From Rhynchopus sp. YZ270_cl-10 (Eukaryota): a stretch of 64,000 bases of DNA. The position numbers and the translations under genes were made by a program. Below, piece after piece: positions 1 to 64,000 of this stretch; within the stretch, counting starts at the first letter, position 1, and the number at the start of each line of letters is the position of its first letter. The stretch covers positions 868,001-932,000 of the forward strand of contig OZ037840.1 of the NCBI GenBank assembly GCA_964035575.1. Reading direction: 5' to 3'. The notes below the pieces were generated by a model that was not told where the DNA came from, searched no databases, and worked only from the letters and a program-made list of their open reading frames with translations.

Positions 1-2
1 CC

Positions 3-803
3 ATGGCATTAGACATGACCTGTCGTGAGCATATATGGAACCCTCAAATGCGGTGTACAGAAAGCTGTATACAACGTTTTCATAAATACTCTGAAACCTG
101 GGGGTGTTGTGCCGGGGTATATAATGCATATTTGCAGACGAAAGGGCGGGGGTCGCTTGACAATGTCGCCAACGCCTGCAAAATCCAATTCGGAGGGACC
201 TGTCCGGACACAGAATACCCAGATGGATTTACCGGGAGGATTGTGATTGACGCCGATATCACGGTTTTCCGCGCCTACGAGGCAGAGTTGATTGCTGCTG
301 CGAGATATGATGTTGTGACCACTCTAGGGCTTGTCGACTCCAACATCGTTGCAACCGCAGTCGGTACTGTCGATATTCAATTCGCCCTCAAAGAAAATGA
401 GCAAACCTTATCTCGAGATGCCATCACCCTTCAGGCAGCAGGTGGCGTTTTTCTATCCAACGAAACCACCCAAGAAGTTTCCATCGTCTTCCTCGTAAGA
501 GGGGAACGGCGTGGCGAAGCGGACACTCTAAGAAGGGATTTTCAGTCCTTCGTCACAACAGGGTTTCCAATGGGTCGTCTTGAGGAGGTGTACCTCAAAA
601 GGGCGGCTCGGAATTTCTTGGTCAGCACTCATCTCAGTCTCGTCTCGACGACGGTACGACCGTTCAACTACTTTCAAAAGAACATCACAATTGGCCTCGA
701 TGACACCGATACTGTTGCATATGAGCTTACCCCGTTTGATGCATGTGGCATGTTATCACCAGGGATGGCAGTCACCTTGACGCTCTTCGTTTTGTTAATC
801 TGA
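3..803 (+). CDS. Hypothetical protein, probably the 3' part of a gene starting upstream; Cys-rich N-part, hydrophobic C-terminal tail (possible GPI/TM anchor)
   Basis: 266-aa ORF at the window edge with coding-like composition, ending GMAVTLTLFVLLI*; no recognised domain. Confidence 0.5.
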   Translation: MALDMTCREHIWNPQMRCTESCIQRFHKYSETWGCCAGVYNAYLQTKGRGSLDNVANACKIQFGGTCPDTEYPDGFTGRIVIDADITVFRAYEAELIAAARYDVVTTLGLVDSNIVATAVGTVDIQFALKENEQTLSRDAITLQAAGGVFLSNETTQEVSIVFLVRGERRGEADTLRRDFQSFVTTGFPMGRLEEVYLKRAARNFLVSTHLSLVSTTVRPFNYFQKNITIGLDDTDTVAYELTPFDACGMLSPGMAVTLTLFVLLI

Positions 804-865
804 TAATGGTGTGGGGGGAAAGAAGAGAATTATGGGGGGGGGTATAATTTTTTTTTTATTTTTTG

Positions 866-2931
866 CATGGCTTCATAAATATATTGAATATCGTCAATAT
901 ATTGATTTGGTGATGAATATTATTGATTGAATATTGAAAGTGTCAATAATATTGACTGAAAACTGTCAATATTTCAATAATATTGAAATATTGATCATAT
1001 TATTGAATATTGACGTTGCAGTGCCTGCTTTTTCCTTGAGGGGGGGCCATAGCTGAGAATAAGACTTGGGGACCCGGGACCCGGTTATTCTCAGTGGGAC
1101 TGGGCACAATATGTCGAAAACGCTGTGAAAACGCCTGAAAGCGGGTCAGGGACCCGGGCGCGGGAGGGTGGGGCATGGATGGAGGGGTATTCCCAGTCCC
1201 TAGGACTGGGACTGTACCCAGTGCCCAGTACCCGTCCTAGTTCTAGTCCTGGGACAGTACCCGGGACCCGGCTTATTCTCAGCTCCCTTCCAGCCACAGA
1301 GTGGAGAGGCAAAGGGTCAAACTTTTCTGTTGAAGCCATGTGCGCAATATTTCAAAGATTGTGCCATAAATCGCACATTGTTACCGCCAAACTATATCAT
1401 AGATAGGGTAGAGCTGCGGGCTACCGCTCGTAATTCCTAAACACTTGTGTTTAGGTTTTTAAGGTTGCTGCCCTCCCAGTACCCTCCTGGTGCACCCACC
1501 CGAAAATGCACCAAAGTGTAAGATTTTTTCGGCGTTGGAAAGATTGGGCCTCAAAAATGCGGATCACCAAATCAGATCTGTGAGAGATTTGTTTTTACTT
1601 CCTATTTTCGTGTCACGAGTTTACGTGGGAAATGCTTTAGAAACGTGCGTTCCTTAAGTACCCTATGGGCAAAACAGGCGTTTTTCACCAAAAACCGGGA
1701 TTTTCGCCTTTTTGGGTGGTTTTTTGGGCCATACCCGGCTATATGGACTGGGAAACGCGATTCTGGGGTGCTAGAACCAGGTCTAGGCCGCACAGGGGTA
1801 CTTCTGTGGGCAAAAACAACCCACAAAACCATGCACTGCGTTGTGTTCTGTGACCATTCAGGTGTTTTAGCTAGTCGTAGTGTACGAGGCGTTGCGATCG
1901 ATTTGGTTTCGTTCTCGCTCATCAACCACACGAGCTAGCAAAAAATATTTAGGATTCACAAAACCAAATTTTGTCCGCGCCGCAGGCGCACGGTGCGCTA
2001 CTTTTTTATGAGAGTTGCGAACATACATTTGAAAATCCATCCATCCGCATGTCTTTTTTATGAGAGGATCAGTGAGTAAATAGTTCCGCTTATGGGCCCA
2101 GGAGGCTTCCCCTGGTCAGGGGTGGGGTTTGCTGCTTGGAGAGGAGGTTGTTCTGGGTACAGAACGAGAAAAAAGAGTAGTTGAAACGTGCTAAAATGCA
2201 GTCGAGCTCATGCAAAGGGTAGGTGGGTGTTCCGTACCGTAAGAGAACGGAGGCGGTTCACAACCGCTCGACGAATCACGCGACCTCTTTATACCCCAGC
2301 CTTTTTAACAGCCAAAAAAACTCTATGATTTTGCACGTGTTACCGTGGGACTCTAAGGGCAATCATGGCTCAGTTCGTAAACGCGCACGTACCATTCAAT
2401 GCCATCGCGGGGGAGCGACTTGCCTTGTGGCATCAGATGGCTCCTTAGTGGGGGGATCTACGCGGACAGTGAGAGGGGGTGGGTGGGGAACAGCATTCTC
2501 TACCTGGCTTCTGAAGAAGGGTGTCTTCCCTTGGGGCTACCGCGAAGTGCAATGCGGACTCGAGAAGTCATGTGGAATTTTGGCATAGTTGGCATCACAC
2601 AAGTCGCCATATTTTTTTGCATTTTTTGGTCCGAAGTTCAATTACCAGTCCTGGAAATTGGGGCAATTTTTTTGTGCCTCAACTCGGGCATGTTTTTATG
2701 TGTGGTGCACGAGTTGTGTGGGGTTGGAAGATGCAGAACCAGTTTCCAAGGGGCGCAAGACCATTGTGTGAAGGAAAGTGTCAATATATTGATCAATATT
2801 TGCAAATATTGAATGGGAAATTTACACGGTAAAAGTGTCAATATATTGAAAATTTCCTACGTGATATTGATCAATATATTGATATTGAAAAAAACGTGAA
2901 AAAAAATATTGAATATATTTATGAAGCCATG
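866..2931. mobile_element. Non-autonomous TIR DNA element (~2.07 kb) with AATATTGA-rich subterminal repeats
   Basis: CATGGCTTCATAAATATATT at 866 and its reverse complement ending at 2931; TTTTTG on both flanks (possible 6-bp TSD, but low complexity). Confidence 0.7.
1051..1284. mobile_element. Small MITE-like inverted-repeat element nested in 866-2931
   Basis: AGCTGAGAATAAG...CTTATTCTCAGCT ends, internal GGGACCCGG repeats; no clear TSD. Confidence 0.5.
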
Positions 2932-3373
2932 TTTTTGGAAAAATAAAATGGAGATTTGCACTGTGGACAACACAAAAAACCGAGGCAAACTGCGCTAACT
3001 CCAAAAACAATTTATCGAAATAAAAAAATAACAATAATTTGGAGGAGATGATGTGCTGTGTTTGGCCCCCACACACACACTCCTGCTTCCGCAAGGGGTG
3101 TGTTGTGGTCTCTTACGTCTTCAAAAAGGCGGTGGATGCATCTTCCAAGAAAAAGGTGTTTTTTTTCTTCTTGTCTTTCATCGCAGATAGTACCCCCTCT
3201 TTTGCAACGAAGGAACACCCCATGGTGTAGAGTATATTTCTTTAGCCATTTTTTCTTTTTGTAATTTTTGTATTTTTTTTGTGAATACCTCCCGGTTCCT
3301 CCCAACCCCCCTAATAACCTCCCCTTTCCACTCACTTTCACATCTCCAGCGGTGGGGGAAAACAACCCCCAAC

Positions 3374-6300
3374 ATGGATGCCGATATCAGAGAGGTGTCA
3401 TGGCCTGAGAGTGCCTCCCCTATTGAGATTGAGGCTGTTGTTTGCAATTTGACGTGGCTGCTGCGTGTTGTGCTGAACAGGGGAGCGCCGCATGGTTCTG
3501 TCGAGGCGGAGGAGGCGACGGGGCGGGTGGTGAGGGTGCTTCACGTCTTCGAAACGCACCGGACTGTACCACGGCGGGAGCTGTTGCTGCAGTACCAGGA
3601 CGATGTTGAGGCGGTGTTGGAAGAAGGGTTTGCGTACCTCGCGGTGGCAGCGGAGCTGTTTGGAGAGGGGCTAAATTTATGCGAAGGATTTGCAGATGCG
3701 CCCCCCTCCGACCGCTTTGACGTTGTGCTCGAATGTCTCGAATGCGAAGGCGGCTTCGCGCAAACCGCTTGCTCCGCCCTCAGCACCGACACCCTCTGCA
3801 ATACAGAATCCTTCTGCCCAGACTCTCACCTTCTCCTCACCCTTTGTTTGGTCCGTTTGAGTGTATGTCGACCCCTCATTCCGACTACATTGAGACAGCA
3901 TTTGGCGGATCCCTCTACCCCTGCGGCAATAGCTGCGGAAAGCCCTTCGAAATGGCAGAACGAAGACGTTCCGTTGGAGGAGGTGGAGATGTTGTTGGCG
4001 GGGTGGATATCTCGAGCGAGTGGGAGGCCGTTGGGGGCAGGGTTGTTGTGCGATTCTGGTGCAGTGCTTGCAGCGGTTGGGCGGTACAATGCTCAGATCT
4101 GCCCTCCAGAGCAGGACCCCTCATGGGATTCTGTACTCTCCATATGCAGTAGACTGCGTGCTTCTACCACTATATCACGTCACGCGCCCCTGCTTCTTTC
4201 TCATGGAAACGCAGAACCCTCCTGCCTTCACAGAGCTACCGTTCGTCTTCATCTGTTCTTTTCGTTGCAGCAGCTGTTTTGGTGTTTAAGGACCTGCCCG
4301 CTTGACGATTCGGTTGTGGCAACGCAGGGGATGATGACGGTGGTGTTGGAGAGAAGGTCTGCGGGGACCTCGTTGGGGATGATGTTGTCTCCAGATATGG
4401 CGGCAGAGCCGTTCATTGCGGCGGTGGTGCCGGACACCCCAGCGGATTTGGTCGGATTGGTGGCAGGGATGCGCATTCTCTCTGTGGACTCCATCGCGGT
4501 GCACACCTGCTACGACGTCGCCCGCCTCCTCGCGTCGCGAACATACTTCTCTTTAACCGTCGCCTCCGCAACGGAAGATTCTATACGACGCCAGACCATC
4601 GCCTTCACCACCATGCCGCCTTCACATTGCGCGGCCCTCCACTCTGCTTGGGCTACCCCACAAAATGGAATTCCAGAATATTCTGAATCTCCGAATTGGG
4701 GAACTGCAAGAGAGGGATCGCAAAGCGAAAGAAATGGAGGGATATGGAGGGGTGAAACACTGATGGACGAAACGGAAGTCACCTCGACAGTAGAACCTCT
4801 ACAGGCGGTGTGGGTATCAGATGTAGAAGACTGTGGAGACCCGTTGTTAACTGTATCGTCAGAGTTTATCTATCCTGAAGGCTGGCCGGAAGTCAACACA
4901 GAGATTGAAAATAAAAATGAAACCACCCTGGATGAAAAAGGAACACCGTGTTTGGGAGAAACCTCGCATTGGGGATCTGAGGACATCGAGCATGCAGTCT
5001 ATGCGACACCACTGCGCGCTGGGACATCAAAAATATCTGAGTTGTGCGGGCCTCCTGATGCAGTTCGATCGCCTTTTGAGACTCCATGCGGATCGGAAAA
5101 ACAGTTTTGTGAGTTGAGTAGGGGGTCTCAGGATGGTTTACCCTCTCACAACGTACAGTTGAAATATGAGGAAGAGGGGGAGGAGGAGGAGGAAGAAGAC
5201 ACGGCACGACCTGCCACAGCGAGCAGTGGAAGCGAGGTGAGTTCGACCTGCTTTACCCCATCGGAGGTGGTTCTCCTGGCAGATCTGCGGCGTGATGCTG
5301 TCACTGAAGCGAATTTCCAAACCAACCACACCCCTTTAACCGTGCAAAGCATACAAAGTGCTCACGGTATCGCATCGCACCTTGAATCAGCGTATGACAG
5401 CCCGCGAATGGGAGAGGTAAATAAAAACGATGAAAATTCATCAAATTCTGAGGATTTTGCGGTGCACAACGTCTCCCCTACCCTCTCTGAACCGAAGGGA
5501 ATTGAGGTTCAAAAAAATCTTCTTCTTTCAGAGCTGGCAGACCTTGAAATGCAGGTAGACGGATTGGCAGCACCGGAGACAGGCAATGTCAGAAGCATTG
5601 GGACGCGTGGGGATCGAATGGGCGAGGTGCGCGATGATGCGCAGAGCGACGTGCTCAGCTTGCGGAGTTCTTGCAGATTGAGGCAACGGATTGCAGAGGC
5701 GCAGTCCGCAGGGTATGAGGATACGCATGGATCTGGGTCTCCCCCGCCCCCACCGCCTCCGGCGTTCACTTCATCTCCGGTGGTGGGCCCTGTGATGGGG
5801 ATGTCTGCTTCTCTGTTGCGACGTCGTTCGTTGCCTGCGGTGGCAACATCTCGTGCTAGTTGTACATCGTTGTTGGATGCGGTGCGAGCAAATAGAGAAA
5901 AGACAGATGACGAAGTCAAACCCTTCGGGAAGGTGCTGCATCCACTCCCTCCAGGTCGCGGGGGCGGAGGGGATGGGTGCAATAAGCGGACCGTGCTGAT
6001 GGCGTTGAAGCATACCTGTCTGCATGGGGTGCACAACACAGCGACGTTGCGACGTGCGGTGGATGCGATCGAGGAGGCGGCGCGCGGGGGAGGGGTCAAA
6101 TTCATTCTCGTCATCCAATCACCGCAGCAGCCGGTGCTTAAGGTATGTACCCATGTAGTGTAGCTTGCAATAACCTCCCCTTCTGCTCCTGCAGGCAATC
6201 TACAGCGTACCGCAAGACCGCAAGAGTACAAAGCCACAGACCCGCATTTATGGCAACGGGCCGAAGTCTGTACGCATAGACTCAACAGAGGTATGCCACC

Positions 6301-6675
6301 TTGCTGGCCAGGGGGTCCGTGGTTGCACCACGTCGACTTGGTTGGGTGTCGTACACAGTCCTCAGTTCTCCCTGGCAACTAACGGTGGAGTATCCACCAC
6401 GTGTAAACACCATCATAAGGAAAAATAAAAAAAAACTGACCATTTTTTTTTGATCCGACAGATTACAGTTATCCCGACACTACAATTATCTCCACCCTCC
6501 TTTACCTACCTTTATACTAGTCGTTCTTCATTTCAACCACACTCACTACATACAGTGCCTTCGGTTTGACTCTGTGAGCAAGATGTTCGTTTCCCTCCCG
6601 CGTTCGTTTGACATGTTTAACAGGCGTGTTGATGCACTAGTCTGTCGTGTGAACGTTGGTGTGTCGGCACCGTAG
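3374..6675 (+). CDS. PDZ-domain + C-terminal CKK (CAMSAP/Patronin-type microtubule-binding) domain protein; exons 3374-6142, 6195-6290, 6556-6675
   Basis: PDZ-like LERRSAGTSLGMML...IAAVVPDTPADLVGLVAGMRILSVD. Two phase-0 GT-AG introns (6143-6194, 6291-6555) join NKRTVLMALKHTCLHG...LKAIYS...YGNGPKSV...CLRFDSVSKMF...VDAL, which matches CKK motifs. Confidence 0.8.
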
Positions 6676-6727
6676 ATGGCGAAGCAGGGTAAAAAACAAT
6701 CTGCTCCTCAAATTGGTGTGGACCTGT

Positions 6728-6806
6728 GAAGGAGGGACTGCCGGGGTCGTACGTACTCCCACGTCAGAGGTGAAATTCTTAGATCGCGGGAAGACGAACT
6801 TCTGCG
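6728..6806 (+). pseudogene. ~80-nt fragment of eukaryotic 18S (SSU) rRNA
   Basis: Contains the conserved SSU segment GTCAGAGGTGAAATTCTTAGA...AAGACGAACT.CTGCG preceded by GAGGGAC...CGTACT; flanks are not rRNA-like. Confidence 0.8.
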
Positions 6807-7485
6807 GGAGGGAGGGAGAGCTTTGGGTCGAAGAGATGCGTTTGTGTGCGGCTCTCAGGGTAGATTAGAACGCTTGGATTGGAACTTTTTTTTTTGAAAA
6901 CAGTTTTTAGAAAAAAGCAAGCCTTTTTGCGGTTTGTAGACATCGCGTTAGCTGAAAGGTGAATCAGAGTTTGCCTGAAGCACAATGCACACCAGTTTTC
7001 AAGAGAACAGGAGGGGCACGCTTGAGAAAGAATATAAAAAAAAATACGTTTAAAAAGTGTGTTAGATCATTGTTGCGGGGCCACTTCACTGTGGTATTGT
7101 CAACATGTGTGTCATGGGTTTAAAGGAAAATATGACAAAAAAAGGGGTTTTTAGATTTTGGTTTGCATTTCGTTTGCTTCTTTGTCTTTCCAGTTGTGTT
7201 TTATCAGCTTAACTTTTTAAAAGATACTTTTATAATGCGTGCTTGAACCTGGGTATTTATCTGCGAAAGGTTCTATTCTTTTTTCCCTCTTTTTCCCCTT
7301 TTAATAGCTATTTTTTACCGACCAGAAAAGTCGTTTTCTTGATGAGTGTTTTCTGAGTGCACACTCAGAAATCACGAATCAAGAGAAAACGACTTTTTGG
7401 GAGGTGAAAACAGGGCTTTGTTGAAATTTTCTGGCTTTGAAGAACTTTCACACACAATTTTAAGGGGTTTTATCTGTGTACCTGT

Positions 7486-7711
7486 GTACAGGATATTTGT
7501 TGTGAAAGACATCTTCCACCATGCATTGAGGAGGGTAAGACAGTGGTCGCAGTTTCTACTTGACTAGCGGAAGAGGCCTTTTTGGTCTCTAGAATATCCG
7601 GTATTCCCGAACGGAGGCACACTTTGTGTGTTACTACGACCTGGCAATTTCCAGCAGTAGGTTAAGTAATCTTTCTTGTAAATTGTTGGATCATTATCTC
7701 CTCAGTGCATG
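7486..7711. repeat. Dispersed repeat; inverted, near-identical copy at ~60310-60609 (that copy carries extra internal sequence)
   Basis: Direct comparison by eye, e.g. GTGAAAGACATCTTCCACCATGCATTGAGG here and its reverse complement near 60565-60595. Confidence 0.8.
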
Positions 7712-8814
7712 AATGCCCCACGTGATTGGACACTTTTGTGTTTGTCATGTGGAGCTGTGGTGGGGCTCTTTCACGACTTTCTTCCTTGTACACCAGTGTA
7801 CCGTGTACCTGGGTACCTGGGTGCCCAGACACACCACTGTACCCAGAATCCAGTCTCCCACCCAGAAAACCTACTCATACAGCAGAAAAGTGAAAATTGC
7901 TACTCGACCAGAAAAGTAGCTGGGAAAAGTTCAGAAAAAGCCAGAAAATTTCAACAAAATTTTTTTCTTCTTTTTCGTCCATCGCTTGTATCTGTTTTTG
8001 TTCTGTTTTCTCCACCCCACGACCCCATGGATGTCTCCGATGATATTCAAACACAAACCGTTCATATTTTTCTCTCCAATAAAACCATCTGTTTTTTTAT
8101 ATTTTGTCAAATTAGCCCCTTCAAGGCTTTGCTTTCTTCGTGCATGCATTTTTTTCGTAACATTACAGTACCTCCCCCCCTACGACTCTCTTGCCCTGTT
8201 GGCATGCCTTTCGTGATATAAGATTTTTGTGAATACTTTTTTTTGCAGTGCCTGCGTCCGCCGATGCACGGTGAGGCGTTTGCACTTTCAAGCTTCTCTT
8301 TTGTTGTTTACATCCCGTGTAGCCTGGCTGCATGAACCTTTTCGTTATCGCACAGCATCAGCCGCGCTGATGCTGTGCGATACCGAATATGATAAGGTGG
8401 CTAAGCACGAGAGGCTTAGGATCATATTATAAACTTTTCTTTTGTTTTTGCACCCCGGGTAGCTAGCTGCATGAACTTTTTAGGGTATTTTTTGTGCGTG
8501 TTTTGTCCATGACAACGATAGTGGTAAAGCACGATTGGTAGGTGCAATGAAAGACACATTCATGGGTAAAAAGTTTTGTTTTGTGTGTTCCTGGTTCTAA
8601 AAAATGCAGAAAGGAAAGGAATAGTCATTTTTCTTTGAGACCTTGAATTTTTGTACAGAAATCACCTTTTTTGCGATTATCGACATACAACACAAAAAGC
8701 TTTCCTCACTTTTAACCTTCCACCCTCACCTCTCTCCCCCCCTTCACCTCCCCACCCCAGGGACGCACCCCCCCCCATAACCTCCTCCTCCCCTCCCCTC
8801 CCCCCCAAAATAAA

Positions 8815-10374
8815 ATGGACAGCCAACAAGATAAAGACCGCATCCGCGAGCTGGAAGCGACAGTACGGCTGTTGGCAAAGCGGGTCAGCGTGCTCGAGGC
8901 GGAGCGGGGTCTCCCACCTGCCCTCCCCCCTTCTGCGCCTCCTTCTGTTCCGCTCCGGAGCACCTCCGCTTCACCGGGCACACACCACAACTCTCCTTCT
9001 CTTGTCGCAGCGAGAGTTGGGGCGTCATCCGCTGGGTTGTACTCACCCCCTGCAACACCGACCAATGCGCGGTTGGTTGGAAAAATAACGCCAATTCTTG
9101 CAGATCCGTTGGCTTCAATGCTTGACACCCCAGGGCTTAAGGTGGAGGACGACGACGAAAAAATCACCCCCGGAACCAGAGTGCGCATTCACAGCGAAAA
9201 GGAGTACGTTATGTCCTGCTGTCAACTCTCAACGGTGGGGTGGCGGAGCAGTAAGGAGGCTATGCTGGGGTTGGCAGGGACCGTTACGGAAACGGATATG
9301 ACGGCGGCGAGGGTGCGACTGAATGGGGGGCAAGAATGTTGGTTTCCTCGGACCGTTCTTCAAGCAATCCCTGCGCTCCGATCACCACCGGGCGCACAAC
9401 GGAACAACACTGTCGGACGCGCTGCAGGACTGCTCCATGCGTCGGAACAATCTCACCACACCTCCCCCACCGAGCTCTCCAAACGCGCCATATCCCCCGC
9501 AGTCCCTCTCGACGCGCAACGAGGCTCCGCTGCAACACCCCTTCCCCTTTCCGTCTCGCAACCTCTCCTGGACGTCGCGATCGCTCATACGGAGCTGAGT
9601 TTGGCGCATTCAAGGGCAGCCTATGGGGGAAGAGACGGGGGCCTGGCGAGTCTCAGTGGGGTAGGAAGGCATGCGGTTCCTCAAGGGCGTGCGGCATCGA
9701 TTACATTGCGGCGTGCGGATGAAACGTCTGGTGGTGTGGGGACACCGAGAGGGTCGCCGACGAGGCGTGCCTTTGGAGGTGGTGGAGGGGGAGGAGGAGG
9801 AGGAGGTGGTGGTGGTGCCGTAGACACCCCACATGCGTCGCCCATACGCCCCCTGCCGCGTCGTCCCTCCCAAGACGTGTCCACTCTGGACGCGTCCGGT
9901 GCAGACTACCTTCTCAACAGAACGTCCCAAGTAGGAGCCTCAACCCCAGCCCAAACAGCGAGAAGGATAGAGGGTGGTGTGGGTCCAGGTGCGGGTACCC
10001 CAAGGACAGGGAGTAGGTGTGTGAAAGGGGGGTTTTTTGGAGGGGTTTTACTGCGGGTAGGTCTGCTTAGGGTTCCTTTTATATCTTCTGTTGTTGGCCG
10101 CAGGGTGCTTGTGCTTTCATCCGGATGGCCTGGCATCGTGGGTCAGTCGGAGGTGCCTGCATTAATAACGTCACCTTCCTTTTGATAAGTCTGTAGTCTG
10201 TGCTAGATTTTTTTTTATATAAAAGTGTTCTGCTATTCCTATGATAGTTTGAAATGAAACAATAATATTCTTTACAGGGCTGTGAACACCGCGTTGGCAG
10301 GACTGCACAGAGCACTTCAGGATCTGTCCGTTGAGGACGGTGGCATGTCCCCATACAGGGCAAGGAGGAACTAA
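8815..10374 (+). CDS. Low-complexity protein with short N-terminal coiled coil and a Mind-bomb SH3-repeat-like domain; probable exons 8815-10016 and 10278-10374
   Basis: PGTRVRI...VGWRSSKEAMLGLAGTV...VRLNGGQECWFPRTVL resembles the MIB SH3 repeat; a GTGTGT...TTTACAG intron (10017-10277) gives an in-frame last exon AVNTALAGLHRALQDL... Confidence 0.65.
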
Positions 10375-10420
10375 GCAGGACCCCGCCCCCGAGCAAGACC
10401 TGATGCTGGCGGGGGGGGGT

Positions 10421-11616
10421 TAGGGGGGGTCAAAAGGGGGTAACAAATTGGAAAAATTGAGTTTTCGTTTCTAAGTGCTAAAAAATGCCCAAAACCAGAA
10501 AATACCACCCTCAGATGTCCAAAAATCCATCTGCGCCCGGTTTTGAGCAGTTTTGAGCCACAAGAAGCCCCGTATCTGCTTTTTTCAAAAATGTACATAC
10601 AACTTGTACCTGCCCACCCCCTGTAGACAGAGCAACTCACACATCCATCACGCCTCAGTGTGGGCCAGGGGCCAGAAAAGCCCCCAAAGCCACATATTTT
10701 CACCCCAAAACCTATCCCGAGGGGTACCCAGGCTGTTTCGGGGTGTTTAGAAGGACTTGGTGGAACTTAGAACCATGTTTCAAAAAGTGTCAAGCACCTT
10801 GTACCAAGGGTTTTCCCACCCAAGGTATCTGAAGACGTCAAAAAACGTGAAGTAGGCAATAAATCGAAAAACTCCCCCTGAGGTCAAAAAAAACCACACC
10901 ATAGGCCCATTTGGACCCCAAAAATCTAATTCCGCCCGGTTTTGAGCACTGTTGACCACTTCTGAGCGACTTTTTTGCATTTTTTAAAAGTGACCACCAA
11001 CTTGTACCTTGCCCACCCCCCCGTAGATAGAGCAACTCACCCATCCATCACGCCTCAGTGTGAGCCAGGGGCCAGAAAAGCCTCCAAAGCCACATATTTT
11101 CACCCAGAACCTATCCCGAAGGGTACCCAGGCTGTTTCGGGGTGTTTAGAAGGACTTAGTGGAACTTAGAACCATGTTTCAAAAAGGTACCAGGACTTGG
11201 TACCTTGGGTGGGAAAACCCTTGGTACAAGGTGCTTGACACTTTTTGAAACATGGTTCTAAGTCCACTAAGTCCTTCTAAACACCCCGAAACAGCCTGGG
11301 TACCCTTCGGGATAGGTTCTGGGTGAAAATATGTGGCTTTGGAGGCTTTTCTGGCCCCTGGCTCACACTGAGGCGTGATGGATGGGTGAGTTGCTCTGTC
11401 TACAGGGGGTGGGCAGGTACAAGTTGTATGTACATTTTTGAAAAAAGCAGATACGGGGCTTCTTGAGGCTCAAAACTGCTCAAAACCGGGCGCAGATGGA
11501 TTTTTGGACATCTGAGGGTGGTATTTTCTGGTTTTGGGCATTTTTTAGCACTTAGAAACGAAAACTCAATTTTTATCATTTTGTTACCACTTTTTAGGGG
11601 CTTTTGACCCCCCCTA
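10421..11616. mobile_element. Foldback-like element D with ~400-bp inverted arms, TAGGGGGGGTC...GACCCCCCCTA ends and an internal direct duplication
   Basis: 10421-~10826 is the reverse complement of ~11201-11616; ~10930-11185 repeats ~10535-10786; the D+E block is flanked by CGGGGGGGGGT (10410-10420 and 12693-12703). Confidence 0.8.
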
Positions 11617-11617
11617 C

Positions 11618-12689
11618 GGCATACCTTCGCAAATTGACCCTGATTTTGGGGTGGCGCTACGCGCTACGCGCTACGTCCCTTTTTGCGAATAGGGGTCGTG
11701 AGCCTTTTGTACAGGGAATGTTGCACCCGTGTGGAGAATGTGGCCAAAAGTGCCGTTATTTGCATTTTCGGATCACTGATCTTTCCACCATGGGGTCAAT
11801 TTCGAAAATTGGACAAGTTCTTGGCACATTAAATTTCGTCAAATTTGGCCGCATGAACGTACGTACGCTATGTGCGCTACGTCATGTACGTTATGTACGC
11901 TACGTCATGTGCGTACGTCATGTACGCTTCGTCATGTACGCTTCGTCATGTGCGCTACGTCATGTACGCTACGTACGCTACGTTATGTGCGCTACGTCAT
12001 GTGCGCTACGTACGCTATGTGCGCTACGTCATGTACGTTACGTCATGTGCGCTACGTCATGTACGCTATGTACGCTATGTGCGCTACGTCATGTACGTTA
12101 TGTACGCTACGTCATGTACGTTACGTCATGTACGCTACGTCATGTACGCTACGTCATGTACGTTATGTACGCTACGTCATGTACGTTACGTCATGTACGC
12201 TACGTCATGTACGCTTCGTCATGTACGTTATGTACGCTACGTCATGTACGTTACGTCATGTACGCTACGTCATGTACGTTATGTACGCTACGTCATGTAC
12301 GTTACGTCATGTACGCTACGTCATGTACGTTATGTACGCTACGTCATGTACGTTACGTCATGTACGCTACGTCATGTACGCTTCGTCATGTGCGCTACGT
12401 CATGTACGCTACGTCATGTACGTTATGTACGCTACGTCATGTACGTTACGTCATGTACGCTACGTCATGTACGCTTCGTCATGTGCGCTACGTCATGTAC
12501 GCTACGTACGCTACGCTATGTGCGCTACGTCATGTACGTTACGTACGCTACGTTATGTGCGCTACGTACGTTACGTTACCGTTACGTTACGCTACGTACG
12601 CTACGTCATGTACGCTACCTTATCTCCCCCCCGCTACGTCCCCCCCGCTACGCGCTACGCGCTACGTCATAAATTTGCGAAGGTATGCC
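11618..12689. mobile_element. TIR element E (GGCATACCTTCGCAAATT ends) containing a minisatellite
   Basis: Perfect 18-bp TIR, CTAC on both flanks. Confidence 0.8.
11858..12670. repeat. Minisatellite of TACGTCATGTACGC-type 14-mers and shorter variants
   Basis: Directly visible tandem units. Confidence 0.95.
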
Positions 12690-13011
12690 CTACGGGGGGG
12701 GGTGACGGGATGGCACTGTGGAGAGGAAAGGAAAATAACAAACAGCGGGGGGGTGGGTTCCCCCCTTTGTTATAAGTGTGTATAGCACGACACACAGATT
12801 CCTCTCAAAAAAAAAGCGAACTTTTTTTGTGGGGATGCTTCAGTACTCCCAAGCAAGGTTATCAAAAAAAGAATTTATTTTCTTTTAGTGACGCGCGCAC
12901 AGAGGCTTAGAGTTATCTTCAGAAGGGTTTCTTCTTCTTCCTTCTTTTTTGGTGCATGTGTTGACCCTCTCAAATACTTTCAATTCTGTGAACTGAAAGT
13001 ATATGAATCTA

Positions 13012-13118
13012 CAGTGGTTAAACAAAGTTTACGCCTAAACTAAAGGCGGAATTGAAATCGATGGCGGAAATTACTTCAGGCGGGCATTTTTCTTAGGCGG
13101 AACTTTGTTTAACCACAG
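13012..13118. mobile_element. 107-bp Tc1/mariner-type MITE
   Basis: TA|CAGTGGTTAAACAAAGTT...AACTTTGTTTAACCACAG|TA. Confidence 0.7.
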
Positions 13119-13698
13119 TATTTCTTCTTCTCCTCCGATGTTGACGGACTACATCTCCATCTTCAAGAATTTGTCTTAATTATTTCCCCCCCATATGTCT
13201 GCGTCCGCCGAACAGTTAGACGTTTGCACTTCCAAATTATTTTTCTTTTTTTTCACCTTCTTCGATTCCCCCACCCCCTTAGAGGCAAGCGTATAAATGG
13301 TGTGATAGGAACGGAGCAGAAAACAGATTGTTTTTTGGGGGAGTTTTTGTTGAATGTGTGAGTTGACATAACAAAAAAAAAATGTCCCCTTTTGACCCCT
13401 CACCTGTAGTTAGGATATACCCTTGGGTCTTTCCCTGTCGACGCACCAATATGCCAATATCAGTGTCCCCTCTCCCCACTCCCTACTCCTCCCCCCTCCC
13501 CCCTCCTGTACTAGAGTTATGAACAATATTTATTAAAAAAAGGTCCCCCGCTTTTTGTTGTGACAGCAATTTTTTGTTTTGAGGAACCCCTGGGCTAGGA
13601 GCCTACACCGCACACACAGGCCCTAGTTCACCAGTGATCCCCGTTCGTCCACACACTATTTGCTCCCCCATCATCACCAAACAGTAATATCCACTAAA

Positions 13699-14685
13699 AT
13701 GCGTACCCTTTCCCTTGTTGTGTGTGCCCTCCTGGCGAGCCAGGCCCACGGGTACTCCGAGCAGTACGTGCGTGCGAACTCGCAGCTTCTGTGGAACACC
13801 TTCAAGGCCGACCACGGCAAGCAGTACTCGAGCATCGCGGAGGAGCAGCGCCGCTACGGGATCTTCACCGCCAACATGCTGAAGGCGTCCCGTTTCGAGA
13901 AGGAGCAGACCAAGGGAGCCCAGTTCGGGATGAACGTGTTCTCTGACATGTCTGCTGCTGAGTTCAAGTCGTACCACAACATGAAGGTGGAGAAGAAGCA
14001 GTCGCCCCCTGCCATGTTCACTGAGGAGCAGGTGGCTGCCGCTGCCGACTCGAAGGACTGGAGGTCGGCTGGTGCCGTGACCCACGTGAAGAACCAGGCA
14101 CAGTGCGGATCGTGCTGGGCGTTCTCCACGACCGGAGGCATTGAGGGCCAGTGGCAGCTGTCCGGCAAGACCCTGACCTCGGTGTCCGAGCAGGAGCTTG
14201 TGTCGTGCGACAAGGTCGACCAGGGCTGCAACGGAGGTCTGATGGACAACGCCCTGAAGTGGCTGATCTCGAACCACAACGGAGACATCGTGACTGAGGA
14301 CTCGTACCCTTACAAGTCGGGCACTGGCATCCGCCACACCTGCGAGTCTCTGACCGGCAAGCCCGTTGGAGCCACCATCTCGTCGTACAAGGACATCACC
14401 CACACCGAGGCACAGATGAAGGCCTTCGTCTCCACCGGAGGACCCCTCTCCATCGCCGTTGACGCCCAGAAGTGGCAGTCGTACTCTGGCGGAGTGCTGA
14501 CCACCTGCTGTGGAATCTTCGGATGCCAGCTGGACCACGGAGTGCTCATTGTCGGATACGGCGCTGACTACTGGATCATCAAGAACTCCTGGGGAACCAC
14601 CTGGGGAGAGTCTGGATACATCCGTGTGTCCTACGGCTCGAACGAATGCGGACTGAACGAGTCCCCTGTGACCTCGATTGTCTGA
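13699..14685 (+). CDS. Papain-family (C1A) cathepsin L/cruzipain-like cysteine peptidase with signal peptide and I29 prodomain; no C-terminal extension
   Basis: QCGSCWAFS, CNGGLM, LDHGVLIVGY and YWIIKNSWG motifs; ERFNIN-like and NVFSD prodomain motifs; strong GC3 codon bias. Confidence 0.97.
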   Translation: MRTLSLVVCALLASQAHGYSEQYVRANSQLLWNTFKADHGKQYSSIAEEQRRYGIFTANMLKASRFEKEQTKGAQFGMNVFSDMSAAEFKSYHNMKVEKKQSPPAMFTEEQVAAAADSKDWRSAGAVTHVKNQAQCGSCWAFSTTGGIEGQWQLSGKTLTSVSEQELVSCDKVDQGCNGGLMDNALKWLISNHNGDIVTEDSYPYKSGTGIRHTCESLTGKPVGATISSYKDITHTEAQMKAFVSTGGPLSIAVDAQKWQSYSGGVLTTCCGIFGCQLDHGVLIVGYGADYWIIKNSWGTTWGESGYIRVSYGSNECGLNESPVTSIV

Positions 14686-15254
14686 GCCTTCAGCCAGAGG
14701 TTGCATTCCGCGTGACCACCTTTTATGTGATCTCTTTTTGTGTTATTGTTTTGCCTTCTTTTTGTTACATTCCACTTTTTTATATTCCACAACGTACAGG
14801 CACACACACTCACATGAGGTGAGTTTGCCTTCTTATTTAGGTTCGAGAATCTGACCCAAGCACGAACGGCTTGGTCCATCTTGACAGCTTTACTCATTTG
14901 CCACACTTAGTGTTTTCGGCACTACGAGGGGAGGAACCACATCTCTCTTCCCCCACAACACCTCCGAACAACCACACTGTCGTGACACTGATACACACCC
15001 CTCCACGCTTTTCCCCTAACACCTCTCACCCCTTCATTCCCTCCACCCGGTTTTGGGTCATACTCAAAGAACCCTTTTCCCCCCTACCTTTCCACACAGG
15101 CTCCTCATTGTTACACACAGCCACAAGGGAGCATCTTCTCCATGTCGAAGTGAATGCCGTGCGCACGCAAGTAACCGGCTTTCCCCTTCCCAAAGCAAAC
15201 AGAGGACCCCCCCCTCCTGCTTTTCATTGCACCCCAAAGACCCCCCCTGCCGTG

Positions 15255-18200
15255 ATGTCGACACTCACAGACTATAAGGTACCAAAAACTTCATTTTTCC
15301 CTCCCTCCTTTCCCCCGCCTGGCGTCCAAGAAAGGTGCCAAAGTACCAAAAAGTCCCAACGGGGTTTTTTTTCCTTTATGACCATTACTTACTGGGCGTT
15401 TTGAAGAAAAGAACACAGTGGAGATTGCACAACTGTGGCAAAACAACCGAGGCAACTACACTACTCCAACAATTTATCAAAAAAACGCGTTAAGATGTGG
15501 GCACCAACTAAACAAAAGACGAATGGGGGGTTTCATTGTTTTGGGCACTACGTTCTTGAAACCCATGGATGCTACCAAAGCTACCCCCCCTCCATTCCCC
15601 AACCCCACTCTCAGTTCGGTGACAGCGAGTCTGTTGCCCCTATGGATGAGGCGGAGATAGACCGCAAGCACAAAGAGCTGCGCGACGTGACGGACACACG
15701 CATCCGTTCCCTAGAGGGCCTGCTGAAGCAGCGCGATGCCGACCTGCAGGCGAAGGAGGAGACGCTGGCGCTGGTCACGCAGGACTTCCACTACAACGTG
15801 AACCTGATCAAGGAGCGCGACGAAGAGCTGCAGAGCTTTGAAGACGCGACGGACAACATGCGGCAGGCCATCCATGAGCGGGATGAGGAGGCTGCGTCCC
15901 TCCGCGCACAGCTCGAGACTGCGCAAGAAGACGCCAAGACACAACGTGCGCACGCCGCAGAGCTTCAAGAACACTACCAAGGCCAGATGCTCGAAATCAA
16001 AACCGAGCGTGAAGCCCTCAAACGCCAGCACGAAACAGAGCTGCACACCCGCGATGACGAGATCCGCACCCTCACGAACCAACTCCAACAGCAGCGGTAT
16101 GGTGTACTCTTTTCCCTTTTCCTTAGGCATATCAGCCCTAGAACTTTGTTTTGTGCACCGCTGATAGGCTTCAGCACTTTCTGGATCACAACAAACGTCG
16201 AAAATGGAGCATCGCTCATCCAGCCCACTCTCTCCTCCCAAGCAAGTAGACGATTCCTGATTTTTTTTGTGAGAACTGGCCCCGTCGGAGTGGACCCTTT
16301 TTTGCCTTCCCTTGAAATCGCCTTCTTTTTGCACTGAGTAAAACAATTGTGGCAACAAATGTTGCAATGATGATGTCTTTTTGTCCATCCTCAGCGGGTC
16401 GCCTGATTACCATGCTACAACCAGTACTTTGTCCTGTATTTCCCCCGATGATTTATACATGGGAGACGTTCATCCATAATATTATTCACCACGCGAAAGT
16501 ATATTCCACACTTTGAAGTATCAAACCCGCATGCTCCTATCGAAAGCTGCCGAATTCTGTTCCAAAAAAACTCATCGATCGTGCTTCAATCTCCAGCTTT
16601 AATGATTGCTCTTGAGCAGGCCTGGCGAGGTCTTTCTTTTGTCTCGCGTGGTACCTCTGTCCACGCGAAGGTGCCTGCATTGATTTTATTTTTGATGCAC
16701 ATTTGTCAGTATACCATGAATCGCATTACCAAGCTTGTGGTGGCAGCGGGATATAGCCTGCTTTCTTCGCCGCAGCTCTTGCGCTGGCACAGTGAAGGCT
16801 TTTCGCAGAAGCAATCACCTGCCAAGCCTTCGGGAACACATCCACCAGGTAATTGCGAACCAGAGCTAAACTCAACTTATGGTTCGCGCACCATATATAA
16901 AATAAATGGCCATAAAGGCCCTTGCATACACCCGACATCGTGTGTGTGCCGTCTAGTGCGGCACACACAAATTTCTCACTGGGCAGGGCGGTTCCTTAAG
17001 CAGTTCGCAGCACGGTGACGAGGTGTTCCCCAAGAGCTGCTGCTTTGGTGTCCGTTACTGTACGTAAGTCCCGGAAGCGCTCCCACAGCTCGCCGTCGCG
17101 GTAGCACCCCCTGAGGAAGACGGACATCATCTCCTCTCTTCCGGAACGCCTCTTCTCTCCCTCGTCCGCCATGACACAAGTACTTGTGTCGAGGACCCGG
17201 TTCTCTATCTTGCGCCTGCGCACGTCGTAGATGCACCCACGTTGTTGACGCAATGTTGCGACGCAGTACAGGACACTCACTTTTTCTTTCAGAGCAAGGC
17301 TTTGATGTTGTAGCTGGCATGGTCCCTCATCAAGTAGGAGAGGCACCTGTCTCCCGGAGCAGCCTGTCGAGCTCCTTGCCCACAACTGCATGATCGGGGG
17401 TTTTACCCCCTTCGATGTAACTCGGGTTGAGCCAGTACTCCCCACTTCTCGATGCCTTTTCTGAACGGATTTTGACTGTTTTACGGGGTCGAATATAAGC
17501 AACACCTCACCCCCCCCTCACGGAGTGTCTTTTTTTTTTTTTGAAATTCATTTCTTTAACTTATTACCTTTTATCACAGCACGGACCTTTTCAAAGAAGC
17601 GGAGACAAAGATTGACAAACACATCACCGGGTTTTCTGCGCAGATATCTGAGAAGGAGACTGTCTATCGCAACCGCGAGGGCGACCTACAGGAGCAGCTC
17701 CAGCAGAAGCTCGAGCGCATCAACGCCCTCTCCCTCGAGGTGCAGCACGGCGCAAACGCTGCGGAGAAGCTTCGCTCTGAGCTCCTCGAAAAAAACCAAG
17801 AGATTGCGGATATGGACTCCAAGCTCACTGCCTTAGGCGAACTCCATGCACAGCAGATATCAGAAATCCACGCAGGCCTAGACAGCGAAGTCACAGAACG
17901 GTGCAGATCTTTGCAGAAGGAGGTGAACAACGCAGAGCAGCTCCTCCAACAGGAGACACAACGGAGCAATGCGCTTGAAACCTCACTCGAACAGACCAAA
18001 CAGAATGTCATCACCAATGAGGACCGCCTCGTTGCGAAGGATGCAGAAATTCGCGATCTCCAAAACGCATTGACAGAACAAAAACTTCGCGCCGAAAACG
18101 ACCGTACAGAATCACTCAAAGACCACGACACACACCGCCAGGAGGTCGTCACCCTCCAACTTGCGACCCAAAAATTGGAGCTCAAAAACGAATCGTTGTC

Positions 18201-21200
18201 CGAAAATCTTCAATCCCGAAACACTGAGGTTGGCGAGCTCAAAATCGAGGTGGAGAGGCTAAAATCAGAGGTTCTCTTGGTTACCAAGGATCAAAGCCAT
18301 TCGCAGGCTATGCTGGAGTCCTGCAGAGAGAGGTTGAAATCTGGCGAGCAGGATAGCTCTGACCTATTAGGAGCCAAGCTGCAGCTCCGAGAAAGCGAGG
18401 CGAACCGGCGGAGAGAGGAGGAAAAGGTTGAGGAGATGGCACTTCGTCTCCAAGACGCGGCGCGGCAGATTAGCAGTCTGCAGACCGCTGTCGAGACCAC
18501 AAGCGAGCTTCACACCCTCCGCGCACAACAGCCCCACAACGCCCCCCGCCCCCGCCAGAACGACTCCCTCCACGCACCGCATCTCCACGATGTCTCCTCC
18601 ATCAACGCATGGCCCACCTCCACTGTCTCCCCCTTCCCAGCTCCCTTAGACTCTTCAGGAAGTGAGTACGGTCCTATCGCGGCGTCGCCGTTTGCAGAAC
18701 CGAAGGGTACGCCACCCCTCCCGAATCAAAACGTCGCGCATCTTGTCAACGCGGTCGCAGAACAGCGGACGTTGGTTGATGAATTGAAAAAGAAAAATAG
18801 AGTTTTGGCGGAACAAAATGCGAGAATCAGAGATCAGGTCAAACAGTTTACATCGGATATGGCGGCTGAGCCGATTGTAAAAAACGCGACCCGCTTGCAA
18901 GCGGAGAATGAGGATTTGAAAAGGGAGTTGAAACAGCTGAAGGCGGAGATAGAATCTCTTAGCGCTGACGTTGCGACGTCGCGCATTGCCGCACGGTCTT
19001 CAAATAGTGGACAGCATGGTGACATCATTCCCAAGCTTACCTCAGAATTACTATCGCTCAGGGAAGATCTGGACGCAGAGCGCAAACGCTGTAAGCTCTA
19101 TGAAGCCTTGGCGTCAGGGAGAAGGGGGGACAGAGAGGACAGAAGAGGGGACAGTGGTGAGGATGACGGGCGCTACAGAAGAAAGTATGAGAAGGTGAAG
19201 ATCGCACACCACGCGGTGGTGAAGGAGAACCGCGAGCTAAAAGCGAAAATTGGCCAGGCAAAGCAGGATATCCAGCGTGTAGTAGGGGAGAAGGAGGCGC
19301 TGCTGGAAATAAAGTATGTGCAAAAAAAAAAAAAAAAAACATTACAGTGGACAGGGCTCTCAAGATCCTCCACGAAAAAAGCAGAATTTTCGAAATGAGG
19401 AGGATTTCATTTTTGCAAAAAAAACCCCCAAAAATGCTCGAGAGACTCGTTCCTCTTTGCTTGTTGCTCAAAAGACTATAAACGGGGGGGAAAAAAGTAA
19501 AAGTTGTTTGTTGTTCGCTTCCACAAACGTCAGGGTCAATTTCCTGTGTGGGTGGGGTGGGGGTGACGTGTTTTTTCCAACAACACTCCGGGCATCGGAA
19601 TGTGTCGGCGGTGAAGTTATCTAACACCACCTGCCTGATATGTGCCGGTACGCACTTCTTCAGGCAGGTCACCGACGACGCCTTTCCACAATCTCGGCAT
19701 CGTGCCCCCGCATGTTGCTGCGTGCAGGTGCCAAAGCTGCATCCTGGGACATCGTCTGCGCGGGGGTCGTCCGCCTCCACCGACAAAGGGATCGCGTCCC
19801 AGTCCACCGAGTCAATGCCGGGGTAGTCGGACATTAGGAGGTAGGATAGGTGCGAGGTTAGGTTCTTTTGTTGATAGGTTTCTTTCTAGCTCGCCGGCCG
19901 GATTTTTTTTTGTTGATAGGTTTCGTTCTGGCTCTCAGGCCGGTTTTCTTGTTTTGTTGATGGTTTTCGATTCTAGCTCTCAGGCCGGTTTTTTGCTGAT
20001 GGTTTTCGATTTCTAGCTCTCAGGCCGGTTTTTTTTGTTGATAGGTTTCGTTCTGGCTCTCAGGCCGGTTTTTTTGTTTTGTTGATGGTTTTCGATTCTA
20101 GCTCTCAGGCCGGTTTTTTGCTGATGGTTTTCGATTTCTAGCTTGTTGATCGCATCCATCCTCGTCCGTACTTCAGGAAAAGCACACAGCACTTTTGGTG
20201 GTATTGAAATGCCCTGTGAAACCGTCCGCACTTTTTTTTTTTTTTTTTTCAAACCCCAAAAGTCCCGAAAACCCCGAAAAACCCGCGTCCTGAAGTACGG
20301 TGGAGAGGTGGAGCACAAGGGGGGAAGGGGAAAACGGTAAAACTCATGACAATCGACGAGCGCGTCTTTCATTTCCAGACGTATTGCATACTCGTACAAA
20401 ATGAAATACCCCCCCTTCTTTGTTTATTCGTTGTTTGTTGTTTGTTGATCGCATCCATCAGGACCCTTAATAGGGACGCGCAGCGCTCTCGAAGAGAGAA
20501 GTGATCGCCTGTAGCTGCTCGTTTGTCTTCGCTTTGTCTCCTCTGGTGAATCGGTCCGCTCTCTGCTGTTTTGTCCCCACGTGAGCGCACCTCAGGGTCA
20601 TCCCGTTCTGCTTTGCCGCCGCAAACATCTCCGACAGAATGGCGTTCGCCGCAAAGTTGCTGCTGTGTCCCCGCTCAATGCAGAAGACGGCAGACAAGTT
20701 GTCGACCTTCATGTGTACAGTGCACGCGCTGGTGTATTTTGCCGCCAATAGCACAGACTTAGCTGCCGCATACAGCTCCTTCAGGAAGATTGAGGTGTCC
20801 TCGTGGCCTGCGCCGAACGTTCCCTGCGCAACCTTCTCGTCTTCGTCGTCTTCCAGGATTGCTGCCCACTCTGCTTTTGAGGCGTCTGACCACACTGTGA
20901 TTGTCTTAGTGGGGGGTTGTAGGATCCAGCTGTTTGTCGTCATCAATGATATCCGCTTTCGCACTTCAAAAATCACACTGGGAGGTACTTCGACATGTAT
21001 GGATGGATGCGATCAACAAACAACAAACAACGAATAAACAAAGAAGGGGGGGTATTTCATTTTTTTTTTTCTTCTTCGACTTGATTTACGATATGGTTGT
21101 GTTTGCCTGAAGTACAGAAAGTGTCGTGGAGCACAGGGGGGAAAAGAAGGGGAAACAAGCGGGGAGCGGGATACGCAGACGCGCGACTTTTCACGAGGGT

Positions 21201-23017
21201 CTCGAGCATTTTGTCAAATACTACGTGTTTACTAAAAAAAAAAATTTTCCCCCCGCAACAAGCGGTCGTCGCGCGCTTCGCGCGCGCCTCCCTGACAGCC
21301 ACAGAGCGGAGAGGCGGGTCAATTTTGCGAGATGATAAAAACGGGAATCTAATCCTTTCTCTTGCACCATACGCTCCGCGAACCGTACAAAACCCATACG
21401 TCTACCTCCAATACGTGCAAAATGCAAGGGTATCCAAAGACATTGCCAACTCTATTTTTTTTGCGGAGCAAAAAAATATAAATGGCGCCGCAGGCGAAAA
21501 AAAATTAGGGTACGGTGTAAAAATGCTTCCTTTTACACCACATAATCACTCAACGAACCCTTTTTTTGAGTAGCAAAAAATGAAAATGGCGCCGCAGGCA
21601 AATTTTTTTTAAGGTGCAGCCCTGGACGGTGCATACAGGCTCGGGAAAATATTGGCTCCCTCGGGGGAGACAAAGTGACCCCCCACTATAAAACCCCTAG
21701 GAGGATAATCCTCCACCCGAGCCCGCCAAAAAAAAAAAAAAAATGGAGGGAATCCTCCACCAAAAAAGCCTTAAAAAAAAAAAAAAGCCCCTGGAGGAAA
21801 TATCCTCCCCTACGTGGAGGATCTTGAGAGCACTGACAGTGGAGATTGCACAACTGTGGCAACACAAACCGAGGCAACTACACTCCAACAATTTATCAAA
21901 AAAAGAAGAAACAAAAAACGTAAAGATAATGTGTTTCGTCGTGATTTTAATTAGTGAAGGGGGAAGGGAAATAAAAATGGCGTGTTTCGGTATTGGGAGG
22001 TTCGGTGAACATTTGCTGGTCTGCAGTTTCTCGGTATTCGCAACTGCGAGGTCGTGTGTGGCCGTTTTTACGAAGTGTTGGTCGACATCTTTTTTTTATT
22101 GGACAGTCAGTCCAAAATACGTGAGTACAGTACGCGCACGTCGGGACGGTTTGCTGCGAATGTGGGTACTAAGCCTTCTTCCATTTCGGACTGTTTGTGC
22201 ATCTGTTGGGGCTATCCCCGACCTCTTTGCAAGACTCCTTACTGAAGGTGTTCTGGTACTCTTTTTCTTCAGCCTTGTGTGGAGCATCGCCAGGAGAGGC
22301 TCGTCACTTAGAGAGGGGTTTTCTTGCACGGGGCTTGCTGTGTCGCTCCCCATCTGCCTCAATGAGTTCACAAAGGAGCTGTTGTGGACTCTTCTGCTTC
22401 CTCCAGAGTAGTCTCTTTGTCGGTTTTCTTAGCCATGATGATGAACGCAACCTTGCGCCGTACGGAGATGGTGTGGGTCTCCTTCTTTCACAAATGTCTC
22501 CGTCTTTTTTTCTTCATTCTTTTTGGCTCCATTTCGGAGTCCTCCTGATTCCGCTTCCGCTTCAACGCCTTTCTCTTCTCTAAGCGTCGCGTTCCACCCA
22601 GCATCCTTCGCTACCCAGCGCACGGAACCTCTTTTTTCACCTCTTCTTCAGCGTGACTTCCCTCGGATATATTTGTTGTATTTTTTTTTATTGTAACGAA
22701 CTGCTTTTCTTGTGTATTTTTCTCTTGAGTGTGAAGGATCAACATTAGAACGAGAGGGGGGGGAATAAGAAGGGTTGAATTGAACCATAAAAAACCCGAA
22801 AACACTTCAAGTACTTTAGACATCTATGACCCATTTCAAGGAAACAAATTTAAAAGGGACCTTGTGTACAGGGCCCGTCCTCAGACGGTGACTGCCGAAA
22901 CTACAAAAACACACACCACTCAACTACCACAGCAACCGGATGAGGGCAGATATCAACAAATTCAGCCTCAGGGAGGCTGTGCGGGACACGTCGCGACCTA
23001 GTAGGCATGTGAAATAA
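15255..23017 (+). CDS. CCDC57-like coiled-coil protein; exons 15255-15278 (tentative), 15615-16096, 17580-19313, 22933-23017
   Basis: DFHYNVNLIKERDEEL and, after splicing, LLEINNRMRADI resemble CCDC57 conserved blocks; GT-AG junctions (15279-15614, 16097-17579, 19314-22932) all keep frame. Confidence 0.75.
16140..17320 (-). pseudogene. Degraded hAT (Tip100/ZMYM-DUF4371-like) transposase inside intron 2 of the CCDC57-like gene
   Basis: Fragments CVMADE...EEMMSVFLR...ERFRDL...DTKAAALGEHL and ALDGTHTMSG...IWCANHKLSLAL (D, D and CxxH motifs), broken by stops. Confidence 0.75.
19520..19834 (-). pseudogene. PHD-like Cys/His finger fragment, likely retroelement-derived
   Basis: CSFGTC...CRDC...CLKKC...FRCPECC spacing. 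Confidence 0.4.
19870..20143. repeat. Tandem ~40-bp repeats (TAGCTCTCAGGCCGGTTTTTTG...)
   Basis: About 6-7 visible imperfect units. Confidence 0.85.
20467..20976 (-). pseudogene. RNase H fragment of a DIRS/tyrosine-recombinase-type retrotransposon
   Basis: VWSDAS...IFLKELYAA...VDNLSAV...RGHS...HVGTKQQRADRFTR matches DIRS-type RNase HI motifs. Confidence 0.8.
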
Positions 23018-23238
23018 AATGTGTGAATTTAGTTTGTAGTTTTTGGGGTCGTCTTTTTGTCTTTTGTCTTTGTTTTTTGGCTTCACGCAGATTTCCTCTT
23101 CACGGCCAAGGTACTCAGTGGGAGCGTGTTGTAAAAATATCAACACAGAATATTTATTGCACCCTTTACGCACAAAAGCGTATGACGTGGGTAGCGTACC
23201 AACTAAACAAGAGGACGAACGGGGTTTTTATTATTTTT

Positions 23239-24028
23239 ATTACCGCTTGAGACCATGAATTTCACGCCCCTTAACAAAATCGTTAAGAGGGGCGTGTAAT
23301 TTATTTTCCAGTATTACACGCTCAAAAAATAAATTACACGCTCGAAAAATAAATTACACGCTCAGAAAATCGTAGAACTGAACTCTCGAAAATTTTTTTG
23401 GAGGCCTTTGGAGGCCCAATTTTGCAATTAAAGCCAGAAAAGAGCCATTTTGAGCCATTATAGGGGTCTCAAACGCATTTTTGAGTTAATTTTCTGCAAC
23501 ACACAAACCACAGATTCACACGTTTTTTTTTTCAAATTTTCATCGAAAAATCCCAATGAGACCTCCAAAACGTGCGAGGGCACCTTTGGAGAGTGAGTCC
23601 GACACGAGTACAAGTGTCATCACACAGGACGGGGATGTCCCCATGGCACAAACACCACACATACCGGGGGGGTATGGTGGGGGGTCACAGTGAATATCAA
23701 CATCGTGATATCCTAGCTAAAGTTCTGGCTCAAGACGCGCCGTCCAGCGCTAAGAGGCCCACATAAAAAAACTGGATCAAAAGTCATCATCAAAAGTACC
23801 CCACCACCCTCATCTCTATGTACGTAAAAACGGGTTGTGAAATTCATGGTCTCACTTGGTGATAAAATAACATATTACCGTGAATTTATACCAGTATTTC
23901 ACTTACAGGTGGAAACAGCCCTCGGGGTAGCATTTTTGCCCTCGGGCTTCGCCCTCGGACAAAAATGCTGCCCCCTCGGGCTGTTTCCACCTGTGCGTGA
24001 AATACTGGAATACAAATTCACGGTAATA
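23239..24028. mobile_element. Non-autonomous element with subterminal inverted repeats plus a long 3' hairpin
   Basis: TGAGACCATGAATTTCAC (23248) / GTGAAATTCATGGTCTCA (23837); imperfect ~155-bp palindrome 23873-24028 centred on GGGCTTCGCCC. Confidence 0.6.
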
Positions 24029-24635
24029 ATATATATTATTGAGCATCTGTTTGAGTGTAGCCACTTTCAGACAGGTCGTTTCCCTACGAGGAGTTTTTGG
24101 TACACTGTCACGAGAGGGCTGTTGTATTTCAAGTCAACTTTTTTTTCTTCCAGATGTAAACCACGAAAATGGATGTAGCACTGCATGGTTAAGATCCACC
24201 CCCCCACGGTGCATCCGAAGGTACACTGTTCACGAGAGGGCTTTTCTATTTTCAAAATCAAGTTTTCTTCGATAACCCCCTTTTTAACTCCCTTTCTTTC
24301 CCCTTTAGACTCTCTATCCCCCCCTTTTTTTTTTCTCCTCCCTCCAGTTTTTCCCCCCAACAATTATGTACAAAAAAAATAAATACGAAAAATTTCAAAT
24401 GTTTATTTTCTCCTGCCCCTCTCTCAACTCCCTCAAACCTCTCAAACCTCTCAAAAAACCCCCCCTCTACAGTTTTACACAACACACAAAGTTTTTTTTT
24501 CTCTTCCTGAAGACTCAGTGCCCTCCCCTTTATTTTTGTCTTCTCTTTTTTCTCTCTCTCTTTTCCCGCAGCCTGCCTCTATCAGAGGTCACTCAGGTAA
24601 TCGGAAAAAAAAAAGGATTTACAATTCAGAAACGG

Positions 24636-24863
24636 ATGTCTACGGTTCATGCGTCGGATACGATCACTTCTGCTACACCAGCGGAGACAAGCTACATGTC
24701 GCACCACGACTTACCGGAGCTTATGGAGACAATGGTCAGCCACCTGATTACCACGCAACCTAAGGAGCCTGCGCACGCTTTAATTGCATTTCTTTGCCGT
24801 CATCAAGGCATTGCACCCCCAGCAGGGCTGATAGAAACTGCACGCAATCCTGGTGGGTTATGA
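24636..24863 (+). CDS. Small protein with RIIa/Dpy-30-like dimerisation-docking (D/D) domain
   Basis: YMSHHDLPELMETMVSHLITTQPKEPAHALIAFL fits the D/D pattern; pyrimidine-rich tract upstream. Confidence 0.6.
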   Translation: MSTVHASDTITSATPAETSYMSHHDLPELMETMVSHLITTQPKEPAHALIAFLCRHQGIAPPAGLIETARNPGGL

Positions 24864-24960
24864 TTTTTAAAAAAATCAGAAGGGGGGGGGAAAGGAAAAA
24901 AAATTGTATAGTGGAGCACACTCTAGGGTGGCTACACTAATACAACCAAGTTTTTTTTTT

Positions 24961-24995
<35 letters not shown>

Positions 24996-25521
24996 CTGGT
25001 AGATCCGATTGTGCGCCGGTCTGACAAAACCCTAGCCTCTCCCTCCCCCTTGTTTTTGAGGTGACGTTTTTTTGAATCGTGTGAATATATATCTTTCTTT
25101 TTGGAGTGGTGTAGAAAAGCAAATCAAAAACAAAAGAAAACAAAAAAAACAAAAAATGACAGATATCTCCTTGCACTCTGTAGAGAAATGTTCCTTGGAG
25201 AGGGGTGGGGAGGGGGAGGGGGAGGGGTAAGCGAAAGTGATGTTAGGCCTTCTGGTTTTGAATAAAGACAAAAGGAAGGTGTTGGAAGAAAAAAAATACA
25301 CAAAATTTGTACCGTTTTGCCTATGACACTACTGGGCACAACTAGCACCATACTCACCTGAGCTGTGCCTATATTAGGCACAATTCCAGTACAGTTTCAG
25401 CACAAGTACACACAACTAACCACAACTAACCACAATTACACACAATTACACCGAAATTACGCTGGGGAAAAAAATGGTACACCACCCTACAGGGAAGCAT
25501 GCCACCACATGTAAGTGACCT

Positions 25522-26576
25522 CTGTACTGTACTGTACTGTACTGTACTGTACTGTACTGTACTGTACTGTACTGTACTGTACTGTACTGTACTGTACTGT
25601 ACTGTACTGTACTGTACTGTACTGTACTGTACTGTACTGTACTGTACTGTACTGTACTGTACTGTACTGTACTGTACTGTACTGTACTGTACTGTACTGT
25701 ACTGTACTGTACTGTACTGTACTGTACTGTACTGTACTGTACTGTACTGTACTGTACTGTACTGTACTGTACTGTACTGTACTGTACTGTACTGTACTGT
25801 ACTGTACTGTACTGTACTGTACTGTACTGTACTGTACTGTACTGTACTGTACTGTACTGTACTGTACTGTACTGTACTGTACTGTACTGTACTGTACTGT
25901 ACTGTACTGTACTGTACTGTACTGTACTGTACTGTACTGTACTGTACTGTACTGTACTGTACTGTACTGTACTGTACTGTACTGTACTGTACTGTACTGT
26001 ACTGTACTGTACTGTACTGTACTGTACTGTACTGTACTGTACTGTACTGTACTGTACTGTACTGTACTGTACTGTACTGTACTGTACTGTACTGTACTGT
26101 ACTGTACTGTACTGTACTGTACTGTACTGTACTGTACTGTACTGTACTGTACTGTACTGTACTGTACTGTACTGTACTGTACTGTACTGTACTGTACTGT
26201 GTATACTGTATTGTGTATACTGTATTGTGTATACTGTATTGTGTATACTGTATTGTGTATACTGTATTGTGTATACTGTGTATACTGTGTATACTGTGTA
26301 TACTGTGTATACTGTGTATACTGTGTATACTGTGTATACTGTGTATACTGTGTATACTGTGTATACTGTGTATACTGTGTATACTGTGTATACTGTGTAT
26401 ACTGTGTATACTGTGTATACTGTGTATACTGTGTATACTGTGTATACTGTGTATACTGTGTATACTGTGTATACTGTGTATACTGTGTATACTGTGTATA
26501 CTGTGTATACTGTGTATACTGTGTATACTGTGTATACTGTGTATACTGTGGATACTGTGGATACTGTGGATACTGC
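25522..26576. repeat. Compound microsatellite: (CTGTA)n to ~26200, then GTGTATACTGTATT 14-mers, then (GTGTATACT)n
   Basis: Directly visible. Confidence 0.98.
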
Positions 26577-27552
26577 GGAATTGACCAACAACGAGAACGT
26601 GTCCATTTCGGCAAATTGACCCCATCACTGGCCGGACGGATTCCGGAAATGCAAATGCCGGCGTTTAAAAGATTCACCAACGAAAACAATTTTTTTTTCA
26701 ACACATGAATGCCCCCCTAACCGGCATGACAACTGGTAGAAACACGGGGAATCGGTTATGCAGCCACGCCAAAAAAAGTGCAATATTAAGAGAAATGTTA
26801 TCAAAGTCTTGTTGGCCGACCTTCAGCATTATTGGGCACTAAATTTAAGATAAGAGAGCAGGAGAAACATGCACTTACGTACACTTACGCACACGTACAC
26901 ACACTTACGCAGAACTGAGCAGAACTGACCAAAACTGAGCACAATCACGCCACAATTACACCACAATTACACCACAATTACAGCGGCCCAAAACGGTACA
27001 GCAAAATAATTGAAGTGTTTTGCAAAAAAAGCAAAGAGAAAAAAAAAATAAAGGGAGGATGGTGTGATTCAGGGGGTATGGACAACCCACAGGAGAACCA
27101 CGGAGAACTGTTTCGGGCTATATTAAGATTTGCGGAGCACCTTCGGGGGGGAACCACGGAGAATCCGATTGGGTGATCACACCAGAGGAAAGAGTCTGAA
27201 AGAAACCGGCATTGTTTTTTTGGCCTAAAATAAAACAGTGCAATACAGCAACAATGAATGTGATCTAATAAATTGTGACAAACACTCCTGAATTTATTTT
27301 TCTCTCCCTCGCACTCCGAATTGCAGTTGTATTTTGGTTTTCGGCGGTGAAATCGGTGTAGTTGTCTCTTTGCGGTTATTGCACTTCACCACTGTTCCTT
27401 TTTTTGTGGTTCACCAGTCTCAAGTAAACTTCTGTTGCAACTAGGCAACAAAATCGATTCGCTATTAACCTTTTGCCACTCCACATCCTGTTGCACAAGC
27501 CTCCCCACCACCCCACCTCTCTTCCCTTACAGATGCACAGTGGTTGCCAGAT

Positions 27553-29712
27553 ATGTACCAGAGTATGCTGCGCTGTTTGGAGCCAGCACTGACGCTTGAT
27601 GGGCAGACGTCTGCGAACGAGCGGAAGAAGCGGACGCTGTTTTTTCTGTTCTTCCTTGTGACAGGGCTTTTCACATCAGCGTTCTTAGTGATCAGTTTGG
27701 ATTACCGTGCCGCCATTTCGTTGGCGGCGACAATCAATTTATTGCTGATCTGTACAGCATGTGTGTGCAGTGTGCTGCTCAAGATCAAGATCCACGACTG
27801 CACTGCTGCCTTCGCCATTTTTGGTGTCTCCCTCACCATCTTCTGCTGGGACCTCAACTCTCGGGCACGTCTCGACAATGCGTGGCCATTGCTTGTCCTG
27901 TGTGTGGATATGCTGTTGGTCATGGAGCTGCCTGCACGCTACAGTGTTGGTCTTGTGGTGTTCACGTGTGTGTGGCTGCTGGTGTTGGCAGCCGAGGAAA
28001 GCCTCAGGTTTGGCCTGTTTGACCTTCCCGGGCTTACACCACAGGAGGGTGCCAGAGGACGCAAGGAACTCATTAGAGAAATATCTGACTGCACATCGCC
28101 GCCGTGCCCCGTGCCATTCCCACCTCCTGTACTGCTCACGTCTCTTGCCGTGTTCGTCATAGACTTCCTCGCAACACGAAGCTTCGCCTCGCAGGTGTTG
28201 AAGGAGCAGGCAGCAATGGAGAGGACGATCAGTGTGGTGCAGGAGATTGCGAGTCTGCTCGCCAAGTACGACGTGGAGGGTGTGGCGGAGATGCTGAAGG
28301 TGCAAAGGGACGAGCTCCCAGAGGAGATGCACGCAACACTGCAGAGGATGGAGGAGAACCTGCGGAAGTACCGTCCCTACCTCCCCGCAGCGCTGTTTGA
28401 GGAGGAGGGTGGTGCGCCAAGCGCATCTGTGCCACCACCTGTGCTTGAGAACGACGTGGGAACGATTGTCTTTACAGACATCCGTTCGTCGACGTCGATC
28501 TGGGAGTGTGCGCCAGAAGGGATGTGTGCTGCGTTGAAGATCCACAACGCTGTGCTGCGTGAGGTGATGCAGGTGTTTGGTGGGTACGAAGTGAAGACAA
28601 TCGGCGACGCCTTCATGGTTGCCTTCGCATCAACAACTGACGGTGTGAACTTTGGCCTGAAGGTGCAAGAACGTCTTCGTGAAGCAAACTGGCCTGCGTC
28701 GCTGCTTGAGGAGGCACCGATCTGTGCTGAACAGGGCTCGCTTTGGGGTGGACTGACTGTGCGCATTGGTGTGAACAGTGGTCCTGTGACTGTGGAGCAG
28801 AACACACTGACGGGACGGACAGACTACTTTGGACACACGGTGAACGTTGCGTCACGTCTTGAGAGCACATGCACGCCAGGAGCTGTGGCTGTACTTTGTG
28901 ACCTGTGGACTTCTGTCTGTGGGTTGTGCAGTGCTGTTGCTGGTGAGGCTGAAGCACTTGACTTGAAGGGTGTGTCACAGCCAATGCGTGTGCGTTGCTT
29001 GTGGCCTGCTTCACTTGCGGGGCGAGCACACAACCCTCTTGCTGATGTGGACATGTCTGCACACTCACTGACTGCGTCTATCAGGGGATACGGGATGTCA
29101 ATTAACAATACCCTGATATCAACACTACCGAGCTCAGCTGGGTCAGAGTGCGCATCTCCCATGCTGCGCGCACAGCTGGGTCGACAGGTGACCGGCACTG
29201 TCGGTGTTGTGGACATTGAAGTGGGTGACGAATCTGCCCTGAAAGCACTGCACACAATGAACGCAGGACTTGCAACACTCACGATTACACTGGACCAGAG
29301 CGGTGGGAGCCTGGTGACACTGCTTGGGAGCTGTGTGTGCGTTGGGTGGAACGTGACCCGTTCGGCACCTGCACACATGGAGAACGCAGTGCGGTTTGCA
29401 CAACGGATGATGGCGAAGACTGCGTACTTCAAGGGTGCTGGTGTTGTGAGTGGTCCTGTGCAGCACGGGGACATTGGCAGCCACAAACAACGCTTTGTGA
29501 CAGTGTTGGGGCACATTGTGCCTGGACGCTGTGTGAAGAAGCTGTGCGTGAGGGGGGCACATGCCTTTACGAACCCGACAGCACAACACTGCCGTCTGCA
29601 CTTGAAGACACTCTTGTGCAACACAAGGGTGGTGGCTACAGAGTGGTTCAGGAGAGCAGGGACAGAGTGGAGTGCATTTGATGACAGTTGCAATATATCA
29701 GTTTGGTTTTGA
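27553..29712 (+). CDS. Multi-TM class III adenylate cyclase, copy 1; 7-bp deletion near 29521 frameshifts the C-terminus
   Basis: IVFTDIRSST, YEVKTIGDAFM, VRIG and DYFGHTVNVASRLE motifs; lacks GACGGAG present in copies 2-4. Confidence 0.9.
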   Translation: MYQSMLRCLEPALTLDGQTSANERKKRTLFFLFFLVTGLFTSAFLVISLDYRAAISLAATINLLLICTACVCSVLLKIKIHDCTAAFAIFGVSLTIFCWDLNSRARLDNAWPLLVLCVDMLLVMELPARYSVGLVVFTCVWLLVLAAEESLRFGLFDLPGLTPQEGARGRKELIREISDCTSPPCPVPFPPPVLLTSLAVFVIDFLATRSFASQVLKEQAAMERTISVVQEIASLLAKYDVEGVAEMLKVQRDELPEEMHATLQRMEENLRKYRPYLPAALFEEEGGAPSASVPPPVLENDVGTIVFTDIRSSTSIWECAPEGMCAALKIHNAVLREVMQVFGGYEVKTIGDAFMVAFASTTDGVNFGLKVQERLREANWPASLLEEAPICAEQGSLWGGLTVRIGVNSGPVTVEQNTLTGRTDYFGHTVNVASRLESTCTPGAVAVLCDLWTSVCGLCSAVAGEAEALDLKGVSQPMRVRCLWPASLAGRAHNPLADVDMSAHSLTASIRGYGMSINNTLISTLPSSAGSECASPMLRAQLGRQVTGTVGVVDIEVGDESALKALHTMNAGLATLTITLDQSGGSLVTLLGSCVCVGWNVTRSAPAHMENAVRFAQRMMAKTAYFKGAGVVSGPVQHGDIGSHKQRFVTVLGHIVPGRCVKKLCVRGAHAFTNPTAQHCRLHLKTLLCNTRVVATEWFRRAGTEWSAFDDSCNISVWF

Positions 29713-30087
29713 TTTTGTTATTTGTCCTCTTTATTACACAGTGCAATATTGAGTGAAGCTCAAAGCATGCACATAAAATGTTTTATTGGTTTTATTTCAG
29801 ATAATATTGTCCCTCGTAACAAATCCTGTGGGCGAAATTTGAAAAATTCGATCCATGTTTCCAGCGATTTCAACGTAGTTTTGTGTGAGCCGGGAAAAAT
29901 TGTGACACTTTTGCTGGAAATATAGAATCCTTAAGGAATCCCGTGTCAACTGGGATTTGGAAGAATTTTTTTCGTGAAATTTTCGACCCGGAGTTGGGTC
30001 TTTGGCACCAAAAAATGCAAAAAAAGCAAAAATCGGGTGTTTTGACTATCTGGGGTTACACCAAATGCACTTCTGTGAACAAGCTTA

Positions 30088-31802
30088 GGGTAGTGTAACT
30101 TTTTCAGCCTGTTACCGTTACCGCCCGCCGGATTTTTTGAAAACCAAAAAAAAAAAGTTATGTAGAAAGTACCTAGGGAAAAAAGTTATGAAGAGGTTCT
30201 ATAGGAAAGAGGTGGGTGGGGCTGTACAGGGCCCATACCTAGAGCACCTCACGATCACTTGGTGAGTAAGCAAATTTTTCTCGAGAGAAAAGTCGTTTTC
30301 CTTCTCGAGTGTTTTCTTGTACACTGTACACTGTACACTGTACACTGTACACTGTACACTGTACACTGTACACTGTACACTGTACACTGTACACTGTACA
30401 CTGTACACTGTACACTGTACACTGTACACTGTACACTGTACACTGTACACTGTACACTGTACACTGTACACTGTACACTGTACACTGTACACTGTACACT
30501 GTACACTGTACACTGTACACTGTACACTGTACACTGTACACTGTGCACTGTACACTGTACACTGTACACTGTACACTGTACACTGTACACTGTACACTGT
30601 ACACTGTACACTGTACACTGTACACTGTACACTGTACACTGTACACTGTACACTGTACACTGTACACTGTACACTGTACACTGTACACTGTACACTGTAC
30701 ACTGTACACTGTACACTGTACACTGTACACTGTACACTGTACACTGTACACTGTACACTGTACACTGTACACTGTACACTGTACACTGTACACTGTACAC
30801 TGTACACTGTACACTGTACACTGTACACTGTACACTGTACACTGTACACTGTACACTGTACACTGTACACTGTACACTGTACACTGTACACTGTACACTG
30901 TACACTGTGCACTGTACACTGTACACTGTACACTGTACACTGTACACTGTACACTGTACACTGTACACTGTACACTGTACACTGTACACTGTACACTGTA
31001 CACTGTACACTGTACACTGTACACTGTACACTGTACACTGTACACTGTACACTGTACACTGTACACTGTACACTGTACACTGTACACTGTACACTGTACA
31101 CTGTACACTGTACACTGTACACTGTACACTGTACACTGTACACTGTACACTGTACACTGTACACTGTACACTGTACACTGTACACTGTACACTGTACACT
31201 GTACACTGTACACTGTACACTGTACACTGTACACTGTACACTGTACACTGTACACTGTACACTGTACACTGTACACTGTACACTGTACACTGTACACTGT
31301 ACACTGTACACTGTACACTGTACACTGTACACTGTACACTGTACACTGTACACTGTACACTGTACACTGTACACTGTACACTGTACACTGTACACTGTAC
31401 ACTGTACACTGTACACTGTACACTGTACACTGTACACTGTACACTGTACACTGTACACTGTACACTGTACACTGTACACACTGTAGTACCTATAACTTTC
31501 TGGTACCCAGTCATTCTGGGAACCAGACACCCGGCGTCCAGGAACCTGGGTACCCAGGCAACATGATAATGAGAAGACACAAAATGCTACACGCAACAGA
31601 AAACAAGCTACACGTCACGAAAATAAGGATTTGACTGTGAAGAAAACTCTGGAAAAATGTAAGAAAATATCTTCATAACTTTTTTCCCCCTGGTAAAACT
31701 TTTTTTTCTTTTTTTTTTTTTTCATAACTTTTTTTCTCCGCTGCCTGCCGGGTTTTTCGAACACCAAAATAACGGTAACAGACCGAAAAAGTTACACTAC
31801 CC
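30088..31802. mobile_element. PIF/Harbinger-like MITE carrying a satellite
   Basis: TTA|GGGTAGTGTAACTTTTTC...GAAAAAGTTACACTACCC|TTA (3-bp TWA TSD, GGG ends). Confidence 0.8.
30318..31479. repeat. (TGTACAC)n satellite, ~166 units
   Basis: Directly visible; two TGTGCAC variants. Confidence 0.98.
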
Positions 31803-32493
31803 TTACAAAAATAGTGATTAGACAACTCGATTTTTGTCGCCTCATGAACTGAAGGAGGAAATAGAGAGAAATCATTTTGAACACACTTTGCGGTTCTGGG
31901 GAGGAACCGCGCTGCAAAGACACTCCTCACCAAACAGGTGGAGGTGTGTGCGTTTCACCACAACCTCTCCCATGGGTTTTCGAGAAAAATTAAAAATGTC
32001 AAATCATAAATACGGTCAAAAGTCGCCCAACAACATCACATCAACAATTACATCAGGACAAGGGTTCCACATCACAGGATTTGTCACTCGGGACAATATT
32101 ATCTGAAATCAAAATAAAATTTTCTGGAAATTTAGTACTATTTTCCCCTTCGGCACCCCAAAGCTGCTTCGGGATACCTCAGGGGAAAATAGTTACTATA
32201 TTTACAGAAAAAATATACTATTCTTTATTACACAGCGCACACTATTTGAGTGAAGCTCAAAGCATGCACATAAAATGAATGGAATGTGATCCAAGACATA
32301 CTACAGTATCTCCCCTCCCCTCTTTTCCGAACACTCCTTGCTCTTTCTGCCTACACATGGCACACTTCCTCGTCTACCTGCTGCGTTGCACAGCACATTC
32401 GCTATTAACCTTTTGCCACTGCACATCCTGTTGCAGCAAGCCTCCCCACCACCCCACCTCTCTTCCCTTACAGATGCACAGTGGTTGCCAGAT

Positions 32494-34629
32494 ATGTACC
32501 AGAGTATGCTGCGCTGTTTGGAGCCAGCACTGACGCTTGATGGGCAGACGTCTGCGAACGAGCGGAAGAAGCGGACGCTGTTTTTTCTGTTCCACGTCAT
32601 GACGGGGCTTTTTACAGCACTGGACTTCCTGAGTAGCTTGGGAAAACGAAACGGCATTTCGCTCGCGGCGACAATCAATTTATTGCTTATCTCGGCAACT
32701 TGTGTGTGCAGTGTGCTGCTCAAGATCAAGATCCACGACTGCACTGCTGCCTTCGCCATTTTTGGCGTCTCCCTCACCATCTTCTGCTGGGACCTCAACT
32801 CTCGGGCACGTTTCGACAATGCGTGGCCATTGCTTGTCCTGTGTGTGGATATGCTGTTGGTCATGGAGCTGCCTGCACGCTACAGTGTTGGTCTTGTGGT
32901 GTTCACGTGTGTGTGGCTTCTGGTGTTGGCAGCGGAACAAAGCCTCAGGTTTGGCCTGTTTGACCTTCCCGGGCTTCTACCACAGGAGGGTGTCAATGGA
33001 CGCAAGGAGCTCGTCAGAAGAATAACTGACTGCACATCGCCGCCGTGCCCCGTGCCATTCCCACCTCCTATATTGTTCACTTCTCTTGCAGTGTTCGTCA
33101 TAGACTTCCTCGCAACACGAAGCTTCGCCTCGCAGGTGTTGAAGGAGCAGGCAGCAATGGAGAGAACGATCAGTGTGGTGCAGGAGATTGCGAGTCTGCT
33201 CGCCAAGTACGATGTGGAGGGTGTGGCGGAGATGCTGAAGGTGCAAAGGGACGAGCTCCCAGAGGAGATGCACGCAACACTGCAGAGGATGGAGGAGAAC
33301 CTGCGGAAGTACCGTCCCTACCTCCCCGCAGCGCTGTTTGAGGAGGAGGGTGGTGCGCCAAGCGCGTCTGTGCCGCCACCTGTGCTTGAGAACGATGTGG
33401 GAACGATTGTCTTTACAGACATCCGTTCGTCGACGTCGATCTGGGAGTGTGCGCCAGAAGGGATGTGTGCTGCGTTGAAGATCCACAACGCTGTGATGCG
33501 TGAGGTGATGCAGGTGTTTGGTGGGTACGAAGTGAAGACAATCGGCGACGCCTTCATGGTTGCCTTCGCATCAACAGCTGACGGTGTGAACTTTGGCCTG
33601 AAGGTGCAGGAGCGTCTTCGTGAAGCAAACTGGCCTGCGTCGCTGCTTGAGGAGGCACCGATCTGTGCTGAACAGGGACCACTTTGGGGTGGACTGACTG
33701 TGCGCATTGGTGTCAACAGTGGTCCTGTGACTGTGGAGCAGAACACACTGACGGGACGGACAGACTACTTCGGACACACTGTGAACGTTGCGTCACGTCT
33801 TGAGAGCACATGCACGCCAGGAGCTGTAGCAATACTTTCTGACCTGTGGACTTCTGTCTGTGGGTTGTGCACTGCTGTTGCTAGTGAGGCTGAAGCACTT
33901 GACTTGAAGGGTGTGTCACAGCCAATGCGTGTGCGTTGCTTGTGGCCTGCTTCACTTGCGGGGCGAGCACACAACCCTCTTGCTGATGTGGACATGTCTG
34001 CACACTCACTGACTGCGTCTATCAGGGGATACGGGATGTCAATTAACAATACCCTGATGTCAACACTACCGAGCTCAGCTGGGTCAGAGTGCGAATGTCC
34101 CATCCTTCGCGCACAGCTGGGTCGACAGGTGACCGGCACTGTCGGTGTTGTGGACATTGAAGTGGGTGACGAATCTGCCCTGAAAGCACTGCACACAATG
34201 AACGCAGGACTTGCAACACTCACGATTACACTGGACCAGAGCGGTGGGAGCCTGGTGACACTGCTTGGGAGCTGTGTGTGCGTTGGGTGGAACGTGACCC
34301 GTTCGGCACCTGCACACATGGAGAACGCAGTGCGGTTTGCACAACGGATGATGGCGAAGACTGCGTACTTCAAGGGTGCTGGTGTTGTGAGTGGTCCTGT
34401 GCAGCACGGGGACATTGGCAGCCACAAACAACGCTTTGTGACAGTGTTGGGGCACATTGTGCGACGGAGCTGGACGCTGTGTGAAGAAGCTGTGCGTGAG
34501 GGGGGCACATGCCTTTACGAACCCGACAGCACAACACTGCCGTCTGCACTTGAAGACACTCTTGTGCAACACAAGAGTGGTGGCTACAGAGTGGTTCAGG
34601 AGAGCAGGGACAGAGTGGAGTGCATTTGA
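32494..34629 (+). CDS. Multi-TM class III adenylate cyclase, copy 2
   Basis: Intact ORF with about 6 hydrophobic segments, catalytic domain, and degenerate second cyclase-like domain. Confidence 0.92.
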   Translation: MYQSMLRCLEPALTLDGQTSANERKKRTLFFLFHVMTGLFTALDFLSSLGKRNGISLAATINLLLISATCVCSVLLKIKIHDCTAAFAIFGVSLTIFCWDLNSRARFDNAWPLLVLCVDMLLVMELPARYSVGLVVFTCVWLLVLAAEQSLRFGLFDLPGLLPQEGVNGRKELVRRITDCTSPPCPVPFPPPILFTSLAVFVIDFLATRSFASQVLKEQAAMERTISVVQEIASLLAKYDVEGVAEMLKVQRDELPEEMHATLQRMEENLRKYRPYLPAALFEEEGGAPSASVPPPVLENDVGTIVFTDIRSSTSIWECAPEGMCAALKIHNAVMREVMQVFGGYEVKTIGDAFMVAFASTADGVNFGLKVQERLREANWPASLLEEAPICAEQGPLWGGLTVRIGVNSGPVTVEQNTLTGRTDYFGHTVNVASRLESTCTPGAVAILSDLWTSVCGLCTAVASEAEALDLKGVSQPMRVRCLWPASLAGRAHNPLADVDMSAHSLTASIRGYGMSINNTLMSTLPSSAGSECECPILRAQLGRQVTGTVGVVDIEVGDESALKALHTMNAGLATLTITLDQSGGSLVTLLGSCVCVGWNVTRSAPAHMENAVRFAQRMMAKTAYFKGAGVVSGPVQHGDIGSHKQRFVTVLGHIVRRSWTLCEEAVREGGTCLYEPDSTTLPSALEDTLVQHKSGGYRVVQESRDRVECI

Positions 34630-34944
34630 TGACAGTTGCAATATATCAGTTTGGTTTTGACTATGTTATTTGTCCTCTTTATTACACAGTGCACTATTGA
34701 GTGAAGCTCAAAGCATGCACATAAAATGAATGAAATGTGATCCAAGACATACTACAGTATCTCCCCTCCCCTCTTTTCCGAACACTCCTTGCTCTTTCTG
34801 CCTACACATGGCACACTTCCTCGTCTACCTGCTGCGTTGCACAGCACATTCGCTATTATCCTTTTGCCACTGCACATCCTGTTGCAGCAAGCCTCCCCAC
34901 CACCCCACCTCTCTTCCCTTACAGATGCACAGTGGTTGCCAGAT

Positions 34945-37074
34945 ATGTACCAGAGTATGCTGCGCTGTTTGGAGCCAGCACTGACGCTTGATGGGCAGAC
35001 GTCTGCGAACGAGCGGAAGAAGCGGACGCTGTTTTTTCTGTTCCACGTTATGGCATGGATTTTTACAGCACTGGACTTTCTAAGTAGCTTGGGCGAACGT
35101 TACGCTGCTTCGTCCGCAGCAACAGTCAATGTGTTGGTGATCTCAGCAGCATGTGTGTGCAGTGTGCTGCTCAAGATCAAGATCCACGACTGCACTGCTG
35201 CCTTCGCCATTTTTGGCGTCTCCCTCACCATCTTCTGCTGGGACCTCAACTCTCGGGCACGTCTCGAAAATGCGTGGCCATTGCTTGTCCTGTGTGTGGA
35301 TATGCTGTTGGTCATGGAGCTGCCTGCACGCTACAGTGTTGGTCTTGTGGTGTTCACGTGTGTGTGGCTTCTGGTGTTGGCAGCGGAACAAAGCCTTAGG
35401 TTTGGCCTGTTTGACCTTCCCGGGCTTCTACCACAGGAGGGTGTCAGTGGACGCAAACAGCGGATCAGAAGAATAACTGACTGCACATCGCCGCCGTGCC
35501 CCGTGCCATTCCCACCCCCTATATTTTTCACGTCTCTTGCAGTCTTCGTTATAGACTTCCTCGCAACACGAAGCTTCGCCTCGCAGGTGCTGAAGGAGCA
35601 GGCAGCAATGGAGAGAACGATCAGTGTGGTGCAGGAGATTGCGAGTCTGCTTGCCAAGTACGATGTGGAAGGTGTGGCGGAGATGCTGAAGGTGCAAAGG
35701 GACGAGCTCCCAGAGGAGATGCACGCAACACTGCAGAGGATGGAGGAGAACCTGCGGAAGTACCGTCCCTACCTCCCTGCAGCGCTGTTTGAGGAGGAGG
35801 GTGGTGCGCCAAGCGCGTCTGTGCCGCCACCTGTGCTTGAGAACGACGTGGGAACGATTGTCTTTACAGACATCCGTTCGTCGACGTCGATCTGGGAGTG
35901 TGCGCCAGAAGGGATGTGTGCTGCGCTGAAGATCCACAACGCTGTGCTGCGTGAGGTGATGCAGGTGTTTGGTGGGTACGAAGTGAAGACAATCGGCGAC
36001 GCCTTCATGGTTGCCTTCGCATCAACAGCTGACGGTGTGAACTTTGGCCTGAAGGTGCAGGAGCGTCTTCGTGAAGCAAACTGGCCTGCGTCGCTGCTTG
36101 AGGAGGCACCGATCTGTGCTGAACAGGGCTCACTTTGGGGTGGACTGACTGTGCGCATTGGTGTGAACAGTGGTCCTGTGACTGTGGAGCAGAACACACT
36201 GACGGGACGGACAGACTACTTTGGACACACGGTGAACGTTGCGTCACGTCTTGAGAGCACATGCACGCCAGGAGCTGTTGCTGTGCCCTCGGACCTGTGG
36301 ACTTCTGTCTGTGGGTTGTGCACTGCTGTTGCTGGTGAGGCTGAAGCACTTGACTTGAAGGGTGTGTCACAGCCAATGCGCGTGCGTTGCTTGTGGCCTG
36401 CTTCACTTGCGGGGCGAGCACACAACCCTCTTGCTGATGTGGACATGTCTGCACACTCAGTGGCCATGTCTGTCGGGGGATGCGGGATGTCAGTGAAGTC
36501 ACTGGGGTCATCACCACAGGGCTCATTGGGGTCAGAAAATTCTGCCATATTTCGACCACAACTGGGTCGTCAGGTGATCGGCACTGTCGGTGTTGTGGAC
36601 ATTGAAGTGGGTGACGAATCTGCCCTGAAAGCACTGCACACAATGAACGCAGGACTTGCAACACTCACGATTACCCTGGACCAGAGCGGTGGGAGCCTGG
36701 TGACGCTGCTTGGGAGCTGTGTGTGCGTTGGGTGGAACGTGACCCGTTCGGCACCTGCACACATGGAGAACGCAGTGCGGTTTGCACAACGGATGATGGC
36801 GAAGACTGCGTACTTCAAGGGTGCTGGTGTTGTGAGTGGTCCTGTGCAGCACGGGGACATTGGCAGCCACAAACAACGCTTTGTGACAGTGTTGGGGCAC
36901 ATTGTGCGACGGAGCTGGACGCTGTGTGAAGAAGCTGTGCGTGAGGGGGGCACATGCCTTTACGAACCCGACAGCACAACACTGCCGTCTGCACTTGAAG
37001 ACACTCTTGTGCAACACAAGAGTGGTGGCTACAGAGTGGTTCAGGAGAGCAGGGACAGAGTGGAGTGCATTTGA
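34945..37074 (+). CDS. Multi-TM class III adenylate cyclase, copy 3
   Basis: Same motifs as copy 2. Confidence 0.92.
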   Translation: MYQSMLRCLEPALTLDGQTSANERKKRTLFFLFHVMAWIFTALDFLSSLGERYAASSAATVNVLVISAACVCSVLLKIKIHDCTAAFAIFGVSLTIFCWDLNSRARLENAWPLLVLCVDMLLVMELPARYSVGLVVFTCVWLLVLAAEQSLRFGLFDLPGLLPQEGVSGRKQRIRRITDCTSPPCPVPFPPPIFFTSLAVFVIDFLATRSFASQVLKEQAAMERTISVVQEIASLLAKYDVEGVAEMLKVQRDELPEEMHATLQRMEENLRKYRPYLPAALFEEEGGAPSASVPPPVLENDVGTIVFTDIRSSTSIWECAPEGMCAALKIHNAVLREVMQVFGGYEVKTIGDAFMVAFASTADGVNFGLKVQERLREANWPASLLEEAPICAEQGSLWGGLTVRIGVNSGPVTVEQNTLTGRTDYFGHTVNVASRLESTCTPGAVAVPSDLWTSVCGLCTAVAGEAEALDLKGVSQPMRVRCLWPASLAGRAHNPLADVDMSAHSVAMSVGGCGMSVKSLGSSPQGSLGSENSAIFRPQLGRQVIGTVGVVDIEVGDESALKALHTMNAGLATLTITLDQSGGSLVTLLGSCVCVGWNVTRSAPAHMENAVRFAQRMMAKTAYFKGAGVVSGPVQHGDIGSHKQRFVTVLGHIVRRSWTLCEEAVREGGTCLYEPDSTTLPSALEDTLVQHKSGGYRVVQESRDRVECI

Positions 37075-37378
37075 TGGACAGTTGCAATATGAGTTTGGTT
37101 TTGATTTTGTTATTTGTCCTCTTTATTACACAGTGCAATATTGAGTGAAGCTCAAAGCATGCACATAAAATGAATGAAATGAGATACCGCACGTTCATTT
37201 TTTTGCCTCTTTTCCGAACAGTCTTTGCTCTTTGTGCCTACACATGGCACACTTCCTCGCCTACCTGCTGTTGCACAGCACATTCGCTATTAACCTTTTG
37301 CCACTGCACATCCTGTTGCAGCAAGCCTCCCCACCACCCCACCTCTCTTCCCTTACAGATGCACAGTGGTTGCCAGAT

Positions 37379-39514
37379 ATGTACCAGAGTATGCTGCGCT
37401 GTTTGGAGCCAGCACTGACGCTTGATGGGCAGACGTCTGCGAACGAGCGGAAGAAGCGGACGCTGTTTTTGCAGATGTGCAGTGTTGGGGTGTTTTTGGT
37501 TCTCTGGTTCTTGGCGGCGTCCGCTCCGGTACTGCATGCGCGTATACTGACCTCGGTGGCCTGTATCATCAGTGTCTTCATCTTCACTATATCCATCTCG
37601 CTGGTACTTCTGAAGTACAGACTTAGTGACGTCTTCGTCGTTGCCATGGTGTACGGGGCGAGCCTATGCATACTGTGCTGGGACCTCAACTCGAGGACAA
37701 AGAGCAGCTCGTCCTGGCCGTTGCTTGTCATCTGTGTGGACTGCCTTCTTATCATGGAGCTGCCTGCACGCTACAGTGTTGGTCTCGTGGTTTTCACGTG
37801 CCTGTGGCTGCTGCTTACGGCGGTGGAGGAAAGCCTCAGGTTTGGCCTGTTTGAACTTCCGGGGCTTACACCACAAGAGGGCGCTTACAGTCGCAGAGAG
37901 TTTGCTCGAGAAATGGTTGAGTGTGCAACGCTGCCGTGCCCCGTGCGATTTCCCCCATCTCCCATGTTCATGTCCTTGTCAGTGTTCATCATAGACTTCC
38001 TCGCAACACGAAGCTTCGCCTCGCAGGTGCTGAAGGAGCAGGCAGCAATGGAGAGGACGATCAGTGTGGTGCAGGAGATTGCGAGTCTGCTTGCCAAGTA
38101 CGATGTGGAGGGTGTGGCGGAGATGCTGAAGGTGCAAAGGGACGAGCTCCCAGAGGAGATGCACGCAACACTGCGGAGGATGGAGGAGAACCTGCGGAAG
38201 TACCGTCCCTACCTCCCCGCAGCGCTGTTTGAGGAGGAGGGTGGTGCGCCAAGCGCGTCTGTGCCGCCACCTGTGCTTGAGAACGACGTGGGAACGATTG
38301 TCTTTACAGACATCCGTTCGTCGACATCGATCTGGGAGTGTGCGCCAGAAGGGATGCGTGCTGGGCTGAAGATCCACAACGCTGTGCTGCGTGAGGTGAT
38401 GCAGGTGTTTGGTGGGTACGAAGTGAAGACAATCGGCGACGCCTTCATGGTTGCCTTCGCATCAACAGCTGACGGTGTGAACTTTGGCCTGCAGGTGCAG
38501 GAGTATCTTCGTGAAGCAAACTGGCCTGCGTCGCTGCTTGAGGAGGCACCGATCTGTGCTGAACAGGGACCACTTTGGGGTGGACTGACTGTGCGCATTG
38601 GTGTCAACAGTGGTCCTGTGACTGTGGAGCAGAACACACTGACGGGACGGACAGACTACTTTGGACACACGGTGAACATTGCTGCACGTCTTGAGAGCAC
38701 ATGCACGCCAGGAGCTGTTGCTGTGCCTTGTGACCTGTGGACTTCTGTCTGTGGGTTGTGCACTGCTGTTGCTGGTGAGGCTGAAGCACTTGACTTGAAG
38801 GGTGTGTCACAGCCAATGCGTGTGCGTTGCTTGTGGCCTGCTTCACTTGCGGGGCGAGCACACAACCCTCTTGCTGATGTGGACATGTCTGCACACTCAG
38901 TGGCCATGTCTGTCGGGGGATGCGGGATGTCAGTGAAGTCACTGGGGTCATCACCACAGGGCTCATTGGGGTCAGAAAATTCTGCCATATTTCGACCACA
39001 ACTGGGTCGTCAGGTGACCGGCACTGTCGGTGTTGTGGACATTGAAGTGGGTGACGAATCTGCCCTGAAAGCACTGCACACAATGAACGCAGGACTTGCA
39101 ACACTCACGATTACCCTGGACCAGAGCGGTGGGAGCCTGGTGACACTGCTTGGGAGCTGTGTGTGCGTTGGGTGGAACGTGACCCGTTCGGCACCTGCAC
39201 ACATGGAGAACGCAGTGCGGTTTGCACAACGGATGATGGCGAAGACTGCGTACTTCAAGGGTGCTGGTGTTGTGAGTGGTCCTGTGCAGCACGGGGACAT
39301 TGGCAGCCACAAACAACGCTTTGTGACAGTGTTGGGGCACATTGTGCGACGGAGCTGGACGCTGTGTGAAGAAGCTGTGCGTGAGGGGGGCACATGCCTT
39401 TACGAACCCGACAGCACAACACTGCCGTCTGCACTTGAAGACACTCTTGTGCAACACAAGGGTGGTGGCTACAGAGTGGTTCAGGAGAGCAGGGACAGAG
39501 TGGAGTGCATTTGA
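37379..39514 (+). CDS. Multi-TM class III adenylate cyclase, copy 4 (divergent TM region)
   Basis: Same catalytic motifs; N-terminal TM segments differ strongly. Confidence 0.92.
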   Translation: MYQSMLRCLEPALTLDGQTSANERKKRTLFLQMCSVGVFLVLWFLAASAPVLHARILTSVACIISVFIFTISISLVLLKYRLSDVFVVAMVYGASLCILCWDLNSRTKSSSSWPLLVICVDCLLIMELPARYSVGLVVFTCLWLLLTAVEESLRFGLFELPGLTPQEGAYSRREFAREMVECATLPCPVRFPPSPMFMSLSVFIIDFLATRSFASQVLKEQAAMERTISVVQEIASLLAKYDVEGVAEMLKVQRDELPEEMHATLRRMEENLRKYRPYLPAALFEEEGGAPSASVPPPVLENDVGTIVFTDIRSSTSIWECAPEGMRAGLKIHNAVLREVMQVFGGYEVKTIGDAFMVAFASTADGVNFGLQVQEYLREANWPASLLEEAPICAEQGPLWGGLTVRIGVNSGPVTVEQNTLTGRTDYFGHTVNIAARLESTCTPGAVAVPCDLWTSVCGLCTAVAGEAEALDLKGVSQPMRVRCLWPASLAGRAHNPLADVDMSAHSVAMSVGGCGMSVKSLGSSPQGSLGSENSAIFRPQLGRQVTGTVGVVDIEVGDESALKALHTMNAGLATLTITLDQSGGSLVTLLGSCVCVGWNVTRSAPAHMENAVRFAQRMMAKTAYFKGAGVVSGPVQHGDIGSHKQRFVTVLGHIVRRSWTLCEEAVREGGTCLYEPDSTTLPSALEDTLVQHKGGGYRVVQESRDRVECI

Positions 39515-39954
39515 TGACAGTTGCAATATATCAGTTTGGTTTTGATTATGTTATTATGAATAATTGCACATTGTTGTATGGGCGAGACACGTACACTGAG
39601 GTGAACGACAGCACTGAACGTAATGTTCTCGCCTCTCGATATTTAACACTTGTTTGACAGGAATCTCTGTCTTGTGTAACACAGGCGCTGTGCTCCTCAC
39701 TTCTGTGTGACACAGACGCATTGTCTTGTATGGTGCACATTGATGATACACTTTTTGAAAAAAAATTACTACTCCTTTAGTTGCGGTCGAACCGGTGTAC
39801 AGGTTTTTACAGTAAGCACACGGCTGGTGTATTTTTTCAATTCAACTTCTTTAACTTTTCTTCTGGTTGTTCGCCGCAGGCTTTTGTTGGTACCTTTCAA
39901 ACCCGCGGTGTTACGTCATCTCTTCCATCTTCCCCCCTCCACCCCCCCCCCCTA

Positions 39955-42461
39955 GGCATACCTAGAAAGCGAATATGATATTCGGCCTATATTCGGATCC
40001 AAAATTCTTGGGCCATATTCGGCCTATATTCGGATCCGAATATCGTATTCGGATCCGAATATAGGCCGAATATGCATATTCGGCCTATATTCGGATCCGA
40101 ATATAGGCCGAATATCATATTCGCCCTATATTCGGATCCGAATACACAGAATCTAGACTGCAGAAAGGGTGTGAGTGAGTTTGGATGGGGGTGGGTGGGG
40201 ACATGAGGTAGCGAAACGCGTGTATTGGGGGGTGGGTGTGGGGGTCTTTTGATGATCGGTGTCTTTGCAAAAACAAGAGAAGTTGAAAGCACAAAAAGCA
40301 CTGTTGATGGAAAAGAGGCAATACAGAAAGTATCAAGGCTGTCCTTACAGACGCATGCCAAAGCGTCCGCCACGTGGGTGTGGACTTAAGATTGAAGTAG
40401 TAGTAGGAGTAGTGCAAACAAAGAGGGGTTTTTTTTTGTTTTTTTTTTTTGTTTGCTCATGAAAAAGCAGCTCGAGATGATACCAGCATTTAGAACACTG
40501 GTATCATCTCGAGCTCCTCGGCGAGAGGCTCACAGTCGGAATCTGACGATTCCGACTGCTCCACCGCCTCGCCGAGGAGCCCCTTCTTGTCCTGAAGCAA
40601 TCCAAGGAGCTTGCCGTTCTTCCGCAGCATCAGCTTCTCAATAAACTTTTCCTTAGATAAATTCGAGGAGCGTTTATTTTTCATTGCACTTAAGGAAGAA
40701 AATAATCCATCAACTGAGGTTACGCTGATCGGGGTTGAAAGCCATCCATGGACGTGTGGCGCTAAATTCGGGAAGCGTAACCCTCCACTGCCTCTTGGAC
40801 TCCAGAACTCGAACAGGTCAACCCTACCACATTTATCGATCCATAATCAGCAACCACGGGAGAATGCGCGATATTAAATTTTTTTCGAGCTGTGTTGATA
40901 GCATCCTTCACATCTCGACCACAGTGGACTTCTCCAGTATCTTTTACGTCCATATGAATGAGGAGGGCTTGGCCTGCAACGAACGCTACAATGCACAATG
41001 TCGAAAAACCCAGGTGTCTCTGTCCTGCAATAAAAATTTTGGGATAGTGGTCATTTGTTTATTAGCATACCCGATCCATCTATCCCGAGAGGGATTGGTT
41101 TCCCTTCAACCAACTTCAGTAGCACACCCTCGATCTCCTTCACGAACTTCGTGGAGCGGCCCAGGACCGTTTTCCCGGTTGGGAAGTCCTCTCCGAAGAG
41201 GGGACGCACTGGCAGCGACATAATGTCGGCTTGGCGTTCTGTGAGTCCGCAGACCAGCACAGCCAATGCCCATGTTGTGACAAACGCCGCCAACCCCATC
41301 ACCGGCGTCAACACCTGCTGCCGCTTCTCCTTCGTGTCACCAACTGGAGCTGCAGCCTTCTTCTTCTTCTTCTTCTCCCTACGCTCATTATTTTTGTGGC
41401 GGTCGCTTTGGACGTGTACCTTGGCGGTACTACTTTCACCGTGTTGCACCACTCCACGGCAATGTACACAAAAAAGAACTGTGTCGTCTCCCTTTCGCCC
41501 TGTTTTCTTCGCTGCTGCCTTTTCCTCGAAGGGGAGCTCATCAACCTCCATTACCTGAGATTTTTTTGTTATTTGTTACATTTTTTTTATTTTTTATTAC
41601 TTTGTATTCACCCTAGTCACTTTAGCGCCGCCGTAGCAGTGTGGCCCCTCATTTTGTTCTATACTGACCGGTTTTTTAATACATTTTTAGCGATACATAC
41701 TTCATAACACTCTGCAATTGATCGGTCGTACTTCTCCAGCGCGGTTAAACGACCCTGCGCGGTTACCGACGATCCCGCCTTCGCCTCCGCCGACACCTCC
41801 TTCAGCTTCTTCCGAGACTCTATGGTCTCTTTGCGCTTCTCCGCCGGGGTCTTCTCTATCGCGCCGCCTTTCTTGGCTGGTGGCTTGCTTGCAGTCTTTG
41901 TAGAAGGCTTATTCGTTGCCTTCTTCGCTGATTTTTTCACTCTTTTCTTTGTTTGTGCCCTGGTGGAAGAGGAATCGCTCGCGTCCGTGTTGCTCGAGAC
42001 AATGGTCGTCTCGTCGACCTTCCTCTTTCTGCTTTTTGGGCCCATTGATGATATTTTTTTTAGCGTTTAAACTGATAAATTCCTGTTGATAGTGTAGGGG
42101 TGCACCGAAAAGAATTCACCGAAGCACGTCATATATTGTGCAAACCTAAACGCGATAATTTTCGGCGAAAATTCATGGAAAGCCCGCGGGGCTTCGAAAT
42201 ACAAAAGTGACTTTCTTTCTTCTTTTTTTTTGGACTTTTTTTTCTCTTTTTTTCCCCTTCCCCCCCATTTTTGGATTTTCCGAGCCAATTGCGGAACGTG
42301 GTGGGGTCTATTTCAAAAATATGATACATTCCTGTTGGTGATACGTGTATTCGGGTCATATTCGGCCTATATTCGCCTATATTCGGATCCGAATATAGGG
42401 CGAATACGCATATTCGGATCCGAATATAGGCCGAATATCATATTCGCTTTCTAGGTATGCC
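39955..42461 (-). mobile_element. TIR element F (GGCATACCTAGAAAGCGAATATG ends) with degraded CGGBP1/hAT-like transposase
   Basis: TIR >40 bp plus TATTCGGATCCGAATA subterminal palindromes; minus-strand fragments LFCVHC...KVHVQSDRH, IPLGIDGS, VVADYGSIN. Confidence 0.75.
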
Positions 42462-44101
42462 TAGGGGGGTCCGTCCGGCCGTTTTTGCTGTCCCAAACCA
42501 CTTTTTTTTGTAAAAACCCGCGAAAAACCCGAAAAACCACCTCAAAACACCCCCAAACCCCCAAAAAATCACCCAAAACCACGAAAAACACACTTTTGAG
42601 CACTATTTCGCACTTTTTTCTGATTTTTTTGGTGTTTTTTTCCGCTTTTTCCGCTTTTTCCCATGGAATTATACCCCCTAATATGCCTATAGAATCCCTG
42701 TACTGCTCACTGAGACAGCATATCGACCAGAGGCTCCTTATTCATCGTACCGGTGTCTTCGTCGTGAAGGGGTGCACAATCTGCCGCAAATTCCTGCAAC
42801 TCTGTCTTTGTCAAGAGATGAAGCACTCTAGTGTTGTACTTTTCAAGTTGCTACTTCTGGGCGCTTTGCATGGACCTGCCTTTGTGGTGCGCTTGGTGTA
42901 TCCTGCGGCAAGTTCTTCCCTTGAGAGATACGGAACCCAACCTAGACTGTAGAGGATGTCTAGGTTTCAGCGACAGTGGGTCGGTGTTGTCGGGGTGCTG
43001 GCTCCTTCCGTGGTGGCTTGCAACTTGGTCAAGGACACCGACAATGGATTCGCACGAATCATTGGTCATAGGAGGAGGCAAGGAAGGCTTTACTGCACTT
43101 AGGCACAGGGTACGTTCTCATTTTCAGGGACCAAAAAGCCCCAGTAAGTGTTGCAAGTGCGATTTTCCACAGCTCGGGAGGTCTGTCAGGCAGTTCGGAG
43201 GGATTTAGACACTTCTGCGACTGCCTGAATACGCCTTTTAGGGTTTTTATTTTGGGTGCGAAATACGTCAAAAGGATGGGGGGAAATACCGTTATTTTAA
43301 GCGTTGCAGACACAAAAACACCCTCAAAAACCCCCCAGGGACCCCAAAAAGCTGCAAAATCCACACATGTCCACCTCGGGACCTCATTGGAGGTGGACCG
43401 AGGTGGTTTTTTGGTGTTTTGAATGAATTGGTATTATTATTTTTTGGTAAATAAGTGGTCTTCTGCTAGGCGTTGCATAGCCGTTGCTTAAGTGTTGCAT
43501 AAGTGTTGCATGGCCTATAAAACCCTCCCAAGTGCCCAAAATGCTATTTTTCACCCTACATGGGGTCTGGGGGACATTTTCCTGGGTGTTTGGACACCAT
43601 TCCGACTACCTTGGCACTTTTTTGGGGGTTTTCAGGTACAAAAAAAGTCAAAAAAGTGACTAAAAAAAGGGTACTTTTAAGCGTTTGGGGCACACACACC
43701 CACTGCAAAATGCATCTGGGGCCCACACAGGACCCCTAAAAGCTGTAAAAACTATATATTTCCACCCTGGGACCCCACCGGATGTGGACTGGGGTGTTTT
43801 TCGGGTGTTTAGAAGGATTTTTGTCTGATTGGAGAATTTTTTTGGTAAGTGTTGCATTTTGGCCCATGTTGATGACGATTTGATGACGCTATTTTTGGAG
43901 ATTTTTCACAAAAAATCGATTTTTTTTAACCAGGAAAGTCTCTGTAGAGGTTGTCAGGTGGTTTAATGGGATATTTTCGTGATCCCCAGGGCGATTTGCG
44001 GCCAGGTACGACCTTTTTAGTGGGTTTCTTCACCTAAATTTCAAAAAAATGGGTTTGGGACAGCAAATCCTTAAGGAATTCCTTCTACGTGGACCCCCCT
44101 A
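42462..44101. mobile_element. TIR element H (TAGGGGGGTCC...GGACCCCCCTA) in a C-run
   Basis: Terminal IR plus subterminal TTTGCTGTCCCAAACC / GGTTTGGGACAGCAAA; C homopolymer on both outer flanks of F+H; possible transposase relic PMTNDSCESIVG on the minus strand. Confidence 0.65.
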
Positions 44102-44260
44102 CCCCCCCCCCCCCCCCTTTTTTCTGATGCGACACACAACAAAACGACTAACCAGAGGGTTTTTTCTTTTGCTCTGCCACCTCTTCCGCCAGCTCCTCCT
44201 CCCTCCCATCACCCCCGCCCCACCAGATAGTCCTTACAAACCTTCAAAAGCACCTCAACA

Positions 44261-46876
44261 ATGCATCGTTCGTTGCTTCTTGCAACCACCTCGCTGCTCT
44301 GCGCAGTGTGCAGCGGGTCGAGTGTCCTGAGTGTTTATACCCCTGATGCCTCTGCCTCTGCCCTCGATGTCCGCGTCTCTGAGAACGGAACCTATGCATA
44401 CCTTCTGACCTCATCTGGTCTGGAGGTCCTGGACGTCTCCGACGCTGCGTCGGTGACGCTCCTTGGTGAGGCGGAGACGAACGGAAGCTTCTCGCGTCTC
44501 GCGATCTCCCTGGAAACGATCTATGCCATTTCATCGACCCACGTCCTTGTTGTCGACGTCAGCGATCCGTCCGCTCCGTCAAACCTCTGCTCCTGGGCGC
44601 ACAACGTCACCGCCAACTCTACCCCCTCCGCAGGAGTGATCGAAAACACCCTTCTGCTTCAGGGCTCAACCATCTGGGGTTTTGATGTGTCCACACCTTG
44701 TGAACCCATCAAAACTGAGGTAAGCCATTCCCTCTGTGGTCTTGGTGTGAAGGCATTCGCGGTGGTGGAAACTCAGGCATACACAGTTGCGGAAACTGGA
44801 GTCGATTTGTTTGAGCTTGCAACGAAGGATGACCTCGACTTTGTGAAAACTACGTACGGAATGCTTCCGGCCACAGCGGAGTATTTGGGGGTCAGTGAAA
44901 TGGGGGCTGGGCGGACCGCCTTTTTTAGCTTCGCTGGATCCGTTCGTGGAATTGCTGCGTACGATGTCAGCAGCCTTGCCGAGCCTTACCTCGTGGAGCA
45001 CCTCCTGCCTACAGTACGTTGCTTTGGCTCTGATGTGCTCGAAAACACTCTGTTTGTTGCAACGACAGAAGGACTTCACCTTGTGGATCTCTCCGACCCA
45101 TGCAGGCCTGTCGTCCAGGACGCCCCATTCCGTGTCTTGCCGCTCTCTCTTGGGAGCAATGATGAATCTCCGGTTGATAAGATGCAGACCCACGGTACCC
45201 ATCTCTTCACTATGTCCGAGACGGAGATTTTCGTGGTGGATGTGGAGGATCTGGGGGCCTACCAGGTGTTTCCGCAAATTTCGTCTTCTGGGGCCTTCCG
45301 GTCGTTCGCAGTGCGTGAGGAGCTGTTGTTCACCGTTGAGGATGAGGGGTTGAGCATTTACAATATGAGTGACCTGGTTCACCCGGTGCTGATGGTGTTC
45401 GTTGCGGATGTGACCGCGGACAGCACAGCCAACGCGACCCTCATCGACATCGCTGTGACCGACTCCACCATTTACCTTCTCACCTCCGAGGACCGTGTCA
45501 TCATCCTTTCCTACACAGACTCCTCCACCACAGTACTCTCCGAGTATTGGTCGCCCATTCCGCTCACTCAGATTGTACTCTCAGAGATGGACTCGATTTT
45601 GTATTTGGTCCCCGAAGGGCAAGATATGGAATCGTTGAATGTCTCTGATGTTGCGTCCCCTATGCTTCTCCCTACTTCACTCATCTGGGCGGAAACCATT
45701 GAGGCAGTGGTTCAAAATGATTTTCTGTATGTCGCTGAAAAGGATGTAATGGAGAGCCGTCTCGCCATTTTCGATCGGTTTGAGGGTTTGGGGAGGGTGA
45801 GTGCTGCGATGGTGATGGGGGTGGTGCGTGGTGTGGCGGCGGTTGGGTGGAGGTGTTACGTTGTGACGGAGGATTCGCTGTTTGTGTTTAATGTGACCAA
45901 CCCGGTTAACCCGGTGCTGATGCAGAAGGTATTGGGTGAGTTTAGCAATGCCACTACCGTTGCGGCAGACTACCGCGGGGTGGCATATGTCGCCACCGAT
46001 TCTGACATTGTCATCATCGCACCCCCTGTTGTCGCAACGTCGTCTCCTCCTACATCATCACCACCTACTGCCGCACCTACGTCACCCCCGACCTCTGTCC
46101 CTCAGACGACTGCACCTTCAACGGAAGCTCCCGCAACAAATGCTCCAGTTGAGACCTCGCAAATCTGGTGTGCGACGGACAAAAGCTGTGCCAGGTTTGG
46201 CGACTCCGCCGCAATTTGCTTCAGCGGAAACTGTCTCTGCAGTGATGGGTTTGGCCCGTCAGGAGGTGCGCGGGTTTGTGTCGCGGATGGAACCAGTGCT
46301 GGAACGGTCTCCGCTCTCTTCTCCTTCACCTTCACCAGCGGGTGTGACGTCTATCAGGTGAGTTTCCTTGCACTATTCATTGAAGCGGTGGCGGCGGCTA
46401 TTGGCATTTCGATGACGACGTCGGCTTCATCGTGCGGGTCGGTGACACTGCGTGGTGTGGTTGATGGGATTACCTTGGAAGCGTTGGCAACCAACAAGGC
46501 GGGTGATGTGTTGGCAGAGCGCTATGTGAGTGACAGCAGGTACGCTGCAATGCGCGACGCCCTCGGCACCCCGGTCGTTTCGACCAACATGCTGGATGAA
46601 TGTGTTGCGGGCAATGGGGTCGAGGTGGCAGCATACACGGCAGATGGGTCGTGTGGAGCTACTGCGTGCAAGGCTGGATTCGTCCTCTCTGGGGGTGTCT
46701 GTGAAGGAGATGCGAGCGACAACGGAGATGACGACTGGCTTCCGATGGTCATCGTCGGTGCGGTGCTTGGAACGTTAGTTTGCATTGCCGCTTTGGTTCT
46801 GTTCGGGGGGATGGAGCCCTCCAGAGGAAACGAAAACGCAAAGGAAAATGAAAACGAGCCTGCCTTCAATGCCTAG
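44261..46876 (+). CDS. Type I membrane protein: signal peptide, LVIVD-repeat beta-propeller region, Pro/Thr linker, Cys-rich modules, C-terminal TM
   Basis: Repeats GLEVLDVSD, VLVVDVSDPSAP, GLHLVDLSDPCRP, GLSIYNMSDLVHP, LFVFNVTNPVNP; TSSPPTAAP linker; TM MVIVGAVLGTLVCIAALVLF. Confidence 0.85.
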   Translation: MHRSLLLATTSLLCAVCSGSSVLSVYTPDASASALDVRVSENGTYAYLLTSSGLEVLDVSDAASVTLLGEAETNGSFSRLAISLETIYAISSTHVLVVDVSDPSAPSNLCSWAHNVTANSTPSAGVIENTLLLQGSTIWGFDVSTPCEPIKTEVSHSLCGLGVKAFAVVETQAYTVAETGVDLFELATKDDLDFVKTTYGMLPATAEYLGVSEMGAGRTAFFSFAGSVRGIAAYDVSSLAEPYLVEHLLPTVRCFGSDVLENTLFVATTEGLHLVDLSDPCRPVVQDAPFRVLPLSLGSNDESPVDKMQTHGTHLFTMSETEIFVVDVEDLGAYQVFPQISSSGAFRSFAVREELLFTVEDEGLSIYNMSDLVHPVLMVFVADVTADSTANATLIDIAVTDSTIYLLTSEDRVIILSYTDSSTTVLSEYWSPIPLTQIVLSEMDSILYLVPEGQDMESLNVSDVASPMLLPTSLIWAETIEAVVQNDFLYVAEKDVMESRLAIFDRFEGLGRVSAAMVMGVVRGVAAVGWRCYVVTEDSLFVFNVTNPVNPVLMQKVLGEFSNATTVAADYRGVAYVATDSDIVIIAPPVVATSSPPTSSPPTAAPTSPPTSVPQTTAPSTEAPATNAPVETSQIWCATDKSCARFGDSAAICFSGNCLCSDGFGPSGGARVCVADGTSAGTVSALFSFTFTSGCDVYQVSFLALFIEAVAAAIGISMTTSASSCGSVTLRGVVDGITLEALATNKAGDVLAERYVSDSRYAAMRDALGTPVVSTNMLDECVAGNGVEVAAYTADGSCGATACKAGFVLSGGVCEGDASDNGDDDWLPMVIVGAVLGTLVCIAALVLFGGMEPSRGNENAKENENEPAFNA

Positions 46877-48562
46877 GTTGAGTGAAGGCTGAGGAGACCC
46901 TTAGCCCAGTTCATTAGCCATTAGGAAGACCTTTTTTTTGTGCAGAGATGCAAAACAAAAGAAAAGGAAAAAAAATATGGAAATGTGACCCCCCCCCAAA
47001 ATATCAGACTCAAAAAAAAAAAAAAACTGCATAAAAAAAAACTCCCCCCATTTAAATCCCTGAATATTCCTATCTCAACCCCTAAAATTATTTAGCATTC
47101 CATATAGGGTTTTTTGAAGTGCCTGCATTCATCCGGTGTCCGGGGGAGAGGTGTTTGTACTTTCAAAAAAGAAAAAGTTATTTGTTTTTCTCGGGAGAAA
47201 AGTCGTTTTCAGTCATGAGTGTTTTCTATGCACGCACAGAAAGCAGGAGTGACGGAAAACTGCTTTTCTCGAGGGGAAAAACAGAGTTTTGTTACTTTTT
47301 TTTTCCAGAGTTTGAGGCACCACGCTTTTGTGTAAGGTGACTAAGCACGAGAGACAAAAAATGATCCAAAAAATACAACAAAAAAGATTGTGGTGTCCCG
47401 CGACCAGCCCACAATAGCCCCCCCCTGGGCCCACCTGTGCCCACCTGAGCCCAATTCCACCCGATTTCGCCCGGATTTCACGGGGCTGGGGACACCCCAA
47501 AAGATTGATGAATAACCTATGTTCAAAACATTAAGCAATCTAATCAGACTAAGCACGAGAGGCTTAGGATCATCTTATAAAGCTTTCTATGTTTTGGATG
47601 TTCTCCTTCACGCTCCTCGGGCATCACCATCCGATTCGGACAGCTTTCCACTGTACACTACCATGGGGATCTTCATGGTGTCAAGGCTGATGCAAGGTAC
47701 ACTGTACACTGTACCCCAAAAAAAAATCGACCGAATAACTAGAAAACAAAGAAGTCTGGGTCTTAACAGAAAACAGCGTACCCGGAAAATAAGGACTTTG
47801 TCGTGGAGAAACTCTGGAAAAAGGTAACATTTGGTTTTTTTTTTTCTTTTGAGAAAATGAGACGGATTGTGTGTGTGTGTGTCCCAGAGGCCCTGCCGCT
47901 TTTCGTTCCTTATTTTCTTTCCTTTTTTTATTTTATTTTTTTTGGGAACATTTTTTGTTGGTCCCCATTCCTATGCTCTCAATTTATTGAATGCATACGT
48001 TGAAATACTTTTTTTTTTTTGACAAATTGTTGGAGTAGTGTAGTTGCCTCGGTTTGTGTTGTCACAGTTGTGCAAACTTTCCAAAAAAGTTCACTCACTT
48101 TTTCTTCAAAGAAAAAAAAAATGTTCATTATTTTTTGGTGACTAAGCAGCAAGGCTTAGGGTCATCTTACCAGCTTTTTTTTTTCTTTTTTTTTTTTTTC
48201 TTCGCTTTCTTTCTCTCCCGTTCTTTCTCTCTTCCCCACGATCTATACCTTTCCCCACTTCCCACTCCACTCACAAAAAAAATGCCCTCATATTATTTGA
48301 TGTAGCTAAGCACAGGTGTGCTGACGTTCATCTTACAAGCTTTTTTTTTTTGATCACAGCATGGCTCAGGACTTAGGTAGCGTACCTATTACACCCAACC
48401 CTTCATAAGTTAAGGCAAGACGTCTTCTTTCAATTTTTGTTTGAATACCGTAAAAATATTTATTCTGGGCCGGAACAAAACTGGAACACCCCCAAAAATC
48501 GTCGATTGTTCCAGTTTTGTTCCGCACCAGCATTGTTTTGGGGGGGGGGGGGGGGGGGGGGG

Positions 48563-50139
48563 TAGGGGCCGCAGTCCCCTAAGGAAATTATGTAACAATA
48601 ATTATTTCGTCATTTTTTGGGCATCTAGTGGGCACCTCAGGGTGTGTCTGACACCCAAAATAGGTTTCCGGGGCAGTGTGACCCAGAATTTCATGGTTTG
48701 GCACCTCAGAAAGTGAAAAAAGTGTGAAAAAATAGGATTTTCAGCCCTTTTGGCCATTTGGGGCAAAATGGCCAATTTTGGCACATTTTTTGCTTTGTGG
48801 GGGTATTTGGGGCTATTTCACCCCCAAAACCACTCAGAACATGTTCTAGGCACCTATTTTCAACCACAATTACCCATACAGGGGGGTATTCCGCTCAAGA
48901 AATGGTTTTGTTGGGGTTATTTTCAGCAAATTTTCACTAAGTTTCACTAAGTTTTGCTAAGTTTCACTAAGTTTTACTAAGTTTCACTAAGTTTTGGTCA
49001 AAAAAAATGCAAAAAAAATGCAAAAAACACGAAAAATTGCACAAAAAATGGGAGGAACCGAACAAATATGTATGGTATGGCAAAAATGTGTCCTTTTTTT
49101 TGGGTGACTGATTACCAGAAACACAAAAAAAATGGAAAATAAAGCACAAATCGGCCATTTGGGCCATTTTGGGACAAATGACCATTTTTGACCAAATTTT
49201 CAAAAAAATTGTAAAATTTCGACATCATGACAGCTGCTTGGGCACAAAACTACCCCAGGGATGTCCCGTGAGTCTATTCCGACCTGTTTTGGACACTTTA
49301 GGTACTTTTTTTGGCCGCTTTTTGGTGTTTTGAGGTCAAAATGACCCCCTGTCTACCCCCTGTCCAGGGGTCATATTCGACTCAATATTTCAAACCAAGA
49401 TCGGTTCGAGGGGCCCAAAAGGGTGCAGCTCGTCGAAATCAGGCCCACAGGACCCCTAGGAGTACGATTTCCACAGGAGAGTGACCCCAAGAGGCCTCTG
49501 GCGGCCCTAATTTGGCATTTTTTTAGCCCAAAACCGCCCCTACCCCCCTCTCTGGGGGGGAGGGCAATTTCTCACTCATTTTCCCCATTTCTAGTGCTTC
49601 TGAGTCCTCCAAAGGGTAAAAAAACGGTTCCGTTGGGTCCGCAGACCATTTTTTGGGGGGGTACATACCAAAATTTGCACCATACCCTACTTTATGTGAT
49701 GGCCAGGGGAAAAATCCTGGCCTTGGACAGGGGGTAGACAGGGGGTGGACAGGGGGGTCATTTTGACCAAATTTTGGCCAAATTCACCAAAGAAAAGGCG
49801 TAAAAATGTGAAAAACAGGCGAGAATGGACTCCAAGCACGTTTTTGGGGCAAAATAGGTCTCAAATGACTCTCTGAAACATCGAATTTGGTGTTTTTTTT
49901 ATGTTTTTTCATGAAAAATCGGGGTTTTGGCCAAAATGGCCAAAACCCCCAAAAAGCCAGTTTTTTGCTATTTTTTCCCATTTTTTCACATTCTAGAGTC
50001 GAATTTTCGCCCAATTTTGCCTCACAGGGTGTTTCTGACCTATTCTGGGGTGGTTCTCTGCAGGTTGTGGCCACTATACGCCAAAAAGTGGCAAAATGAA
50101 TTATTGTTACATAATTTCCTTAGGGGACTGCGGCCCCTA
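48563..50139. mobile_element. TIR element C (TAGGGGCCGCAGTCCCCTAAGGAAATTATGTAACAATAATT ends) in a G-run
   Basis: Perfect ~41-bp TIR; internal IR pair 49334/49768 and TTCACTAAGT tandem repeats. Confidence 0.85.
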
Positions 50140-50785
50140 GGCATAGTGTGCAGACGAACATTTTTGGTTCGTCGACGAACAAAATGTTCGTCGGTTTTGT
50201 TCGTCGATGTTCGTCGACGAACATCGACGAACATCGACGAACAGGTCCCTGCCACAAGGGCAACCCACGACGAACAACGACGAACATCGACGAACAACGA
50301 CGAACATCGACGAACAATTTTTTTTTTCCCCCCCACGACGAACATCGACGAACATTTTGTTCGTCTGCACACACGGTGCGGTAGTCAGCAAAATGACAAC
50401 CTAAATGACAACCTCAATGACATGTCATAATTATGACAACCCTATAGGTTGTCAGTGACAACCTAGGGGTTGTCAAATGACAACCTGAGGTTGTCAAATG
50501 ACAACCTATAGGTTGTCATTTGACAACCTTATGCATGTGAAATGCCTTGCAACAGCCATTTTTATTGGAAATGTGGGAGGTTGGGGGGTTGGGAGGTTGG
50601 TGGTTACCTGTTTGATTGTTGATTGTTGAATGTCCATGCACTGTAAAAATTTATTTAAAAAAAAAGGAGGAGATGGGGGGGTGATTTCTGTTTTTGTTGA
50701 TTTCATGATGATTTGGGTCCCTCACCCCCTTTGTAAAAATCCCGCCCATACACATATGCAGGGGTCAAGTGACTGACGTGCCTGA

Positions 50786-51718
50786 CTAGTGCCATTGAAC
50801 ACTCTCTTCGGAGTCCTCCTTGTTTGCCTCTGTGTCACTGGCCTCAGCAAGAGTCTCCTCAGGATCCTCAGGAGCCTCCTCAGGAACTTCGTCCTCCCCA
50901 AACACGGACATCCATGATGCCCCGTCCATTTTCACAGAGAGTGCGTTGGGGGCCCCCACGGGTATGTCCACACGAGTAATTCCCACCTGCACCATCACGG
51001 AAGTCTCCCTCGTCGAATCAAGGGACAGAGTGCTGGGGACATCATACGTACCGTCGACCACCCCGATGCTGGCCCCGATGGCAAGGCGCTCCCGCTTCAA
51101 CGCAAAGCTCAGCTTGTGACCCTGCAGCGTCGGGTCGGTGCAAAACACGGTGCAACCGTTTTCAATAAAAATTCGGTGCACTTTTCCACCCGGTGTCATC
51201 TTTTCCCCCATCACCGTGATGATAGGCCATACGGAAGCGCGGGGGCCTCTTTTGATGACCCCCTTGGCCGCCGCTGTCCCTGTTCCCTCGTTGACAATGG
51301 ACGTGTACAAGCACGCCATGTCCATGTCCCCCAGCGACGCCCCTTCCCGAACTACAAGCGCCAGACGCTTGTACGCCTCCGTCTTCTTTGCGGCGTCCGA
51401 TATCCCAGGCAACTTCCGCAGCACGAGTCCGCCAAACACAGTCTCCTTCACTGCCCCTCCGTTCCCTGAGATGCGGAGGCTGTACACACCTTTGGCAGCA
51501 TCAGCCTCTGCCCTGTTCTTCGCCTGTGTGATGGTGAATTTTTTGCCAAGTTCAGCTGCCACTGAGCCATCATTGGACTTGAAGTCCACCTTGAAACATT
51601 TCGAAATCAAGGCCCTCAGTGCAGGGTGACTTAAGGGGGTTGCACCGGCGGGGTTCTTCGCTTTGTACACATAAACAGTACAAAAGTCGTTTGCAATCGT
51701 CGTCTGCTTGCTTGTCAT
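50786..51718 (-). CDS. Transposon B ORF2, unknown function, ~310 aa, acidic C-terminal tail
   Basis: Open from MTSKQTT; ends EDEVPEEAPEDPEETLAEASDTEANKEDSEESVQWH*; its 3' end lies inside the TIR. Confidence 0.75.
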   Translation of the reverse strand: MTSKQTTIANDFCTVYVYKAKNPAGATPLSHPALRALISKCFKVDFKSNDGSVAAELGKKFTITQAKNRAEADAAKGVYSLRISGNGGAVKETVFGGLVLRKLPGISDAAKKTEAYKRLALVVREGASLGDMDMACLYTSIVNEGTGTAAAKGVIKRGPRASVWPIITVMGEKMTPGGKVHRIFIENGCTVFCTDPTLQGHKLSFALKRERLAIGASIGVVDGTYDVPSTLSLDSTRETSVMVQVGITRVDIPVGAPNALSVKMDGASWMSVFGEDEVPEEAPEDPEETLAEASDTEANKEDSEESVQWH

Positions 51719-51950
51719 GATATGATGTGGTGTGGTTTTTGGATCCTGGAAAGAGGGTGCGACTAATGGGATTGCGATGGAACAAAAACGAGTGCTATGG
51801 GGGGGGGGGGGGGGAGGGGGATTCATTCCTTTGTATAGATTCGCGGTAAACAAACAAACAAACAAACAAACAAATAGTGGAGCACATTCTAGAGTGGCAA
51901 CACTGAACAAACAAAAAATACAACAACAACAACAAAATGTAAACAGGCTA

Positions 51951-53807
51951 CTACTCTCCGTGCATGTTGTACATATGATTTTCTACGGCTCTCGGTGAGG
52001 AAAACACGTCCATACAAATGGGACAATGTTTCTTGGAAATATCCTCTGAGTGATTACACAAAAGATGCTGGCTAAAACCTCGCTTGGAAACATTGCGTTC
52101 GCATATGGGGCATTCCTGCCTGCATGCACAAGTAATTGAAGGGCGGTGATTTGCGTCGTAGTGACAATAGAGCTTGTGCGCGGTATTGAAATTTGTTTGT
52201 GTTCCAAGTCTGGTACAGATGGTGCATATATAGCCTTCGCCCGCATCCTCTGATTCTGATTCTGGTTCTGGTTCTGATTTGCTTTCCACAACAGGGGGTA
52301 CCCTCCATGATGGCTCCTTACACACGCAAATCTTCTTCACCCTACCCTCATCATCAGGGTTGGACAAGAATTTTTGCCCCCACCCTGTTCGGCGTTTTAT
52401 GTGTTTTCCCAGTCCAGCACGTTGCAGTCGCTGCACCAAGTTAGTGCACGCGGTTTTCCAAGTCTCATCTACTACTGTTATGCATTTGCACAGCCACAAC
52501 GTATCAAACTCCCAAAGTGCGGGAAGCGCGTCCGTTAGGGGGCCCAGTGGTGACATCGGCACTCCATGTTTAGTTTCAATTTCGAATGCCAAGAAATCGC
52601 GTTCCATTGTATTTGGGGAGGTGCATGCCGTCCAACGCTTCCTCTCCCCATTGGCATGCTCGAACAGTTCGTCCGACACGGTCACTCTGTGTGCGTCTTC
52701 TTCATCGAACCAATGTTCGACTGAGTGCATGTACGTGCTTTTCGTAACCCCTGGATTCGCCCATTCAAGCAAATACACGGTAAGGTGGTAACACAGTAAT
52801 GCGAACAAGTAATCTTTTGCGTATGGCCTCGACTCGTTCGGGTTTGGGTTTGGTGTGTGGAAGAACCTCACTGGTATGTCACTATACCGAAAGTAGTAAA
52901 GGCCCTGCATGGCCTGGCACAATATTAGTTTGCTCCCCTCATTTTCCTGAATGAGGCTGCGTAGGATAGTTCGTGACTGCGTGCCTGTCATATTGCCGTC
53001 CTGCTTACCAAGGATCTTTGTTTCTACGTCGCGGGCACCCGGTATGGTTTTAATGAGCAAACGCATCACCCCCTTGGTATCATGCAGCATCGGAGTTAGC
53101 GTGTAACAAGGTTGCTCGAATCGCCCGGCAATGCTGCACTCGAATCCACAGGCGTCCATTTCTTGAAGGCTCAAGCGGGTGCAGTTGTGCAGGGCAGACA
53201 ATCTGTCGTCCAGGTCGGTCGCACAGAACGCACTTCTATGTCCCCCGGGGCCGACACCTTTGAAGAGACTTGCCAACTCGGCATGATCTCCCCCGATTTT
53301 GTAGTACAGGAGGGAAAATTCGAAGCCTCCCTTCCTGAGGATGCGCTCTTGAACGTTTGAGAGCTGTGGCAGAAAGGTAAAAACCCACCAGTCGTGGAAG
53401 GTGGATTTTTTTTTGTCAGCGACCGTCAAAAAGTTTGTCGCTTCAAGCCCGTTCGTCGCAGCAACTGCAAGCCTCTTCCGTGCAAGTTGGGACCTGAAGG
53501 CACTGTACGGTGAATACCCATCCCACGTGATGATAATGGTCGGGAAGTCACCGCCCAGTCGCAGGGGGAAATACTTCAGAAGCAAAGAGAGCGATTTCTG
53601 CACATCACCTACCTGAGCCTCTGCCTTATCCTTAAACGGCTTCTCCCGCTGCTGCAACGTCTTGTACGCTAGGCCCATTGACGCCCCGGTCTCAGCTTTC
53701 ACCAATTTTCCGATCTCTTCGCAGTCACGCATCGACAGTCCTAGCTGGACTCTGTTGCGACCTATGATGTTCCCCACCACCCGCACTGTTTCATGATCAA
53801 TTCCCAT
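51951..53807 (-). CDS. RAG1-core/Transib-like DDE transposase with three C-terminal C2H2-type zinc fingers
   Basis: ITWD96G, GGD174, PMLHD, NMTGTQSR, TYMHSVEH and SDELFE383HAN occur in RAG1/Transib motif order; C-terminal CTIC..HYDANH, CPIC..HLLCNH, CPIC..HMYNMH. Confidence 0.8.
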   Translation of the reverse strand: MGIDHETVRVVGNIIGRNRVQLGLSMRDCEEIGKLVKAETGASMGLAYKTLQQREKPFKDKAEAQVGDVQKSLSLLLKYFPLRLGGDFPTIIITWDGYSPYSAFRSQLARKRLAVAATNGLEATNFLTVADKKKSTFHDWWVFTFLPQLSNVQERILRKGGFEFSLLYYKIGGDHAELASLFKGVGPGGHRSAFCATDLDDRLSALHNCTRLSLQEMDACGFECSIAGRFEQPCYTLTPMLHDTKGVMRLLIKTIPGARDVETKILGKQDGNMTGTQSRTILRSLIQENEGSKLILCQAMQGLYYFRYSDIPVRFFHTPNPNPNESRPYAKDYLFALLCYHLTVYLLEWANPGVTKSTYMHSVEHWFDEEDAHRVTVSDELFEHANGERKRWTACTSPNTMERDFLAFEIETKHGVPMSPLGPLTDALPALWEFDTLWLCKCITVVDETWKTACTNLVQRLQRAGLGKHIKRRTGWGQKFLSNPDDEGRVKKICVCKEPSWRVPPVVESKSEPEPESESEDAGEGYICTICTRLGTQTNFNTAHKLYCHYDANHRPSITCACRQECPICERNVSKRGFSQHLLCNHSEDISKKHCPICMDVFSSPRAVENHMYNMHGE

Positions 53808-55142
53808 TATTTTTTTTTTTTTTTTGTCCTGTCATGGATGTCCGTGTTTGGGGAGGATGAAGTTCCTGAGGAGGCTCTTGCTGAGGCCAGTGACACAGAG
53901 GCAACCAAAGAGGACTCCGAAGAGAGTGTTCAATGGCACTAGTCAGACACGTCAGTCACTTGACTCCTGCATATGTGTATGGGCGGGATTTTTACAAAGG
54001 GGGTGAGGGACCCAAATCATCATGAAATCAACAAAAACAGAAATCACCCCCCCATCTCCTCCTTTTTTTTTAAATAAATTTTTACAGTGCAGAGACAGCA
54101 AACAACAATCAACAATCAAACAGGTAACCACCAACCTCCCAACCCCCCAACCTCCCACATTTCCAATAAAAATGGCTGTTGCAAGGCATTTCACATGCAT
54201 AAGGTTGTCAAATGACAACCTATAGGTTGTCATTTGACAACCTCAGGTTGTCATTTGACAACCCCTAGGTTGTCACTGACAACCTAGGGGTTGTCTCGCA
54301 CCGAGGGTTGTCCTTTGACATGTCCTTGAGGTTGTCATTTTGATGACTACCGCACCGTGCACTATGCCTAGGGGGGGGGGGGTATCCGTGCCTTGTCAAA
54401 AAAAACGAGGAGTGCGACGATTTTTTTTTGCCCAAAGGTGCACTATGCACCTGGGTGGGGTGGGAATGGGGATAAAAATTCTACCCCAACAGAACTGTTC
54501 TGGGCCGGAACAAAACTGGGACACCCCCAAAAACCCCAAATGTTCCAGTTTTGTTCCGGTCCAGTATACTTCTGTCTCAGAATAGTTACAGCCCAGAATA
54601 AATATTTTTACGGTATACGAGAATCGTCATATAAAAATAAAACACTGTTTTTAGATACGCTTTGCCGAATTGTCTCCCCAGGCTCATTCACTCAGGGACA
54701 CTAATTCGAGCGATCAACGAAAAAAAAAACATGTCAAGAGATATACTCGCAACTTTTTTCTTCACCACCGCTTCACAACTTTTGTAAAAAAAAGTACGCA
54801 AAACCACCGACGAAGGAATATTTTTGTTATTCTACATGCTTTTGAAGGCGTTGCTGTCCTGTGTATGTATGTGAAGTTCGTGCACTGCCTATATTTTTTT
54901 TTTCTAAGGTGACTAAGCACGGGAGGCTTAGGGTCATCTTATAAACTTTTTTTTTCTTTTTTGGCACTGTGCGACACCCTCCCTAAGGCCCCCGCCCCAG
55001 ATCACCCCTCTCCCTCCCCAGGAGTCCCCCCCCATTCCTTTCTTCTGCATGGTAAAAAGGGACAGCTCTCTTTTCTTGCACCTACTACAACGGAGACAAC
55101 ACAGCAACGGGATTTCCAGGGAAGCCTTTTTTTTTTATTATT

Positions 55143-55294
55143 TTTGTCTCATGAAATGAAGGAGGAAATAGAAACAAAGCACTTTGAACACACTTTTGCG
55201 GTTCTGGGGGGACGAATCGCGCTGCAGAGCCACCTCCTCACCCAAACAGGTCGAGGTGCGTGCGTTTCACCACAACCTGTCTCCCATGGGTTTT
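55143..55294 (+). repeat. Dispersed repeat similar to ~31833-31980
   Basis: Shared GAAGGAGGAAATAGA...TTTGAACACAC...GCGTTTCACCACAACCT...CCCATGGGTTTT. Confidence 0.75.
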
Positions 55295-57030
55295 ATCGTT
55301 GTGATGAGTGTTAAGTTTTTATTTTATTTTTGCGCCTTTTTAAAATTTAATAAATATGGTGCCTAGGTGAGGTTTTCGTGTGTAAATTGTTTGCAGTATG
55401 CCATGTGAGTGGACTGTTGAGGCCATAGTATATACGATGATGGGAATGCCAAAAAATATTATTTTTTTTTTGGGTCTGCAGGGTTTCCGCCAGGATTTGG
55501 GGTTTCAGGAATTGGGGGGGACCATCAAAAAGACCCCCCAAAAAATTTTTTTCTCCCCGCAAAAGCGGTCGTCGCGCGCTTCGCGCGCGCCTCCCTGCAG
55601 GCCACAGAGTGGGGAGGCGAAGGGTGCACCAGGTTTGATAGCAGCCATGTCAAGCTTCACAGCTGTGTTGTCTGGTAGAGGTGGTTCGTTTGGAGGTCGG
55701 GGGTGGAAGTTAACAAGGTAAGGGGTCTTGTGAGAGTGGGGGGTGATGGTGTTTGCTTTTTCTATTGTATGGTGCTACAGTCATTACAGTGCTGCAGTGG
55801 GAACAGGTAATAACTACCCGTCGCTTGCACCGAAGCCTCCTTAGAAAAAGGGGCAATGCATGGAAGTATCGATGGAAGTATATCAATATCACATAGCTAG
55901 CAACACAGCGCCGCAGGCGCACGGTACGCTACCTTTACCCTTTTTAAAAAAGATTGCACCACCCCCTTTTTCTTCCACTTCTTCTGGCACAGCGAGCCAA
56001 ATGCTCTGCACGGTGGGGTCGCATGACCACGGGGGGTCATCTACAATCTCCAAAAGCCCATTTTTCTTGGGGGGGACCATGGTCCCCCCCAAACCCCTGT
56101 AAAAATCCGGATTTTTCTGGGAAAAATATTGGGGGGGTCCATGGTCCCCCCCGGTCCCCCTTGGCGGAAACCCTGGTCTGATTCCTAAATATTTTGTGTA
56201 CGAAGAAGGCCCAGATTTTGCCAAACAAATTGGTGTTACACATTCACGTCCGTTGCTTCGTTGTGATGGGTAAATGTACGAAGGTGTTTCTGTTTCAGCT
56301 CTTCTTTTCTTTTTTTTTCTTTTTTTATTGAGAAAAATATTTCGCGCAACAAGCAAGATTACGCGTTTTTTTCGGATGTATATATGCGCGGTGTGCCCTC
56401 TGCGGGCCTCGTGGCATTATACCACAAGGTTTTATTTGCAAAAATAAAAAAAACCCTTCTCCGAAACAAAACGTAGTAAAAAGCGTTTTTTTTTAATATT
56501 GTGGCGAACCGTTTTCTTCCTTTTTATTGCCTCTCCCGTTCTCCCCTTCAAACCCCCCCTTCACAAACCCCTCAAAATACAAAAAAAAAAAAATGTATTT
56601 TGAGTACCTTATTATGTATTCATCCTCCCCTCCCCGGCTGTCTTAATGACCCTTGGTCATGGCTGCAAAAAGAAACAAAACAACAACAAAAAAAGCAAAA
56701 TAAAGCAAAAAGCAAAAAACAAAAAACTTTCAAAAAACCCCTCCCTCCCCCCATTTTTTTTTTTTGCATTTTGGATTTTTCAGGCTTTTTTTTTTTGGTG
56801 CATATTTCCCTTTGTGGGGATTTGTACGGTTTCCTACAGTATCAAAGACAGGTACGATATGCCATGTGAAGTGCTCTCTGGGGGTGACAACCCGCGGAGT
56901 ATCAGTTGCCGTTGCCGTCCACCGGTGTACGGTGAAACGTTTTAGGTTATGCACTTCAACTTTCTCTTTCTAACAGGACCAAAAAAATATTTTTTTTGAA
57001 AACTTGGAAAAAAAAATCACGTGTCGCAAC

Positions 57031-59056
57031 CAGGGTAGATCCTTAGCGAAAGTGAAAATAAGGATTCGAGATTTTTTATTTTTTTTTCCTTTTTTTTTTT
57101 CCTTTTTTCTCTGGCCCATTTTTTTGGTTACCTACTAATTTCCAGCCACAGAGTGGCACCACCACGGTCCGCAATCGATCCGGAAAGTCAAAATAAGGGA
57201 GAAACCAAAAGGAAAAAAAAATAAAAGTTCGCTACCGTTTTTTTGGATGGCCTTCGGCCCGCCAATACCCCTTTAATATTTGTCTTCACTTCATAAGACA
57301 AGGATCAATGAGTGTCACCTTGCATAAGACAATTTTGAAGCATAACCTTGAAGAACACAATTACTATGTCCGCAAACCCGCAAAGCAGACCATTGTAAAA
57401 GGGGTGGTGCTGAGGGTGGAGGTTTCGAAGAAATGCGGGTGTGTTAAAGGTCGGGTAGGGTATGGGTCACCTGTACGGAGTATGAGATCCAGTAATAAAG
57501 ACTTCAACCGGACCAAGGCAGAAACACAACACTGTTCGGCCAAAATCCAAAAACCCATAGGGCCCCAGTATTGTTGTCGAAAATCCCCACTTAATTTTTG
57601 GTGGGATTTTGAACTTTGCCCAAAAACTGCGGAAAAAAAATTTCCGCTCGCTGCGCTCGCGGAGGTTTATTTAATGCGGTCTCGCCCACCCAAACTGCCG
57701 GTGCATCAGCACTACCTATTTAATTTTGAAAATTTTCTTGCTAATGCCGGGTACTACCACTTTTTTCAGAATGTTTCTAGAAAGTATTACCCTTGTCAGA
57801 GGGCGCAGTGTCCGACAAGGGTCACTGCCAGAATGTGATTTAATTGGTCAAACGCCGAAGGAAAAGGAAACATGCGAAAGAAAAAAAGTAGCGTACCGTG
57901 CCTGCGGCGCAAGCTTGCAACCCACCCTTCCCATGACTAGTTTGGCAGTAAAAATGTGCTATTTTGAGCGCAATTTTTAGAAATGTTGCGTACCGTGGCT
58001 TCGCCATGGGTGCCACGACCGCCGTTTCTTTTTGTAAATATACTGAGGTCACTGTGTGTGCCTGGTGCAAATATCAATGCAGTGCCGAACTCCGCAGTAG
58101 AATAACCGAGGAATTCTCACATGCCGCCGGAGGCCCTAACGAGCTGGGTTGGGCTCGACCGAGTTTCAGCGAAAACCCCCAAAACCTATATTATCCCCTG
58201 GGGTTTAGTTCTACGACAGCTGAGATGTGTAAAAAAGCACCACTATTCTGCCTCAGTACAGTACCAACCTGCTTGTTGGTTTTTTTTTAGATCGTCACTC
58301 AATTTTCCCGCTCGCTGCGCTCGCGGACAGGGATTACGCTCCACGTGTGGAACGTATGGAAATCCATACGTGAATTGTTTTTGAAAAGGTAGAATCCATA
58401 CGTGTCCATACGTAGGTAATTTGGGTTTTGGATTGGGGCTGGGGTGGGGTAGGTGAGGGGTGGGGCTCCGCCCCCACCTCTCACCTACCCCCTACAGAAT
58501 TCTATTTGTAGGAGACAATTTTCTTCTATTTTACCGGAAAAGGAAGATGCAGCATGGCGAAAGAAAAAAAGTAGCGTACCGTGCGCCTGCGGCGCTAGAT
58601 TGCAATACACCCTTCCCATGACATAATAGGCAATTTTAAACGCAATTTTTTAGAAATGTTGCGTACCGTGGCTTCGCCAGAAACTTTCGTTTTAGCAAAA
58701 TATGGAAGTAAAATTTACGGAACTAGACCATAGTTACCAACGAAAGTGCCATTTTATGTCAAGATTTTAAAGAAATGTTGCGTACCGTGGCTTCGCCAGG
58801 AACATTTGGGGGCCATGACTGATGATTTCTCCAGTTCTTCGAACTTTCACAGCCGTCATCGTGGGGGGTTGATGGTTTTTTTCCGCTCGCTTCGCTCGCG
58901 GACAAACCATCAACCCCCCACGATTTCCCAAAAACCTGAAAGTTAGCGTCAGGCCTGCGCCGAAAAATTTCAAAAACGGGAGAGAAAAAAAAAGGAAAAA
59001 AACGAAAATAAATCTGGGATTTTTAGCGTTTTTAGCGAAAATAAGGATCTACCCTG
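57031..59056. mobile_element. Non-autonomous hAT-type element (2.03 kb)
   Basis: CAGGGTAGATCCTTA...TAAGGATCTACCCTG with exact 8-bp TSD GTCGCAAC. Confidence 0.9.
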
Positions 59057-60165
59057 GTCGCAACAGCATATATCCACGCCACGCCCACCCTCCGCCCAAC
59101 TTACTTCCATTTCGCGGTCTACGTTGAGATGTCCTACTCCCGCTACCGCTCGTCAGTCAACGAAACGGGTATAATTGGAACACAAGGGAGCAAATCCTTG
59201 TGCGAAGTAAGTGGGCTCGGTTTTTTGTATACAACAGACGAAGCGGAACGCGTACGGTTGTAAGGAAATAATACAAGCCGAAATGTTTGGGTGTCTTCGG
59301 CTCGAATGATTTAAAGTCCAATGAAAATCACTTCGTATAGAAGAGCTCAAGAATGTAGGTTTTATTATTTTTTGGACCTCATTAGGAGGAGCCTATGAAG
59401 GAAACCCGTGGCTACTATCCAGCGATAGAGTCTAGAATCAAACAAAAGTTTTTTTGTGTGTCTCTCAAGCGTCACAGGAGGAGAAAAGAGTTTTCTCAGA
59501 TACAGTCGCCAATCACCCCCCCTCCATCAGGGGTAATTGAGCAATCAACGAATGATGTTGCACAATGGGGCATTCATCTTTCGTATTTTTTTTTTCTTCT
59601 TCGTTTTCCTCACATTACGTAACGCAGCACATAACGCTAAGCAAAGTTACCACTGAGGGAAGGGAATTTATGGTGTTCATCGCAAAATAATTACTCCACA
59701 AAACGGGCTTTCCCCTATCACACCCCCACCCACACACCCCCCCTTTTTTTAGACCCTTGGACCCCCTTGCGCACAGCATTGGGAAGGAAAGAGACAAAAT
59801 AAAAACTGTCTCCCCCTTCCCGAGGGGTACGCCACCAGTGATGTATATAGGGGTATTTATGTGGGACCAAATCCCACAAAAAATCGAAAAAAAAAAAAAA
59901 AACTATAGAACTTCGGGATTTTTTGCAATTTTTACCTTACCTTACAGGGCTCTAAGAGGGGTCCCGAAGGGACTACAGAGCAACGCGACCCCACCATGAA
60001 GAGCACGGTCGTCAAGAATCCTAAAAAACGAGTCGGGATTCCGCAAAAAGGGGTTCTCTGAGTGACTCGTGGTGTAAAAAGCTAGATTTTTACACCGTAC
60101 CATGAATTTTTTTTCGCCTGCGGCGCCATCTTATATTGTTTTTTTTGCTCCGCAAAAAAAAAATA

Positions 60166-61968
60166 GGGGAAACGACAATGTGGACTCTAAAAATGTGGAT
60201 TACGACAATGTGGATTAATAATCCACATTGTCGTAATCCACATTGTCGCAAAAAATAATCCACATTGTCGCATAATCCGGATTCTTGATTTTTTGCCTTC
60301 TTGGTACCCCATTCATGCACTGAGGAGATAATGATCCAACAATTTACAAGAAAGATTACTTAACCTACTGCTGGAAGTTGCCAGGTCGTAGTAACACACA
60401 AAGTGTGCCTCCGTTCGGGAAGACCGGATATTCTAGAGACCAAAAAGGCCTCAAGAATATCTTCCGGTAGTCAAGGTATAACCGAATGAACGGCCCAAGA
60501 CCCCCGTGGAGAAGTTAAATGTGTAATGCTATCAAGTAGAAACTGCGACCACTGTCTTACCCTCCTCAATGCATGGTGGAAGATGTCTTTCACAACAAAT
60601 ATCCTGTACCCAGGTACCCAGGTTCCCAGACCCACGCAGTACTACGTCGCAGTACTACGCAAAATTTACCACCAGACCCTGTCTTCGTGCACCTGAAGTA
60701 CAACGCCGCAGACAGGCCAAACATGCGTTGGACTCAGAGGAATGCCCGCTGTGCAGGTATCATGAGAACCAACTCCCAGCAACAAGGGGCGCCTTTTGGC
60801 GGGCGTTGCTGAGGGTGTTTGGGGTGCAAAGTTTTCCACAATTTTGATGCGCGGGTACAGAAGTGTTGTCTTGTTCTTTCATCTCTAGGAATGTAAATGT
60901 CAATCGCGTTTAACTACCACTAGGGCTTGTTTAGTGAACCCACAAGGGGTCGAAGGGGGTTGGTTATCCCATATCTATCAAAGGTTGTGTCGACCAGGCG
61001 AAACCACTATGTTACGCTGTACGTTGTTAAATCCGAAGAAATAACGCTTTAGCAGCCGCAGGAAGTTTGTTAAAAAGAGTGCCTCACGCTACACAAACCA
61101 CCACCCGCGATTGACTTAGATGTTATAACAAAGAGAATTCAGAACAAAACAACACCCTGCCCCATACACACTAAATTGCCATGCTTCAAGAGCATGCCTG
61201 GGCCAAAATTACTATGACGAAAAGGCAACAAGACCACCCACAAGGAGTGTGAATTGTGCACTGGTTTTCTGGGGGAACAAACAATATTTTCTTGTGTCTA
61301 GTCCTCCGTAAGCAGAGGACAGACTTTCCAGAAGGTTTCCAAAGTCGAATTTCTTGCACTAGCTATGCTCCCTGGGTTAATGGCAATAGCAGTGACTGAC
61401 AAAGTGTTCCCACCCCCCTTTCTACCCCATATGTTCGCTCGTTTTGCACAGTCGGTTGTCGATGTTGCACTCATTGCGATACCTGTTTAAAAGTGAATTT
61501 GTGAGTGGTGGGGAAATTAAAGAAGGTGACTTCTTAAAAAAAGAAGTTGGCCTGAGGGTGTAAAATATTGTTCTGGATACTTTTGGAGGAAATACGAGTC
61601 GACGGCCTTATTTTGTTGAATATTCACCAGAAAGTTAAACATATTTACATACCTTGTCTTGCGCCTTCGCTGCTGTCAAGGTGCCTTCTCTGGGTGCCCA
61701 GTACCCAGGGGGAGGCTCAAAACTGCTCAATTCTGGCTGGAATTGCAAAATTGGGCACTTTTAGTAGGTGACCAAAAAAAATTTCGAGAGTCTAGTTATT
61801 ACAGAGGCTCACCTTAGAAGGCAAAAAATCAAGAATCCGGATTATGCGACAATGTGGATTATTTTTTGCGACAATGTGGATTACGACAATGTGGATTATG
61901 CGACAATGTGGATTAATAATCCACATTGTCGTAATCCACATTTTTAGAGTCCACATTGTCGTTTCCCC
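60166..61968. mobile_element. Mutator/Foldback-like element with ~135-150 bp TIRs built of CGACAATGTGGATTA repeats
   Basis: GGGGAAACGACAATGTGG...CCACATTGTCGTTTCCCC; 9-bp TSD AAAAAAATA; an uninterrupted relative of the target lies inverted at ~21436-21520. Confidence 0.85.
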
Positions 61969-63719
61969 AAAAAAATATAGTTCCCAGTGTCTTCCCTTGT
62001 CAGCAGTGCTGAATTTTTGGGCAGCTGACCCCGATCTTGAAATCTGGATTCCTGCCTGGACAAGACACTAGTTTTCCACACACAAAAACAATGACTGACC
62101 TCACACAAAACCACCGTTTTGGTGGGTGCTGGCTATATAAAACCCTGCACACAACCACGCGAAAAACCAAGAAAAAGGGGGTTTCCCACATATTTCCCCC
62201 TTTACTGCACCACCACCACCCCTATATACATTACTGTACGCCACTACACAAAAAAAAAAAAAAAATCTTTCCATTTACAGTAGGACAAGAAACTTGGCGA
62301 CCAAAAAAAAAAAAATTTGTTAGCCAAATAATATTGGCGGGTTTTGGGGGTTTTCTTGGTAGGATAGGTGGTTCTTGAGTCACATTGGTTGAGAAGTAGC
62401 TTTTTATTTTTTTTCGCAATTTTGGGCAGGCTCTCCGCTAGGATTTCCGATTTTGAAAATATTCTGTTGATGGTCCACGTTGGTGGGGTACATGCTTGCG
62501 CCGCAGGCGCACGGTACGCAACTTTTTTTTTTTACCAACGCCCGATTTTGACTTTTTTGGGACGTTTGAGCACTCACCTCTCCATATCTTCTTCTCCTGA
62601 GCTTTTTTGACAAGTAGAACGGGTCTGAACCACTTAGCAGAACTTTTTTTTTTTTTCTTTTTTTCCCCATTTTCAAAAAGTTCTGTTGACAATCAACAGA
62701 ACTTTAGTACCTAGCGGAGTGCCTGATTTTGGGTACCATTTTTGTGCCTCCCTTCGACTCTCCATGTGTACTTTTGGGTGCCTGCATGAGTGCCGACCAA
62801 AAAATATTGGCGGATTTTGGAGGTTTTCTTGCAATTGGATATTTTTTTGGTCGCCAATATTGTCCTACTGTAATACAAACAACTTTCGTGAGGAGTGATG
62901 CAATGATGTGCAGATCCCGACTCGCGTTAGGTTGATTGTTGCAAACAAAAGAACACTGTCTATACCTTCCGTAGTACAAAGGCTTCGGCCCACAGGACAA
63001 AACCCCTAAGTTCCCCAAGCGGGTCCTTAGGCGATTGTCGACACAACAAAAAATAAAAATATTAACATTCTGCCTTTACAACCCTCAAACCCTATAGTAT
63101 ATAGTATACTTCCCCCCCTCCCCTAGTTTTGACAGTGCAACCTTTCCCCATGTATTTGCATGGGAAACAATATGACAAACAGGTGCAGGGTGGTTCCGTG
63201 CATATCATAGAACCCGGCACCTTGTGTGTCTCCCAAAAACAAAAAGCGTGGACCTGTTACACGCAGCATCCCCCCCCATTGTAAAGAAACTGCGCACCCA
63301 CTGGTTAAAATAACTTTTTTGTGGCCTCAAATCCCTTCCTCTTTTCCTGTAAGTTTAAAAAAAGCCCTCCGTTTTTTTAAAATGGAAAGTAACCAGCACA
63401 AACCACCCCAAATCAATTTGGTTTCCCCTTTCTCACCCCCCTCCCTTCCCCCCCTTTTTTTAAAAAAATATTTTAAGATGTTGTGCATGATGTACCTCCA
63501 TCTCGCGACCGCCAGTTGCCTAAATGTTTTTTTCTCTTTTGCTTTGAAAAGAAAAGAAAATAAAGCAAAAATGAAATAAACACAGAGTACCAAAAAAAGG
63601 GGGGGATGGGGAGGTTACCAGCGACACGGCATCCATAAGCCCTTACTAAGGGATATGAGCTCCACCTCTTAATTTTTTAGGCCCTCATTTTAGGATCAGC
63701 TAAAATTACTGGGGGGGGG

Positions 63720-63820
63720 CTAATACAAGAGGTACTGCTAATACAAGAGGTATGCCTAATACAAGAGGTACTTTGAAATCGGGATTTTCACGATTTTTTA
63801 CCGGCTAATACAAGAGGTAC
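63720..63820. repeat. CTAATACAAGAGGTA x4, probably subterminal repeats of an element running out of the window
   Basis: Four visible copies. Confidence 0.6.
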
Positions 63821-64000
63821 TTTATTCTTTCCTTTATTTGACTTGATCACTTTTTTTCAAAAAAATAAATCGATGGTGTCAAATGAAAGGTTTGCTCAAA
63901 ATCTTTCAATTGCGGCCAGGTACGATCAAAAAGTTGAAAAATTTCCCGTGTTACTGGTTGGCGAGAGTAAAAATCCAGAAAAAAAATTAGCAAAAATCCA

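What the first reader, a model, noticed from the sequence alone, without database searches (positions are those of the whole stretch)
50372..54359. Intact two-gene RAG1/Transib-like transposon with RSS-heptamer-like ends in a probable euglenozoan protist
Seen: both ends start CACGGTG, one base from the RSS heptamer CACAGTG and typical of Transib-type ends. TIRs are long and highly similar, and both ORFs are uninterrupted. Knowledge (recalled, needs verification): the 618-aa ORF aligns without gaps to the RAG1 DDBD (RVQLGLS...LVKAETG...LQQREK vs RVNTFLS...TVKAITG...LRNAEK). It then shows RAG1 core motifs in order: D96 (D600-like), D174 (D708-like), LHD, MTGxxxR, YxH and E383 (E962-like). Inference: a recently active RAG-related transposon far outside animals, with an unusual layout (tandem genes, C-terminal zinc fingers, no NBD).
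Basis: partly seen in the sequence, partly recalled or inferred. Interest (0 to 1): 0.93.

Follow-up and report, generated by a model that had tools for sequence, protein, structure and literature searches.

The report
New diplonemid transposon with RAG1-like fold
A young, multi-copy 4-kb jumping gene in a probable diplonemid (a marine single-celled flagellate) encodes a cutting enzyme predicted to fold like the antibody-gene recombinase RAG1, but its 2-base insertion footprint, repeat-rich ends and unrelated second gene make it likely an undescribed branch of the wider CACTA/Chapaev/Transib transposon clan rather than a close RAG relative.

Summary
The element is real: 50372-54359, inverted repeats of 546/528 bp (497 of 565 aligned columns identical), two intact minus-strand ORFs (618 aa; 310 aa from the ATG at 51718), near-identical copies on many contigs. 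The 618-aa protein's predicted core matches RAG1 best among solved structures (Foldseek E 1.6e-6; VIA Z up to 14.1, then HzTransib 12.3, P element 11.7), from the DDBD position on, without NBD; D96/D174/E383 are conserved in a family of about 50 proteins whose named members are all diplonemid. But the target duplication here is 2 bp (CA; empty site seen; other junctions look TA-biased), not Transib's 5 bp; there is no nonamer; the ends carry CACTA-like subterminal repeats; the core has no sequence match to RAG1, Transib or CACTA profiles; and ORF2 is an orphan with no sign of RAG2. CAC ends and a RAG1-like core are shared by the whole CMCT clade (ESTA: TA duplication, RAG1 HHpred hit), and RAGL/Transib elements are already published from a protist, fungi and plants. 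Verdict: a new, recently active lineage of CMCT cut-and-paste transposons in Euglenozoa; 'RAG-like' describes the fold, not membership. Interest 0.45.

The parts
50372..54359 (-). Complete 3,988-bp DNA transposon
   Evidence: CACGGTG...CACCGTG ends, contigs branch at 50372 in 5 runs, 2-bp duplication
50370..50371 (+). Left copy of the 2-bp target duplication (CA)
   Evidence: Empty site TTCGTCTGCACACTATGCC in the host repeat's other arm and in runs X1, X2, X5
54360..54361 (+). Right copy of the 2-bp target duplication (CA)
50372..50917 (+). TIR at the 3' end of the genes (546 bp); holds 11 TGACAACC subterminal repeats in both orientations (50394-50528) and the last 44 codons of ORF2
53832..54359 (-). 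TIR at the 5' end of the genes (528 bp); holds 9 TGACAACC repeats (54203-54337) and an antisense copy of ORF2's 3' end with a 21-bp deletion
51951..53807 (-). Transposase, 618 aa: DDBD-like helices (5-65), RNase H core with D96, D174, E383, helical/zinc insertion (S192-x2-C195, H242, H361-x3-H365), C-terminal alpha/beta region, acidic linker, C2H2-type fingers (about 526-616)
50786..51718 (-). ORF2, 310 aa, orphan with acidic tail; likely accessory protein; pyrimidine tract and CAG 27 nt before its ATG (possible trans-splice acceptor)
50134..54373 (.). Host repeat (MITE-like, GACGAACA-rich, inverted arms CCTAGGCATAGTGTGCAGACGAAC) into whose right arm the transposon inserted; ends approximate

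Best explanation
This is an intact, multi-copy inverted-repeat element whose 618-aa protein is predicted to be a RAG1/Transib-fold DDE transposase, and it likely represents an undescribed diplonemid lineage of the CMCT clade (CACTA/EnSpm, Mirage, Chapaev, Transib, ESTA) that moves by cut-and-paste and leaves a 2-bp duplication. Shown: ends, TIRs, open frames, 2-bp CA duplication at this locus, copies on many contigs, conserved D/D/E. Inferred mechanism: the transposase dimerises through its DDBD-like helices, recognises the CAC termini in its RNase H core, and binds the TGACAACC subterminal repeats with its C-terminal C2H2 fingers in place of RAG1's NBD; it nicks at the terminus, releases the element (probably through hairpins on the flanking DNA, as RAG1 and HzTransib do; untested), and joins the two 3' ends into target strands 2 bp apart, mostly at TA. 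The two genes lie head to tail because euglenozoans transcribe polycistronically and trans-splice each ORF (inferred from AG acceptors after pyrimidine tracts). ORF2 is likely an accessory factor in the manner of CACTA ORF2/TnpA, not a RAG2.
For: Fold: all 45 Foldseek matches at E<=0.001 shown are RAG1 or HzTransib entries; VIA Z 14.1 RAG1 (373 aligned, rmsd 4.7), 12.3 HzTransib, 11.7 P element, 11.3 BbRAG1L, 7.5 ISCth4, 5.8 Hermes. CMCT motifs (PMC12730594: C(2)C, H(3-4)H, third His): C195 in 19 of 20 rows, full CxxC in 5 of 20, H242 20 of 20, H361 and H365 each 18 of 19 rows with residues, E383 19 of 19, D96 18 of 18, D174 20 of 20. 2-bp duplication lies in the CMC range of 2-4 bp (10.64898/2026.08.26.747230) and matches ESTA's TA habit; in X6 8 of 10 and in X5 3 of 4 listed junction contigs have A next to the terminus, and the consensus base before it was T in 4 of 4 runs. 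20 of the window's 22 TGACAACC copies lie within about 160 bp of the ends. Two ORFs between TIRs is the CACTA layout (PMC4158355). No sequence match of the core to any PDB sequence (profiles A2, A4) or to Pfam transposase families, so it is far from every described member. Youth: 15 of 19 cluster members listed are 98.4-100% identical; the exact ORF1 and ORF2 proteins are on 7 and 8 contigs.
Against: The ESM Atlas look-up put RAG1 clusters (score 0.94, 174 shared features) level with two unnamed clusters and showed no Transposase_21 (CACTA) cluster among 30 hits, which points to the Transib/RAG side of the clade. D-to-E spacing (209) is the Transib value. TSD length is labile inside Transib itself (TA in Oriex, 3 bp in Hayabusa; 10.64898/2026.08.26.747230), so 2 bp does not exclude Transib. 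The 2-bp figure rests on one locus; junction counts mix this family with related ends and 20 rows were hidden. No tree with reference CMCT sequences could be built.
Confidence: 0.65

Rival explanations
1. It is a very divergent true Transib (sister to or nested in Transib/RAG1L) that lost the NBD, gained C2H2 fingers and shifted to a 2-bp duplication.
For: RAG1 and HzTransib top every structure list; Atlas neighbours carry RAG1 families; D-E distance 209 fits 206-214 (PMC1131882); heptamer 2 bases from the Transib consensus CACAATG; Transib relatives with TA or 3-bp duplications exist (10.64898/2026.08.26.747230); SDE-x2-E-x2-N recalls the Transib last-E motif (recalled).
Against: No sequence-level match to RAG1/Transib in PDB or Pfam, even with family profiles, whereas Transib and RAG1L average 26% identity (PMC9435367); no nonamer, no NBD; H-x3-H spacing, where I recall H-x4-H for RAG1 and Transib; P-element transposase scores within about 1 Z of HzTransib, so the fold match is clade-wide.
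Confidence: 0.2
2. It is a member of an already named CMC lineage (ESTA, Chapaev/Chapaev3 or EnSpm) that was simply not yet recorded in Euglenozoa.
For: ESTA has TA duplications, CAC-N-R-Y-type ends and an HHpred hit to RAG1 (PMC12730594, section 3.1.6 and supplement rows read); DGY[NT]P after the first D recalls CACTA DGFNP, and PPLH-x2-K, GxQxR and SDExxE recall Chapaev3 motifs (all recalled, no call); subterminal repeats and a second ORF are CACTA traits.
Against: A profile search of 1.84 billion representatives found only 53 proteins, none matching a Pfam transposase family at E<=0.1 apart from one faint IS66 hit; no Chapa or RING finger at the N-terminus (structure starts at the DDBD position); ESTA elements listed are 7-14 kb fungal elements; Chapaev3 makes 3-bp TWA duplications (PMC3014272).
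Confidence: 0.12
3. It is a RAGL-like two-component element in which ORF2 is a functional partner that binds the transposase as RAG2 binds RAG1.
For: AanRAGL also has tandem genes in a protist (PMC9435367); ORF2 is kept intact with the transposase in many copies.
Against: ORF2 has no Pfam, Atlas or database relative outside its own element, no kelch repeats or PHD finger by Pfam; no ORF2 relative was found beside any of the other families; TIRs are symmetric.
Confidence: 0.03

Closest known systems
RAG1 core / RAG1L (mouse 4WWX, 6XNX; amphioxus BbRAG1L 6B40; AanRAGL)
   Same: Fold from the DDBD position to the end of the core (model 5-419 vs RAG1 459-1004), D/D/E order, zinc-site motifs, CAC termini; AanRAGL also has tandem genes.
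   Different: No NBD, RING or N-terminal region; C-terminal C2H2 fingers; 10-15% identity in structural alignments; no RAG2-like partner; symmetric 540-bp TIRs without nonamer; 2-bp instead of 5-bp duplication.
Transib (HzTransib 6PQN; Nozomi-related lineage)
   Same: Fold (Z 12.3), D-E distance 209, 3-4 kb size, heptamer-like end.
   Different: 2-bp duplication (canonical 5 bp, GC-rich), long TIRs with subterminal repeats, second ORF, H-x3-H, first cysteine of CxxC replaced by serine in this family, no sequence-level match.
ESTA (Kojima 2025, PMC12730594)
   Same: 2-bp, TA-type duplication; CAC ends; transposase recognised through RAG1 similarity; CMCT motifs.
   Different: ESTA are 7-14-kb rust-fungus elements, some with TET/JBP genes; no direct sequence comparison was possible; here at least one CA duplication.
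CACTA/EnSpm (incl. animal 2-bp TRC type) and Chapaev/Chapaev3
   Same: CAC ends, 2-4-bp duplications, transposase plus ORF2 (CACTA), subterminal repeats (recalled for CACTA).
   Different: No match to Pfam CACTA models; no Chapa/RING finger; ends CACGG rather than CACTA; Chapaev3 duplicates TWA.

Membership tests
CMCT clade (PMC12730594) | DDE triad in an RNase H fold with long D-E insertion | tested here: met
   D96 on strand 90-98, D174 after strand 168-173, E383 on helix 378-386; conserved; fold hits
CMCT clade (PMC12730594) | C(2)C and H(3-4)H motifs plus a third His between second D and E | tested here: met
   H361-x3-H365, H242 conserved; CxxC complete in 5 of 20 rows, SxxC in this element
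CMCT clade (PMC12730594) | 5'-CA..TG-3' ends and 2-5-bp duplication | tested here: met
   CACGGTG ends, CA duplication
Transib | 5-bp target duplication | tested here: not met
   2 bp at this locus; the trait is reported to be labile (10.64898/2026.08.26.747230)
Transib | Heptamer CACAATG-like plus A-rich nonamer after 23 bp | tested here: not met
   CACGGTG; 9-mers after 23 bp are TAAATGACA and TCAAGGACA
Transib | D-E distance 206-214 aa | tested here: met
   209 (PMC1131882)
Transib | Transposase groups with Transib in a tree or matches it by sequence | tested here: inconclusive
   No sequence match; structure match present; no reference sequences for a tree
RAGL / ProtoRAG | RAG2-like (kelch propeller, PHD) second gene | tested here: inconclusive
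   No Pfam or database match for ORF2; its model is unusable (pLDDT 36)
RAGL / ProtoRAG | NBD and N-terminal region in RAG1L | tested here: not met
   Protein begins at the position of RAG1 459-461
RAGL / ProtoRAG | Asymmetric bipartite TIRs and 5-bp duplication | tested here: not met
   First 31 bases differ at 1 position between ends; 2-bp duplication
ESTA | TA duplication | tested here: inconclusive
   CA here; other junctions look TA-biased
ESTA | Transposase falls in the ESTA branch of the CMCT tree | not testable with these tools
   ESTA proteins could not be obtained
CACTA/EnSpm | Transposase matches CACTA profiles (Transposase_21 etc.) | tested here: not met
   No such Pfam hit at E<=10 for the protein or 7 core rows, nor at E<=0.1 for 48 relatives
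CACTA/EnSpm | Two ORFs between TIRs; subterminal repeats | tested here: met
   PMC4158355 for the two ORFs; subterminal repeats as a CACTA trait is recalled
Chapaev/Chapaev3 | N-terminal Chapa zinc finger; 3-bp TWA duplication (Chapaev3) | tested here: not met
   No N-terminal extension; 2-bp duplication; PMC4411706, PMC3014272
RAG1/Transib mechanism | Nick-hairpin cleavage with hairpins on the flanking DNA | not testable with these tools
   Needs an in vitro assay

The most novel reading that the evidence does not exclude
A deep, euglenozoan-specific sister lineage of Transib/RAG1 (closer to RAG1 than CACTA is) that keeps the RAG1 DDBD and hairpin chemistry but reads its ends with C-terminal C2H2 fingers on subterminal repeats, integrates with a 2-bp stagger, and carries its own orphan partner protein: a living, active test case for which RAG1 features are ancient and for how target stagger is set.
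Probability: 0.25. Interest if true: 0.7.

Novelty: new variant of a known kind. Interest (0 to 1): 0.45.

Why it matters
DNA transposons are barely described in Euglenozoa: none in trypanosomatids (PMC12278014), Merlin in Bodo, Perkinsela and Euglena (PMC8101967), only TATE, MULE and Helitron named for Diplonema papillatum (PMC10161547). This adds a diversified, still young CMCT lineage that standard profiles miss entirely. An intron-free, intact, near-identical-copy element with a RAG1-like core but a 2-bp stagger is a convenient enzyme for asking how the RAG1/Transib fold sets target spacing and whether hairpin cleavage is general in the clade, and it might be turned into an insertion tool for diplonemids. 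It does not by itself move the origin of RAG: RAG-related elements outside animals are already in print.

Tried and rejected
No whole genome is held for the window, so other copies could not be read with both flanks. Pfam scans of ORF1, ORF2, core rows and 48 of the 53 relatives: only zinc fingers. Sequence searches of PDB with the protein and with profiles A2, A3, A4: zinc fingers or noise only ([best 60 of 199 shown], 83). Viral contigs: no relative; BFVD fold search: nothing at E<=0.001. Metagenome contigs: 2 loci, one a 1-kb fragment of a family member (L001), one a bacterial-looking chance match (L002). The 16-nt terminal motif in prokaryote genomes (about 290 matches, 278 expected) and viral contigs (11): chance, none extends into the TIR (best 12 of the next 24 bases). 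ORF2 single-sequence model pLDDT 36; its fold search is meaningless. No RNA holder listed among sequencing runs. One genome search with the RAG1 Pfam model to get reference sequences rang nowhere. Yuan and Wessler 2011 is not held. Rejected: chance or assembly artefact (the element is in runs of at least 4 studies and contigs branch at its end); RSS-like heptamer as evidence on its own (14 copies of the 7-mer in the window); a longer or zero duplication (the empty site gives exactly CA). P0088 among the 53 hits is a cadherin-like false positive. The family tree (22 rows, no outgroup) only shows several well-separated subgroups and cannot place the family.
Full report
Observation. The element runs from 50372 to 54359 (3,988 bp). 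Both ends read CACGGTG. The inverted repeats are 546 and 528 bp, 497 of 565 columns identical. They are not simple TIRs: 20 of the 22 TGACAACC octamers of the whole window sit within about 160 bp of the two ends, in both orientations, and the inner 130 bp of the repeat are the last 44 codons of ORF2, copied in antisense in front of ORF1 with a 21-bp deletion. ORF1 (51951-53807, minus strand, 618 aa) and ORF2 are uninterrupted. ORF2 most likely starts at 51718 (310 aa): that exact protein is on record on 8 contigs and a pyrimidine tract ending in CAG lies 27 nt upstream. The 7-mer alone means nothing (14 copies in the window), but the ends are real: assembled contigs of runs X1, X3 and X8 and X5 and X6 begin exactly at 50372.

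Target duplication. The element sits in the right arm of a GACGAACA-rich inverted repeat element. The other arm of that same host element reads TTCGTCTGCACACTATGCCTAGG, and contigs that run on behind 50372 have the consensus TATGCCTA... in X1 (5 contigs), X2 (2) and X5 (1). The filled site is TTCGTCTGCACA [element] CACTATGCCTAGG, so exactly CA is duplicated. For other junctions only one side and a consensus are visible: loose ends before 50370/50371/50372 number 3/5/2 in X6, and 3 before 50371 and 1 before 50372 in X5; X1 lists 3 and 6 and X2 2 and 5 for the first two places, with 20 rows hidden. So most listed junctions have A next to the terminus, and the consensus base before it was T in 4 of 4 runs, which suggests a TA preference. 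These counts mix this family with diverged elements that share only about 40 terminal bases, and the runs may show the same loci.

Age and copies. The transposase cluster has 19 members; the 15 listed are 98.4-100% identical. The window's exact protein (P0008) is on 7 contigs; some members are truncated or frameshifted. Contigs may include more than one assembly, so this is not a copy number. Nine runs of 5 studies hold the stretch or part of it, 7 of them half of its words or more; inner contigs have depth about 2,300 in X1 against 66-104 for unique-looking neighbours (the tool warns that depth is no copy number). This fits recent activity; present activity is not shown.

Host and family. A cysteine protease of the window matches trypanosomatid-type enzymes first (7AVM E 2e-81, cruzain 6e-74; next other group 5e-55), and the window has tandem adenylate cyclase genes. 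A core profile found 53 proteins among 1.84 billion representatives, one a false positive. Of 24 clusters looked up, 4 carry an organism label, and all 4 are diplonemids: Rhynchopus euleeides three times, Lacrimia lanifica once. The Rhynchopus and Lacrimia entries are transcriptome proteins, so relatives are expressed. P0117 (44% identical) and P0099 (32%) share contig lengths with members of this cluster, so the same assembly probably holds several families. The host is a euglenozoan, probably a diplonemid; 20 clusters are unlabelled, so the range is not settled.

What the transposase is. No Pfam model and no PDB sequence matches the core, alone or as a profile. The AlphaFold model (P0001, one residue off the window's protein; pLDDT 70, 7 sequences) has D96 on the first strand, D174 after a later strand and E383 on a helix. 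Foldseek gives RAG1 entries first (E 1.6e-6), HzTransib 5.8e-4, BbRAG1L 1e-3, P element 1.8e-2, Hermes 2e-2. VIA-align gives Z 14.1 for RAG1 (373 residues, rmsd 4.7), 12.3 HzTransib, 11.7 P element, 11.3 BbRAG1L; in the wide search 12.9, 11.6, 11.7, 11.2. Alignments start at model residues 5-11 against RAG1 459-461, so there is no NBD. The Atlas lists RAG1 clusters level with two unnamed ones (0.94). In 20 aligned relatives D174, H242 and D243 are invariant; D96 and E383 are present in every row that covers them; H361 and H365 in 18 of 19; C195 in 19 of 20; the first cysteine of CxxC is kept in 5 of 20 and is serine in the rest, this element included. H207 (18 of 20) or H190 (16 of 20) could supply the missing zinc ligand (inference). 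I could not inspect the active-site geometry or the residue pairing with RAG1.

Placing it. [quoted passage not shown] So a RAG1 hit plus CAC ends marks the clade, not Transib. Transib is defined by 5-bp duplications and a heptamer-23-nonamer end (PMC1131882, passages); neither is met, though the D-E distance is (209). A 2026 preprint (10.64898/2026.08.26.747230, passages) reports TA and 3-bp duplications inside Transib, which keeps a divergent Transib open. CACTA elements carry a transposase plus ORF2 (PMC4158355, passages); Chapaev has a Chapa finger (PMC4411706, passages) and Chapaev3 a TWA duplication (PMC3014272, passages). From memory only, the motifs here mix CACTA-like (DGYNP, HxxxH, FExxNG) and Chapaev/Transib-like ones (PPLH, GxQxR, SDE). 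I therefore file it as a separate CMCT lineage, without a tree to fix its branch.

ORF2. It has no relative outside its own element among 5.8 billion proteins of similar length, no Pfam match, no Atlas hit and no usable model. Its codon GC3 (0.65) is in the range of host genes (0.56-0.83). It is likely an accessory gene; nothing suggests RAG2. The tandem layout fits polycistronic transcription with trans-splicing, usual in diplonemids (PMC10161547, abstract and passages).

Mechanism. Shown: structure of the element, 2-bp duplication, many near-identical copies. Predicted: RAG1/Transib-type fold. Inferred: dimer, C2H2 fingers on the subterminal repeats replacing the NBD, excision probably by flank hairpins, strand transfer with a 2-bp stagger. 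A transcript through both TIRs would fold into about 450 bp of duplex that includes ORF2's end, a possible silencing trigger (inference).

Novelty. RAG-related elements outside animals are in print: AanRAGL in a pelagophyte with tandem genes, Transib in fungi, plants and bacterial assemblies (PMC9435367, whole text read; no hit for Diplonema, Euglen, Rhynchopus, Excavata, Discoba or Naegleria in its one held supplement; its species table and figures may not be in that file; PMC10629977, passages). Searches listed no report of a CACTA/Transib-type element in diplonemids or other Euglenozoa; PMC10161547, PMC12278014 and PMC8101967 (passages) name only TATE, MULE, Helitron and Merlin. Repbase Reports are not searchable here, and bioRxiv supplements are closed. 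This scan's own notes hold 154 RAG1-fold findings in at least 42 genomes (unchecked), so the fold alone is a common sight. Verdict: real, young, a new lineage of a known clade; interest 0.45.

Noticed in passing
window 50134-50371 and 54360-54373: High-copy MITE-like host element with GACGAACA repeats and inverted arms; contig depth 12,000-20,000 in X1/X2/X6. One related CACGGTG-ended element also appears joined to this repeat after another CA (joint 50232-50370), a hint of repeated targeting.
   Followed up: partly
runs X1, X2, X5, X6 laid on window 50335-50435: Single-copy contigs match only the first about 40 bases of the TIR with 2-5 differences and then diverge: further, probably non-autonomous or sister families with the same ends.
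   Followed up: no
window 27457-39555: Five tandem, 92-99% identical membrane adenylate/guanylate cyclase genes (about 2.4-kb period).
   Followed up: partly
window 13699-14682: Cruzain/rhodesain-like cathepsin L gene; cluster of 10 near-identical members.
   Followed up: partly
window 19061-21012 (minus strand): Frames with a C/H-rich stretch and an RNase H-like stretch (WSDAS...ELYA...VDN) that look like remains of a DIRS/TATE-type retroelement (by eye).
   Followed up: no
window 10421-11616: About 410-bp inverted repeat pair at 94% identity with an inner palindromic part: another foldback or MITE-like element.
   Followed up: no
window 25430-26716, 30205-31631, 11857-12670: Long simple-repeat tracts (TGTAC/ACTGT-type units) that give long open frames in many phases.
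   Followed up: no
window 54897-54962 (also 8393-8449, 47549-47595, 48137-48191): A short, about 55-bp repeat with very high contig depth in the runs.
   Followed up: no
proteins P0117, P0054/P0099, P0056, P0023: Other, 30-45% identical transposase families of the same lineage on megabase ENA contigs, some multi-copy.
   Followed up: partly
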